Assembly: GCA_043806735.1 (NCBI GenBank)
Contig: JAZDGR010000120.1
Span: 1 to 55,953, forward strand
Source of the DNA: a bacterium
Lineage (GTDB): Bacteria; Bacteroidota; Bacteroidia; Bacteroidales; FEN-979
Reading direction: 5' to 3'
DNA: 55,953 bases
In this document: positions 1-55,953 of the stretch, piece by piece
How positions within the stretch are numbered: position 1 is the first letter of the stretch
How the letters are laid out: the number at the start of each line of letters is the position of its first letter
Translations under genes and position numbers: made by a program
The notes under the pieces: generated by a model
Databases searched by the model: none
What the model was told of the DNA's origin: nothing
What the model saw: only the letters and a program-made list of their open reading frames with translations

Positions 1-435
1 GTTTCCGGTGATGTTGCTCCCGGCCCGGGTACTCCCTTTTTGCGCCGGCTGGCACATTCATTCAGATTCCGTTGCGGTGTTTGTTCAGTCCTTCGTTCCC
101 TCTGTGAGTCCTCCCTAGCTCTTTTACGGCTCGTTTCCCGAAACTACTATGATCCCGAGGCCTCGGGACTGACTTCTCCCCTGTGCCACCTCGTGACTGG
201 AGAGATCTCCCCCGGTAAGACAAATTTCCTTCGGTCTATCACTGGTGAATCTACATGGTGAAGGGTTTATTTCTTGGGACTTCGTTGGGCTGTGGCAACT
301 CATCCTCTTCATCATGCCTCCTATTCACTTTCTGTTCGTCAGTACAGGCCTTTGCGGTGTGGCTTACTTCAGATTTGCAGTCGCCCGCAACACCCTTGCC
401 TCCTGCTAACGGTTCGGGGCGTTACTCCCGTCCGT
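1..435 (-). mobile_element. Group II intron (class C-like) 5'-region remnant, continuing beyond the window start
   Basis: Top strand reads like the reverse complement of group IIC domain I-III (gttcagtccttc...aactactatg...gatctccccggtaag...cttcagatt...cacccttgcc...gctaacggttc). Blocks are shared with the remnant at 1204-1560. No GTGYG 5' end is visible; the sequence runs into an attC-like arm at ~436. Confidence 0.75.
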
Positions 436-464
436 CGCATAGCGGCAGAGCGTTAGGGGGTATT
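436..464 (+). repeat. attC-like site right arm (R' core GTTAGGG)
   Basis: cgcatagcggcagagcGTTAGGGGGTATT. TTAGGGGGTATT (453-464) matches the reverse complement of AACACCCCCTAA (1193-1204) at 11/12 positions. Confidence 0.65.
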
Positions 465-491
465 AAATTTTAAAAAAAGAATTCGAAAAAC

Positions 492-522
492 TTGCATAGG
501 TGTAACTTATAAGTTACCTTTG
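492..522 (+). promoter_or_regulatory. Bacteroidota sigma70 promoter with overlapping palindromic operator of the TA operon
   Basis: TTG at 492-494 and -7 element TACCTTTG at 515-522. Perfect 16-bp palindrome GTAACTTATAAGTTAC at 502-517. Confidence 0.7.
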
Positions 523-538
523 CGCAAAGTAAACTGAT

Positions 539-892
539 TTGGAAAAGATTAGAACGATAGTTGCTTATAGACATTATTTCGAGGAATTTCTTTTAAATCA
601 ACCGGTAAAAGTACAAGACAAGATTTATAAGATCTTGGAAATTATCGAATATCAGCAGGTTATCCCTTCCAAATATCTTGAACATATAAAAGGGACAGAA
701 GGACTTTATGAAACAAAATATTCATTTGGGTCAAATATTTGGAGGGTCTTTTGTTTTTTTGATGAAGGTAGGCTTGTGATTCTGCTGAACGGTTTCCAAA
801 AGAAGTCACAAAAAACTCCAAAATCGGAAATATCAATTGCAATAAGATTAAAAACGGAATATTTCGAAGAAAAAAGAAAGGGAAAATTATGA
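539..892 (+). CDS. higB: Type II TA toxin, RelE/ParE/HigB (Gp49-like) family
   Basis: 117 aa with GLYE..Y.FGSNIWRVFCFF and LLNGFQKKSQKTPKSEI. Toxin-first order, 4-nt overlap with the HTH gene. Confidence 0.85.
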   Translation: MEKIRTIVAYRHYFEEFLLNQPVKVQDKIYKILEIIEYQQVIPSKYLEHIKGTEGLYETKYSFGSNIWRVFCFFDEGRLVILLNGFQKKSQKTPKSEISIAIRLKTEYFEEKRKGKL

Positions 893-1194
893 GAAAAGAA
901 CATTCAAATATAAAATCCTGGACACAAATCAAAGACGATGTCTATGGCAAAAAAGGCACACCACGGAGAGATCAGTTAGATCGAGAGTTTGAGGCATTTA
1001 AAATTGGAGTATTAATTCGCCAGGCCAGAGAATCAAAAAAGATGACTCAGGAGGAATTGGGGAAGGTGATATCAAAGAAAAGAAGTTATATATCCAGGGT
1101 TGAAAATGATGGAAGCAATATGAACTTAAAAACCTTGTATGACATCGTTGAAAAAGGTCTTGGAGGCAAGGTTAATATTGCAATTGAAATTTAA
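889..1194 (+). CDS. higA: XRE/HTH antitoxin (HigA-like)
   Basis: IRQARESKKMTQEELG...SYISRVEN Cro/XRE HTH, coupled to the toxin. Confidence 0.85.
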   Translation: MRKEHSNIKSWTQIKDDVYGKKGTPRRDQLDREFEAFKIGVLIRQARESKKMTQEELGKVISKKRSYISRVENDGSNMNLKTLYDIVEKGLGGKVNIAIEI

Positions 1195-1203
1195 CACCCC
1201 CTA

Positions 1204-1560
1204 ATCGAGTCGACGGCTCCGCCAGCCGAAGCTGACGGAGTGCGCCGCTCACACCACTGTACGTACGGGCCTCGTGTATAGCGGTTCATTAAGCATGGGT
1301 ACTACTGCTCTTTTCACCAGTTGTACCTTGCACCATTTAAAATAAGGCTGGTAAACTCGAGATTTAAACCTCCTTATTGAATTAGGAGCGACTTAATGTT
1401 CAGTCCTTCGCTACTTGTGTGAGACCTCCAACTATCTATGCCGGCTCGTTTCCTGTAACTACTTCCGCACATAAGGGACTTGAACCCTCTGGAAAAAAAA
1501 CACCCGTTGTTTTGCTCATAAAAATATTTGTATTTTTGACATTTTTATAGAGCTTACAAC
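1204..1560 (-). mobile_element. ORF-less, internally deleted group IIC intron remnant inserted in the attC R'' box
   Basis: Minus strand ends GAACCGCTATACACGAGGCCCGTACGTACAGTGGTGTGAGCGG (domain V), a domain VI hairpin, then ...ACTCGAT|TAGGGGG. 1398-1463 is homologous to 82-148. There is no room for an RT ORF. Confidence 0.8.
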
Positions 1561-1564
1561 GCGT

Positions 1565-2109
1565 CAGACTGTCTAAAAACCTCCCCTTTTCAACATCAAT
1601 TTTGTTTATAACTTATTGCTTCTTTTCTCTTTATTTCCGGGCGTTTTCACTATTTTTAATGTATGGATTACATACAAGGAAAACCCGGATCATAATACGA
1701 TCGCCAATTTCAGAAGAGACAACCCCAAGGCCATCAAACTGGTTTTTCGCAAAATGGTCACCCTGTACAAACGCCTTGACCTGATCGGAGGGAAAGTGAT
1801 AAGAAAATCGATAATCATCTGGCTTATATTGAGAACAAACTCCACGAATACCTCGATGCGCTGGAGATTGCAGATACGGCAGAAACAATGGGACTGGACC
1901 CGGAGATTGACAAAGAGAAGATCCGGGAAAAGATCGCACGCTGATGAAAGGCAAAAAGAAAGTAGATGGTGAAGTCGGTTTGATCTTTATCGCTTACCTC
2001 ATGAGAAGACTCATGTCCATTCCAAAAACTATATCATATCATTTTCCACTGAATATTTGTACATTTACTCCTTAATCTCAAAACGGCGAGGAAGTTATTA
2101 GACGGACTG
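1565..2109 (+). mobile_element. IS1182-family element, internally deleted (transposase pseudogene)
   Basis: TIRs CAGACTGTCTAAAAAC (1565-1580) and GTTATTAGACGGACTG (2094-2109), 13/16 match. 4-bp direct repeat GCGT at 1561-1564 and 2110-2113. Residual peptide PDHNTIANFRRDN...VF...LDLIGG. Confidence 0.8.
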
Positions 2110-2268
2110 GCGTTATGCGTCATTCTATAGCTGCCGTGAAATCATAAAACAAATTGACTAATTTAAAAATATGATAGAGTTAAATTGCGAAATTTACAGA
2201 TATTAACAAAAAGAAAAAAGAACCAAACGGGACCATCTCTGACCACGCTACTCATCAAATGGAAAACT

Positions 2269-4077
2269 TTACCCTGCTTTCTTGCTCCGTTTCCGGTCAT
2301 GTTCATCGAGGATAATCTTCCGGAGGCGGATGTTTTTGGGTGTCACCTCCACGTATTCATCACCCTGAATGTATTCCATCGCCTCCTCGAGGGAGAATTT
2401 GATGGCAGGAACAATCACCGCCTTGTCATCTGAACCGGAAGCACGGACGTTGGAGAGCTTCTTGGTTTTGGTCAGGTTGATCATGATATCTTCGCTTCGG
2501 GTGTTCTCGCCAACTACCTGACCTGCATAGACCGGATCGTTAGGCTGAACGAAAAATTTTCCACGGTCCTGTAATTTATCAAGGGCATAGGTGATCGCAG
2601 TTCCGTTTTCCATAGCGATGAGAGAACCATTGATGCGGCTGACCATATCTCCTTTCCAGGGCTCGTAGGCTTTAAACCGGTGAGCCATTATGGCTTCGCC
2701 CGTGGTGGCAGTGAGGATGGGATTCCGCAAGCCAATCAACCCGCGTGCCGGGATATCGAACTCCAGGATGATGCGATCTCGTTTGGTTTCGATGTTCAGG
2801 ATCTCGCCCCTCCTCCGGGTGACCAGCTCGATCACTTTCCCTGAAAAAGCCTCCGGAACCTGTATTTTCAATAGTTCAACCGGTTCATAGATCGTGCCGT
2901 TCATCACTTTGGTCAGCACGTTGGGTTGTCCCAGCTGAAATTCATATCCCTCCCTTCTCATGGTCTCTACCAAGATAGCCAGATGAAGGATTCCCCGTCC
3001 GAAGACCAGGAACTTCTCCGGGGTTTCAGTCTCTTCTACCCGGAGCGCCAGGTTCTTTTCCGTCTCTTTCAACAGCCTTTCGCGGATGTGTCGCGAGGTA
3101 AGAAATGTTCCTCCGTCTTTCCCTGCGAAAGGAGAGTTATTAATGGTAAAGAGCATGCTCATGGTAGGTTCGTCGACCGAGATGGGTTTCAACGCAACGG
3201 GGTTCTCCGAATCGGCAATGGTGTCGCCTATCTCGAAATTCTCGGGGCCCAATACCGCACAAATCTCGCCGGCCTCAACTTCCCATTTCACTTTCTCCTT
3301 CCCTAACCCTTCAAACAGGTACAACTCTTTGATCACCGATTTGGTGACAGATCCATCGTTTTTCACGAGGGCAACCTGCATGCCGGCTTTGACAGATCCG
3401 CGGGTAATCCGTCCTACCGCAATCCGTCCAACGTACGATGAATAATCCAGCGAGCTGATCTGTAGTTGCAGAGTGCCTGCTGTTTGAACCGGCTCGGGAA
3501 TGTGTTCCAGAATGGTGTCGAGCAGGTAATGGATGTCTTGGGTGGGTTTCCGCCAGTCGTCCGACATCCAGCCTTGCTTGGAGGAGCCGTAGACCGTAGG
3601 AAAATTCAACTGTTCCTCACTGGCATCAAGGCTGAACATCAACTCAAACATCGCCTCATGGACTTCATCGGGAGCGCAATTGGGCTTGTCTACCTTATTG
3701 ATCACGACGATAGGCTTTTTCCCCAGCTCGAGCGCTTTTTGTAATACAAACCGGGTTTGCGGCATCGGCCCTTCAAAGGCATCGACCAGGATCAGTACCC
3801 CGTCGGCCATATTCAGAACCCGTTCCACCTCCCCACCGAAATCAGAGTGACCGGGTGTATCAATGATGTTAATTTTTACTCCTTTATACCGGACCGAGAC
3901 ATTTTTTGACAGGATGGTAATGCCTCTTTCCCTTTCTAGATCATTCGAATCGAGGATCAGGTCACGGATCTCCTGGTTTTCCCTAAAGAGCTTTACCTGA
4001 TATAAAATGCGATCGACAAGAGTCGTTTTTCCATGGTCAACATGAGCAATGATGGCAACATTCCGAATATTTTGCAT
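2269..4077 (-). CDS. typA: Translational GTPase TypA/BipA
   Basis: AHVDHGKTT, ERERGITI, DTPGHSDFGGEVER, NKVD, and the BipA C-terminus EYVEVTPKNIRLRK. Confidence 0.98.
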   Translation of the reverse strand: MQNIRNVAIIAHVDHGKTTLVDRILYQVKLFRENQEIRDLILDSNDLERERGITILSKNVSVRYKGVKINIIDTPGHSDFGGEVERVLNMADGVLILVDAFEGPMPQTRFVLQKALELGKKPIVVINKVDKPNCAPDEVHEAMFELMFSLDASEEQLNFPTVYGSSKQGWMSDDWRKPTQDIHYLLDTILEHIPEPVQTAGTLQLQISSLDYSSYVGRIAVGRITRGSVKAGMQVALVKNDGSVTKSVIKELYLFEGLGKEKVKWEVEAGEICAVLGPENFEIGDTIADSENPVALKPISVDEPTMSMLFTINNSPFAGKDGGTFLTSRHIRERLLKETEKNLALRVEETETPEKFLVFGRGILHLAILVETMRREGYEFQLGQPNVLTKVMNGTIYEPVELLKIQVPEAFSGKVIELVTRRRGEILNIETKRDRIILEFDIPARGLIGLRNPILTATTGEAIMAHRFKAYEPWKGDMVSRINGSLIAMENGTAITYALDKLQDRGKFFVQPNDPVYAGQVVGENTRSEDIMINLTKTKKLSNVRASGSDDKAVIVPAIKFSLEEAMEYIQGDEYVEVTPKNIRLRKIILDEHDRKRSKKAG

Positions 4078-4202
4078 TTAAATTATCTGTATGTATTATG
4101 AAAAGAATTTGCAAAGGTACGGCAAAATCACCTGCGTTTTTCGAATGAACATATTCTTGTTCATTCCTGTTCATTTAACTAAGTTTGCGCAAAAATTCGC
4201 GC

Positions 4203-4858
4203 ATGCTGAAATACTTCCTCGCCCGCCTGATGGTGAAACGTACGAAAAACCGATATTTTCCTATCGAATACCTGGAACAGAAACACGTCGACCCTAACGA
4301 ACCCTACCCTAACGACAGCTCCTATTTTTATGGTGGCGACAAGCAGGGGAATGCCTTCATAACCCGGATGGCCTTTCGTTCCACCACACGGCCTCATGAA
4401 TACTGGCTCGATTTCTATATGAAAGGGCTTGGGTTTTTTGTCATCAAGGATGGAAAAGCCGCACAGCTGCTCGCTTGATATGCTCTTTACGGGCGATCAC
4501 TCTTTTGGTTCCCGGAACTGGTTCACCTGGGACCGCCATTACTGGATTACCGGGATTTCAGATATTGAAAGCGCCAATGCAGTCAAATCCCTGGAATTTT
4601 TTTCCGGGAGGAGATCCGTAAAACGTTGCGAAAACTGTCCATTCATAAACGGGTAATTTTCAAAATCCTTTTACCCACGGCCCGGAAAGCCGTCGCAGGG
4701 AACTGCTTCCGGAAACGGATAAGCTCCAGTTTCCCGAAGTGTGTTTCGGTATTCCGGCCGTAGTCGACGCCAAAGGAGCTAAATCCTTTCTACATAACGG
4801 CGATATTGTACTTCTTGACGGGAACCGGGGAATTATTGAGAAACTCCTGACTTCCTGA
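4203..4858 (+). pseudogene. Collapsed remnant of a PEP-synthase/dikinase-like multidomain gene
   Basis: Three fragments: an N-terminal ORF (…NDSSYFYGGD…), a DHSFGSRNW..WDRHYW piece, and the C-terminal GIPAVVDAKGAKSFLHNGDIVLLDGNRGIIE (4748-4858), typical of the PEP-utilising mobile domain tail. Confidence 0.6.
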
Positions 4859-4883
4859 CCTACTGACTTCCTGACCTTTTCAG

Positions 4884-5894
4884 TTATTCCTTCTTCTCAG
4901 GCTCATCAAACATTCCGGGCTTTTTCTTGCCGAAGTTGATCGTCCGGGAGAAGCGTACAGAGAGGGCAAAATCGTTGGTCAGTTGCTGGCCGTTCACATA
5001 CTTGTAAATCGGGTATTCAAATAAGAAACCCAGGCTCCAGAATTTAAAAAAAGTGTATCGCACCTGCGGAGTAAGAAAGACGTAGGTTCCTCCCGAAGCA
5101 TTGATCAATTCCTTTTCGGTGTCAGAAGCCCGGGCCCTGATCATCGTCCGCACCTGCAAAGCTCCTGTAAAATGGTTTAGGAATGTATAGGACCCATAGA
5201 GGGAGACATTGTAAAGGTTCCCGTATTTGAAGTTGGTCCTGTCGGTGTTTATCCGCTGGGAGAATTCCACGTTACTGCTCAGGAACACCGCCATCTTCCC
5301 CGAAAAAAATCGCTTTGACAGCAACAGTCCGATATTGTATTTGAAGCTTCCGGAAGAGGGCTGAATGTCAATCGGAAGTACAACCGGACCATTCATCTGA
5401 TCGAATTTTCCGACCGGGATCGTAAAATCAAAGAAAGGAAAAACATCCAATTCAAGATGGACGTTTCGGTAAACATCGTATTGAGCTCCGATAATAAGAT
5501 CACCGAGTCCGTATGCCCTCCGGTCAAAACCGAAGTCGAATGACTGGGCTTTATCGAAAAAATAACCGATCTCGGCACGGACTTTCAGCCGGTTGGTGAA
5601 TCCGTAAGAAAGCCGGATGGAAGTGAAGTTAAAATAGGAGTAATCAACGTATTTATAATCGGTTCGCTGATGCCCTTGATAATAGACACTGGAATAACTA
5701 TACTGGTAAAGGAGGGAGGCTTCAAACATATGTTTTCCCGTACCTCCCGGCGAACCATCGGAAGAAATCGGATTCCCTGCGGCACAACATTGTGCCTGTG
5801 CCGTTTTGTCCAGGGAAAGAAAAAAAAGGAACAATAAAAAAAAGAAACAGGATTTTACCGGCATAGAGTTTTTACGGGATATAGATGGTAACAA
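4884..5894 (-). CDS. Outer-membrane beta-barrel/transporter-like protein (MetA-pathway-like) with N-terminal CC motif
   Basis: Signal peptide, mature N-terminus QCCAAGNP, GLGD and P.G...QPSSGS motifs, alternating aromatic beta-strands. Confidence 0.6.
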   Translation of the reverse strand: MLPSISRKNSMPVKSCFFFLLFLFFLSLDKTAQAQCCAAGNPISSDGSPGGTGKHMFEASLLYQYSYSSVYYQGHQRTDYKYVDYSYFNFTSIRLSYGFTNRLKVRAEIGYFFDKAQSFDFGFDRRAYGLGDLIIGAQYDVYRNVHLELDVFPFFDFTIPVGKFDQMNGPVVLPIDIQPSSGSFKYNIGLLLSKRFFSGKMAVFLSSNVEFSQRINTDRTNFKYGNLYNVSLYGSYTFLNHFTGALQVRTMIRARASDTEKELINASGGTYVFLTPQVRYTFFKFWSLGFLFEYPIYKYVNGQQLTNDFALSVRFSRTINFGKKKPGMFDEPEKKE

Positions 5895-6243
5895 TCACTG
5901 TATCCATGATGCTCCCTTTATCATTCGAGATAGTGCACTTAATGTACTTCTGGCCGAGGCAGCATTCAGCCCCCGTAAACCGGACCACGGACCCGTCTTC
6001 AGTCAAGGGAAAGATATCTCCCAGGTCAACCTCCCAAACGTACTGGATATTCCCTCCTTGCGCCATACAGGTGAGAATAGCAGGTTCAGTCCCTCCTACT
6101 TTGATGCTGTCTTTATCAGCGGTTAAGCTGATAAATTCCGGGAACGTTGTGTTTTCATTGGGATTTGGGGTTCCTGATTTTTTACATGCCAGGATACCGG
6201 CTAGGACGATCGTAACGACTAAAAGAAAAATTCTCGTTTTCAT
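5872..6243 (-). CDS. Lipoprotein with Ig/PKD-like domain
   Basis: Lipobox ILAC-KK, beta-rich sequence, AECC motif. Confidence 0.7.
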   Translation of the reverse strand: MKTRIFLLVVTIVLAGILACKKSGTPNPNENTTFPEFISLTADKDSIKVGGTEPAILTCMAQGGNIQYVWEVDLGDIFPLTEDGSVVRFTGAECCLGQKYIKCTISNDKGSIMDTVIVTIYIP

Positions 6244-6275
6244 AGGGGTCTGTTTTATGACTTATGGCTTATTGC

Positions 6276-6950
6276 TTAAATAATAAAGATTTGATGCTTG
6301 GAAATCACCATGTTCCCGTTTCGGGTCATGACAATATACTGCCCTTTAGATAATGCGGTAAGATCAATCGTTGCATCTACATCCACATTTCGTGTGTCTG
6401 ACCAAACCAAATCTCCGGTCATGGAATAAACTGATATGCTTACCGGTACCAGTTTATTATCAAGAGGTTTCCGTAAGTGAATCAAGCCATTCCCTGCTGT
6501 CGGATAAACAGTGAATGAGGTTGTATGCCTGTCTTCCTGAACCCCCAGGGGATAGACCCAGATTCCCATCAGACTCAGGTACCCGATCTGCACATTCGTA
6601 TAATCAATGGTGCGGGGATATTCGCAACAGGAACCGATCAAAAGGGCATACATGCTGTCGGGCGCCCGGAACCACTCCGTATCATGTCCGGTATCGGCAA
6701 TCGCGTGCATGACCTGAAAGGCATCGGTCACCCCGTTGTCATAAGTCACCGTGGTCACTTTAGAAACGTAATCCCACTCGGAAGATATGACACCTTCAAC
6801 CTGGTTCACTTTGGTTTCGATTCGTGTTTTACAGATGTAGCAGTTGCCCAGAGTAGTAAAAGTGATTGTATAAGGTTCGCCGGAAAGAACAGTCTGACTG
6901 GCTGCCATAATTGCGACCAACATAACAGGAAAGAGGAATCTTGGCTTCAT
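6276..6950 (-). CDS. Heavy-metal-associated (HMA) domain protein with T9SS C-terminal sorting domain
   Basis: Signal peptide, GNCYICKTRIE (CxxC), later SCCEY, and CTD (VYPT...ISVYSMTG...IDLTALSKGQYIV). Confidence 0.8.
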   Translation of the reverse strand: MKPRFLFPVMLVAIMAASQTVLSGEPYTITFTTLGNCYICKTRIETKVNQVEGVISSEWDYVSKVTTVTYDNGVTDAFQVMHAIADTGHDTEWFRAPDSMYALLIGSCCEYPRTIDYTNVQIGYLSLMGIWVYPLGVQEDRHTTSFTVYPTAGNGLIHLRKPLDNKLVPVSISVYSMTGDLVWSDTRNVDVDATIDLTALSKGQYIVMTRNGNMVISKHQIFII

Positions 6951-7101
6951 AAAATTAGGTGTAAGGTTTTGAGGCTACAAAGTTATTTTTTTACATATCT
7001 TGTTTTCTAGATAAAAAAAAATAAATTACGTGGATGGAGGGATCTTTATCGGGAAAATAACGATAAATATCGGAGTGATGGATCCGTTTTCTCGGGAAGA
7101 A

Positions 7102-7803
7102 TTATGCGAATGTGCTCAGCCTTTCTAGTCTGTCCTGGTCTCTGAGAGTAATGAACTTGTTTTCCACCTCGATTAATTTGTCTTCCTTAAGCTCCTTCAA
7201 TGTCCGTATTACACTATCTTTCGACATACCGGTGAAATCGGCCAGATCCTGCCGGGAGATTTCAATCCTGAAATTCCTCTCATTGTAGATCTCATGATGA
7301 AGATAGAGCAGCGCATCTGCTATCCTTCCATGCATATTTTTATATGTCAGACTGATAAAACGGTCGTAGTTAAACACGCCATTTTTGCTGAGCTCTTTCA
7401 TGAAGGCTTCCGCAAAATCGGGATTCTCCCGGATGATCTTTTTAAACACATGGATGTCGATAAAACAAACCGATGAATCCTCTACCGCTACCACGGAAAA
7501 ATAGTGCATGTTGTCCAGGTAAATGCCGGGTCCTCCAAGAAACTGGGTTGGTTTCAGAAACTGAAGAATTAATCTCCGGTTACCGGTTCCCTGGATAAAG
7601 ACTTTTGCGATCCCCGAGGTAAAACTAAGGACATAAGACATCGGGGCGCCTTCCTTCACTATAATCTCTCCCGATTTAAAAATTACCCGACGCCTGGAGG
7701 CATTTACCAGCTCAAGTTCTTCCTGGCGGAGAAACCCGAAGAGCGGGGACTTCATGGAACAGGTGCTGCAATGAAGTTCTTCCTGATCGAAGTGTTTATA
7801 CAC
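7102..7803 (-). CDS. Crp/Fnr family transcriptional regulator
   Basis: N-terminal CSTC, cNMP-like domain, HTH SRQDLADFTGMSKDSVIRTL. Start placed at GTG 7803 because the longer ORF overlaps the divergent gene. Confidence 0.9.
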   Translation of the reverse strand: MYKHFDQEELHCSTCSMKSPLFGFLRQEELELVNASRRRVIFKSGEIIVKEGAPMSYVLSFTSGIAKVFIQGTGNRRLILQFLKPTQFLGGPGIYLDNMHYFSVVAVEDSSVCFIDIHVFKKIIRENPDFAEAFMKELSKNGVFNYDRFISLTYKNMHGRIADALLYLHHEIYNERNFRIEISRQDLADFTGMSKDSVIRTLKELKEDKLIEVENKFITLRDQDRLERLSTFA

Positions 7804-7891
7804 AATCGTTTGTTTACCAATGGCAAAGATAGGAAATGATTTTAGTAAGTTTTTTTTATCTTCGTAGGTAATTACCTTAAAACCAAATGCC

Positions 7892-8788
7892 ATGAAAACA
7901 TGTATTTGTTCTTTATTGCTAATGCTGATGGTCACCGGAGTGATCCCGGCATCTGCGCAACCGTGCACCAACCCGGCAAACATTTATTCTTTTACCTATA
8001 ACGGGAAGACCTACGAAGTGGTGAAAGAGATGAAAAACTGGGTGAATGCAGCTGCCTGTGCGGTCGAGCGGGGCGGCTACCTGATTGAAATCGGTGATCA
8101 GGGAGAACAAGCTGCCGTTTACGATGCGATTATCAACGGCGCCGGAGTATCTCCCAACTATACCGTTGTGCCTGACGGCGGGGGTATTGCCTATGTGTGG
8201 ATCGGCGCCACAGACAAAGAAATTGAGGGAACCTGGCTCTGGGACGGTGATAACAGTGGGACTGGTGTAAATTTCTGGAACGGACAGGGGGTTGCGGGTG
8301 GCGGCGGAGGCAGTGCAGTGGGAGGAGCCTATATTAACTGGGGAGGAATGTCAACCGGCGTTCCCAATGAACCGGATAACTTTGGTTCGGGACAGGATGC
8401 CGCTGCCATCGCATTAGCCGGATGGCCTTCCGGAACTACATTGCTTGGGATTGCAGGGGAGTGGAACGACATCAGTCTGAGCAATGCAATCTATTTTGTG
8501 ATTGAGATCGACAATACGGGGATGAATGAACAGGATCAGACACCGGTCCGTATCTATCCGAATCCGGCGAACGGTCAATTTACTGTGCAAACAAATGGAT
8601 CTAATCAACTGATCAGAGAAATCCGGATGTTCAATAGACTGGGGGTAACCGTTCTTGAAACGTCAGATATCGAGGCGACGAAAGTGATATTGAAAACAAA
8701 TTCTCTTCCATCCGGTTGTTATATGGTTTCGGTTTTGACAGGAACAAACCAGGTGACCATCCTTAAGGTCTCGCTCACCATGGAATGA
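7892..8788 (+). CDS. C-type lectin domain protein with T9SS CTD
   Basis: W..A...[15 protein letters not shown]...EGTWLW, EPDN, WND motifs, followed by an IYPNP CTD. Confidence 0.85.
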
Positions 8789-8820
8789 ACACAACAAGAA
8801 AAAATTTAAAACCTATCCAC

Positions 8821-11115
8821 ATGAAAAATTTAATCTTATTTATCACATTGCTTTTCCTGGGATTTACGGTCCTGACTGTGAACGCACAGGTTGCCATTAA
8901 TACAACCGGAAATCCCCCTGATAACTCCGCCATGCTGGATGTAGTCAGCACTACAAAAGGTGCGCTGATTCCCCGAATGACCACCACACAGCGGGATGCC
9001 ATAAGCAGTCCGGCCACCGGCCTGATGGTGTATGTGACTACGAATAACAAATATTATTACTACAACGGTTCTGCATGGATCATGGTGGTTGGAGGCGCTG
9101 ACGACGACTGGACAATTACAGGAACCGATATGTACACCGCGGTAGCAGGTTGTGTTGGAATTGGCGCTTATGCCTCCGACACAAAATTTTATGTGTACGG
9201 CATATTTCCTTCTACCAGTACCATTGAGGATGTAGTTACAATTCACAGGGGTTCGACAGGAACTCCGGCAGCGGGAATAGGTGCTGGAATAAAATTTTAT
9301 AATAAAATTTCAGGTGAATCAGCAATGTTATCAGGAAGAATGGCCAGTATCATGGAAACTGTCGGAAGCACTTCTTCTTCCGGAATGCTTTTTCAGACAA
9401 AACCCTTGTCAGGAACCCTGCAGGATGCACTCTACCTCGACCCTGACGGGAATGTAGGTGTCGGGACACGAGACCCGGGCACCCGCATGGAAATAACTGG
9501 TTCAGCCCCCGTCCTTACCTTAAATGCAAACACCTCCACCTCCCCGGGCCTGGTTTTCGAGGAAAACGGATCTTCGATGTGGAATATCAATGCAAACTAT
9601 TCGACGGATAGATTGAACTTCTCATCAGGAAGTCACGCCAACCTGATCTCGTTTGATCAGGATGGTGGAATAGACCATAATTATTTAGGCATTTCAAATG
9701 GTTTCTATTCTACTGGAACAACATCAGCAGCCCTTTTTTATATACAGAACTCCTATGCAGGAGACAGTTGGGGATTATCGGCCGGCATGTCCAGTAGCTC
9801 AGCCGGCAGCACATCATATGGAGTGCTTGGATTTAATTACGGTTTAGGGTATGGAGTCTATGGAAGGACCTACAACTCAGGTGGTATCGGACTTTATGGA
9901 AAAAATAATAGTTCTTCGAATTTTGGATATGCCGGAAGTGGTTCCTATGGCTTATATGGAGAAAACGGCATTGGGAATTATGGGTATATCGGTAGTGTAT
10001 CCGTTGGCTTGTATGGAAGAAATTCTAACGGGAATTATGGATATATTGGAGGTTCTACCTCTGGTATTTATGGCGGGTTGGAATCGACAGATGTAACTAA
10101 TTATGCTATTTATGGTTTCGGTGTTCATGCTAATTTAGTAAACGGTACCGGATATGGAATTGATTATACGTTGGGAGCAGTTAAAGGATATAACTACTTT
10201 GGAAACCCATATACCTTTGGGGTGGCCGGATATTCCTATCTGGACTATAACAGAAGCGGCGGGTGTTTTGGTGCGAAACATGATGCATCCGTTTGGGGCT
10301 GTATGGGGTATAAGAATTCAGGAGGAATTGAATATGGTGGTTATTTTACCTCTTATACTTCGGGATCAGGAAAGGGCCCGGGAACGAGTATTGATATAGG
10401 TATCGGCGCCTGGGGAGATCTATTTGGTGCGGATATCCACGGGAACATTTACGGTCTCTATTCGGAAGGCGCGAACTATGCCCTTTATGCACACGGTGAT
10501 GTTTACCGGGATGGGCTTGATATCCATCTTCAGACCGGTGGGAACAATGAAAGCACTCCGCTCTATACCATGGTTTCGCCGGATGCGATCATCCAGACCT
10601 GCGGGTATGCCACCCTTAACCAGGGTTCCTGTGCCGTAGCCTTTGATGCAGCTTTTTCAAATGCGGTTTCACAATCAGAACCTGTTGTGGTTACTATTAC
10701 CCCCCATGGAAATTGCAACGGCGTCTATCTCTCCGGGGTAAACAGCCATGGATTCACAGTGGTTGAAAACAACGCAGGGAAAAGCAATGTAATGATCTCC
10801 TACATCGCCATGGGGAAAAGAGCCGGATATGAGAACCCGGTGCTGCCGGAAGAGGTGATCGCATCAGATTATACCGAAAAACTGAAACGGGGGCTACACA
10901 ACGATGGTGACATGCAAACTTCCGGAGAGGGATTGTATTACGAAAACGGTAACCTTACGGTAGGAATTCACTCTTCTACCCTACCGGATCCGAATAAACC
11001 CCCTAGTGCAGAAGAACCGGCATTGGCACCCGAAAAACCGGATCATCAGAAACCTCCCCGGAGAGTCACAGATGATGACAATAACGGACGCGCTATTCCA
11101 GAAAAAACAAAGTAA
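8821..11115 (+). CDS. Secreted Gly/Tyr-rich fibre-like (tail-fibre/adhesin-like) protein
   Basis: AQVAINT...[32 protein letters not shown] head, GNVGVGT repeats, GxYG repeats, C-terminal beta domain. Confidence 0.75.
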
Positions 11116-11154
11116 TCTTTCAAAGAAAACAGGCAAGTCTGAAAATCCCTGTTA

Positions 11155-11568
11155 TCAGGGGATTTTATATCCCCACTGGTCCTGGATCGGGATCACAACG
11201 GGAACATTTGTAGCTGACATGCTACTACTGTCAATGGCAATAACTGATCCTCCCTTCGTGACTTTGACCACCATGGTATAATTGTAATTTGTACCGGGTA
11301 CTGTAAGAAAACGGAACTCCATTTTCACGGAATCTCCCTGCACAAAATTGGTGAAGGCAGCCTGCCAGGGTAGGGTCGGATTTGTTAACTCTTGCCAATT
11401 TAAACCGGTTTCATAATATTCGATTTTCAGATCGGTATAGCCGCCCGTTAACAAAAGTTGGTAATCCACCGTATAATTTACTGGGGCCGGAGGAGGATCC
11501 TCTTTCTTGCTACAGCTGAAAACCAATAAGGCTCCGGTAACCAAAAGAAATAAAATCGTGCTTTTCAT
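11155..11568 (-). CDS. Hypothetical lipoprotein
   Basis: Lipobox VFSC-SKK, beta-sandwich-like sequence. Confidence 0.7.
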   Translation of the reverse strand: MKSTILFLLVTGALLVFSCSKKEDPPPAPVNYTVDYQLLLTGGYTDLKIEYYETGLNWQELTNPTLPWQAAFTNFVQGDSVKMEFRFLTVPGTNYNYTMVVKVTKGGSVIAIDSSSMSATNVPVVIPIQDQWGYKIP

Positions 11569-11611
11569 AAATAGGTTTTAATGATTTGCCAAGAAGGACT
11601 TGGTTGGTCGG

Positions 11612-13831
11612 TTAGTTCTGCAAAGGTATGGATTTCTTCATCACTTTTACCTTCATTCGTGAACCTTCTCCACCATGCCATGAAATCCACAGATTATCCC
11701 CTTTATCGACGATCATTTTTGGAGAGCGGCCATTTTCTTCGGATGTTGAAATCAACACTGGATCGCTCCATTTTCCATTCCGTTCAGCTGCCAGGTAGAT
11801 TCCCCAGGAAGAATTCGCTTGTAACGACCGGCCACTCCACACAATGTACTTATTTCCTTTTGAATCGCAAGCTCCCGAAGGAGTCTGATTCAGCATGGTG
11901 AGATTTTCAGGAGTGATTACTTTTCCCGGGGTCCACCGGTTTACTTCCCAATCGTATCTGGCTACCTTGATCTTCTGTGGTTCGTTACTGTTATATACCT
12001 TCCATCCGTCAGATTCCCAAACAACAAATACATCGAGACCATCGGTGAAGATATCGGGGTAACCGCCCTGTTCACGGTCGTCCATGGCCTCAGATGGTTG
12101 GGTGACTGTCGATGCCGTATCGTTCAGATTGCCTCCGTACACCCCGCACGTTGACGGGTAATGCTGGTTCCATGCACCCCAGATCTCATTTCCCTTAAGG
12201 CAAACCAGTGACGGCCACCAGGCATTGGTATAGCCGTCAATATAAACCGGAGGCGCGGCCAGGATCTCATTGATTTTTCCGGGTATTCCATTTTTCATCT
12301 TTCGGTATTTCAGGAATCGCTGGTTGGCAAGCCATTCACACCAGGCAACGGTAATTTCCCCTCCAGGATGTACCACTACTTCCGGCGTGATCACATCGAA
12401 TGGCTGTTTTGGCGAAACTAAAAACTCATCCGAAAACCGGTTACCGTCAAAAGATCTGGTAACCAGGCGGTAATACCCCTCCTGCTTGCTCAGGTAAAAT
12501 AACCAAAGGGTTTCTCCGTTAAAAACGAGCTTCGGGTTGTAGCAATCCGTTTCCATATGTTCGGCATACCAGGTCTGTATGGAGCCTGTCCTGTCAATCC
12601 TGCCCAGCAAAATATTGCCGTTTTCTTCCCAGGCAACCCAGCAGGATCCTTCCTTATCCAGGGTGATTTCGGGGAACCTGCATGAGTTGTTCCCCAGGGT
12701 CCAGGTTTCTGTTCGCTCAGATTTTTCCTGCATGGTTTGAATGTCGGGAGTCGCTAAAGAGACAATCTTTGGGGATTCCGGTGTTTCGCATCGGCGGAAG
12801 CAGAACGTGTCGCGGGGAACATCGCTGAAGGAAGTGACTTCGCTGAAACTCCAGGTGTCTTCCCGGGTTTTATTGAAATGACCATACAGCAGCCGTCGTG
12901 AATTTTCGGGTTTATCGCCTGTGAATACAATGTAATCCAGGTAATTGGTGGGCCAGAACATCTTGGAGTGATGATCTGAAACCAGGAGCAGAACGTATTT
13001 TTCTTTATTAAACGGATTCGGAAAACATCCGTAGAAAGATGCTGTTCCGGCTTTAAAACGGGAATTCCCGATCGAAATAAAAGTGGAATCCACATGTACA
13101 GGGATATCTGTTCCGGCGAAAAGCCGTGCAAGCGGTCCCAGATCAGGACCCGATCTAATAAAAAGATGCTTCTTTCTTGCTTCCGTATCCAACTCATCGA
13201 AGGTAACGAACGAGAAAGCATTCCATTTCCGGATCTTTTCCCGTTCGTCCGCCGGAATCGCATTTGTGTCGGGTACCACACAAACCGCCGCCTGAGATCC
13301 GTTCTCATAGATGAACCGGGCAGCCAGGTGGAGGTTGCCGGTGGGATGAAGCGTCACACTGCTATCCCAGAGAAACGTCTTCAGGGTATCGAATTTCGCG
13401 TAATTGTAAAACTCCTTTAACACCTGCTTCCCGTTTCTGAAAGCCAGGAGAGTTGGAAATCCATCCTGATGGTATTCATGCAATGCAGGCGGATAAGTCA
13501 GAATGGCCGATTCCCATCCAAAATGTTTCTGGAAAGTATAAATATCGAGCTGCGGATTAAACAGACACATATGGTAACCCTCTCCTCCGTATTGCGCATT
13601 GTTGAGGATGTAATTCCTCTCTGTAAAGTATCCATCAATCAGACAATACCCGCAATTGGTCGTGGAGAATGGAACAATTACCACGGGTTTTCCTGAGCGG
13701 AGGGTACGATTCAACCGGATCCGGCCGCCCCAAAGATCTTCTGCGCCTTTCCCCGGCAGATTTTTTGAGCTAAAATCACAGGCCGACAGGATAAGACAGC
13801 ATCCGGAAATGATCAACGATCTACTATTCAT
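11612..13831 (-). CDS. Lipoprotein with N-terminal thioredoxin-like domain and C-terminal beta-propeller
   Basis: Lipobox LSAC, CGYC plus GFPTLLAFRNGK, repeated P...D..G..WVAW blades. Confidence 0.65.
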   Translation of the reverse strand: MNSRSLIISGCCLILSACDFSSKNLPGKGAEDLWGGRIRLNRTLRSGKPVVIVPFSTTNCGYCLIDGYFTERNYILNNAQYGGEGYHMCLFNPQLDIYTFQKHFGWESAILTYPPALHEYHQDGFPTLLAFRNGKQVLKEFYNYAKFDTLKTFLWDSSVTLHPTGNLHLAARFIYENGSQAAVCVVPDTNAIPADEREKIRKWNAFSFVTFDELDTEARKKHLFIRSGPDLGPLARLFAGTDIPVHVDSTFISIGNSRFKAGTASFYGCFPNPFNKEKYVLLLVSDHHSKMFWPTNYLDYIVFTGDKPENSRRLLYGHFNKTREDTWSFSEVTSFSDVPRDTFCFRRCETPESPKIVSLATPDIQTMQEKSERTETWTLGNNSCRFPEITLDKEGSCWVAWEENGNILLGRIDRTGSIQTWYAEHMETDCYNPKLVFNGETLWLFYLSKQEGYYRLVTRSFDGNRFSDEFLVSPKQPFDVITPEVVVHPGGEITVAWCEWLANQRFLKYRKMKNGIPGKINEILAAPPVYIDGYTNAWWPSLVCLKGNEIWGAWNQHYPSTCGVYGGNLNDTASTVTQPSEAMDDREQGGYPDIFTDGLDVFVVWESDGWKVYNSNEPQKIKVARYDWEVNRWTPGKVITPENLTMLNQTPSGACDSKGNKYIVWSGRSLQANSSWGIYLAAERNGKWSDPVLISTSEENGRSPKMIVDKGDNLWISWHGGEGSRMKVKVMKKSIPLQN

Positions 13832-13849
13832 AAATTCACAAGTTATTTG

Positions 13850-13884
13850 CTAACTGCCAACTGAAAACTGTCAACTGAAAACTA
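13850..13884. repeat. Intergenic heptamer tandem repeat (NNAACTG x5)
   Basis: ctaactg ccaactg aaaactg tcaactg aaaacta. Confidence 0.7.
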
Positions 13885-14907
13885 CTCCTTAATGATCTTC
13901 TTCCCCGTACTAAAATTCCCGGACCGGACGGTGAGAAAGTAAAATCCGGCAGGCAAATCATCGACGGGGATGGGAGTTATTTGAGAATGAGTGGCGATCG
14001 TCATAGATTTCACGATTTTGCCAATGTGATCATAAAATGTAAGTTCCAGGTGGTTCGCCAAGTCCACACACTCAATCATTAGTGTGTTCCGCACAGGGTT
14101 TGGATAAATGAGAACAGGGTCATTCGGCAAAGGAGTTTTTATGGAAACAGGCGTAGAACAATCCAGCCCGTTGTAACAGGTAACGGATGTATTCAAAACA
14201 CAATTGAGAATTCCGGTCGTATCGTAATAAACATTCTCCATCTTGTTGTAGAAACAATAAAGTGCCTGTGTCCAGTCCGGGGCTCCTACGCCCTGAGAAA
14301 GAAGCCCCTGCGTACTTCCGATCCCCTCGATCCAGTATTCCTGATTATGATAGACGTTCCCTCCATTGCCGACCCCATAAAAATACCGGCGCCGGTAAGT
14401 CCCGTCTACGCATAACGAATCGATCATGTCCACTTCGAGCTGATATACATAAATGGACGCAATGGTATATTCACCCTGAACCGAAAAGATCAGACTGAAC
14501 CCTACTACCTGCTGCCCTAAGCTGTCAATCTGAAAATTATATCCCAGCCATTCCTTATCGGAAAGATATGGATAAACAAAATAGACTTTCTTTTTCGCAA
14601 TGTCTTGCCGGATAAAGGCAAAAAGTTCCGCTGAATCCCTGTTAAAGGTAAAATCACAATCCGTGCATACTCCTTCTCCTGATTTTGATTGAAAGTAGAT
14701 TTTTTTATACTGCTTAGAATTGATTATCGTATCCCCAAGGATCTTGAATTTATATACCGCACCCCAGGGGGGCTTAAATCCACATTGGGTATGTGACCAG
14801 GTGGCTTCTTCGGAAAGGTCAAGCGGAGTATATGCCTGTCCTGACAGAGTGAGTTGAAATCCAGCAAGGGCTGCAGAAACCAACGAGATGTATATGATTT
14901 TTTTCAC
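13882..14907 (-). CDS. T9SS type A sorting domain protein
   Basis: GDTIINSKQYKK and WIEGIGS..GL motifs, IYPNP CTD ending KKIIKE. Confidence 0.85.
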   Translation of the reverse strand: MKKIIYISLVSAALAGFQLTLSGQAYTPLDLSEEATWSHTQCGFKPPWGAVYKFKILGDTIINSKQYKKIYFQSKSGEGVCTDCDFTFNRDSAELFAFIRQDIAKKKVYFVYPYLSDKEWLGYNFQIDSLGQQVVGFSLIFSVQGEYTIASIYVYQLEVDMIDSLCVDGTYRRRYFYGVGNGGNVYHNQEYWIEGIGSTQGLLSQGVGAPDWTQALYCFYNKMENVYYDTTGILNCVLNTSVTCYNGLDCSTPVSIKTPLPNDPVLIYPNPVRNTLMIECVDLANHLELTFYDHIGKIVKSMTIATHSQITPIPVDDLPAGFYFLTVRSGNFSTGKKIIKE

Positions 14908-15038
14908 GGCATCCGAAGATACAACAAAAAAACATTCACAACCAATTTGTTTGCATGATTTTTCACTATAATGTTAACAAATAGTTGTTAATATATTGAT
15001 AACCATTTATATAATTAATTTAACCCCCTAACAAATTT

Positions 15039-16220
15039 TCAGGGGACCGTATCGTTAGGGGCCACACTGGACCGGTAGAGGATGATGGATAAACCCGGAA
15101 GACCCAGTTTTGACCTGGTATCTTTAAAAGCCTCGCGTGCTGTTTTCCGCGAATCGGGCTCCAGCCAGATAAGATTCGTATCCATAACAGCCATTTCGGC
15201 CGGATATACGATATGCATTTCCCTTTGTGGATTAGTTCCCCGGTAAACCCAGGTAGGGAGATACCGGATACCGGATAACCGGATATCCCTGCTTAAAGAG
15301 ACTTTCGCAAATTCCACCTGAAGGATTACACCGGCATCGGTATAACGCCAGTATTGATTGGAAATAAAATTTCCGAGGGAAAAAGCGACAAAGCCAGTAT
15401 CAAGTCTCCCTTCGTTGGTTTTGAAAAATGAAACGGGCCCGATCATATGGGGATGGCTTCCGATGATAAGGTCGGCGCCGGCCCGGATGGAGGCCTGAAC
15501 CACAGAATCCTGGTAGGGCGTAGCTTCACGGTTCATTTCCTCACCGAAATGAAAACAAAGAATCACAAGATCTACGCTGTCTGCATGGGCTTTCCCGATC
15601 TCCTGCCGGATGCGAAGGGTATCGATGCGATTCAGGAATCCGGCTGAATCGGCTGGAAATCCCTGGTTTGAACCGTACGTATAATTTAAAACGGCTATCC
15701 GGATCCCACGAATCTTATAAATTCTTGCTGAATCCCGGTCGGCGGTTGATTTGAAGGCACCGGTATATCCGAGTCCGTGTTCCCGGATGACGCCAAGCGT
15801 CCGAACCATTCCTGCCACCCCCTGATCCATTGCATGATTGTTCGCGGTGAGCAGCAGGTCAAATCCGCTTTCCTTCAGGGCCGTCACAAAACCATCCGGA
15901 GTATTGAAGAGGGGGTAACCGCTGTACCCGATTTCCCTCCCGGCACAGGTGGTCTCAAAATTTCCGATGGTAAGATCATCGGATTCAAACCAGGCTTTCA
16001 CGGGAGTAAAGGAGGGGGTGAAATCGAAACTGTCGGTCCCGATCTGTGCATTGTTTACCTGAGGCATGTGACACATAATATCCCCGACGAAACTGATCCG
16101 GATGGTGGATATTGAATCGCGGCCGGTTCCGGGCCCGGATTGGCCTGATTGGGCGATCCGTCCTGAACTGATGATCAGGAGACACAAGACAAGTGCCGAT
16201 GACAGCTGAATAACCTTCAA
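15039..16220 (-). CDS. capA: CapA family (poly-gamma-glutamate synthesis) metallophosphoesterase
   Basis: GDIMCH, GNFET, TANNHAMD, HFGEE, GSHPH, SLGNFIS. Confidence 0.9.
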   Translation of the reverse strand: MKVIQLSSALVLCLLIISSGRIAQSGQSGPGTGRDSISTIRISFVGDIMCHMPQVNNAQIGTDSFDFTPSFTPVKAWFESDDLTIGNFETTCAGREIGYSGYPLFNTPDGFVTALKESGFDLLLTANNHAMDQGVAGMVRTLGVIREHGLGYTGAFKSTADRDSARIYKIRGIRIAVLNYTYGSNQGFPADSAGFLNRIDTLRIRQEIGKAHADSVDLVILCFHFGEEMNREATPYQDSVVQASIRAGADLIIGSHPHMIGPVSFFKTNEGRLDTGFVAFSLGNFISNQYWRYTDAGVILQVEFAKVSLSRDIRLSGIRYLPTWVYRGTNPQREMHIVYPAEMAVMDTNLIWLEPDSRKTAREAFKDTRSKLGLPGLSIILYRSSVAPNDTVP

Positions 16221-16230
16221 GGCATTCTTG

Positions 16231-16992
16231 TTATCCGATGAGGTATCTCTTTTTTAACGAGGTTCTATCCGCTTTGAGTATATGCCCGAGGAAGTGATTC
16301 AGGTTTCCGAACTTCGCATCGATATGCTTAAGCGCCGCATCCAGGTACTCGCACCGCACCTCCATCATGGGTCTCAGGATCTCCCCGTTATTTCCCTTTT
16401 CAGTCACTTTCCGGATCACCTTTTCGGCGAGATCCTTCAAGTGGAGATTCGACAGCATGTAATCGTGCCTGGCTTCCTTATCGTTTACCCCTAAAGCACG
16501 GAGAAGGAGGTATGTAGCCAGCCCGGTCCGGTCTTTCCCGGCAGCACAGTGATAGACCAGAGGAAGCTGATCCGTCGTCGTAAGAACCCGGAAGAACTCC
16601 CGGTAATTATCTGCATGGTCATTGATCATTCGCCTGTAATCCCTGACCAGCAGGGTGGCGAGACCCAGGGCATTCTGTTCGGCCATCATTATCTCCGCTT
16701 CCTCACGGGCTGAATCCGCTATGGGAATCCGCTTGTTTTCGGCAACCGTTCCAATCGCCGGGGTTGGGTATTTAATGACTTCCCGGTCGGACCGGAAGTC
16801 AATGATCATGCGGATTTCAATCGCCTCCATTGTTTTGATATCAGCAGGCGAAAGTCGTGCTAAATCTCCGCTGCGGTATAAAAGCCTATGTTTTATCCTC
16901 CGGCCGTCTTCCGTCCGGATCCCGCCCAGATCGCGGAAATTGGGTGCATTGGTCAGAAGGATTACAGGAAATTCTCTTGCCAGCTCAAACAT
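16231..16992 (-). CDS. Tyrosine-protein phosphatase (IphP/PtpB-like)
   Basis: NFRDLGG, YRSG, IIDFRS, HCAAGKDRTG active-site loop. Confidence 0.92.
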   Translation of the reverse strand: MFELAREFPVILLTNAPNFRDLGGIRTEDGRRIKHRLLYRSGDLARLSPADIKTMEAIEIRMIIDFRSDREVIKYPTPAIGTVAENKRIPIADSAREEAEIMMAEQNALGLATLLVRDYRRMINDHADNYREFFRVLTTTDQLPLVYHCAAGKDRTGLATYLLLRALGVNDKEARHDYMLSNLHLKDLAEKVIRKVTEKGNNGEILRPMMEVRCEYLDAALKHIDAKFGNLNHFLGHILKADRTSLKKRYLIG

Positions 16993-17049
16993 GGGGCAAA
17001 AGTACGTCAAATCTTTTTCCTAAATTTGACCCGCTATGCGGTTTGAGAT

Positions 17050-19275
17050 ATGAATTACTTGCGCTGCTTTTTCGCCGGCATGCTTCTCATAAGTTTTTTT
17101 CCCTGTCTGTTTTCGCAGGATCCGGCAACTGAAAACCAGGCAAAACGGCCTGCAGTCGGATTGGTTCTCAGTGGCGGCGGCGCCAAGGGCTTTGCCTATA
17201 TCGGACTGCTGAAGGTAATTCAGGAAGCCGGGTTGCCGATTGATTATATTGGCGGTTCCAGCATCGGGAGCATCATAGGAGGATTGTATGCCCTCGGGTA
17301 TCATCCCGATTCGATCGCAAAACTAATTCGAGCCCAGAACTGGGACAACCTGCTGAAAGACATCACCGACCGGAAATACAATGCGTTTGACGAGAAGGAA
17401 TACGGGGAGAAGACGATCGTGAGGCTGCCGGTGAAGAACAAATCGGTCGGACTCGGCACGGCCATCTATCATGGACAGGAGATCAATCTCCTGCTGAACT
17501 ACATCTTTTCCCCCGCATACAAAACAACCGATTTCCGCAAATTGCCGACTCCTTTCCTCTGCATGGGGACCAACCTTTTCACCGGTGAACAGGTGATCCT
17601 CGACCGGGGGTACCTGCCTTTGGCCATCCGGGCCAGCATGTCTATTCCGGGGTACTTCACTCCTACCGACTATCTTGGATATTATCTGGTTGACGGAGGG
17701 GTAGTAAATAACTATCCGGTAAAAGAGGTGAAGGAAATGGGAGCTAAAATCATCCTGGGGGGAGACGTGCAAAGTGGCCTTTACACCACGCGGGAACAAT
17801 TGAACTCTATCATGGCCGTGCTTGACCAGATCACCTCGTTCCCCCGGATCGAGGCCAATGAGATCGGCGATAGCCTGACCAACCTGAAAGTCCGGTTTAT
17901 CCTCAATTACGGAATGATGGATTTTGACGATTACGATTCCATCATTGCTGTGGGAGAACGGGTGTCCAGAGCGCACTTCCCTGCCATCAAAGCGCTGGCC
18001 GATTCCCTCAACTCGATCGAATACCGGGCTCTGAAGACCTATACGACCCGGCCACTGGACTCGGTTTTCGTTGACAGTCTGATCATCCGCGGCGAGAACA
18101 AAATGCCCAGGAAGTATTTCAGCAGTCTGTTCCGGTACTCCTCAAAATCGATGATTTCCCTCACCGATTTGCAGAACAATATCCGGATGATGTACGGATC
18201 AGGTTTCTTTGACAATGTCTCATACGAGTTTGAACAAGACCAGAGCAAAACGAATTTAATAATTGATGCATCGGAAGGGGGACCGGGAACCCTTTCCGCA
18301 GGCATCCATTTTGATAACGATTATGGAGTAAGCCTGATCATCAGCGGGGATTTCCGGAACATCCTGGGTAGAAACTCCAAGATCTTCGCCGATGTAAATA
18401 TTGGATTGAATCCACGTGTCCGGGTAGTTTACCTTCTGGGGTTAGGGGGGAAAGCGGCGTTCGGACTGAGCGGTGATTTTTACGACTTTCATTTTAACAG
18501 GTATAACTGGAAAGAAAAGATCAATCGCATTACGGTTATTAACAACAAGGGGTCCCTGTTTTTCCAGTACACCTTCCGGAATATGGTGAACTTGAAAGCC
18601 GGTTTTGATTATGAATATTTTCGCTTCAGTCAGGATATCCATGCAGATACATCCCTGGATAAGTACGACCATTTTTCCAGTTATGGGACGGCGTTCGTTT
18701 CGCTCAACGTGGATTCCCGCGACCGGCCTGCGTTCTCAACCCGGGGTGTGCTGGCTACCCTGCGGGGAGAGTATGTGATGCCGCTGTCCAAAAATTTTTC
18801 CAAAGATCTCTTTGCCAATGCGGCTGTCTTTTACCTTAAGTACGATCAGTCCATTCCCTTATCCCGGAGATTTGTTCTCCAGCCGGGGCTTTTCGGCGGA
18901 TTCATCCTGTGGGATCGAAATATCCCCCCGCTACAGCATATTTTCGGACTGGGCGGATTAGCTACCCGTAACTACATTGACCAGGAAGTCTCCTTCACGG
19001 GATTGCAGTTTATCCAGAAATTCGGATTTTATTCGGCGGTAGTCCGGATGAAACTGCAGTATAACGTGTACCGGAAACTATACCTGACCCTCAGGGCAGA
19101 CGCGGGAGCCAATGAACAGGAACTGGATCAGGTATTTATGTCACGGAATTTTCTTTGCGGATATGGGATTACTGCTGGCTACGACAGTTTTATCGGCCCC
19201 GTAGAATTTACGTTCATGACGTCGAACCTCAATGCAAATCTGATGCTGTTTGTAAATGTGGGGTTTTGTTTTTGA
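17050..19275 (+). CDS. Patatin-like phospholipase with POTRA and Omp85 barrel (PlpD-like)
   Basis: LSGGGAKG, GSSIG, VDGG motifs and a C-terminal barrel ending in F. Confidence 0.92.
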   Translation: MNYLRCFFAGMLLISFFPCLFSQDPATENQAKRPAVGLVLSGGGAKGFAYIGLLKVIQEAGLPIDYIGGSSIGSIIGGLYALGYHPDSIAKLIRAQNWDNLLKDITDRKYNAFDEKEYGEKTIVRLPVKNKSVGLGTAIYHGQEINLLLNYIFSPAYKTTDFRKLPTPFLCMGTNLFTGEQVILDRGYLPLAIRASMSIPGYFTPTDYLGYYLVDGGVVNNYPVKEVKEMGAKIILGGDVQSGLYTTREQLNSIMAVLDQITSFPRIEANEIGDSLTNLKVRFILNYGMMDFDDYDSIIAVGERVSRAHFPAIKALADSLNSIEYRALKTYTTRPLDSVFVDSLIIRGENKMPRKYFSSLFRYSSKSMISLTDLQNNIRMMYGSGFFDNVSYEFEQDQSKTNLIIDASEGGPGTLSAGIHFDNDYGVSLIISGDFRNILGRNSKIFADVNIGLNPRVRVVYLLGLGGKAAFGLSGDFYDFHFNRYNWKEKINRITVINNKGSLFFQYTFRNMVNLKAGFDYEYFRFSQDIHADTSLDKYDHFSSYGTAFVSLNVDSRDRPAFSTRGVLATLRGEYVMPLSKNFSKDLFANAAVFYLKYDQSIPLSRRFVLQPGLFGGFILWDRNIPPLQHIFGLGGLATRNYIDQEVSFTGLQFIQKFGFYSAVVRMKLQYNVYRKLYLTLRADAGANEQELDQVFMSRNFLCGYGITAGYDSFIGPVEFTFMTSNLNANLMLFVNVGFCF

Positions 19276-19298
19276 ATCTTATTATGTTAAAATTGCCG

Positions 19299-20387
19299 AT
19301 GAAAGAACTAATTTTTCTTGCCCTTGGAGCGTTTCTCTTTTCTTTTCCAGCGCATCCCCAGCACGGCCGGATCCGCAAGCCCGTCGACCCGATAGGATTT
19401 GCAACCGAAGCGTGGCAGATGGACTCGGTGATGGCCCGTATTGATAGGGAATTTGGTTCCCAGATAAATAGTGCACTTGCCTGGAATAAAATCAAGAAAT
19501 ATTCCCTTTGGAAAATGGCGATTTGTCCGCACGACGATTACGCCTATGCCGGATGGATGTATCCGCTGGTACTGCAGAACATCAAAGCCCCAACCGTACT
19601 CCTCATCGGGGTGGCCCACAAAGCCAAAAAATACAAACTGGAAGATAAGATGGTATTCGATTCGTTTACTGCCTGGAGCGGTCCCTATGGCCCGGTAAAA
19701 GTATCCTGGTTACGGGAAAAGATCATGAACCAGCTTCCGATGGGAGAGTTTGTTGTGCATGACAGTCTGCAAATGGAGGAACACAGCCTGGAAGCCTTGA
19801 TCCCCTTTCTCCAGTATTACAACAAAGAGGTCGAGATCATCCCCATCCTGGTCCCCTATATGTCATTCGAACGGCTCGAAGGGCTGGCCGGCTCTCTTTC
19901 CTGGGGGCTTTCAAAAGTATTGGAGGAGAACAGCATGCAATGGATGAAAGACATTGCGATCGTGATATCCACCGATGCAGTTCACTACGGTTGTGAAGAG
20001 TGGGGAGGACAGGATTATGCGCCTTATGGATGCAACGATTCAGGGTACATGAAAGCAATAGCCCATGAATCTGAGATCATCGGCAATTGCCTGGATGGCG
20101 GCATCGCCAAACTGAAGATAAGACGGTTCAGCGAATATACGATACAGGATACCAATTTCAGGTCATACAAATGGACCTGGTGCGGCAGGTATTCGGTGCC
20201 GTTCGGACTATTGACTGCTTTCTACTTGCAGCAGCACCTGCAAACCCTACCGGCATATGGAGTTGAGCTGGGTTATTCCACCTCCATCGATCACCCGGTG
20301 ATCCCGGTAACCGACCTTAAGATGGGAGTTACCGCCCCGGCAACTATACGGCATTGGGTGGGGTACGTGGCGATCGGCTTTAAATGA
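19299..20387 (+). CDS. amrB: AmmeMemoRadiSam system protein B (Memo family), with signal peptide
   Basis: ICPHDDYAYAG, GVAH, EEHSLE, STDAVHYG, TWCG, WVGY. Hydrophobic N-terminus. Confidence 0.85.
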   Translation: MKELIFLALGAFLFSFPAHPQHGRIRKPVDPIGFATEAWQMDSVMARIDREFGSQINSALAWNKIKKYSLWKMAICPHDDYAYAGWMYPLVLQNIKAPTVLLIGVAHKAKKYKLEDKMVFDSFTAWSGPYGPVKVSWLREKIMNQLPMGEFVVHDSLQMEEHSLEALIPFLQYYNKEVEIIPILVPYMSFERLEGLAGSLSWGLSKVLEENSMQWMKDIAIVISTDAVHYGCEEWGGQDYAPYGCNDSGYMKAIAHESEIIGNCLDGGIAKLKIRRFSEYTIQDTNFRSYKWTWCGRYSVPFGLLTAFYLQQHLQTLPAYGVELGYSTSIDHPVIPVTDLKMGVTAPATIRHWVGYVAIGFK

Positions 20388-20402
20388 CGATTATTTAACT
20401 TT

Positions 20403-20807
20403 ATGACGACAGTATCAAGTAAGTACCTGGGTTCGCTTCGTACCGAAGCAACCCATCTTCAATCAGGGACTACCCTGACCACCGATGCGCCAGCAGATAA
20501 CCAGGGGAAGGGAGAATACTTCTCCCCTACCGATCTGGTCGCCACAGCCCTTGGGAGCTGCATGGTGACGATCATGGGTATCTCGGCCCGGAATTATGGA
20601 TTCGATTTGTCGGGAGTTACGTGGAAAACTACCAAGATGATGACGGATAGCCCGCGACGGATCGGGGAGATCATCGTGGAGCTGGATTTTCACGGAACTC
20701 CGTATACCGATCAGCAAAAACGAGTAATTGAGCACATCACCCGGACATGCCCGGTTGCTCTGAGCCTGCATCCTGAGGTAAAGCAAACGGTGAAGATTAC
20801 CTGGTGA
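20403..20807 (+). CDS. OsmC family protein
   Basis: TDAP.DNQGKGE.FSPTDL...LGSC...CPVA.SL. Confidence 0.92.
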   Translation: MTTVSSKYLGSLRTEATHLQSGTTLTTDAPADNQGKGEYFSPTDLVATALGSCMVTIMGISARNYGFDLSGVTWKTTKMMTDSPRRIGEIIVELDFHGTPYTDQQKRVIEHITRTCPVALSLHPEVKQTVKITW

Positions 20808-21671
20808 TTAACCCAAATAAGCTTTCAGAAGCTTGCTCCGGGAAGAGTGTTTCAGGCGGCGGATGGCTTTTTCCTTGATCTGACGCACGCGTTCACGGGT
20901 CAGGTCAAACATGGCGCCGATCTCTTCGAGCGTATAGCTGTGCGGATAGCCAATGCCATAAAACATGTTGATGATCTCGCGTTCTTTCTCCGTAAGGGTG
21001 GAGAGGGAACGCTGGATTTCAGCCGCAAGGGATTCCCGGAGCAGAATGTCATCGGTACCGGGAGAGTCGGCCGGAACAAACACATCCAGAAACTTCATCT
21101 CTTCATCCTGATCGAGCGGGGCATCCACGGAAAGGGTGCGTGTTGACATCTTCAGAGCTTCTTCCACCTTATGCTTCGGCAAATCCATCTCCCGGGCGAT
21201 CTCATCCGCCGAAGGAGTACGTTCGTATCTTTGCTCGAGTCGTGAAGAGGCTTTGTTCACTTTACTCAAAGATCCGATCTGGTTAAGCGGCAACCGGATT
21301 ATCCTCGCCTGTTCGGCAAGGGCTTGCAAGATCGACTGCCGGATCCACCATACGGCATAAGATATAAACTTAAACCCACGGGTTTCATCAAACCGTTTTG
21401 CGGCTTTAATCAAACCAAGGTTCCCTTCGTTAATCAGGTCGGGAAGGTTCAATCCCTGGTTCTGGTATTGCTTGGCTACCGAGACAACAAACCGAAGATT
21501 GGCTTTGCAAAGCTTCTCCAACGCCTCATGGTCCCCCTGTCTGATCCGCTGGGCCAGGTTAACCTCCTCCTCAGCCGAGATCAACTCCTCTTTCCCGATA
21601 TCCTGCAAATATTTATCCAGGGATGCGGTTTCGCGGTTGGTGATCGATTTCGATATTTTTAATTGTCTCAT
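20808..21671 (-). CDS. rpoD: RNA polymerase sigma factor, RpoD/SigA family (Bacteroidota type)
   Basis: [51 protein letters not shown]. Confidence 0.95.
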
Positions 21672-21933
21672 TTTTCACCCCACAAGTTACATGTTTATAA
21701 CGCAATTTGCAAGAGTTTATTTAAACTTTTTCTAAATTTTTATAAACCGATGCCATAATAGGCTTTTAATCCATTCGGATACAATCCTTGTTAACCGGGA
21801 TGGCAAAGGAATACCCCTGGCAATACCCAGTTCCGCTGGCAATGGCTATTAACAATTTTCTGAACTCCGACATATAACTTTTCCCCTTTCAACCCGATTA
21901 ATGGTTGAATCTACTCCTAAAAATTTATCAGCC

Positions 21934-23103
21934 ATGAATAAATTGACACTCTTTCTGTTTATTTCGTTGCATGCGTTCATGTCGGCGCATGCAATGGAAC
22001 ACGACCGGACCCTCTTTACCGAAAAGTATGCCAGAGCCGACAGCAGCCGGAGGCCGGGTCAAAATGTCAGGGTCATCTTCTGGAATGTTGAAAATCTTTA
22101 CGATTCTCATGATGACACGCTGACGCTCGACGAAGAGTTCAGTCCGGAAGGGTCCAAACGGTGGAGTTACACCCGGTACCGGACCAAACTGGATCACCTG
22201 GCTAAAGTCATTCTGGCAGCCGGAGGCTGGGATCCGCCGGGCATCGTCGGACTATGTGAGATTGAAAACCGGTATGTGCTGAACAAGCTGGTATACGACT
22301 CCCCGCTCAAACCCTTGGGCTACCGGATTATCCATCGCGATTCGCCTGATCTGCGCGGAGTGGACGTTGCCTTGCTTTACCGGAAAGAGACATTTATTCC
22401 TCTTCACCAGGAATGGATCCGGATCCGTTTTCCATTCGATACCGCAGTCCGAACCCGGGAGATTTTATATGTAAAAGGAATCCTTCTGAACGCCGACACC
22501 CTTCACCTTTTCGTAAACCACTGGCCTTCGAGAATGGGCGGGGAAATGCAATCTGCCCCGCGAAGAAACTATGTGGCACAAGTGTTACGGGAAAAAGTTG
22601 ACTCAATCATGCTGAATTACGAATTACGAATTAAGAATTACGAATTAACTGACACCAGGTACCAGTCACCAGTCACCAGTCACCAGTCACCAGTCACTCA
22701 TCAATATCCCTCCATTCTGATCATGGGCGACTTCAACGATGAGCCGGAAAACGAAAGCCTTCGCACCATCTTACAAGCGAAACTGGATACAATGAAGATC
22801 CACCCCTCCGGACTGGTCAACCTGATGGGAACTATACAAGGCATGGAGGGCAGTCATAAGTACCGTGAACACTGGGGGATGCTGGATCAGTTTATTGTTT
22901 CTGGTTCCCTGTTACAGCAGGACAACAGTCTCCATGTCAATCCTGCCGGCACCACTATTTTCCGCCCTGCCTTCCTGCTGGAAGATGACCTGAAGTACCT
23001 CGACAAAAAACCCAAACGAACCTACCTCGGTCCGAAGTATCAGGGTGGGTTTTCGGATCATTTGCCGATATACGTGGACATTAAGGTGAATGGTAAACAA
23101 TAG
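21934..23103 (+). CDS. Endonuclease/exonuclease/phosphatase family protein with a repeat-derived insert
   Basis: WNVENLYD, GLCEIEN, NHWPSR, MGDFND, LDQFIVS, GGFSDHLP. Confidence 0.9.
   Translation: MNKLTLFLFISLHAFMSAHAMEHDRTLFTEKYARADSSRRPGQNVRVIFWNVENLYDSHDDTLTLDEEFSPEGSKRWSYTRYRTKLDHLAKVILAAGGWDPPGIVGLCEIENRYVLNKLVYDSPLKPLGYRIIHRDSPDLRGVDVALLYRKETFIPLHQEWIRIRFPFDTAVRTREILYVKGILLNADTLHLFVNHWPSRMGGEMQSAPRRNYVAQVLREKVDSIMLNYELRIKNYELTDTRYQSPVTSHQSPVTHQYPSILIMGDFNDEPENESLRTILQAKLDTMKIHPSGLVNLMGTIQGMEGSHKYREHWGMLDQFIVSGSLLQQDNSLHVNPAGTTIFRPAFLLEDDLKYLDKKPKRTYLGPKYQGGFSDHLPIYVDIKVNGKQ
22614..22701. repeat. In-frame heptamer arrays GAATTAM x5 and CACCAGT x~7 inside a CDS
   Basis: Read directly. 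Translated as NYELRIKNYEL...QSPVTSHQSPVTH. Confidence 0.9.
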
Positions 23104-23108
23104 TCATT

Positions 23109-23186
23109 GGTCATTAAGGTCATTAGGGTCATTAAGGTCATTAGGGTCATTAAGGTCATTAGGGTCATTAAGGTCATTAAGGGAAA
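23109..23186 (+). repeat. Nonamer tandem array GGTCATTAR x8 plus GGGAAA (left arm)
   Basis: Eight units at 23109-23180. Confidence 0.95.
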
Positions 23187-23199
23187 AGGAGGGATCAAT

Positions 23200-23568
23200 A
23201 TGCAATTGGAAGATTTAAAGGTTTATCAGTTATCGATGGAGATCGCGGAATGTATTTGGAAAATTGTTATTCAATGGAAGTATTTCGAAAAAGATACTAT
23301 TGGAAAACAACTTGTCAGATCAGTTGACTCCATAGGTGCCAACCTGAGCGAAGGATATGGAAGGTTTCATTATAAAGAAGCAAAGAACTTCTATTACTAT
23401 TCCCGAGGGAGTGTATATGAGACAAAAACATGGCTTAAAAAAGCAGTAAACAGAAACCTTATTGATCCTGAAGAATATCAGAGATTGGCTGTCAGGTTAG
23501 AGATCCTGGGAGCAATATTAAATAACTATATTAAATCGGTTGGCTCAAAACAAGAGAGTATTAATTAA
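23200..23568 (+). CDS. Four-helix-bundle protein (23S rRNA IVP / Avd-like family)
   Basis: LEDLKVYQ, QLVRSVDSIGANLSEGYGR, FYYYSRGSVYET. The true start is ATG 23200; the upstream extension is repeat-derived. Confidence 0.92.
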   Translation: MQLEDLKVYQLSMEIAECIWKIVIQWKYFEKDTIGKQLVRSVDSIGANLSEGYGRFHYKEAKNFYYYSRGSVYETKTWLKKAVNRNLIDPEEYQRLAVRLEILGAILNNYIKSVGSKQESIN

Positions 23569-23589
23569 AAAATGTGGTGATTAAACATC

Positions 23590-23640
23590 TTTCCCTTAAT
23601 GACCTTAATGACCCTAATGACCTTAATGACCCTAATGACC
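23590..23640 (-). repeat. Inverted copy of the nonamer array (right arm)
   Basis: TTTCCC plus YTAATGACC x5, the exact reverse complement of 23136-23186. Confidence 0.95.
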
Positions 23641-23645
23641 TGCTA

Positions 23646-24809
23646 TTACGCGCCCCACCTTCCCGCTATCCCGGTCCCACAAAACCTGCATTTCGAATCG
23701 CGGATGTTGTTTACAAGGATGGTAAAGCCTTTGCGTTCGAGGAGGGTCTTTTTGCACTTCGGGCAATAGGTGTTTTCGGCGAGGGTTCCGGGGACGTTGC
23801 CGATGTATACGTATTTCAAGCCCGCATGGGTAGCAATGCCGTGAGCCTCCTCCAGAACAGAGAGGGGAGTGTATGGCAAGGTGGTGAGCTTGTACAGCGG
23901 TAAGAACCGGCTGAAATGGAGGGGATTGTCTTCAAAACCGTTATCCACCAGCCAGGTGCACATCTGTTTGATCATGTCAAGTTTATCGGTCCAGTTCGGC
24001 ACGATCAGGTTGGTGATCTCCACCCATACCCCCATCTCTTTAAGGACCTTCAGGGTTGTGAGGATCGGTTCAAGGGTTCCTCCGTTCAGCTTCAGGTAGA
24101 TCTCTTCGCTGAAAGATTTGAGGTTGATGTTGGCTCCGTCGAGGTAGATGGCCAGGTCGCGCAAGGGTTTTTCGTTGATGAAACCGTTGGAAATGAAGAC
24201 ATTTTTAATCCCTTTTGAACGGGCGATCTTAGCCGTATCAAAGGTATATTCGTAAAAGGCGATCGGTTCGGAGTAGGTATAGGCAATCGAGTCGCATCCG
24301 TTGGCCATGGCTTCTATGACGACCTGTTCGGGGAAAAGGTCATAGTTTTGCGTTTGGGTCGGACTCACCTGCGAAATTTCCCAGTTCTGGCAGTTGAGGC
24401 AGGCCAGGTTGCATCCGGCGGTGGCGATGGAGAAACTTTTCGAAGCCGGGTAAAAGTGGAAGAGTGGCTTTTTTTCAATCGGGTCGATATGGACAGAGCA
24501 GGGATTGCCGTAAGCCAGGGTATAAAGCTTTTCCCCTTTGGCTACCTTGGTGCGGCAGAGGCTCTCTTTCCCTTCGGTGAGGATGCACTGGTTGGGACAG
24601 ATCTGGCATTTCACTCCTTTGGGTGTAACCACATAATAGGGCGACTCTTTGCTGTATTTTCCCAGGAGAGTACCGGGAGAATCGGATGGATGATCCATAC
24701 TGAACAACGTTTTGGCAACGGAACGGGAAGAATGCAAACCCACCACCGATCCCCCGATCCCAATCAGGGAATACTTTAAAAAATCCCGTTTGGTGAGCTT
24801 TTTTTTCAT
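23646..24809 (-). CDS. amrS: AmmeMemoRadiSam system radical SAM enzyme with Tat-like signal
   Basis: CQICPNQC, DPIEKKPLFHF, GCNLACLNCQNWEISQ, YTYSEP, YVYIGNV, CPKC...CRFC. N-terminus LTKRDFLK plus a hydrophobic stretch. Confidence 0.92.
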   Translation of the reverse strand: MKKKLTKRDFLKYSLIGIGGSVVGLHSSRSVAKTLFSMDHPSDSPGTLLGKYSKESPYYVVTPKGVKCQICPNQCILTEGKESLCRTKVAKGEKLYTLAYGNPCSVHIDPIEKKPLFHFYPASKSFSIATAGCNLACLNCQNWEISQVSPTQTQNYDLFPEQVVIEAMANGCDSIAYTYSEPIAFYEYTFDTAKIARSKGIKNVFISNGFINEKPLRDLAIYLDGANINLKSFSEEIYLKLNGGTLEPILTTLKVLKEMGVWVEITNLIVPNWTDKLDMIKQMCTWLVDNGFEDNPLHFSRFLPLYKLTTLPYTPLSVLEEAHGIATHAGLKYVYIGNVPGTLAENTYCPKCKKTLLERKGFTILVNNIRDSKCRFCGTGIAGRWGA

Positions 24810-24872
24810 GGAAGAAATAACGTGCGAAGATACGAAAAAAAGTTGGCAGTGGGCGATTTTCAGTTGGCGGTT

Positions 24873-26705
24873 TCAGATGTTTTTTAGCCAATAGTTCAGC
24901 GTAGCCAGGCGCCAAACCAGTGCGCTGTTATTCCCTTTTGATTTGTAGCTGGAAATGACTTCATTAACCACTTTTGAATTGATGAAATCGAGTTGGTTGA
25001 GATTTATATCCAACAGGCATTTCAACGGACCACTCAGCCATTTATCTTCTCCGGGAGTGACAAATCCCTTCTTATCATGCCTGTGATAGATGGCGCTGGG
25101 AAGAGAGCTATTCATCGCCTCACGAAGGATGTACTTGGTAATTCCGTGATTGATCTTATCGTATTTGTCAAGAGTGAAAGTAAATTCAACCAGTCTGTGA
25201 TCCAGAAAGGGAACCCTGGATTCAATAGAGAAAGCCATCGAATTCCGGTCCTCATAATGCAGGAGTGTTGGCAGGCTGGTCGTAAAGATCAGGCCGTGCA
25301 GGAACTCGTCAAACCGTGTTGCAGAGAAGTGAGGGAGAATTTCAAATGGTGGTTTAATGTGCGGGTTCTTTGTGATCTGTTTATGTTTGTGTTTAAATGC
25401 AAGGAGGTACATCTCCTGTTCATCCTTTATGCTGGCAAGGATACTCTTGAACAATTGGTAACCCAGGGCGCTTAGAGGCTGTTTGTGAAGTGTTTGGTGG
25501 CATAATAACGTATGAAAAGCACCACTCCAGTCGAAATCATGGATCATCTCCCCTATTAGTCTGTCGAAGGAATGCATATATCCGGCCAGAAACTCATCAG
25601 CACCCTGTCCATCGAGAAGTACTTTCACACCTTCATGTGAAGCCATTTTCATCAACAGATACTGGGAAACTGGTGATGAGCTTGCAATGGGGACATCTGC
25701 AAAAAATTGGGTTTCTTCAAAGGCATCAAGGATTTCGCATTCTTTAGGCGAGTAATAATGGGGATGAATATTTGGGTATTTTTCAACCACTTTGTAAACC
25801 CAGGGGCGCTCATCTACATCATTATCCCCATTATAATAAATTGTGAAAGTATCGATAGGTTGTTCCGGGAACATAGAACTTATCGCGGAGACCACAGATG
25901 AACTATCTATCCCGCCACTTAGGCAGGCACCTATTTTCACATCACTGCGCATATGGATGCGTACAGATTCGAAAAAGAGTCGCCGGAATTCCAAACGTTT
26001 CTCTTCGAAGGGGATGTCGCATTTTTTACGCAAATCCAGTTCCCAATACTTATCAATTCTAAGGTTTCTTCCATCATACATCAGGTTAGAAGATGCTGGT
26101 AGTCTATTGATTCTGTTGAAGTAAGTTTCGTTATCATAGAACAACCACCCTAGCTGAAGTCCGCGGATAACTTGCTTCTCATTAATATCATTGGTGAAAA
26201 GGGGTGTACTTTTTAATGCTTTGTATTCCGATGCGAAGTAAAATTTGTGATCGTGCATAATGTAATAAAAGGGTTTGATACCGAACCTGTCGCAACTGCA
26301 GAACAGGCTCTTTTTTCGCTGATCCCAGATTGCAAATGCCCACATTCCGACAAAGTGATCGACGCAACGCTCACCCCACTCATGATAAGAAGCAATGACC
26401 ACTTCGGTATCTGAGTTGGTTGAGAACCGATACCCTTTTCGCAGTAATATTTCTCTGATCTCGATGTAGTTGTAAATCTCCCCATTGAGTACGATTACGG
26501 CATTCATGTACTCCAAAGGCTGGTCGGCTTCTCTTGATAGATCAATGATTGCCAGTCTGTTATGACCAAGGATCACGGGAAGGTCGGTGAAAATACCTGA
26601 ATTGTCTTGTCCACGGTGCCGAATACTTTCCAGCATTCGGGAAACAATTGTTCCTGCCTGAGAAACAGAAATTGTGGGATCATAAAAGCCGGAAATACCA
26701 CACAT
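24873..26705 (-). CDS. asnB: Asparagine synthase (glutamine-hydrolysing) family amidotransferase
   Basis: MCGISG (Cys1), HNRLAIID, NGEIYN, LSGGIDSS, DGQGADE, DRNSMAFSIESRVPFLD. Confidence 0.93.
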   Translation of the reverse strand: MCGISGFYDPTISVSQAGTIVSRMLESIRHRGQDNSGIFTDLPVILGHNRLAIIDLSREADQPLEYMNAVIVLNGEIYNYIEIREILLRKGYRFSTNSDTEVVIASYHEWGERCVDHFVGMWAFAIWDQRKKSLFCSCDRFGIKPFYYIMHDHKFYFASEYKALKSTPLFTNDINEKQVIRGLQLGWLFYDNETYFNRINRLPASSNLMYDGRNLRIDKYWELDLRKKCDIPFEEKRLEFRRLFFESVRIHMRSDVKIGACLSGGIDSSSVVSAISSMFPEQPIDTFTIYYNGDNDVDERPWVYKVVEKYPNIHPHYYSPKECEILDAFEETQFFADVPIASSSPVSQYLLMKMASHEGVKVLLDGQGADEFLAGYMHSFDRLIGEMIHDFDWSGAFHTLLCHQTLHKQPLSALGYQLFKSILASIKDEQEMYLLAFKHKHKQITKNPHIKPPFEILPHFSATRFDEFLHGLIFTTSLPTLLHYEDRNSMAFSIESRVPFLDHRLVEFTFTLDKYDKINHGITKYILREAMNSSLPSAIYHRHDKKGFVTPGEDKWLSGPLKCLLDINLNQLDFINSKVVNEVISSYKSKGNNSALVWRLATLNYWLKNI

Positions 26706-26722
26706 CTGATGGTCTTTTCCGG

Positions 26723-26780
26723 CAAAACTAACTTCGCAATATTAAAATCTTTTTAACAGGAAATTAAAAACCAATTAGAT
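26723..26780 (-). promoter_or_regulatory. Four 11-bp-spaced direct repeats plus -7 element upstream of asnB
   Basis: Minus strand atctaatt-ggt-ttttaatt-tcc-tgttaaaa-aga-ttttaata, then TAGTTTTG. Confidence 0.5.
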
Positions 26781-28163
26781 ATTCAGCTTTTGAATCAGCG
26801 GAAGTTTGATAAATACGGTTGTTCCCATTCCATATTGGCTATGGATCTCCAAATTTCCATTGTGGAGTTCGATAATCCTGCGGGTAAGGGGAAGACCAAT
26901 ACCGAATCCCTTGATGGCCATAGCTTTTTCGGATCGGAAAAAGGGCTCGAATATATGTTCCATATCACTCAACGAGATTCCCTGGCCATTATCCTGGATT
27001 TTTACAATGATCGAATTGTCGCTGGTAATCAGCCCAATCGTTACAAGACTTTTCTCAGTGGAGTATTTAATGGCGTTATCCAGGATATTCCCTATGGCGA
27101 TGGTAAGCAAATGCTCATTCCCCTCAATTGTCAGTTTCCTCTCCTCCATATCTGCTTCATCCAGTAAGAACCGGATCTTCTTATGTTCTGATTTCAGATT
27201 CATCCGTTCGAGAAGATCCAGTACCAGTTCATCAAGCCGGATTTGCTTTTGGGATTGAATATCATTGGTTCCTGTTGTTTGGGCAAAAAGAAGCAGCTGG
27301 TCTATCAAACGGGATAGGTTACGTGCATCCTCCAGCACGGAAGAGATCACCTCCCGGTATTCAGCAGGAGTACGGTTTCTCATCAGGGCCAGTTCCAATT
27401 CCCCGGTAAGAGTAGTGGTTGGAGTCCTCAATTCATGAGAAGCGTTGGCGACAAAACTTTTCTGTACCTGGAAGGCAGACTCAATACGACTGAGCAAATT
27501 ATTGATCGTCTTGGCAAGTTTTAGCAGATCTCCTTTGCCCTGGGGGAGTGGAACTCTCAAATGCAATCCGCTTCCGCTGATCTTTTCGGCAGTGTTGATA
27601 ATCTTAGCAATCGGTGCAAAGGTTTCTTTGGAGAAATAAAGTCCCAGGAGCACAATAAGTATTATGGAGGCAAGGTAAGCAGTGAAAAGGGTAATCTTTA
27701 AATTATTGAGCAACCGTCTTCCATTTTTATCAAAGGCAGAAACAATAATATCAGAGTATTGTTTACCAATCAACTTCGTGCATCCGACAAACTGCCGAAT
27801 TCCGATCTGCATCTCTACCTCCTGACCCTGATCAATCCGTTTCCGTATTTTGGAATAGTCAAATTGAACCGGATAATACTCATTGATATAAAAGAAGTCC
27901 TTGTCGCTCTTAAAGACGATAATCTCCTCTTCAGGAAGGGTCGTCCAGTATGTATTGCGCAAGGATGGCTGAATGCTATCCAGATCAACGCTACCCGATT
28001 CATTAAGGATCTTGGTTGCAATATTGATTCGTTCCCATAATCGGTCGTAAAATGCATTGTTTCGAATGCTAACTGTAACGTAATAGACATAAATAGAGAA
28101 AACAGCGAGGAGGATAGCAACAATTACCACAAACAGCAAAGTAATCCTGAACCGGAGGCTCAT
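26775..28163 (-). CDS. HAMP-domain sensor histidine kinase
   Basis: Two TMs, ASHELRTP H-box, NILDNAIKY, DNGQG, GFGIGL. Confidence 0.95.
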   Translation of the reverse strand: MSLRFRITLLFVVIVAILLAVFSIYVYYVTVSIRNNAFYDRLWERINIATKILNESGSVDLDSIQPSLRNTYWTTLPEEEIIVFKSDKDFFYINEYYPVQFDYSKIRKRIDQGQEVEMQIGIRQFVGCTKLIGKQYSDIIVSAFDKNGRRLLNNLKITLFTAYLASIILIVLLGLYFSKETFAPIAKIINTAEKISGSGLHLRVPLPQGKGDLLKLAKTINNLLSRIESAFQVQKSFVANASHELRTPTTTLTGELELALMRNRTPAEYREVISSVLEDARNLSRLIDQLLLFAQTTGTNDIQSQKQIRLDELVLDLLERMNLKSEHKKIRFLLDEADMEERKLTIEGNEHLLTIAIGNILDNAIKYSTEKSLVTIGLITSDNSIIVKIQDNGQGISLSDMEHIFEPFFRSEKAMAIKGFGIGLPLTRRIIELHNGNLEIHSQYGMGTTVFIKLPLIQKLNI

Positions 28164-28164
28164 T

Positions 28165-28842
28165 TCAATCGGGCGTTTTGATGATAAATCCCATTCCTAC
28201 TACTGTATGGATTAACTTCTGGTCAAAGTTTTTATCGATCTTTTTTCGCAGGAGGTTTATATATACATCAACCACGTTGGTTCCGTGGTCAAAGGAAAAA
28301 TCCCAAACCTTTTCCTCAATATCCACGCGTGAGACCACTCTGCCCCGATTCCTTAGCAAGTATTCAAGGAGTTTGAATTCCCTGGCAGTCAGGTTGATTT
28401 GTTTGCCATCCCGATGCACGGTTTTCGCCAATGTATTCATTTCAATGCCTTCGAATTTGAGCATCGTGGCATGCGTCGTTTCATCTTTGCGCCGTAACAA
28501 GGCTTTTACCCGTGCCAACAACTCTTTAAACTCAAAGGGTTTGATGAGGTAATCGTCAGCACCCGCTTCCAGTCCGGTCACTTTATCATCAGTGCTTCCC
28601 AAGGCGGTCAGCATCAGAATGGCCACTTTATAATCCCGTTGACGAATGTTTCTACAAAGCTCAATACCGCTTTGCTTTGGCAATAAAATATCAAGTATGA
28701 TCAGGTCATAATCTCCCGTGCGGGCTAGCAGATCACCTTCGAGACCGTCCTTTGCAATATCAACATAAAACAAATGTTCGGAAAGGCCTCTGCTAATGAA
28801 TGAGGCAACTTTCTGATCATCTTCAACAAGTAAAATCTTCAT
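28165..28842 (-). CDS. OmpR-family response regulator (CusR/ArlR-like)
   Basis: MKILLVEDD, LDILLP, GADDYLIKPF, TNVVDVYI, HTVVGMG. Confidence 0.95.
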   Translation of the reverse strand: MKILLVEDDQKVASFISRGLSEHLFYVDIAKDGLEGDLLARTGDYDLIILDILLPKQSGIELCRNIRQRDYKVAILMLTALGSTDDKVTGLEAGADDYLIKPFEFKELLARVKALLRRKDETTHATMLKFEGIEMNTLAKTVHRDGKQINLTAREFKLLEYLLRNRGRVVSRVDIEEKVWDFSFDHGTNVVDVYINLLRKKIDKNFDQKLIHTVVGMGFIIKTPD

Positions 28843-28895
28843 CTCAATTTGTTTTGCGCACACAAAGATATGCATCAGGAAGTTTCATTACGAGT

Positions 28896-28953
28896 TTCTA
28901 ATTCGTTTTTAATTTTATATTAAGTACTTCCTAATTTGGGGAGGATACTTTTG
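28896..28953 (+). promoter_or_regulatory. Four 11-bp-spaced direct repeats (TYTAATT-like) plus -7 element TACTTTTG
   Basis: ttctaatt (28896), ttttaatt (28907), tattaagt (28918), tcctaatt (28929); TACTTTTG at 28946-28953. Confidence 0.6.
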
Positions 28954-28991
28954 TCGAGTCATCAGTTAGAACAAACTTAAAAATCATAACA

Positions 28992-29867
28992 ATGAAAACG
29001 ACAATTGAAAAAACAAGAATGGTTGCAATTGGCGGAGGGATCCTTTTTGTGATCGCGCTAATCTGTTTGGTAACTCTCTATTCTCAAAACAAAAAACTGA
29101 ATAAATCAGTTCAATTGGAACAAAGCCAGAACACCACTTTGTTGACGCAAAAGCATGCGCTCCAGAATGAAATTGATCACTTGACCTCTGCGATTGCCGA
29201 TATGAATGGAAGAAATGTGGAGCTTGACAACTTATTAACAGAAATTAAAGTAAAACTGAATGGGGCTCAGGTTGAGTTAAACCGTTTAACTAAAGATAGA
29301 ATGGATATCAACGCAATGCAAAAGAAACTCCTGGAAGTTCAGGTATTGAAAGATGAACTGGAAGCACAGGTTATGGCATTGAACGAAAAGATGGAAAATC
29401 TGACCCATGAGAACCTTGCTTTGACAAACACGATCATTAATCTGGAAAACGAGAATCGTGAAATGGCAGTCAATCTGGAGGTGGCACAAGCAATCCTAAC
29501 TAATAATTTTCTTATCGAAGCTGTGAAGGGGAATAATGAGAAACCTACTATATCAGCAAAACGAGCCCGCGAAATTAAGGTTGACTTTGATATTCTGGCG
29601 ACAAATCAGTCGCAGATCCATTTTAAAATTATAAAACCCAATACTGACGTAATCGACTCAAAGACAGATAAAAACTTCACATTAAGAGGTTCCGCCCCAA
29701 CTATTGGATTGCTAGCAAATATCTCCCCCGCATCCAATATTCCCATCAAGGCGAATCGGATCAGTATGGTTTACAGGCCAACAATGAAACTTCGATCTGG
29801 AATCTATACCGTCGAAGTCTATAATAATGATATATATCTTGGCGCAAGCCAGATTAAACTTAGATAG
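28992..29867 (+). CDS. Membrane-anchored coiled-coil protein
   Basis: N-terminal TM, long heptad coil, C-terminal beta domain (GIYTVEVY...LG). Confidence 0.8.
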   Translation: MKTTIEKTRMVAIGGGILFVIALICLVTLYSQNKKLNKSVQLEQSQNTTLLTQKHALQNEIDHLTSAIADMNGRNVELDNLLTEIKVKLNGAQVELNRLTKDRMDINAMQKKLLEVQVLKDELEAQVMALNEKMENLTHENLALTNTIINLENENREMAVNLEVAQAILTNNFLIEAVKGNNEKPTISAKRAREIKVDFDILATNQSQIHFKIIKPNTDVIDSKTDKNFTLRGSAPTIGLLANISPASNIPIKANRISMVYRPTMKLRSGIYTVEVYNNDIYLGASQIKLR

Positions 29868-29892
29868 TGGTGAGTGGCTGAGTTTGTTTTGG

Positions 29893-29918
29893 ATCCCGGC
29901 TTCGGCCGGGATTTTTTT
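29893..29918 (+). terminator. Rho-independent terminator
   Basis: ATCCCGGC-TTCG-GCCGGGAT followed by a T tract. Confidence 0.9.
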
Positions 29919-30000
29919 ACGAGATATTAAGAGGCATTATTATCATAGTAAAATCTGATCTCTGTCGCTTTCTTGAAGGCGGATAATGCCTGAATGTATT

Positions 30001-30594
30001 TCATATATTCAAGTTGAATCCCTCAAGTACAAAACTTACAGCTTTCGCACAAATAAAAATATAAAGGATTCTTGCAATTACAGAGACCCCGATTTTTCCT
30101 ATGACCCGTTCAACAAAAGGTGCAAGTTTAAGAACGGGAAATATTGCAAGGTAGACCAACAACACGGTCAAAACCGTAAGAATTCTTCCGTTGCTCTGAA
30201 TCAACAGAATGGTGGTGAGGATTGTACCAGGGCCTGCCAGGTACGGAAACCCCATAGGAAACACTGCGATGGAACTGTTCGCAGCGTCATGGATTTTATT
30301 TTGCGGGTTTCCCAGAATGACCCCCCGGGCTGCAACAATGAAAACAAGGATACCCCCGGCAATTTTAAATGCCGATGTACTTATTGTAAAGACATTCCGC
30401 AGCATAATATCCCCAAACAGGGCGAATGCCAGTACTATTCCGCCGCCGGTAGCTACTGCAAGGAGATTGGTCCGGGCCCTTGCCGGTTTGTCCATCTCGC
30501 TGGTCAGGTCTGCAAAAACCGGAAGATTTCCAACGGCATTTACCATAGCGAATAACACCAGGAAATTATGAAGCAGTTGCGAGATCGTTTCCAT
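30001..30594 (-). CDS. MarC family integral membrane protein
   Basis: LFAMVNAVGNLPVF, AFKIAGG, AVFPMGFPYLAGPGTI. Confidence 0.9.
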   Translation of the reverse strand: METISQLLHNFLVLFAMVNAVGNLPVFADLTSEMDKPARARTNLLAVATGGGIVLAFALFGDIMLRNVFTISTSAFKIAGGILVFIVAARGVILGNPQNKIHDAANSSIAVFPMGFPYLAGPGTILTTILLIQSNGRILTVLTVLLVYLAIFPVLKLAPFVERVIGKIGVSVIARILYIFICAKAVSFVLEGFNLNI

Positions 30595-30595
30595 C

Positions 30596-31942
30596 TTAAA
30601 TTGATAAAGAACCCCCTTGAGTCCGCCCCATCCAGTCAAGGTTATTCAGTTCCCCGAAATACTCCCTGAATATCCGGTAATAGAATAACTCCTCCTTAGT
30701 GTTCAGAGTCCAACCATTCTTAAGCTTCCTTTCGGCACTGAAATCCATATCGGTGATCTTTTTGGAGGCATAATCCGAGATCAGTCTCTCCACCCCGGCT
30801 CCTTCCCAGAATTTGGCCTTAGGCCGCTTTAAAACGTCCTCGGGCAACAGTTCCTCCATAGCTTTACGAAGGATCCATTTTTCAATGCCATCCTTCAATT
30901 TAAGGCTGGCCGGGATCCTGAGGGCAAATTCAAAAAGCTGTGGATCAGCAAATACAACATGGGCTGTTAAACCGTGGGCCGCTGCACACCGGTCGACCCG
31001 TTGTAAAGCGGTATTGTGCAGCCGGCCGGTGATGCCAATCAGTTCCCGGTCAAGGTCCGACTCCGGAAGGGATTTAAGATACTGGTATCCGGCAAAAAGT
31101 TCATCACCCCCCTCCCCGGAAAAGACCTCTTCGACATACCCTGAAGCTTGTTTTGCGACCAGGTAATTGATGACGCTTGAACGGACCAGCAGGGCATCGA
31201 ACGATTCGAGGTGATAAATGACCAAGGGAAGCACCCGTAACATTTCTTCAAGGGTAATGATCACATCGTGGTGTTCGGAGCCAAGGTACCTGGCCATTAC
31301 CCGGGCATATTCCAGGTCGGGGGCATCGCGCAGCCCACCTGTAAATGTATGGAGTGTTCTTACCCATGGCCTGGCAAGGGCAGCAATGGCGCTTGAATCC
31401 AAACCTCCTGAAAGCCATGACCCCATGATATCTGAGGTTATTCTACGGGTAACTGTCAGAGTTAAAAGATTGAGCAGTTCCATTGCAATGGTCTCAGAAT
31501 CTAGTTGTATTTGAGGCTTCGTTTCGTGGCTGAAATATTTTTTCCTTGTTGTTTCGGTTATTATATACCCGGACGGGATTTCAAAAATATCTGCTGAAAC
31601 CTGCAGTAACGCTTTGACCTCAGAGGCGAAACAGAAATCCCCCTCACCAGTTGAGGTTAAATACATCGGGGCAACGCCCAGCTCATCGCGATATATCTGC
31701 CATATACCGTTGGGTCGGGCCACCTCCAACTTGTGACCAAATCCCGGGCCATCCCTGAAAATCCCCTTTCGGAGTTTTTCTTTAACTCCTTCATCCTCAT
31801 GATGTGACCATACCATCCCGATGGTTGCCCCATCCTTTTCTAGGATAATCTTCCCATAATTTCCCCGATGGGAGATGGTCTCAATCATCCTGGAAACCAG
31901 TTCCTGTTCCCCTTCTTTTAAAATACCAGCAATTCCCGCCAT
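30596..31942 (-). CDS. Asparagine-synthetase-like ATP-dependent ligase lacking the Ntn cysteine
   Basis: MAGIAG (Ala replaces Cys1), reduced Ntn domain (RDELGVAPMY, FASEVKAL), intact LSGGLDSS, SGEGGDELFAGY and RPK. Confidence 0.85.
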   Translation of the reverse strand: MAGIAGILKEGEQELVSRMIETISHRGNYGKIILEKDGATIGMVWSHHEDEGVKEKLRKGIFRDGPGFGHKLEVARPNGIWQIYRDELGVAPMYLTSTGEGDFCFASEVKALLQVSADIFEIPSGYIITETTRKKYFSHETKPQIQLDSETIAMELLNLLTLTVTRRITSDIMGSWLSGGLDSSAIAALARPWVRTLHTFTGGLRDAPDLEYARVMARYLGSEHHDVIITLEEMLRVLPLVIYHLESFDALLVRSSVINYLVAKQASGYVEEVFSGEGGDELFAGYQYLKSLPESDLDRELIGITGRLHNTALQRVDRCAAAHGLTAHVVFADPQLFEFALRIPASLKLKDGIEKWILRKAMEELLPEDVLKRPKAKFWEGAGVERLISDYASKKITDMDFSAERKLKNGWTLNTKEELFYYRIFREYFGELNNLDWMGRTQGGSLSI

Positions 31943-31960
31943 ATTAGAAATTTTTTTGTT

Positions 31961-33601
31961 TTATTGTCGTTTAATTCGTTCGAAAATGCCTATCAACCTT
32001 GATTCTTCCTCTAAAGGATCGCCTGTTGACGGATCGATCGCGTACCAGGCACCTTTCATCAGCCCGGTGAGGATATCGCCTCTGAGGAAAGGATTTCCTT
32101 TAAAATGTGGACTATCAAGTATCCCCTCGCGAATGGCCCTGGCAATCACATAAGGGTCAGCCATCGGATCATCGCAGTCGGTCCCTATAAATTTAAGACC
32201 TTCAAGTAGCGTTCTTGCCTCGTAAACCAGTTGGCCCTTACGTGTCATAATACTTAAATCGGATAACATATCAGGAAGCCCCTCTATACAGTTCTGTATA
32301 ACACCATGTACAATCTGGCAGCTTTCTATTAGCTCTCGGGGTAGAGCAATGTGGTCTCCTTCGCTATAACCTACTACATGTAAAATGTGAGGCTTCAGTG
32401 CCAGACTGATCAGTGCAGAAGCGGCCAGTTGGCCTTTTGCAACAGAGGGTATGGGAGAAAAGTGGGCAATCCCGGCCCGCACTTCACGGTAAACGGTGAA
32501 CGATTCATCTTCGAGTTCGCGTATCAGCTCCAGTTTGGCTGCCATTTTAGCAATATCCATTGCCGGCTGGGTTCCCGGTGGCGTATTAAACATTAACTGG
32601 GCGATGTAATTTCTTACCCCAATCTTCTTGGCATTATAGGCAGCCAGGAAGGCCATGGCCACCGCCAGTGAATCATGCGCATCGCGCAGGCTCCACTGAT
32701 GCGATTCATTGACCTCTACCGGGATATGGTGGCGTGCGTACCACCGCATCACACGTTGGTTTTCGGCAATAGCCTCCTCCAAGGTACGGTTTGACCGTCC
32801 GTCCAAAACACTGTACCAACAGAGTGGGATTGCCGCCCAGGCATTATGAATCGTCTTCACACTCATCTCGGCCCACTTTAAAAGGTCGCGGGTACCAGCA
32901 TAACAGCGCATAAGGGGAAAATTGCCGCATCGGGAGGCCTTGTAGAGAGCCACCATATCCTCGGTGCTGCGTACCGGTACGCCTCCCGCACCTGTCTGTG
33001 CGGGGTCCATCTCCTTTGGTCTAAAGAAATGTTCCTGGGCATTCTGATCCGGGCCGATGGAAATAACGTCTAATACTTCTGCCTTCGAGATTTGCCTGAT
33101 CCCTTCAATAGTTTCCAGAAGGGAAGGTCTCCCGAAATGATGCCTCAACAAAGGATAGGGATACTTCTGATTGATCCTGCCGATCAGATCGGTAACCGGA
33201 TTTTCTTTCTCAGATTTATTCCCAGCCCCACGCAGGAATGCCTTAATTGCTCCTATAGGTTCGGATCCGTCGAAGGCCGCTTCAAAAAGTCCTGATTCTC
33301 TTGCCTTGGCTGCCACGGGTGGCGGTCCGCCGAATACCATCCGGCAACCGGAGAAGCTTTCCTTGGCTAACCCTTGTTTTAATTCTATAAACAGGCTTTC
33401 TGCTACTTCGGGTGTCAACCGGTAGCTAATAGCAAGAATATCTGGTTTTTCCTTATGGATTGCTTCCAGAATACATTGAAACGGAACAGCCGGCCCCAGT
33501 GAAATCGTCCGGTATCCTTCCGCTTCAGCTAATTTTAAAAAGTGATGGAGCCCGCCGATATGAACGCAGGTACCGATAGCCGCTCCCAAGATCTTTTTCA
33601 T
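31961..33601 (-). CDS. Cobalamin-binding domain protein fused to a putative catalytic barrel (mutase-like)
   Basis: N-terminal B12 domain (CVHIGG...SLG...ISY...VFGG) followed by a ~400-aa domain. Confidence 0.8.
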   Translation of the reverse strand: MKKILGAAIGTCVHIGGLHHFLKLAEAEGYRTISLGPAVPFQCILEAIHKEKPDILAISYRLTPEVAESLFIELKQGLAKESFSGCRMVFGGPPPVAAKARESGLFEAAFDGSEPIGAIKAFLRGAGNKSEKENPVTDLIGRINQKYPYPLLRHHFGRPSLLETIEGIRQISKAEVLDVISIGPDQNAQEHFFRPKEMDPAQTGAGGVPVRSTEDMVALYKASRCGNFPLMRCYAGTRDLLKWAEMSVKTIHNAWAAIPLCWYSVLDGRSNRTLEEAIAENQRVMRWYARHHIPVEVNESHQWSLRDAHDSLAVAMAFLAAYNAKKIGVRNYIAQLMFNTPPGTQPAMDIAKMAAKLELIRELEDESFTVYREVRAGIAHFSPIPSVAKGQLAASALISLALKPHILHVVGYSEGDHIALPRELIESCQIVHGVIQNCIEGLPDMLSDLSIMTRKGQLVYEARTLLEGLKFIGTDCDDPMADPYVIARAIREGILDSPHFKGNPFLRGDILTGLMKGAWYAIDPSTGDPLEEESRLIGIFERIKRQ

Positions 33602-33625
33602 CTCTCTGACACGTTAAAAAGGTTC

Positions 33626-34735
33626 TTACTGTTTCTCTCCGATAGCCAGCAGCCGTAATTCCCGGAGATTCATACCCGATATGCCAAGGCGTTCGACGGT
33701 TCTTCCGGCACTCATGTAATCCCGGTGATTTAAAACGGAGGCCAGGTGGATCAGGGAATCAATCGAAGGGGTGGGAACACCGAACATCCGTCCTAACGAG
33801 GAAATCGGGACCAGGCTATAGGGCACATCCTCTTCCAGATATCTCATCTTCAGGGTTTTTGGGGCTAGGATTCCCCGGTATCCGGGGTTCTTACGCATCG
33901 CTTCAAAGAGGGTCTCCCCTGTGGTGCTATAAGCCATATAAAACCACTGTCGGGCACTGATAGCCCGTATCCCAAGGGCTTCGGCTACCGAGATTCGCTC
34001 CTGGTCGACCCTTTCGAGCACCCTAGCTACCGATTCAGTAGCCCCCTCATGATAAAATTTGAAATCGGTATCGTCTTCAATCCAGCCTGCATTGAGAATA
34101 CAGATGGCCGGGTGAAATACGCTTCCGATATTGTCGAAACTCGTTTTGAAAATGTTGTCGCCAGGAACAAACTGGGGATAAAATTGTCGAAGCTTTGAGA
34201 TGACACGCGGAATGAGATGTGCACGCACAGAGGCGACAGGAATGGAATGTTTGATCCCAAAGATGTGGGCCTGGCTTGGCCCGATTGTCCGGGAAGCATA
34301 AATAAAGGTCTGGGCTTCAGAAACTATCACATCGGCTTTCACATTTTTCTCAATCAGCACCTGTTTGAATTCCAACGCCCCCATTGTCCGGCCCGGATGG
34401 AGCACGATGATTTGCCCATTATTCAGAAATGGCGCCATCTGTTCTGCAATCCACCGGTGCGCTATTGCAGGTACCACCACCATAATCATCTCTGCCCCGC
34501 TGATTGCCTCCTCTATGGAATTTGTTGCAACCGCGATCCGGCCAAAACCGGTGATTTCTCCCTGGACTTCAATACCACCGGTGGATTTCACCCCCCATAA
34601 CCGTTCTTCGCCGCGGTTAAACAGATGGACCGTATAGCCCATGATGGCCAGATGGCCTGCCATGGCAAGTCCCCCATGACCGGCACCTATAACAGCGACC
34701 GGTTGAAGGGGGCTAATTGTTTGATTTGTTTCCAT
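33626..34735 (-). CDS. NAD/NADP opine (octopine/nopaline) dehydrogenase family protein
   Basis: VAVIGAGHGG Rossmann fold, NIGSVFHP, RYLEEDVPY. Confidence 0.9.
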   Translation of the reverse strand: METNQTISPLQPVAVIGAGHGGLAMAGHLAIMGYTVHLFNRGEERLWGVKSTGGIEVQGEITGFGRIAVATNSIEEAISGAEMIMVVVPAIAHRWIAEQMAPFLNNGQIIVLHPGRTMGALEFKQVLIEKNVKADVIVSEAQTFIYASRTIGPSQAHIFGIKHSIPVASVRAHLIPRVISKLRQFYPQFVPGDNIFKTSFDNIGSVFHPAICILNAGWIEDDTDFKFYHEGATESVARVLERVDQERISVAEALGIRAISARQWFYMAYSTTGETLFEAMRKNPGYRGILAPKTLKMRYLEEDVPYSLVPISSLGRMFGVPTPSIDSLIHLASVLNHRDYMSAGRTVERLGISGMNLRELRLLAIGEKQ

Positions 34736-34931
34736 AATGAAAGAGTTTTGAATTCCTGTGAATAGATAACCGCTCGCTTACGGGACAATACCACAGATGC
34801 ATGCACGAGTATCGAGGGGTATCACGTTTCAGGACGCGGAATGATGCTGTGAAGTGGCTTGTGCTGCACAATTCTGTTGTGAAAAATGTAGAATTGTTTT
34901 GTGATCAGGCAGAAAACCTGTTTCCCCCTAC

Positions 34932-35396
34932 TCAAGTGAAAGGGGGTGGACGAATTTTTTCTGTGATACCCGTCGTTAAGGATAGGGCTAGAAATGGAGC
35001 AGCGTAAATGATAGTGAACGGATCAAGGGGGTCCATAAGTAGCAGGCTGGATAAGGCAGGATATTTAGATCCGGGTTGCTGGGCGGCAATACCGCGGGGC
35101 CTCGTCTTATTAAAGTTTTTCGGGTTGAGAGGTTGTGAAGAGTTTTTTTTAATTAGTGATTGCGAAAGTGTACAAAGGTTATTATTACCAGCCCATCTGC
35201 CCGTCTCGGCCCAGGTCCGGTAAAAAAGGTCGTCTCCCTGATACGTTGGTTGGATCCAGGTAATAATATCTTTAGGAAGGTTGCCACACCTGAATCCGGT
35301 CATTCCAGAATAACAAGTGAACGAAATGACGATCAGGGAATACAACAGAAAGTCCCGGTTCAGGAATAGTCCGTGATATCTTGTGTTCGTCTTCAT
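34932..35396 (-). CDS. Hypothetical protein with N-terminal hydrophobic segment and C-terminal RPPP
   Basis: 154-aa ORF co-oriented between nhaD and the opine operon, ending IRPPPFT. Confidence 0.5.
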   Translation of the reverse strand: MKTNTRYHGLFLNRDFLLYSLIVISFTCYSGMTGFRCGNLPKDIITWIQPTYQGDDLFYRTWAETGRWAGNNNLCTLSQSLIKKNSSQPLNPKNFNKTRPRGIAAQQPGSKYPALSSLLLMDPLDPFTIIYAAPFLALSLTTGITEKIRPPPFT

Positions 35397-35479
35397 GTTT
35401 TGCGGATCGAAGTCCTGGATCCTTTAATATCCTTCAAATATAAGAAAAAATTTACCTATTTCCAAATAAGAGTGCTCAA

Positions 35480-36769
35480 TCAGAACATCAGAATATACAC
35501 AAACGCTCCTGCTAAATATCCCATAAGCGCAAGCAGAGAGACTCGTTTTAAAAACCAGAAGAAGGTGATCCGCTCCATACCCATAGCAGCCACCCCGGCT
35601 GCCGAACCGATGATCAGGATACTTCCGCCGGTGCCGGCTGCGTAAGCGAGAAATTCCCAAAAGAAGTGATCGGTAGGGTAAAGGGTCAGCGGATACATTC
35701 CCTGCACAGCCGCCACTACCGGAACGTTATCTACAATAGCCGAAAGCATGCCGATCACCAGAATGGTAGCGCTCTGGTTCGGAAGGTTCATTATCAGGTA
35801 TTCGGCCCAGGTGATGAGTATGCCTGAGGATTGGAGGGCCGAAATACAGAGGAGTATCCCCAGGAAAAAGAGGATGGTGGAGGTGTCGATTTTTCGCAGG
35901 GCCTGAACCACGGAGAAGGGCCCTTTTTCTTTCTCGTGTTTGCTCCGGTGGACGATTTCCGTTAACCCCCACATAAGCCCCAGTGCCAGCAACATGGCCA
36001 TAAAGGGAGGCAGGTGTGTCACGGCCTTGAAGAATGGTACAAACAATAGGGCAAACATGCCGGCAAAGAAGAGTAAGTTTTTTTCAAAAGGGGGAATGTC
36101 GTTGTGCTTCGCATCGGCGCTTTTTGGCGGATCGACAATGCCTGGCCTGATCATAAATGTGGCGGCGGTCAGTGGAACCAGCATACAAACCAGGCTAGGC
36201 AGGATCAGTTTGAGGATGATGTTGAGGGCTGTGATCTGGTTCCCGATCCAGAGCATGGTGGTAGAAACGTCGCCCATAGGCGACCAGGCTCCGCCTGCAT
36301 TGGCGGCTATGATGATGGTTCCGGCAAAAAACCAACGGTCGCGTTCGTCGCGGATCAGTTTCCGGGTCAGGGAAATCATCACAATGGTGGTGGTGAGGTT
36401 ATCCAACACAGCGGAGAGGAAGAAGGTAACGAGGCTGATGATCCAAAGTAACGAGCGTTTCTTACGGGTCCTTATCTTTTCCGTGATGATGTCAAACCCG
36501 TCGTGCGAATCGATCAGTTCAACGATCGTCATAGCACCCATGAGGAAAAAAAGAATTCCGGAAATATCGGCCATATGTGTTCCGATGGCCTCGGTCACGA
36601 CCTCTTTTGTGGGACTGAACAGCATGAAAATGGTCCAGGACAATGCGCCGGCGATCAGGGCGCTGGCTGCCTTGTTTACACGGATTTTATGCTCCGTGAC
36701 GATGGCCAGATATCCCGCGATAAAAATGACTGTTATGAGAATTTCGCTCATCAACGAATTAGTTCTCAA
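35480..36769 (-). CDS. nhaD: Na+/H+ antiporter NhaD
   Basis: LSAVLDNLTTTIV, AANAGGAWSPMGDVST, SAIVDNVP, GTGGSILIIGSAAG. Confidence 0.93.
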   Translation of the reverse strand: MRTNSLMSEILITVIFIAGYLAIVTEHKIRVNKAASALIAGALSWTIFMLFSPTKEVVTEAIGTHMADISGILFFLMGAMTIVELIDSHDGFDIITEKIRTRKKRSLLWIISLVTFFLSAVLDNLTTTIVMISLTRKLIRDERDRWFFAGTIIIAANAGGAWSPMGDVSTTMLWIGNQITALNIILKLILPSLVCMLVPLTAATFMIRPGIVDPPKSADAKHNDIPPFEKNLLFFAGMFALLFVPFFKAVTHLPPFMAMLLALGLMWGLTEIVHRSKHEKEKGPFSVVQALRKIDTSTILFFLGILLCISALQSSGILITWAEYLIMNLPNQSATILVIGMLSAIVDNVPVVAAVQGMYPLTLYPTDHFFWEFLAYAAGTGGSILIIGSAAGVAAMGMERITFFWFLKRVSLLALMGYLAGAFVYILMF

Positions 36770-38105
36770 TAATTAGTTTAATCTTATCTCCCGCTATCCG
36801 TTCGTGTAACCAGGTTTCCAGACGCTGTATTTCATCTTTCCTGACTTTCTTTCTGAATTTCAGGTAGACCAGGTTTACCGTATCGGGCGATTCGGCTTTT
36901 GCTGTGCTCAACAGAGCCCTGGTAAAGGAAGCCTCCTCCACTTGGGGAAAAAGGGCTCTGATCTCATTGAGAATGGTACCGGATAAATATCCGGACTGGT
37001 ATTTTGTCAATTCCTTTTCAAGCAGATCTATCTTCTCATCTTTTGACAACATGGCCTCCTGGTTCTTCTTGTACAGTTCTTCAATGATCTGAGATTTCAT
37101 GCTGGTGATATCGGAAGCGGTTAACTCTTTCAACCCCTGTTTTATCTTCAGATTCGTATTTCCGAGATGATAATCCTCAAGTTTTGTCCTGGTATTTTCC
37201 AGCAGGTCGGGGCTGACTCCTTTGCCTATATAAACCACTTGAATGGACCTGGTACCGGCATCAATATTTTTCTCAATAATCGTATTCCCTTCAAACATCA
37301 TTTCCTTCGCAATAAACCGGCCGGCATTGGTCTCAAAAATAGTCCTGCGGATCATGTAATAAGCGATGATGACACTCGGCACGAAGGTAAAAATGACAAT
37401 CAGCCAGATCCATAGCCTCATCCTGCGGCCTGTGCGCTGATCAGGATACTGGTGGATTGGGAAACGAAGAAACCTGACGATAAGAAAAGTACCTAGGCAA
37501 ATAAATACGGAGTTAATGAAGAAAAGGTAGATGGCCCCCAGGAAAAAAAAGATATTTCCCATTGCCAGTCCATAACCTGCTGTGCATAGCGGCGGCATCA
37601 GTGCGGTAGCAATAGCCACACCCGGAATAACGGTCCCTTTTTCCTTGCTTGAGGTGGCAACGATTCCTGCCAGACCTCCAAATAGTGCAATAAACACGTC
37701 GTAGACCGACGGTGTGGTTCTTGCAAGCAATTCAGAATGTGCTTCGTTTAAAGGGGTCAGGAAAAAATAAATTGTGGAGGAGATCAGACTTATTACGATA
37801 GCGACCAGATAATTATAGGCAGATATCCGGATTAACTTGAAATCATTGATGCCGGCCCCCAGGCCGATTCCCATAATCGGCCCCATCAAGGGCGAAATCA
37901 ACATGGCCCCGATGATGACTGCGGTGGAGTTAATGTTGAGACCTATCGAAGCAATAAAGATGGCAAACATCAATACCCAGAGATTGGTTCCCCGGAAAAA
38001 GATATTCCTTTTAATCGCATCAATAACCTCTCCGTATTCCTCCTTATTCTTTTCGAGACTAAATCGATCCTTGAAAAAATTATATGTAAGTACTTTTAAA
38101 TTCAT
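36759..38105 (-). CDS. DUF389 / TIGR00341 family membrane protein
   Basis: NSTAVIIGAMLISPLMGPI, PGVAIATALMPPLC. Confidence 0.92.
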   Translation of the reverse strand: MNLKVLTYNFFKDRFSLEKNKEEYGEVIDAIKRNIFFRGTNLWVLMFAIFIASIGLNINSTAVIIGAMLISPLMGPIMGIGLGAGINDFKLIRISAYNYLVAIVISLISSTIYFFLTPLNEAHSELLARTTPSVYDVFIALFGGLAGIVATSSKEKGTVIPGVAIATALMPPLCTAGYGLAMGNIFFFLGAIYLFFINSVFICLGTFLIVRFLRFPIHQYPDQRTGRRMRLWIWLIVIFTFVPSVIIAYYMIRRTIFETNAGRFIAKEMMFEGNTIIEKNIDAGTRSIQVVYIGKGVSPDLLENTRTKLEDYHLGNTNLKIKQGLKELTASDITSMKSQIIEELYKKNQEAMLSKDEKIDLLEKELTKYQSGYLSGTILNEIRALFPQVEEASFTRALLSTAKAESPDTVNLVYLKFRKKVRKDEIQRLETWLHERIAGDKIKLIIEN

Positions 38106-38220
38106 ATGTTCCAGACTATATTGTAACCCACAAATTTATCAATTATCGTAGTTGATTCGAAAAAAATTCCTATCTTGTCTTGTGTGAACATCCGAATATG
38201 TATATCTAATCATAAAAAAC

Positions 38221-40029
38221 ATGATTAAAAACATTATTCAGTGCAAGAAAAAGGAGCTTGTACAAGTGCTCTGGGAAATAGCTCCGGAAATTAAACAATT
38301 ATTAAAGGAATCTGCTAATCTGATGGCGGCACGAGACCGTTTTTTCCTTTATCTGAACGACCTTGAACGAAGTTATTACAATATTTTTTCTGACCTGCCC
38401 CTTCGGGATCTGCATATCATCAATCGAAACAACGCCAAGGAATGTATCCGTGTCCTGAAGAATGTGATCCGGACCGAAAACGAACAGCTTACCAGTTTCT
38501 CGGCCATTCAAATAGTATATAATCTTGCCCAGGATCATCATCATATAACTGACGAGATATCTGAAGGATTTCTTGCAGAATTTATCTATCTCTTCCTGGG
38601 CATTACCGGGCAGTCCATTACTGATAAAGGTATAGAGGTCCTTGATGCAACCGGCAGGGAAGCTGCTATTATACGGTCAGAAAAACTGGATTTTTATTCC
38701 TCACAATTACAGCGCCATTTCGGGCGGTTTAACAAGGGGACCGATCCTGCTATCGAAAAAAAGCGGAGGATTATGAAAAATAAGATCCTGGAGTATTTCC
38801 GGTCAACAGAATCTGACTGGCAGGATTATCAATGGCAACTGAGACATATCATCAAAGATTATAAGACCCTGAATGATTTAATCAGGTTGGAAGAGGATGA
38901 AAAAGAGGGTATTCTGGCAGCGAAAGCAAGTCGAATTCCATTTCAGATCACCCCATATTACCTTGCGCTGTTTAACAGGAATGGTAGAGCCCGGGAAGAT
39001 ACTCTCTTGCGGTCAATGGTCATTCCGAGTCGCAAATATTGTGATAACATTGTGAGGAACAGGGAAGAAGGTCTCGATATGGATTTCATGGGGGAGGGTT
39101 CGACCAGTCCGGTTGATGGGATTACCAGACGATATCCGCAGATCGTGATCCTGAAACCTTTTGACTCCTGTCCCCAGATCTGTGTTTATTGCCAACGTAA
39201 CTGGGAAATCAAGGATTTGGATGCAGCTACCATCACCACTCCGGTCATCCGTAAGGCCATAACCTGGATTGCAGAACATCCGACAATCAGTGAAGTTTTA
39301 ATCACCGGTGGAGATCCACTGACCCTTTCCGATACCCGGATTGGCTCCATCATCTCCAGAATCGCTGCCATACCCCATATTGAACGGATCCGGATCGGCA
39401 CCCGAATGCTGGTTACACTGCCCCAACGGTTCACAGATAACCTGCTTACTATTTTCGCAAAGTATCATCAGTTCGGCAAGAGGGAAATCGCACTCATCAC
39501 TCATTTCGAGAGCCCCATGGAAATTACTTCCGAGACCCTCCGTATCATTGAAAAGATCAGAAGAAAAGGCATCAGTATTTATAATCAGCAGGTGTTCACC
39601 TATTACAACAGCAAACGATACGAGACCTGTTTCTTGCGGAAAACGCTTAAGCTTTCCGGTATCGAACCTTATTATACTTTTAATACCAAAGGCAAGGAGG
39701 AAACCCTCGATTTCAGGGTGCCCATAGCGCGTATTGAGCAGGAAAGAAAGGAGGAAGCAAGACTGTTGCCAGGGATCACCCGCACCGATGAACCGGTTTT
39801 CAATGTCCCCAAACTGGGCAAATCCCATCTGCGTGCCTGGCAGGATCATGAACCGGTTATGATCCTGGGGAACGGTCAGCGTGTTTACCGCTTCTATCCC
39901 TGGGAATCGAAAATAGCAACCGTGGATGATTACCTGTATAGGGATGTTTCAATTTATGATTATCTCAGCCGGTTGCACAACGACGGTGAAGATATTGCAG
40001 AATACCGCAGTATCTGGTATTATTTCTAA
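38221..40029 (+). CDS. KamA-family radical SAM (amino-acid 2,3-aminomutase-like) with ~190-aa N-terminal extension
   Basis: W.DYQWQLRH, FQITPYY, TRRYP, CPQICVYCQR, TGGDPL, RIGTR, and a probable PLP lysine in PKLGKS. Confidence 0.88.
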   Translation: MIKNIIQCKKKELVQVLWEIAPEIKQLLKESANLMAARDRFFLYLNDLERSYYNIFSDLPLRDLHIINRNNAKECIRVLKNVIRTENEQLTSFSAIQIVYNLAQDHHHITDEISEGFLAEFIYLFLGITGQSITDKGIEVLDATGREAAIIRSEKLDFYSSQLQRHFGRFNKGTDPAIEKKRRIMKNKILEYFRSTESDWQDYQWQLRHIIKDYKTLNDLIRLEEDEKEGILAAKASRIPFQITPYYLALFNRNGRAREDTLLRSMVIPSRKYCDNIVRNREEGLDMDFMGEGSTSPVDGITRRYPQIVILKPFDSCPQICVYCQRNWEIKDLDAATITTPVIRKAITWIAEHPTISEVLITGGDPLTLSDTRIGSIISRIAAIPHIERIRIGTRMLVTLPQRFTDNLLTIFAKYHQFGKREIALITHFESPMEITSETLRIIEKIRRKGISIYNQQVFTYYNSKRYETCFLRKTLKLSGIEPYYTFNTKGKEETLDFRVPIARIEQERKEEARLLPGITRTDEPVFNVPKLGKSHLRAWQDHEPVMILGNGQRVYRFYPWESKIATVDDYLYRDVSIYDYLSRLHNDGEDIAEYRSIWYYF

Positions 40030-40038
40030 TTCCAAGGT

Positions 40039-41340
40039 ATGAAACCAAACAGCACAACCATACCTGTCAACCTCAACCTGAATGTTAGGGGATTAAAAAC
40101 TTCTGCGACCCTGGCTATAAATGAACGGTGCCAGCAATTACAGCAGGCCGGAAAGGAAGTTTTCAGGCTGGGGCTTGGACAATCACCTTTCCCCGTTCCG
40201 GAAGTTGCAGTCGAAGCCCTCCGCAGAAATGCACATCAGAAAGATTACCTGCCTGTTACCGGGTTAAGACAGCTTCGGGAAGCCGTTGCTGCCTTTAATT
40301 TCAGAAATCAGAATGTAGATACTCATCCCGACCATATTATGATCGGTCCGGGTTCAAAAGAGTTGATCTTCCTGCTTCAGCTTGTCTATTGCGGCGATCT
40401 GGTGATTCCCACACCCAGTTGGGTTTCATACTCTCCCCAGGCCCGTATCATTGGAAGGAATGTTTTCTGGGCACCTGCTCGGGAAGATAATTTCTGGAGG
40501 TTGAGTTACCAGGACCTGGAAGATATCTGCAAGCGGAATCCTGACAGACCCCGCATTCTGATCCTTAATTATCCTTCCAACCCTACCGGTTATACCTATC
40601 CTGTTGAACGGTTGAAACTGCTTGCCGATGTTGCCCGTAAATACAGGGTTATCCTTGTATCGGATGAAATATACGGAATGATCCATCACCAGGGGCTGCA
40701 TATCTCCATTTCGCAATTCTACCCGGAGGGTACCATCATCAGCAGCGGGTTAAGCAAATGGTGTGGTGCAGGAGGATGGCGGTTGGGCACATTTTCATTT
40801 CCTCCCGACCTGAAGTGGCTTATGGATGCAATGGCCGTGGTTGCCAGTGAAACATACACTTCTACCTCAGCACCCATACAGTATGCTGCTGTTGCCGCTT
40901 TCAGCCAGAGTGATGAAATTGACAATTATCTTATCCATGTCCACCGCATCCTGACCGCGCTTGCATATTACCTGACCATGAAGCTGCATGAGATGAAGGT
41001 GAATATTTCATTGCCACACGGGGCGTTTTATTTGTTTCCAAATTTTGAGGTTTACAGGGAATCCCTGAAACAACGTGATATTTTCGATTCCACCACACTT
41101 TGCAAGCGTATTCTGGAAGACACCGGAGTCGCCATGCTTCCAGGAAAGGATTTCGCCCCCGCCGGAAACGAACTGACAGCAAGGATTGCCTATGTCGATT
41201 TTGACGGCAGGCAGGTGTTGAAAGCCTCCATGGAAGCGGGTATTGAACGTGATCTTACCGAAGCATTTATACGCGAACACTGCCCCCGGATGGTTGAAGC
41301 CTTTGACAGACTGGGAAGTTGGTTTTCCCGGTTGCAATAA
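40039..41340 (+). CDS. PLP-dependent class I/II aminotransferase
   Basis: NYPSNPTG, SDEIY, SGLSKWCGAGGWRLG. Confidence 0.92.
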   Translation: MKPNSTTIPVNLNLNVRGLKTSATLAINERCQQLQQAGKEVFRLGLGQSPFPVPEVAVEALRRNAHQKDYLPVTGLRQLREAVAAFNFRNQNVDTHPDHIMIGPGSKELIFLLQLVYCGDLVIPTPSWVSYSPQARIIGRNVFWAPAREDNFWRLSYQDLEDICKRNPDRPRILILNYPSNPTGYTYPVERLKLLADVARKYRVILVSDEIYGMIHHQGLHISISQFYPEGTIISSGLSKWCGAGGWRLGTFSFPPDLKWLMDAMAVVASETYTSTSAPIQYAAVAAFSQSDEIDNYLIHVHRILTALAYYLTMKLHEMKVNISLPHGAFYLFPNFEVYRESLKQRDIFDSTTLCKRILEDTGVAMLPGKDFAPAGNELTARIAYVDFDGRQVLKASMEAGIERDLTEAFIREHCPRMVEAFDRLGSWFSRLQ

Positions 41341-41376
41341 ATATCTGAAGGGATTTTATCTTTTATGCCCGAAGTT

Positions 41377-41560
41377 TCAGGAGACAGATTCGTTTAACAA
41401 CCAACGAATCAGGTCAGCAACATCTGGCTGGTCTGCACAGAAATATTTTGCTGTAGAGGTACCATTTCCCACTTTAATAGTAAAAGCGTATTCAGGCAAT
41501 ACCCTGAAAAGGTCCTCATCGGTGAGGTCATCGCCAATTGGCATGATAAATACGGGATGA
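41377..41560 (-). pseudogene. C-terminal remnant of trehalose-6-phosphate phosphatase (OtsB/HAD-IIB)
   Basis: IGDDLTDEDLF..LP..AFTIKVG...STAKY, the HAD motif IV region only. The rest of the gene is absent. Confidence 0.75.
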
Positions 41561-41732
41561 TTGTCTTGCAATAACCGGCTCGCAGCAAATAATGCATTAT
41601 GCAAAGACGCAAGCGGATCACAACATTACAAAACAGCAAATTCGCAACCACTTGGCCAGGTTAACAACAAGCTCCGCTGAAGCCCTTTTCTCAGCAAATC
41701 CCCAATAAGGGAGAACATGAAATCTCTCTCTA

Positions 41733-43055
41733 TTAATCGTTCTTCTCCAATAATTGCGAAACTGAATGAAGTTCATTGTAAGCAGCTACAATTCTGCTAT
41801 TTCCCGCTTCTTCGCGTAACCTGTTTAACTCTTCTTCTCGTTCAACTTCATTGGTTATATCTAAGAATGTAGTGATGAAACGCTCTGTTCCTTCAGACGA
41901 AGCAACAATCCAAATGTCACCATCAATGTAACGCACTGGCATATTTTCCAATTTCTGAACACCTGTGTCGGGACCTCCTACTTCTAGCGCGTAAGCGTCT
42001 CGACATAAATCATCAATCACATATGGTGGAATTATCTGATCAATACCCTGCCTTGCAAGGAAACGCCGTATGAAATTATTATCAAGAAGGAAAGGCCGAC
42101 CAGTCACAATGGCCTCAAAACAACCATTTCCTTCGGTGTCTCTAAGAGCGGGGATGAGATTGTGATCGTAGTATTCAGAAAGAACAAAAATGGGAATGGA
42201 ATTGCGTACAATACTTTCGTAGAGACCCAGCAAACGTTTCTTGTTCTCGTCTCGAACTTCGTGATGTACCATTTGGCCTGCAGAAATAGACATGCAGGCA
42301 TTGATGGTTAATCGTTTTAATTCACCGAAGCGACGATGTGTTTCAATGGCCTTTCTGAACTCGCGGTGCAGAACTCTTTTTGCGCGAGGTGATCCCATCA
42401 GCATCGGCGCAAATTGCGATACTGTACCCTGCACTTTTGCAAGATCAAGGTCTCGTAAGATTGTGGATTTTGTTTTCCAGAACGCGCTTACTGTTGGGAA
42501 ATTTGCTGTGGACACATGTTTACTGGAAGGCAGCTCACTAAGCTCAATATCACCCGAGTGCACAACTTTATCGACTTCATTAAGCACATGCATTACTGGG
42601 CGTTTGCCCTCCATGCATTCGACCTTCAAGCGTATCTGCTTGGCTACACTTTCCCATGCTACTGATCCAAGCCGTGATTGTGTTATGGATTTCCCATTAA
42701 TTGTAATCGCCTGGAGTTGTCCAATCCAGTGAGCACCGAGATCGAAGGATTCGACCAGAATAGGAAGCAAGTCGATCTCACCTTGTTTTTCCCGTTCCCT
42801 GGCCGCAAGCAGTTCATTCTCGACACAATAATCTGATCTAAGGAAGTTTGATGTTAACAATATTAAAACCATGTCTGCACGTTGCAAAGCTTCGAGGATT
42901 TGTGGTTCCCACTGCTTTCCAAACTCTACCAAACCATCCCACCAACAATGAATGCGACTACTACGCTCGAGCCCAGCGAGATGGGAACGCAACTTCTCGA
43001 GGTGCTTGCGATCGAGATGCGAATAACTGATGAACAACTCAACAGGTCTTCCCAT
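41733..43055 (-). CDS. TIR-domain protein with uncharacterised C-terminal domain
   Basis: LFISYSH.D, WWD..V..G..W, LLTSNFLRSDYC..NEL (catalytic Glu position), LLPILV. Confidence 0.85.
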   Translation of the reverse strand: MGRPVELFISYSHLDRKHLEKLRSHLAGLERSSRIHCWWDGLVEFGKQWEPQILEALQRADMVLILLTSNFLRSDYCVENELLAAREREKQGEIDLLPILVESFDLGAHWIGQLQAITINGKSITQSRLGSVAWESVAKQIRLKVECMEGKRPVMHVLNEVDKVVHSGDIELSELPSSKHVSTANFPTVSAFWKTKSTILRDLDLAKVQGTVSQFAPMLMGSPRAKRVLHREFRKAIETHRRFGELKRLTINACMSISAGQMVHHEVRDENKKRLLGLYESIVRNSIPIFVLSEYYDHNLIPALRDTEGNGCFEAIVTGRPFLLDNNFIRRFLARQGIDQIIPPYVIDDLCRDAYALEVGGPDTGVQKLENMPVRYIDGDIWIVASSEGTERFITTFLDITNEVEREEELNRLREEAGNSRIVAAYNELHSVSQLLEKND

Positions 43056-43483
43056 AATTGACTTTATTTCCTCCCAGCCTGAATAAACCACCAAAGAAAA
43101 CAGGGTTTCCACTCTACTTCTTGTCAGTCACCCAAATATTGAATCAACAAAAATCTTGGAGTCTAATCCCCATCAGGAGTTTATCAAGTAGATTTGTAAT
43201 TAAATGTTTACATAATCATCTTCTATAAAAAATACGAATAAAGAAAATTCTAGTAATTAAATACAAAAATAATTTATTAATTGAAATAACCAAAAGATTA
43301 CTTAAACAGGGCAATTCCGTTATCACCGAAAATATTGAATCTGATAAGTGGAGTGAATGATGAAACACCTCCGGTAACTTTACTAATGGTTCCAGGTGTA
43401 ATCATCGTGCTGGCTGCAATGATTATCTGACTCGGCATTACCGATTCAGAAAAAATTGTTGGTATCATGGTTGAATTTGAAAC

Positions 43484-43798
43484 TTAAGATTTTCTTCGCT
43501 TAATTATAGTTTTCGTTTTTTTTCGGCGCAAAATTTTTTGTAAAGCGGTAACAGCAGCTAGTATTGATTTCTCATAATTTTCACTGTTCTTTTTTATAAA
43601 ATGGTTTTCACCAGGCACAGAAAGTTGAATCTCACAGAACTGGTTTTTCGGATTTCCCGAAGCACCTTCAAATAAAGTTACTTCTGCCTTTAGAATGGAA
43701 ATATCCTGCTCAAAAAGCTTTGATACTTTCTCATTTACAAACTGTTCAAGTTGAGGACTGGCTTTAAAATGCACCGATTGAAACATTATGTTATTCAT
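43484..43798 (-). CDS. hpf: Ribosome hibernation promoting factor HPF/RaiA
   Basis: QSVHFKAS..L..FV..K..KL...EI.LSVPG... Confidence 0.85.
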   Translation of the reverse strand: MNNIMFQSVHFKASPQLEQFVNEKVSKLFEQDISILKAEVTLFEGASGNPKNQFCEIQLSVPGENHFIKKNSENYEKSILAAVTALQKILRRKKTKTIIKRRKS

Positions 43799-43844
43799 GA
43801 TCTTATTTATTTAATTTTTGATTATCTTTTTAAAACATAATTGA

Positions 43845-44762
43845 TCAGTAATGGAAAGTGATTTCTCCCCAATTTTGGGCAAGTTCCAAAGATGAAAGAT
43901 TTTCCTTAAGAACGGTCGATGGCTTTATGGTTAAGACCGGCAGATGGGAATGATTTACAACCGTTTGAGCATATGGTCCGATAAAGTAAGCCTTGAAATT
44001 ATAATCAAGATTTGCTGAAAGAATAATTAAGTCGGCTTCGAATTCTATTGCCGTATTTATGATTGTTGCAGGAAAATCCTGGCTGGGACTTAATGCGGCA
44101 TGAAACAGAACTTTATCAGTATATAACTGAATCTTAAGTTTTTCCATTAATAATGTTACCTCTTTTAAGTCACCTTTCTTTTTTTTATCAGCAAGACCCA
44201 GCAGCATTACTTCCGAATTATTCTTCTCAATTATTGGACGGGCATAAAAGTATTTATCTAAAGCTCCTGGTTTAATCCTGATTGGGAACAGAACCTTCTC
44301 AAAATCAGTTTTCTGCCAATTCCCAGGAATTGTCAAAACCGGACAGGTTGCATTTTTTATTACCCTGAACGATTCTGAACCAATAAAGAATTGTCGTATA
44401 CCAGAAGTTCCATGTGTTCCCATTACAATCAGACTTATGCTTTCATGTTGAGCAAACTGGCAAATTTTGTATGCCGGAGTTCCTTCCAGAACTTTCCCGG
44501 TAATTTTCACACCTGATTTCTTTTGAATTTTTCCAGCGACTTCAGTGAGTTTTGTTTCCATGTTTACTTTCAAATCAGGTGTAATCCGGGTTTCGTATAA
44601 AAAAACTTCAGAAGGATACAAATAAGCAAAGCTGTCAACCACATGCAGCAATACAATTTCAGCATTTTGCCTTTTTGCAATGGCTATACCTACCTTTAAT
44701 GCACTTTCAGAAAGCTTTGAAAAATCAGTCGGTATTAAAATTGAATTTATTTGTGTTTTCAT
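43845..44762 (-). CDS. Universal stress protein (tandem USP)
   Basis: ILIPTDFS, LIVMGTHGTSG...IGS, CPVLTIP. Confidence 0.92.
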   Translation of the reverse strand: MKTQINSILIPTDFSKLSESALKVGIAIAKRQNAEIVLLHVVDSFAYLYPSEVFLYETRITPDLKVNMETKLTEVAGKIQKKSGVKITGKVLEGTPAYKICQFAQHESISLIVMGTHGTSGIRQFFIGSESFRVIKNATCPVLTIPGNWQKTDFEKVLFPIRIKPGALDKYFYARPIIEKNNSEVMLLGLADKKKKGDLKEVTLLMEKLKIQLYTDKVLFHAALSPSQDFPATIINTAIEFEADLIILSANLDYNFKAYFIGPYAQTVVNHSHLPVLTIKPSTVLKENLSSLELAQNWGEITFHY

Positions 44763-44780
44763 GATTAATGGTTTTAAAGG

Positions 44781-45644
44781 TCAAACATTCAGTGAATTAT
44801 AATTAACCGTTCGATATTTCTCAGGAGGCATCCCAACAGCTTTTTTGAAATATCTTCCAAAATATGAGTTGTCCTTAAAACCAAGTTTATATGAGATTTC
44901 GGAAACACTAAGCCCCGAGTGTGCCAACAACCTTTTAGCCTCAAGAATGATTCGCTCCTGAATAATTTCGCTCACTGTTTTATTATAAATTTCTTTGCAA
45001 ATTGTATTCAGGTAATTGGGCGTAATACTTAAAATCTGCGCAAATCTCTTCGGAGTTTTCAATTCAGCAAATCTGCTGTTGACGAGTTTTCTGAATTCAC
45101 TTAATAATTGCTTTTTTCGGTCGGCAATAATTAATTTGCTTTTTGCATATGCATTTCGTCTATACATCATTATTAATATTTTTAAGCTCAAACAAATTAT
45201 TTCCCTGGAATTTTCTTTCAAAACCGAATATTCATTCAAAATAATATCTATCACGTCTTTCCATTCAGATTCATTATTTTCTTCAATTTTTATGAAAGGT
45301 GAAAATTCTTCGATCAATGTATGGTCACTTTTTATTTTAGGGTTTCCAGTATAGATAAGGTTATAAAATGAATCTGTAAATTGTACCATTAATCCTTCTA
45401 ATGTATCGAGTTTAATCCAATTCAAATATTTATATTTTTCAATAAAAAACAGTTTGTTTCTAATTGCAATATGTTCATCAAAATCAATTAGCAGTACTCC
45501 GCTGCCACTGCTTACATAAATAAATGAATGCCACTTCCCTCTATTTGGTTTTTTGTTCTTTTCCAGTTTCAAGCCATTCAATTTGAATAACCTGAATTCC
45601 GATAATGAATCGGGTTTAAATGCATCTGGATAATTTGTGACCAT
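44781..45644 (-). CDS. AraC-family transcriptional regulator
   Basis: ITPNYLN...EAKRLL...SEISYKLGFKDNSYFGRYFKK. Confidence 0.92.
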   Translation of the reverse strand: MVTNYPDAFKPDSLSEFRLFKLNGLKLEKNKKPNRGKWHSFIYVSSGSGVLLIDFDEHIAIRNKLFFIEKYKYLNWIKLDTLEGLMVQFTDSFYNLIYTGNPKIKSDHTLIEEFSPFIKIEENNESEWKDVIDIILNEYSVLKENSREIICLSLKILIMMYRRNAYAKSKLIIADRKKQLLSEFRKLVNSRFAELKTPKRFAQILSITPNYLNTICKEIYNKTVSEIIQERIILEAKRLLAHSGLSVSEISYKLGFKDNSYFGRYFKKAVGMPPEKYRTVNYNSLNV

Positions 45645-45884
45645 CTTGAGTAAGATTGAATTGAATTGTCCTACAAAGGTAGGTTATACAACTCGAAACC
45701 GGATGTCATTATTCCATCAGGGTGTGGCATTTATAATGGATTATTCAGCAATGTTCACTTGCGATGCGTTATAATTATTCCAATCCCAATTGAAGGATTT
45801 AATACGATTCTGTTTAATAAAACCAAGCATTACAGGAGATATTGAAAAGAAACTCTATATTTGAATTCTGTTATTAAATCTTAC

Positions 45885-47657
45885 ATGATACTGCAGCAAA
45901 TAATCAATCGATTAAGGTATCTAAAACAGAAGTATATAGGGAATCACACCTATATGGTGTTGGCAAGCATCGTGGTTGGAGTTGTTTCGGCATTGGCGGC
46001 AGTACTGCTTAAACATTTTGTCCGGTTTATTTACCATATTCCGGATTTCTTTCTGTCGTGGTCGCATACAACATTAATATATACTGTATCTCCCCTGGTC
46101 GGTATTCTACTGACCCTCCTGATTATCAAACTGCTTTTTAGGGGAAAACTTGAAAAGGGACTTAGTAGTATAATTTTCTCCATTGCAAGACGATCAGGCA
46201 AAGTAGAGCGGTCAAAAATGTACTCACATATGCTTACGAGCGGAATTACCATCGGTTTTGGAGGTTCTGCCGGATTGGAAGCGCCGATTGTGATCACAGG
46301 CTCTACTATCGGTTCAAACATAGCCGGTTTCCTGGGCTTCGGTTATAAAGAAAGGACGCTTCTTCTGGCATGTGGCGCCGCCTCCGGTATCGCAGCAGTC
46401 TTTAACAGCCCCATTGCAGGTGTTATTTTTGCTTTTGAGGTCCTGCTTACCGATATCACCATTCCGCTTTTTATTCCGCTGTTGATTTCAACAGCAACAG
46501 CTACCATATTGTCAAAATTTTTATTGAAGGGGCAGCTTTTCTACCTGGTCACAAACGACTGGTATTTTAATGCTATTCCATTTTACATTCTTCTTGGAAT
46601 TCTGTGCGGTTTAATTTCCGTATATATGACACGGGTCACCTTAAATGTCGAAGGTTTTTTTGAAAAACGAAAAAAAATACTTCATAAAGCTATTTATGGT
46701 GGACTTACACTTGGAATTCTGGTTTATTGTTTTCCACCACTTTTTGGGGAAGGATATAGCACCGTTGAAACTTTGCTAAAAGGAGATAATTTTAATATCC
46801 TGAAAAACAGTGTTTTCTCTTTATTACCGGACAGTCCTTGGATCCTGATTGCATTTACAGGGCTGATTATCCTGTTGAAAATTGTGGCAACCTCCCTGAC
46901 GCTGGGGGCCGGTGGGAACGGGGGTATATTTGCTCCATCCTTGTTTACTGGTGGCCTTACAGGATTTGGCATGGCCTTTCTTTTTAATACATTAGGAATG
47001 AGCCAGCTGCATGTTTCAAACTTTATTGCAGTCGGCATGGCAGGAATCATGAGTGGAGTTGTTCATGCTCCACTGACAGCAATATTTTTGATCGCAGAAA
47101 TTACCGGAGGTTATGTTCTGTTTGTTCCACTGATGATTGTTTCTGCATTGTCTTTTTTTATTAGCCGGTATTTTGAACCCTACTCGATCTATACAAAAAA
47201 TCTGGTTCAGAAGGGGCAATATTTTACAGACGATAAAGACAGTAACATTTTCAAAAAGATTCCCCTGGATGAAATTGTAGAGACCGAATTCATTGCTCTT
47301 AATCAGAATGATAAATTCAGTACCCTGATTGATGCCTTCACCCGGAGTAAAAGAAATGTATTTCCTGTTGTTGATGATGATCAGAATTTCATAGGCATCA
47401 TTCCCCTTGAGAATTTCAAGGAATTTATGTTTAAAAGTGAATTGTACAATGAGCTTCGCATAGGGGATCTGACCTCCAAACCAGAGGTAACCTTAGAAAT
47501 CAATGAAAACATGGATGATGCAATGATCAAGCTTGAGAGCTCAAATCTTTGGAATATACCCGTCACGAAACAGGGAAAATACATCGGGTTTATTTCGAGG
47601 GCCAACATCCTGTCCTACTACCGGCGAATCCTGAAAAAATCAGCTTCATTGCTTTGA
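45885..47657 (+). CDS. ClC chloride channel/antiporter with CBS pair
   Basis: GGSAGLEAP, FNSPIAG, GGNGGIFAPS, C-terminal CBS domains. Confidence 0.93.
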   Translation: MILQQIINRLRYLKQKYIGNHTYMVLASIVVGVVSALAAVLLKHFVRFIYHIPDFFLSWSHTTLIYTVSPLVGILLTLLIIKLLFRGKLEKGLSSIIFSIARRSGKVERSKMYSHMLTSGITIGFGGSAGLEAPIVITGSTIGSNIAGFLGFGYKERTLLLACGAASGIAAVFNSPIAGVIFAFEVLLTDITIPLFIPLLISTATATILSKFLLKGQLFYLVTNDWYFNAIPFYILLGILCGLISVYMTRVTLNVEGFFEKRKKILHKAIYGGLTLGILVYCFPPLFGEGYSTVETLLKGDNFNILKNSVFSLLPDSPWILIAFTGLIILLKIVATSLTLGAGGNGGIFAPSLFTGGLTGFGMAFLFNTLGMSQLHVSNFIAVGMAGIMSGVVHAPLTAIFLIAEITGGYVLFVPLMIVSALSFFISRYFEPYSIYTKNLVQKGQYFTDDKDSNIFKKIPLDEIVETEFIALNQNDKFSTLIDAFTRSKRNVFPVVDDDQNFIGIIPLENFKEFMFKSELYNELRIGDLTSKPEVTLEINENMDDAMIKLESSNLWNIPVTKQGKYIGFISRANILSYYRRILKKSASLL

Positions 47658-47783
47658 TTGTAGGGACTTGCCGGTTTGGCAATATTTTTCACGGTACAAC
47701 TCTAAGGCTGTTTGCCAGTTTTCGGCAGTTCCTTTCACCGTCCGCTTGTCCGCCTGTCCGCATATAACCTCTCACCACTTCCT

Positions 47784-47839
47784 ACTCACGTCTCACGTCC
47801 CACGTCCCACGTCTCACGTCTCACGTCTCACATCTCACC
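47784..47839. repeat. Heptamer tandem repeat TCYCACG x8
   Basis: actcacg tctcacg tcccacg tcccacg tctcacg tctcacg tctcaca tctcacc. Confidence 0.85.
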
Positions 47840-49964
47840 GCCTTTTCCCTAAAACATACACTCCTGCCGTCGCCGTATTCAACAAAGCCAGCAAAACCAG
47901 GGTCGTTGTTACGCCTGCCAGCGGGAGTAAAAGGACCGTGGTGAGCAACGCCCCCAAAGCCGAGCCGTAGAGGTCGACGGAGTAATTGCCCGCGGCGACC
48001 TTCTCCGCGCCCCCTTTGGACAACAACGCGGCAACGGAGAATTCGAGTCCGGTCAGGAAAGCGATGGCGAAAGCGAGCAACAGGAACAGGGCGATTAGCT
48101 CCGGATCAGACAAACTCATTGCCGGTAGAAAATGAATGAAGACCAGGATCACGATCGCACAGATGGCCAGTAAAATTTGAAGCAATAGGTAATGTTTGCT
48201 TTTGGGGAGTTTCCAGAAAATTTTCCGGCAACCCGATCCGATAGCCAGCCCCAGCATGAACACCAGGATGATAAAACCCAACGCCTGGTAGACAAACCCA
48301 AAGCTGACCTGGAAAGCCAGGATCAGGATGATTTCAGTGGAAGAGGTAGTGAAACCCGCGGCGAACAACCCGGCGTTCACGCGGTTCATCGCCAGGAATG
48401 AAAGCACGATCATAAAGAAGATGATCCCGGCAATGAGGACGTAGCTCTGGTTAAAATGGCTCAACCAGTAAGACTGCTGGAAAAAAAAGGCTACCGGGTG
48501 AAAATCATGATTGATCTCTCCCGTACCCGGAAGCCGGCTCATGACGTAGCGGTTGCGGTCCTTTAGCGAATTTTCGTCGAAATACCATGGGTTCACGTAG
48601 GAGGTTTCAATACCCCTGCGGGCGACCAGGGAGGCGACCTCAAGCGAAAGCGGTTCGTCGGAGGCCAGGAAGTAATTTCTCCCGGCCGGAACGATCAGCA
48701 CATTCCGGAAATGCCGGACAAGAGTGTGAAACAGACATGCGTTCAGTTCACCGGCCTCGGCGCTGACATAATCGGAGCCGGTAGGAAGGCTGAGGGAAAC
48801 CACTCCGCCTGGTTCCAGCCTTGACTTCAGGATGCGGAAGAACTCATCGGTGTAATAGCGGTTCAACTGCAGGGTGGAAGGCTCGGGCAAGTTGACCAGG
48901 ACAACGCTGTAAATCGAATCAGTTTGACGGATGTATTTCCGGGCATCCAGGGTAATCAGGCGCAGCATGGGATATTTTGCTCCGAATCCCGATTGCTCCG
49001 CTATCCGGGTAAGCTCGGGATTTAGTTCGATGTAGTCGATCCGTTCGGGTTGATATTTCACGATCTCAGGGATCGATCCGCTAAGCCCGCCCGAGATCAG
49101 CAGTACCGTTTTGGGGCGCTCGATCTGAGCCATGGCGAAATGGACCGATTCTTCATCCCGGATGACATTATCGGTGCTGAAAAGCAACAGTCCGTTTTCA
49201 TACACATTCTGCTGGCCGCCCTGCTCCGTAATAATCACTCGCCCGTATGGCGTTTCCCGGTCGAGGAGTATTTCCTGGTCGGGATAAAGCAGGGAAAGGC
49301 TTAACCGGTCAAATGAAACGGAGGTTAATCCATACACGATCGCGCCGCAGCAAAGCATGGTCAACACCCGGGGAAACCACGACGGTAGGGCAAATGCATA
49401 AAGGATTACAAAAACAAGGAAGATTCCTGTGATTACTTTCATTCCCGGGAACGTTCCAAACAGCCAGAGAAGCACGAAGTTGACCAGCGCGCCTGCCATC
49501 ATGCTCCCGAAAGATTCGACTGCATAGGCGCCTCCCAGCGGATTTTTTGAGGCTCCACGCGGAAGCTCGGAACTGAGCGCGGTAAACAGGAATCCGCCGG
49601 CAAAACAAACCGGGGTTTGCAAGAGCAGCGAGGAGTAGAAAAGCTCTTTGAGCCCCACCATGCCGCCGGTGGGGAAGACCACGCTCCGCCAGATGTCCAG
49701 CTTCAATAAAGTGAGGATGGGAATTATCGACAAGAGCAGGAGCAAAAACAGGATGAACTGCGCACGTTCCTTCATCTGCTGTGAAAACCGTCCGATGAAC
49801 GCGCCGAAACCGGTTAGCAGCATCCAGTTAGCAAGCACGATGCCGACAGTGAGTTCATTTCCCTGAAACACATACAGAAACTCCCGGAGTAGGTAGATCT
49901 GGGCAGAAATGGAGATAAAACCCAAGGAAAACAGAGCGGAAAGGATTGCAAATCTCCTGTACAT
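47835..49964 (-). CDS. Membrane-fused spermidine-synthase-like (MFS/SAM-binding) protein
   Basis: N- and C-terminal TM bundles around ETPYG, EESVH, VLLISGG, IELNP, DARKYI, NRYYTDEFF. Confidence 0.88.
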   Translation of the reverse strand: MYRRFAILSALFSLGFISISAQIYLLREFLYVFQGNELTVGIVLANWMLLTGFGAFIGRFSQQMKERAQFILFLLLLLSIIPILTLLKLDIWRSVVFPTGGMVGLKELFYSSLLLQTPVCFAGGFLFTALSSELPRGASKNPLGGAYAVESFGSMMAGALVNFVLLWLFGTFPGMKVITGIFLVFVILYAFALPSWFPRVLTMLCCGAIVYGLTSVSFDRLSLSLLYPDQEILLDRETPYGRVIITEQGGQQNVYENGLLLFSTDNVIRDEESVHFAMAQIERPKTVLLISGGLSGSIPEIVKYQPERIDYIELNPELTRIAEQSGFGAKYPMLRLITLDARKYIRQTDSIYSVVLVNLPEPSTLQLNRYYTDEFFRILKSRLEPGGVVSLSLPTGSDYVSAEAGELNACLFHTLVRHFRNVLIVPAGRNYFLASDEPLSLEVASLVARRGIETSYVNPWYFDENSLKDRNRYVMSRLPGTGEINHDFHPVAFFFQQSYWLSHFNQSYVLIAGIIFFMIVLSFLAMNRVNAGLFAAGFTTSSTEIILILAFQVSFGFVYQALGFIILVFMLGLAIGSGCRKIFWKLPKSKHYLLLQILLAICAIVILVFIHFLPAMSLSDPELIALFLLLAFAIAFLTGLEFSVAALLSKGGAEKVAAGNYSVDLYGSALGALLTTVLLLPLAGVTTTLVLLALLNTATAGVYVLGKRR

Positions 49965-49997
49965 GTAGTATCTTTACATGGATTTTATTTCAAAGAT

Positions 49998-51536
49998 ATG
50001 CAAAGGTTCCGGTTTTCATTCATTTTGTTGATAAGCTGTATGTTCGGATTAAATTCCGGGTGTTCATCCCAGAACAGGGATACATCCCCTCCCAAAGAGG
50101 ATCGTAAACCCGCTGCGGCGGGCAGGTTTTACCCGGCAAGCGCCGATGAGATCACCTCCCTTCTGGAGGAGTACTTCAGGGATGCCAAGCCCCGAAGTCA
50201 GAATCCCGCAATTGCCATCATCTCTCCGCATGCCGGTTACGTTTTTTCCGGGTTCGTGGCGGCAAACGCCTTCAACCAGGTTGATCCTGATAAACAGTAC
50301 GAGAATGTATTTGTACTGGCTTCGAGTCACCAGGTCGCTTTCATGGGAGCTTCCATCTACAACAAAGGGGACTATGTGACTCCACTGGGAAAGGTCCCGG
50401 TCAACATGGCACTGGCCGAAGATCTGATCCGGGAGAATCCTGTGTTCGTCTTTAATCCCGAAGCCGACAAGTACGAACACAGTCTGGAAGTACAGGTCCC
50501 GTTTCTCCAATTTCACCTGAAAAAGCCGTTTCAATTGGTGCCGATCGTCCTCGGAACGCAATCACCCGAGTCGTGCCGGAAAATTGCCACCGCCCTCAAG
50601 CCCTGGTTTAACGACCGGAATCTCTTTGTGATCAGCAGCGATTTTTCCCATTATCCCGGATACACCGATGCCGTGGCAGCCGACAAAGCCACCTGCGATG
50701 TCATCGCGCAAAACAATCCCGCAGATTTCCTGGAGTTCCTCGACAATTACAAAAAGAAGAGAGTGGACAACCTGGCGACCAACTGCTGCGGATGGACCTC
50801 TATTCTGACACTTCTCTACCTGACTTCCGGAAGTCAGGAATACACCTATACCCCCATCCTGTATCAGAATTCCGGCGATTCTAAATACGGTGACAAACAG
50901 CAGGTGGTCGGATACTGGGCCATTGCAGTGAATCAAAACAAATCCGCTTCCGGAGCTCAGTCAGAATTTAATTTCCCGGATGCCGATAAAGCAGCGCTGC
51001 TGTCTATTGCCCGGAAAACCATCAACTCGTACATCCGGGAACGAAAGATTCCGGAGGTGGACACGACAGGTTTTTCCGACAACCTGAAGCTCCATGCCGG
51101 AGCATTTGTCACCCTTAAAAAGAACGGGCAGTTGCGAGGTTGCATCGGACGGTTTACTGCGGAAATCCCGCTTTACCAGGTCATCCAGGAGATGGCTGTT
51201 GCCAGTTCGGCGCAGGATACCCGGTTTGAACCCGTTTCGGCCGGGGAGATCGACAAACTGGAAATCGAGATCTCGGTACTTTCTCCGATGAAAAAGATCA
51301 AAAGCATCGACGAGATCGAGCTGGGCCGTCACGGGATTTACATCAAAAATGGGTGGTCCTCCGGAACTTTCCTTCCCCAGGTGGCCACAGAAACCGGCTG
51401 GACGAAAGAGGAGTTCCTGGGTCATTGCGCGCGGGATAAAGCCGGGATCGGGTGGGACGGCTGGAAAACCGCCGATATCTTCACTTACAAAGCCCTGGTT
51501 TTTTCGGAGTCAGACCTCAGCGGCCACAAAGATTGA
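49998..51536 (+). CDS. amrB: Fused AmmeMemoRadiSam protein B (Memo) and protein A (AMMECR1), with lipoprotein-like signal
   Basis: RKPAAAGRFYP, SPHAGY, EHSLEVQVPF, SSDFSHY, then GAFVTL...LRGCIG, DTRF, EISVLS, GTFLPQVA. Confidence 0.92.
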   Translation: MQRFRFSFILLISCMFGLNSGCSSQNRDTSPPKEDRKPAAAGRFYPASADEITSLLEEYFRDAKPRSQNPAIAIISPHAGYVFSGFVAANAFNQVDPDKQYENVFVLASSHQVAFMGASIYNKGDYVTPLGKVPVNMALAEDLIRENPVFVFNPEADKYEHSLEVQVPFLQFHLKKPFQLVPIVLGTQSPESCRKIATALKPWFNDRNLFVISSDFSHYPGYTDAVAADKATCDVIAQNNPADFLEFLDNYKKKRVDNLATNCCGWTSILTLLYLTSGSQEYTYTPILYQNSGDSKYGDKQQVVGYWAIAVNQNKSASGAQSEFNFPDADKAALLSIARKTINSYIRERKIPEVDTTGFSDNLKLHAGAFVTLKKNGQLRGCIGRFTAEIPLYQVIQEMAVASSAQDTRFEPVSAGEIDKLEIEISVLSPMKKIKSIDEIELGRHGIYIKNGWSSGTFLPQVATETGWTKEEFLGHCARDKAGIGWDGWKTADIFTYKALVFSESDLSGHKD

Positions 51537-54456
51537 GGTAGGGACAATAAGTGCAACTGTCGGGATCACCGGTCTGCAGGAAAGGTTTCTCCCGGTCGTA
51601 AATATCTTGCAACAGGTCTTTCAAAACCCCTTCCATCCGGTCGAGGGTTGATCGGGTAAGTGTTTTCGTGGATTTTTCGTTTGTTTCCCCGGGTATGGAG
51701 ACTGTTAGTAAGCCCTGGCTTTGCTTTTGCAATGAGAGGATGCCGGCTTGCATAGTGACCTGTTGATGCTCTCCGGCCACCATCCAGGCATAGGTCAGAA
51801 GCTGAAAACCTTTATCGAGACCCGAGGTATCGACCAGGTCATCCCAGTCAGCAATCTGTAACTCTTTTGCATCTGCGCTTCCGGTTTTGTAGTCAATCAC
51901 CCGGGTAATGGATCCGGTTCGGTCGACCCGGTCGACAAATCCCTTGATTTTTACCTCCAGGTCACCCTCCTCAAACCGGATGCGGAGGGTTTTGTTGAGC
52001 GGTTGTTCCAGCAGGACAATAGTCAGTTTTTCTCCCTTCCCCGATAACTCCTCCACCAGTTGCTTTTCTTTCCGGAGAAATTTCCGGATCATGATCTTTG
52101 CTACCTGGACCAGCAGCAGGTTTTTCCCGTAAGCCAACCCATCGCCTTTGAACTTTTTTTCGAAGGCCTGATCTACAAGAGCATCAATTCGTGTCTCCAT
52201 TTCGATGAAGCCGGCCGGTCCGAGAGTTTTTCCCTTAAACGGGAGGTAGAGATTCCTCAGGGCTTCGTGAACAGCTTTCCCCAGGGTTTGCGGATCGATC
52301 GAATCCGCCACCTCTTCGGGTTCTTTGAGTCCGGCAATATCCGAATAATAGAATCGCAGCGGACAGGCGCGGTAAGCGTTCATGGCGGTAGGGGCAAATC
52401 CGTCGGAAGCTTTTTTGATGAGCTTTTCGAGCACCGCCCCCTGCTTCGGAATGGAGATGAACGGATAGCTGCTTCCCGTGCCGACCGGTGTATTCAGAAA
52501 CGATTCGTGCACGGTCGCATTCGGATTGTATTTCCTCAGTTCTTCCTGAAGCTGTTTAAGGTACCTGCTCGGTTCCCCTCCTCCGAGAGAATCGGACTCG
52601 GTATTGTAGAGCAACCACACCCGTTTGGCCCGCTGAAGCAGCCGGTAAAAATGGTAAGCATATATGGCATCTTTGTGCGTGTATGTCGGGAGATGGAAAT
52701 CACGCTTCACATCAAACGGGATGAATGACTGAACAGTGCGGCCCGAAGGCAGGATCCCTTCGTTACAGGAAAGCAGGATGATTTGTTCAAAATCGAGCGT
52801 TCGCGTTTCAAGCATGCCCATGATCTGCAACCCCTTCAATGGCTCGCCATAAAAGGGAAGAGAGGTGGTTTCCAACAGTTGCCGGAAGAATTTATAAAGG
52901 GAATCCCAGGTGAAAAATCCTCCCGAAGCGGAGAGAATATGCCGCAACTGATGAAGCATCCTCGCAAGAGCCCAGGCATATTCCAATTCAACGGGCGAAA
53001 CCTGTTCTTCCGGGTATCCTCCCTTTTCCTCAGGATCTTTACCCTTCCACAGATGCTCTTTCCGGATGGCGCCGGCGATGGCTTCTACCAGTTCCTGAAT
53101 CCGGTTGATCGCGGTTTCCGGCGATTCCCAGGGAGAGAAAACCGGTTCGAGGAAGCTGAGATTTGACTGGAACAGTCCTGGGTTCTCCTGATGCAGATCC
53201 TTCATCTGCAAAAACACCCGGGTCCCCTTCCGGATCTTTTCCACCAGCTCCCGCAAAGCAAACTGGTTCCCTTCCAAAGCGATAGCTGCCAGCCGGTTTA
53301 TATATGGGTGCTGTAACACCCTGACCACATCCCGGTAATAAAAACGGTCGGCAGAAGAGCTTCCCTTTTTCATCCGTTTGGCCCGCAGGTGAAGTCCAAA
53401 GACCAGGTCCAGCAAGTCGGCCAGGGGGGTCTGGCTCAGGGGAAGCCCCATGGTGATATTCAGGTCGGGAGGACGCCTTCCCTTTTCCTCACTGAGATCC
53501 GGGATTGAATTCAGGAGCGGTAGTAGCAACCTTTCGTCCGGTAAAACAATGGCGATGCGTTCATCGAGTGGCTGTGTTGCGGCCAGTCCCTGTACTAGTT
53601 CACCGCAGTACTTTACCTGCCCGATCACATCGGGAACTCCAATGATCTCGATCCCGACCGGATTCGTCTCAAGGTCTTTTGATTTCCATCTTCCGGCGCT
53701 TTCCGGCCATTTCCGGAACCAGTCGCGTAGGAATGTCCCTGCCTCCTGGGCTTTCTGGTCCACATAGTAGGCATCGGCATCCCACAATAATTCAGCGCGC
53801 CCCTCCCCTATCAGGTGTCCAATGATCTTTTCTTCGGCTGTCGTTAGCGCATTGAATCCGGCAAACACCAGGTGTTTCCAGGGAATCTCAACTTCTCCTT
53901 TCTGCAACCTCTCCCAGGCATGCCGGAAGATCAATCCCTGGGTTCCTTGGCCTTTCGCAAGCAATCGCACCTTGAGCTTCAGGTAATAGGAAAGCAGCGA
54001 ATGGTAAAACTTCAGGTAATTCTGCTGAAACTCTGTCAGCGGCTCTCGATCGGGATTCCAGACGGTCATCGCCCGCACCTCATCCAGGTAGGTAAACAAC
54101 TTCCCGGGATCGGCCAGGTACCGATCTACCTCATTGAAATCGGCCAACAGCTGGGCGCCCCAGTTTAGAAACTCATCAAACGGCCGGGCTTGTTCCCCTT
54201 CCACCTCCCGGTGCGCTTCATAAAGCTCCACAAGGCAGTGAACCTGTTCGGCCTCTTTTAATCCCGACAGGGAGGAGATAAAATCTTCGATGGAAAAAAC
54301 GGCCGGCGACCAGCTGGTGGCCGGCAGCAATTCCGCCAGGTACTTCCGGAAAAAGAGTCCGCCCCGCCGGTTCGGAAGAATGACCGCAACATCCGGAATC
54401 TGATCCCGGTAGTTGTCGTGAATATAAAGAGCGGTTTGATGGAGGAAAGGAGGCAT
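51517..54456 (-). CDS. PD-(D/E)XK nuclease family protein (AddB-like)
   Basis: LPNRRGG, GMLETRTLDF, CPLRFY, GFVDRVD..IDYKTG, terminal CTYCPY..LC Fe-S motif. Confidence 0.9.
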   Translation of the reverse strand: MPPFLHQTALYIHDNYRDQIPDVAVILPNRRGGLFFRKYLAELLPATSWSPAVFSIEDFISSLSGLKEAEQVHCLVELYEAHREVEGEQARPFDEFLNWGAQLLADFNEVDRYLADPGKLFTYLDEVRAMTVWNPDREPLTEFQQNYLKFYHSLLSYYLKLKVRLLAKGQGTQGLIFRHAWERLQKGEVEIPWKHLVFAGFNALTTAEEKIIGHLIGEGRAELLWDADAYYVDQKAQEAGTFLRDWFRKWPESAGRWKSKDLETNPVGIEIIGVPDVIGQVKYCGELVQGLAATQPLDERIAIVLPDERLLLPLLNSIPDLSEEKGRRPPDLNITMGLPLSQTPLADLLDLVFGLHLRAKRMKKGSSSADRFYYRDVVRVLQHPYINRLAAIALEGNQFALRELVEKIRKGTRVFLQMKDLHQENPGLFQSNLSFLEPVFSPWESPETAINRIQELVEAIAGAIRKEHLWKGKDPEEKGGYPEEQVSPVELEYAWALARMLHQLRHILSASGGFFTWDSLYKFFRQLLETTSLPFYGEPLKGLQIMGMLETRTLDFEQIILLSCNEGILPSGRTVQSFIPFDVKRDFHLPTYTHKDAIYAYHFYRLLQRAKRVWLLYNTESDSLGGGEPSRYLKQLQEELRKYNPNATVHESFLNTPVGTGSSYPFISIPKQGAVLEKLIKKASDGFAPTAMNAYRACPLRFYYSDIAGLKEPEEVADSIDPQTLGKAVHEALRNLYLPFKGKTLGPAGFIEMETRIDALVDQAFEKKFKGDGLAYGKNLLLVQVAKIMIRKFLRKEKQLVEELSGKGEKLTIVLLEQPLNKTLRIRFEEGDLEVKIKGFVDRVDRTGSITRVIDYKTGSADAKELQIADWDDLVDTSGLDKGFQLLTYAWMVAGEHQQVTMQAGILSLQKQSQGLLTVSIPGETNEKSTKTLTRSTLDRMEGVLKDLLQDIYDREKPFLQTGDPDSCTYCPYLNLCGR

Positions 54457-54554
54457 GGGGACTGCTGAAAAGACAAAGGTAGGAATTATGCAGTTTGATT
54501 TTATATTCACGCCAACACACGGTTTTTTCTTATCTTTATAAAAAATTTAATGCT

Positions 54555-55019
54555 ATGAAAAAAATTACGCTTTTAACTATGTGCCTGGCCATATTGCTGG
54601 GTGTTTCTTGCAAAAAGAAGGATGATCGTTATCCGTATGCTGATTTTAAAGTGAATGGGGTTCATAAAAAATACGAAAACTCGGACAATTTCAGCACAAG
54701 TTCATGTGGAGCTTCGACCTGGTGCGGACATTTTACTCAGCAAGGTTTAGTTTTTACAAAAAACTATTTTAAGATTGGAATCCCCGGCAATCCTGTCGTG
54801 GGTCAGACCTACAGCAGCGGGGAAACTGGTTTTGTTGTCCGTTACCGGAACGAGAACGAAACGGAGTATGAACTGACCGTGACTCCAATGACAGTGACCT
54901 TTAGCAAATGGGAGGGGTCGGGAGGTTGGGCAGAAGGGAACTTCTCCGGCTGGTTGAAATCAGCTGCAGGCGATAGTGTGCAGATTCAGGATGGATATTT
55001 CCAGAATCAGATACAGTAA
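54555..55019 (+). CDS. Hypothetical lipoprotein
   Basis: MKKITLL...GVSC-KKK lipobox. Confidence 0.75.
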   Translation: MKKITLLTMCLAILLGVSCKKKDDRYPYADFKVNGVHKKYENSDNFSTSSCGASTWCGHFTQQGLVFTKNYFKIGIPGNPVVGQTYSSGETGFVVRYRNENETEYELTVTPMTVTFSKWEGSGGWAEGNFSGWLKSAAGDSVQIQDGYFQNQIQ

Positions 55020-55066
55020 GTAAACTCGATGCAGCCAAGCTAGCATTAATCCTGTCGGAATCCATA

Positions 55067-55765
55067 TCAGGATTTAGGGGCATCGGGCGACGAAGCAGAG
55101 AACCACGTCTCTCCTGTATCCGGGAATCCGGTAATTGGGTGAGTGACCGCCAGCCGAAGGTAGAGATCGGTGAGTGAGAATTTTCCGGTTTCGGTGATCA
55201 GGGGAAATATCTCCGGACTGAGGATCTGGATCCCGTCAAAGGCAAACGGATTCAGGGAACCGGCTTCCCGGATGAGACGTCTTTCTCCTGTATTCCGGTT
55301 CTCCCATCCGCAGAGTTGCATCTCGTCGTTAAAAAGAAAATATCGTACACTCTCCCGTTTACGTATGGCAAGGGTCGCAAGAGACCGGTGGGCAAGTTGA
55401 TCCTGCAACATTCTGCCAATATCCAAGCTGGAAAGTACATCTACATTCCGGACGAGGAAAGGCTCCTGCCCTTCAAAAAACCAGGATGCTTTTTTCAGCC
55501 CGCCTCCCGTTTCAAGCACTGTATCCGATTCATCCGAAAAGAGGATATTCAATCCGAAATTCCCGTGCTTCTCAAGAAAATCCACGATCAATTCAGGGAA
55601 ATGATGCAGGTTGATAATAATATCCCGGATCCCATATCCAGCGACGTGCTCCAGTGCATGCTGCAAAAGTGGTTTGCCTTCCACCACCAGCAGCGCCTTG
55701 GGGATGGTGTTGGTGAGGGGGCGAAGACGGGTACCCAGACCGGCAGCAAGGATGAGGGCTTTCAT
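55067..55765 (-). CDS. Nucleotidyltransferase (MurU-like)
   Basis: MKALILAAGLGTRLRPLT..PKAL, LETGGGL, NVD. Confidence 0.88.
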   Translation of the reverse strand: MKALILAAGLGTRLRPLTNTIPKALLVVEGKPLLQHALEHVAGYGIRDIIINLHHFPELIVDFLEKHGNFGLNILFSDESDTVLETGGGLKKASWFFEGQEPFLVRNVDVLSSLDIGRMLQDQLAHRSLATLAIRKRESVRYFLFNDEMQLCGWENRNTGERRLIREAGSLNPFAFDGIQILSPEIFPLITETGKFSLTDLYLRLAVTHPITGFPDTGETWFSASSPDAPKS

Positions 55766-55775
55766 GGGGATAAAG

Positions 55776-55952
55776 TTAACCAAGGTTTTGATGGGCAAGA
55801 CGGATCTTTACGGGATACCTGTCCGAGAGGTATTTCGCAAGCAGTTCCGCACAGTAGACCGACCGGTGTTGTCCGCCGGTACAGCCAAAAGCGACAGTCA
55901 GATGGGTAAAATCACGTTGGATGTATGTTCGTATACTCTGTTCGACCAGGCT
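55776..55952 (-). CDS. RapZ C-terminal domain (partial; gene starts outside the window)
   Basis: Own translation [36 protein letters not shown]...; not in the supplied ORF track. Confidence 0.85.
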
Positions 55953-55953
55953 G

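Follow-up and report, generated by a model that had tools for sequence, protein, structure and literature searches.

Opine dehydrogenases use NAD(P)H to condense amino acids reductively with 2-oxo acids. Marine invertebrates couple pyruvate to an amino acid in this way and so reoxidise NAD(P)H, and the staphylopine and pseudopaline pathways end with an opine dehydrogenase. Only about a dozen reactions of adenosylcobalamin (AdoCbl) isomerases are known; the aminomutases of ornithine and lysine, for example, each act together with a dehydrogenase, and such a pairing is typical of amino-acid fermentations. AsnB-type amide synthetases have a precedent in osmolyte synthesis, since AsnO of the NAGGN pathway neutralises the carboxylate of a compatible solute. 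A novel family of B12-dependent proteins was predicted by Zhang, Rodionov, Gelfand and Gladyshev (2009, BMC Genomics 10:78; PMC2667541), with an N-terminal, distant B12-binding domain, a gene always adjoining that of an octopine/nopaline dehydrogenase (PF02317), and an asparagine synthase or a D-Ala-D-Ala-ligase-type enzyme encoded nearby. The family was reported in Firmicutes, Chloroflexi and Thermotogae; the 11 genomes listed in that account include no Bacteroidota, and its description of the family offers neither a fold for the rest of the protein nor a function (PMC2667541). We found no characterisation of this family in the literature published since that prediction.

The locus described here lies in a 55,953-nucleotide stretch of Bacteroidales DNA (contig JAZDGR010000120.1), hereafter the window. 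ORF calls place four co-oriented genes on its minus strand between positions 30001 and 34735, encoding an opine dehydrogenase, a B12 protein, a ligase and a MarC-type membrane protein. The intergenic gaps of 24, 18 and 1 nt given in the first-pass annotation of this DNA were confirmed by the coordinates together with our reading of the ligase stop and the MarC start. The distant B12 domain, the PF02317 neighbour and the asparagine synthase are all shared with the family predicted in 2009, and from its description we infer that the two families are one and the same. The initial statement that these genes belong to no described pathway thus needs a nuance: our literature searches turned up no such pathway, but the association of the genes has been in print since 2009 (PMC2667541).

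We surveyed 80 related genome loci around homologues of the B12 protein. The dehydrogenase gene was immediately upstream of the B12 gene in 77 of them (the three others lie at the start of a locus), the ligase gene immediately downstream in 64, and a MarC gene followed the ligase in 15. The same gene order was found in a second phylum, with the dehydrogenase in 8/8 loci and the ligase and MarC in 7/8 each. This arrangement is far beyond chance, and the co-conservation of the trio, put forward earlier as something to be checked, is thereby established. The B12 gene was not found in any of the 10 same-genus genomes searched and was found in one of 300 other genomes sampled from the phylum, a sparse distribution which suggests that the operon is accessory in nature. 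The B12-protein family gave 7557 matches at E <= 0.001 among 8000 candidates scored, its members are 60-75% identical across phyla, and the Atlas neighbours of the window's protein belong mostly to Bacillota and Chloroflexota. Judging from the locus titles, the hosts are anaerobes of several phyla; the carriers include uncultured Bacteroidales, Ignavibacteria and Bacillota from digesters, sediments and springs, as well as a cultured bacterium, Rosettibacter primus (locus L020).

By its sequence, the dehydrogenase (33626..34735, minus strand, 369 aa) is a genuine opine-dehydrogenase-family enzyme, as proposed in the first-pass annotation. It matched PF02317 (Octopine_DH) at 4.8e-48 and 163.4 bits (cut-off 30), with the helical domain present, and its residues 13-112 matched several NAD-binding Pfam families, the motif AVIGAGHGG at residues 14-22 corresponding to the GxGxxG of a Rossmann fold. 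A phmmer search aligned residues 13-361 with PDB 1bg6 (1.6e-72), and the three positions aligned with His202, Arg292 and Asp297 of 1bg6, which we take to be the catalytic residues of opine dehydrogenase, are identical in the window's enzyme. This is the only PF02317 gene of the genome. One alternative is a fermentative or catabolic route, in which the mutase and the dehydrogenase would break down an amino acid, or an opine taken up from outside, and MarC would act as importer. The mutase-plus-dehydrogenase pairing and the anaerobic hosts agree with such a route, as does the closest solved dehydrogenase, 1bg6, an enzyme presumably induced when cells grow on an opine-type compound. However, an ATP-consuming amide synthetase occurs in 64/80 loci, and one relative (P0139) has a mutase fused to an ATP-grasp ligase; catabolism fits less well because ligases are not expected in it. 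In addition, no lyase, thiolase or CoA-transferase genes recur among the 80 loci, and we consider this route unlikely. The chemistry of the dehydrogenase family, which uses up NAD(P)H in opine formation, would also suit a redox sink coupled to nitrogen handling: pyruvate and an amino acid would be condensed to reoxidise NAD(P)H, ammonia would be fixed as an amide by the Cys-less ligase, which would take it in free form, and MarC would export the product. In line with this idea, the dehydrogenase of Thermoanaerobacter X514 was reported to be up-regulated in an ethanol-adapted strain (PMC3751872). Nevertheless, a redox sink would leave the B12 rearrangement without a reason and the neighbouring ion-channel and osmolyte-synthase genes unexplained, which makes it improbable in our view.

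The B12 gene (31961..33601, minus strand) encodes a protein of 546 aa. Its B12-binding Rossmann domain (33290..33595) matched PF02310 at 7.2e-08 with 32.7 bits, barely above the cut-off of 32.1, and over residues 3-104 only. The same Pfam family was matched by 35 of 39 family members, and the family profile retrieved 4jgi (1.1e-07) and the B12-dependent mutase 2yxb (6.1e-06) from the PDB. Residues 10-17 read G-T-C-V-H-I-G-G, so that, as had been noticed from the sequence at first sight, the motif C-V-H-I-G-G at residues 12-17 (33551..33568) replaces DxHxxG by CxHxxG. Cys12, His14 and Gly17 are each invariant in the 79/79 family members linked to a dehydrogenase, and Bacillota-type orthologues likewise have CVH, whereas paralogues devoid of a dehydrogenase neighbour carry DxHxxG (D-A-H). 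To our knowledge, every textbook B12 mutase has an Asp where this family has an invariant Cys.

The B12 domain had been described as fused to an unassigned domain; the fusion is real, but its second part can now be tentatively assigned. We aligned with hhalign the family alignment (A1) to four GlmE or fused GlmSE sequences, which revealed homology with glutamate mutase over 500 columns (Prob 97.6%, E 4e-12). The alignment is collinear along a GlmE-like barrel plus cap (residues ~140-533, 32003..33184). PF06368 (GlmE) did not match the window's protein directly, although it matched 5 of 39 family members, with 1e-06 as best value. At the level of sequence, the C-terminal ~400 residues thus appear to be a distant GlmE (glutamate mutase epsilon) barrel; the protein would therefore be a fused GlmS-GlmE-like mutase, and its initial reading as a mutase of the AdoCbl type appears reasonable. 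GlmE Arg66, Arg100 and Arg149 (the three-arginine claw) and Glu171, which we take to be substrate-binding residues, correspond to His155, Gln189, Tyr234 and Ala/Gly256 in a locally uncertain alignment; given the loss of the claw and of Glu171 at the aligned positions, the reaction may differ from a glutamate-mutase-type shift. Glu414, invariant in 79/79 dehydrogenase-linked members, aligns with GlmE Glu330, an Ado-binding residue that contacts the adenosyl ribose (PMC4413051). Across 79 sequences, 122 of the 546 positions are invariant. Fusions seen among relatives join the protein to a domain of the MutL reactivase type (PF13941) or to an ATP-grasp ligase. Points against the functional model proposed below are the Cys at the place of the canonical Asp, the marginal PF02310 score and the failure to find a MutL-type reactivase in the window's genome, which is 93.6% complete. 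This genome does encode a PduO-type adenosyltransferase and a methylmalonyl-CoA mutase, indicating that AdoCbl is in use.

The ligase (30596..31942, minus strand, 448 aa) is an AsnB-type amide synthetase (PF00733, Asn_synthase, 4e-61) with a degenerate N-terminal domain. As remarked in the first-pass annotation, it starts with MAGIAG, with Ala as residue 2, whereas the separate full-length AsnB also encoded in the window (24873-26705) starts with MCGISG. A glutaminase segment of ~48 aa, bearing RLSIID..GxQP and NGEIYN, is also missing. The ATP-binding synthetase motifs are nonetheless kept, as claimed, in the PP-loop SGGLDSS (residues 178-184, 31391..31411), which is conserved among 66 aligned sequences (S178, G180, D182 and S183 in 66/66, G179 in 65/66, L181 in 62/66 and S184 in 61/66). 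The scores against NF006949 (AsnB; 315.8 bits, equivalog cut-off 499) and TIGR03104 (NAGGN amidotransferase; 119.7 bits, cut-off 570.1) are both below threshold, and no Ngg-type gene, as in the AsnO-Ngg system of NAGGN, was among the recurring neighbours in the 80 loci.

The absence of the N-terminal Cys, as in the beta-lactam synthetase (beta-LS) and CarA, had inspired the proposal that opine formation and B12-dependent rearrangement precede an ATP-dependent closure to a beta-lactam or another lactam. If an N-(1-carboxyethyl) amino acid were converted by a 1,2-shift into its N-(2-carboxyethyl) isomer, the result would indeed, at least on paper, resemble the beta-LS substrate, and the ligase does match beta-LS (1jgt, 4.5e-18) and CarA (1q15, 1.5e-15). 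However, in the same sequence searches E. coli AsnB (1ct9) was by far the best match (3.1e-45), and Glu277 of the ligase, a Glu in 65/66 sequences, occupies the column of AsnB Glu348 and of beta-LS Tyr348, a Tyr presumably being at this place the mark of beta-lactam synthetases. Moreover, 13 orthologous ligases in the same operon position keep Cys2 (MCG) and the glutaminase motifs HRGPD, RLSIID and NGEIYN, and one of them (L106), with 530.9 bits, passes the AsnB equivalog cut-off of 499. The sequences thus identify the other members of the lineage as glutamine-dependent amidotransferases and the Cys-less state, found in 52 ligases that form one clade, as a derived feature of that clade. Among the 80 loci we also saw no recurrence of other genes of an antibiotic type. 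The Cys-bearing orthologues, Glu277 and the far closer AsnB match speak against lactam or beta-lactam closure by this ligase, and we see it as extremely improbable; the same three observations lead us to propose amidation with ammonia as the ligase step. Because L106 has the score of a true AsnB, asparagine might simply be what the ligase makes, with the dehydrogenase and the B12 protein acting on asparagine or aspartate in a form of amino-acid metabolism that depends on B12, and the resemblance of the window's ligase to E. coli AsnB goes in the same direction. Yet, the CVH-type mutase of P0139 carries its fused ATP-grasp domain in place of the ligase, and we know of no ATP-grasp enzymes that make asparagine; together with the separate full-length AsnB in the window, this renders an ordinary asparagine synthetase improbable too.

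The last gene (30001..30594, minus strand; 197 aa from its ATG, with a TTG-extended version reaching 30639) encodes a membrane transporter of the MarC/NAAT family (PF01914 7.5e-36, 123.9 bits, cut-off 23.9; TIGR00427 123.1 bits, cut-off 99.2). Upstream of the operon, also on the minus strand, are genes for an NhaD-type Na+/H+ antiporter (35480..36769; NF038006 153.5 bits, cut-off 80), with homologues beside the operon in 4/80 loci, and for a DUF389/TIGR00341-like membrane protein (36759..38105; PF04087 1.7e-45), with homologues in 5/80 loci and in 4/8 loci of the second phylum. Between NhaD and the dehydrogenase lies a minus-strand ORF of 154 aa (34932..35396), with no Pfam or NCBIfam match and a homologue in only one of the 80 loci. 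A histidine kinase (26775-28163) and an OmpR-type response regulator (28165-28875), identified with Pfam on the minus strand, are possible regulators of the operon, which is flanked by kinase homologues in 11/80 loci and by regulator homologues in 12/80.

A CLC channel and a universal stress protein are also encoded within 13 kb in the window. We looked in the flanks of the 80 loci for a set of ion and osmolyte genes (MscS, K-Cl-cotransporter-like, OtsA/B fusion, GpgS-like synthase fused to a phosphatase, CLC, P-type cation ATPase and NhaD) and found at least one of them in 27, many from related Bacteroidales, and none in 53, which counts against an osmotic role. At least six different arrangements of these neighbours were seen: in L047, 38 nt separate the B12 gene from the MscS gene that follows it; in L026, which is deltaproteobacterial, OtsA/B is directly upstream; and in G105, a locus sampled independently, the dehydrogenase, B12, ligase, MscS-like and OtsA/B-like genes are all co-directional. 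Such ion and osmolyte neighbours, including trehalose and glucosylglycerate-type synthases, may point to a compatible solute, and the osmolyte mentioned as an alternative in the first-pass annotation is the best fit to the genomic context. They also weigh on the idea of an opine-type metallophore akin to staphylopine or pseudopaline, for which the terminal dehydrogenase of those pathways and the exporter-like gene of the operon could be invoked: the recurring neighbours are ion-homeostasis genes, and genes for a nicotianamine-synthase-like enzyme, a TonB-dependent receptor or an ABC importer do not recur in the 80 loci, so that we deem a metallophore very improbable.

The best explanation, for which we judge the chances to be about even when taken as a whole, is that a horizontally spread, tightly conserved biosynthetic operon comprising an opine dehydrogenase, a GlmS-GlmE-like B12 enzyme, an amide synthetase and MarC makes a compatible solute or stress metabolite. 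The product is probably a small stress-protective molecule and not an antibiotic. Using NAD(P)H, the dehydrogenase would condense a 2-oxo acid with an amino acid to give an N-(carboxyalkyl) amino acid. With AdoCbl, the B12 enzyme would then act on a substrate that is not free glutamate and rearrange its skeleton; in our working model, an N-substituted glutamate-like moiety would become a 3-methylaspartate-like one. The ligase would adenylate the aspartate-like carboxylate and amidate it with ammonia, taken as free NH3 in the case of the window's enzyme because its glutaminase half is degenerate, and MarC would move the product across the membrane. The order of these steps is tentative. From the overall interpretation first given to this DNA, the co-conserved unit, the opine dehydrogenase and the AdoCbl-mutase reading are retained, and the lactam closure is abandoned.

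More speculatively, the B12 protein may represent a new class of AdoCbl isomerase, an "opine mutase" whose substrate would be the product of the dehydrogenase, an N-(carboxyalkyl) amino acid, with Cys-His replacing Asp-His under the cobalt, and the operon may produce a new family of amide-capped opine compatible solutes in anaerobes that span four or more phylum-level groups of bacteria and may include Asgard archaea. We regard this extended proposal as possible but doubtful. Working out the function of this B12 family would probably bring to light a B12 reaction and a microbial metabolite that are both new, and could explain how uncultured Bacteroidales, Ignavibacteria and Bacillota withstand salt or related stress. 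Thanks to the cultured carrier R. primus, the question is directly testable.

Compared with known systems, the window's dehydrogenase is collinear over residues 13-361 with the Arthrobacter N-(1-D-carboxylethyl)-L-norvaline dehydrogenase (CENDH, 1bg6), with ~45% identity by eye, and differs from it in its obligate pairing with a B12 protein. The ligase shares with asparagine synthetase B the PP-loop, the Glu348 equivalent and the overall synthetase domain, but it lacks the Cys nucleophile and ~48 residues of the glutaminase core. Beta-LS and CarA are AsnB-derived and devoid of the catalytic Cys like the window's ligase, although their similarity to it is much weaker; beta-LS has Tyr348 in place of Glu277, and the orthologues of the window's ligase are glutamine-dependent. 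Finally, the B12 protein appears to have the domain order of AdoCbl glutamate mutase (GlmS/MutS plus GlmE/MutE, with natural fusions as in L084 and L088), namely a B12 Rossmann domain followed by a GlmE barrel and cap, but it carries a Cys for the Asp of DxHxxG, while the His and Gly are kept. The partners of glutamate mutase are MutL and methylaspartase (cf. L086), whereas those of the window's B12 protein are a dehydrogenase and a ligase.

The operon lies on the minus strand between 30001 and 34735. Pfam and NCBIfam assignments identified an opine dehydrogenase (33626–34735; 369 aa; Octopine_DH, 4.8e-48 in Pfam), a B12 protein (31961–33601; 546 aa) with a B12-binding match over residues 3–104 only (32.7 bits for a cut-off of 32.1), an AsnB-type ligase (30596–31942; 448 aa; Asn_synthase, 4e-61) and a MarC/NAAT protein (30001–30594; 197 aa; 7.5e-36), separated by gaps of 24, 18 and 1 nt, the 1-nt junction being read directly from the sequence. 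The ligase begins with MAGIAG, whereas the other asnB of the window (24873–26705) begins with MCGISG, and residues 10–17 of the B12 protein are G-T-C-V-H-I-G-G. The first-pass annotation had described this gene set correctly in every detail that we checked (ORFs, gaps, families, MAGIAG and CxHxxG). An Rfam scan of positions 28000–40000 (E ≤ 1) detected no riboswitch or other RNA, and a scan for promoter and terminator consensus sequences gave no decisive signal. The dehydrogenase aligned without gaps over residues 13–361 with N-(1-D-carboxylethyl)-L-norvaline dehydrogenase (1bg6; 1.6e-72), with identical residues at the positions of His202, Arg292 and Asp297, which we take to be the catalytic set of 1bg6. 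The window's genome has no other PF02317 gene, and the family is rare: a member was found in 3 of the 301 genomes sampled from the phylum, against none of 14 control genomes. One of the sampled genomes (G119) encodes a PF02317 dehydrogenase (111.6 bits) yet lacks a B12-protein orthologue at E ≤ 1e-30, so the dehydrogenase family is not always paired.

In a scan with one genome per species the B12 protein had 291 relatives, and we kept the 80 best loci. A dehydrogenase gene was located immediately upstream of the B12 gene in 77 of these (tblastn); in the three others (L012, L019 and L077) the locus started at most 375 nt from the B12 gene. The ligase gene was immediately downstream in 64 of the 80 loci, three of the 16 misses being at a contig edge, and MarC was present in 15. 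Judging from record titles, the carriers include Bacteroidales, Rikenellaceae, Lentimicrobiaceae, Prolixibacteraceae, Ignavibacteria, Melioribacter, the isolate Rosettibacter primus, Deltaproteobacteria, Aminicenantes, Alphaproteobacteria and 'Clostridia' MAGs. In a second phylum, that of genome G342 (in which canonical glutamate mutase operons occur), a B12-family member occurred in 15 of 401 genomes, and the eight loci with 52–58% identical orthologues had the dehydrogenase upstream in all cases, the ligase in seven, MarC in seven and a DUF389 protein in four. These counts bear out the grouping of dehydrogenase, B12 protein and ligase into one unit, as proposed from the sequence at first. 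In the lineage to which the window belongs, the operon is an accessory element: none of 10 same-genus genomes was found to carry it, 40 relatives had no orthologue, and one of the 300 other phylum-sample genomes had the B12 gene.

A word-index search in which 8000 candidates were scored yielded at least 7557 homologues of the B12 protein at E ≤ 0.001, and an exhaustive search among 50%-identity representatives yielded 739 clusters at the same threshold. Identity was 64–77% for the top 119 homologues (the window's own excluded), whose records carry the labels Bacteroidales, Lentimicrobiaceae, Melioribacter, Alphaproteobacteria and Deltaproteobacteria. The family extends to archaea and commonly carries a wrong name; a 41% identical member from a Promethearchaeota (Asgard) MAG (cluster P0136) is named 'methionine synthase'. 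Taken individually, 35 of the 39 members of our family alignment matched PF02310 and five matched PF06368. One representative (P0139; 863 aa), with the motif C-V-H, combines B12-binding, Met_asp_mut_E (PF06368, residues 153–517) and ATP-grasp ligase domains, and in P0154, P0157 and P0159 the protein is fused to a MutL-type domain (PF13941) of the kind found in glutamate mutase operons. As a GlmE reference we used four PF06368 proteins, two from canonical GlmE genes with MutL and methylaspartase genes on their flanks (L086 and L087) and two natural GlmS-GlmE fusions with DxHxxG (L084 and L088). Comparison of the family alignment with these four sequences in hhalign yielded a collinear alignment of 500 columns, spanning the B12 domain through the C-terminal cap, with E 4e-12 and a probability of 97.6%, which was 24.7% with one template only. 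This collinearity argues that the B12 protein is a single-chain relative of glutamate mutase. Searches of the PDB by phmmer and profiles with the window protein, the family alignment and P0139 retrieved B12-binding domains only and never GlmE, and PF06368 had no match anywhere in the window's own genome.

The two GlmS-GlmE fusions (genomes G342 and G365) are single chains of 646 aa, one of them adjoining a gene that is FkbH-like (HAD-type) by eye, and probably supply methylaspartate to secondary metabolism. A genome of the same family as the window's (G318) encodes a 617-aa paralogue of the B12 protein (L082:5645–7498; 35% identical, DxHxxG type) with an ATP-grasp ligase on one side and two GT2 glycosyltransferases and an MBOAT acyltransferase on the other, a second, dehydrogenase-free context of this GlmE-like superfamily, looking like cell-surface chemistry.

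For the active site we assumed the Clostridium cochlearium GlmE residues to be Arg66, Arg100, Arg149, Glu171, Tyr177, Tyr181, Lys326 and Glu330; all eight fell on conserved positions of canonical GlmE sequences with a constant offset of one, which supports this numbering. Glu330, which according to PMC4413051 contacts the adenosyl group and stabilises the radical pair, corresponds to Glu414 of the window protein and is invariant in all 79 dehydrogenase-linked sequences (those with an adjacent opine dehydrogenase gene). Arg66, Arg100, Arg149 and Glu171 are replaced by His155, Gln189, Tyr234 and Ala or Gly256, respectively, in a distant alignment whose local register is uncertain; His155, Gln189 and Tyr234 are invariant among the dehydrogenase-linked sequences. 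The conserved Glu330 equivalent together with these replacements makes AdoCbl radical chemistry plausible and free glutamate an unlikely substrate. Other invariant arginines (142, 153, 269, 306, 375, 454 and 535) could act as carboxylate ligands. His154, Trp262 and Asp267 are invariant too. In the cobalamin-binding motif, Cys12 and His14 are likewise invariant (79/79), and C-V-H was found in all seven Bacillota-type orthologues with a captured N-terminus; D-x-H occurs in two paralogues without a dehydrogenase neighbour and in one distant dehydrogenase-linked variant. Judged from these alignments, the cysteine of CxHxxG defines a clade. Cys428 is also invariant (79/79) and Cys233 nearly so (77/79) in the dehydrogenase-linked proteins, with no obvious metal-cluster motif. 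As for cofactor supply, the window's genome (93.6% complete) encodes a PduO-type adenosyltransferase and methylmalonyl-CoA mutase; neither CobA nor a MutL-type reactivase was found in it.

The first-pass annotation had proposed, as a speculation, that the ligase closes a lactam or amide at the expense of ATP, possibly a beta-lactam. The window ligase matches AsnB of E. coli (1ct9; 3.1e-45) and human ASNS (1.5e-41) far better than beta-lactam synthetase (4.5e-18) or CarA (1.5e-15). Its Glu277 aligns with Glu348 of AsnB and with Tyr348 of beta-lactam synthetase; this glutamate is kept in 65 of 66 aligned ligase sequences, in which the PP-loop is conserved. Residue 2 is A, S, G, T, I, P or K in 52 of 65 operon-linked ligases, and these Cys-less enzymes, which are missing ~48 residues bearing the glutaminase motifs, form one clade (FastTree, rooted on the window's other AsnB). 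The remaining 13 have Cys at residue 2 and the HRGPD, RLSIID..GxQP and NGEIYN motifs; eight belong to loci with Ignavibacteria, Ignavibacteriaceae, Chlorobi, Kapaibacterium or Bacteroidota in the title, and five to the second phylum. One Cys-bearing orthologue (L106) scored 530.9, above the NCBI AsnB equivalog cut-off of 499, and the window ligase 315.8, below it. The presence of Cys-bearing, glutaminase-type orthologues at the same operon position argues that the conserved role of the ligase is the amidation of a carboxylate with ammonia, presumably derived from glutamine in some lineages and free in that of the window. With the 13 Cys-bearing orthologues, Glu277 in place of Tyr348 and the far better match to AsnB, lactam closure is unsupported, and the beta-lactam reading should be dropped. 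Elsewhere in the window (23646–26705, minus strand), a radical SAM protein (387 aa) is encoded directly 3' of the full-length Cys-bearing AsnB (610 aa); homologues of this separate pair were absent from the surroundings of the operon in the 80 loci.

Clustering the ORFs of the 80 loci and annotating the cluster representatives revealed MscS in 14 loci, a K-Cl-cotransporter-like permease in 12, an OtsA/OtsB fusion in six, a glucosyl-3-phosphoglycerate-synthase-like enzyme fused to a phosphatase in five, a CLC channel with CBS domains in five, NhaD in four and a P-type cation ATPase in two. A 403-aa membrane protein 3' of the operon in some loci matched no family and was left out of the antiporter counts. 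The arrangement varies by lineage: MscS begins 38 nt past the B12 gene in L047, OtsA/B is directly upstream on the same strand in a deltaproteobacterial locus (L026), MarC is followed by CLC in Ignavibacteria-type loci, and the GpgS-like gene lies within the operon in L019, L028, L049 and L054. In a genome from an independent sample (G105), a co-directional series runs from the dehydrogenase through the B12 protein, the ligase, a 96-aa ORF and an MscS-like gene to a pair of OtsA/B-like genes. In the window, a DUF389 protein, an NhaD antiporter (NF038006, 153.5 bits for a cut-off of 80) and a 154-aa ORF are encoded upstream of the dehydrogenase on the same strand, and a CLC channel and a tandem universal stress protein 9–13 kb from the operon. 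An OmpR-type two-component pair adjoins the operon in the window and in 11–12 of the 80 loci. At least one of the listed ion or osmolyte neighbours was present in 27 of the 80 loci and none in 53; since these are raw counts and many positive loci are interrelated, we infer, with good support, rather than demonstrate that the operon is linked to osmotic or ionic stress.

On the plus strand (38221–41340), pointing away from the DUF389 gene, are genes for a radical SAM protein of 602 aa and a class I/II aminotransferase; neither is conserved beside the operon in the other loci. A TIR-domain protein of 459 aa is encoded at 41733–43112, and G+C drops to 0.33–0.40 at 42000–46000, versus ~0.47 elsewhere; this stretch may be a defence or foreign island.

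Our best reading of these sequence data is that the operon encodes a cobalamin-dependent pathway whose product is an amide-capped stress solute of the opine type. The dehydrogenase would condense an amino acid with a 2-oxo acid, the mutase would rearrange the skeleton of the N-substituted amino acid, the AsnB-type enzyme would amidate an aspartate-like carboxylate, and MarC would handle the product. In a specific, self-consistent version, L-glutamate and pyruvate would give N-(1-carboxyethyl)glutamate, which a glutamate-mutase-type shift would convert into a 3-methylaspartate analogue, to be amidated to an N-(1-carboxyethyl)-3-methylasparagine-like solute. Such a scheme would explain how the mutase came to have altered residues where amino and carboxylate groups bind, why the ligase has remained so AsnB-like and how an ATP-grasp ligase can be fused to the C-V-H mutase P0139. 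We grant this exact chemistry a slim chance at most. Metallophore and antibiotic products were also considered and rejected, since the partner genes expected for each did not recur among the 80 loci.

The gene set is real and conserved. The initial statement that no described pathway with these genes was known holds within the literature searched, but the set had been noticed in print: Zhang et al. 2009 (PMC2667541) predicted a novel B12-dependent family in 11 genomes from Clostridia, Lactobacillales, Chloroflexi and Thermotogae, and from that description and the Atlas neighbours we infer that the window's B12 family is the same. A separate ATP-grasp ligase, the "Ddl" of that paper, was not detected by BLAST in the 91 loci examined. 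A Thermoanaerobacter dehydrogenase is mentioned in a transcriptome study (PMC3751872), and beyond these two papers we found no later characterisation in the literature outside subscription-only journals. What the present analysis adds is the likely homology of the B12 protein to GlmE, the invariant replacement of Asp by Cys in its motif, the descent of the Cys-less ligase, the setting of the operon among osmoadaptation genes and its spread into Bacteroidota, Ignavibacteria and related groups.
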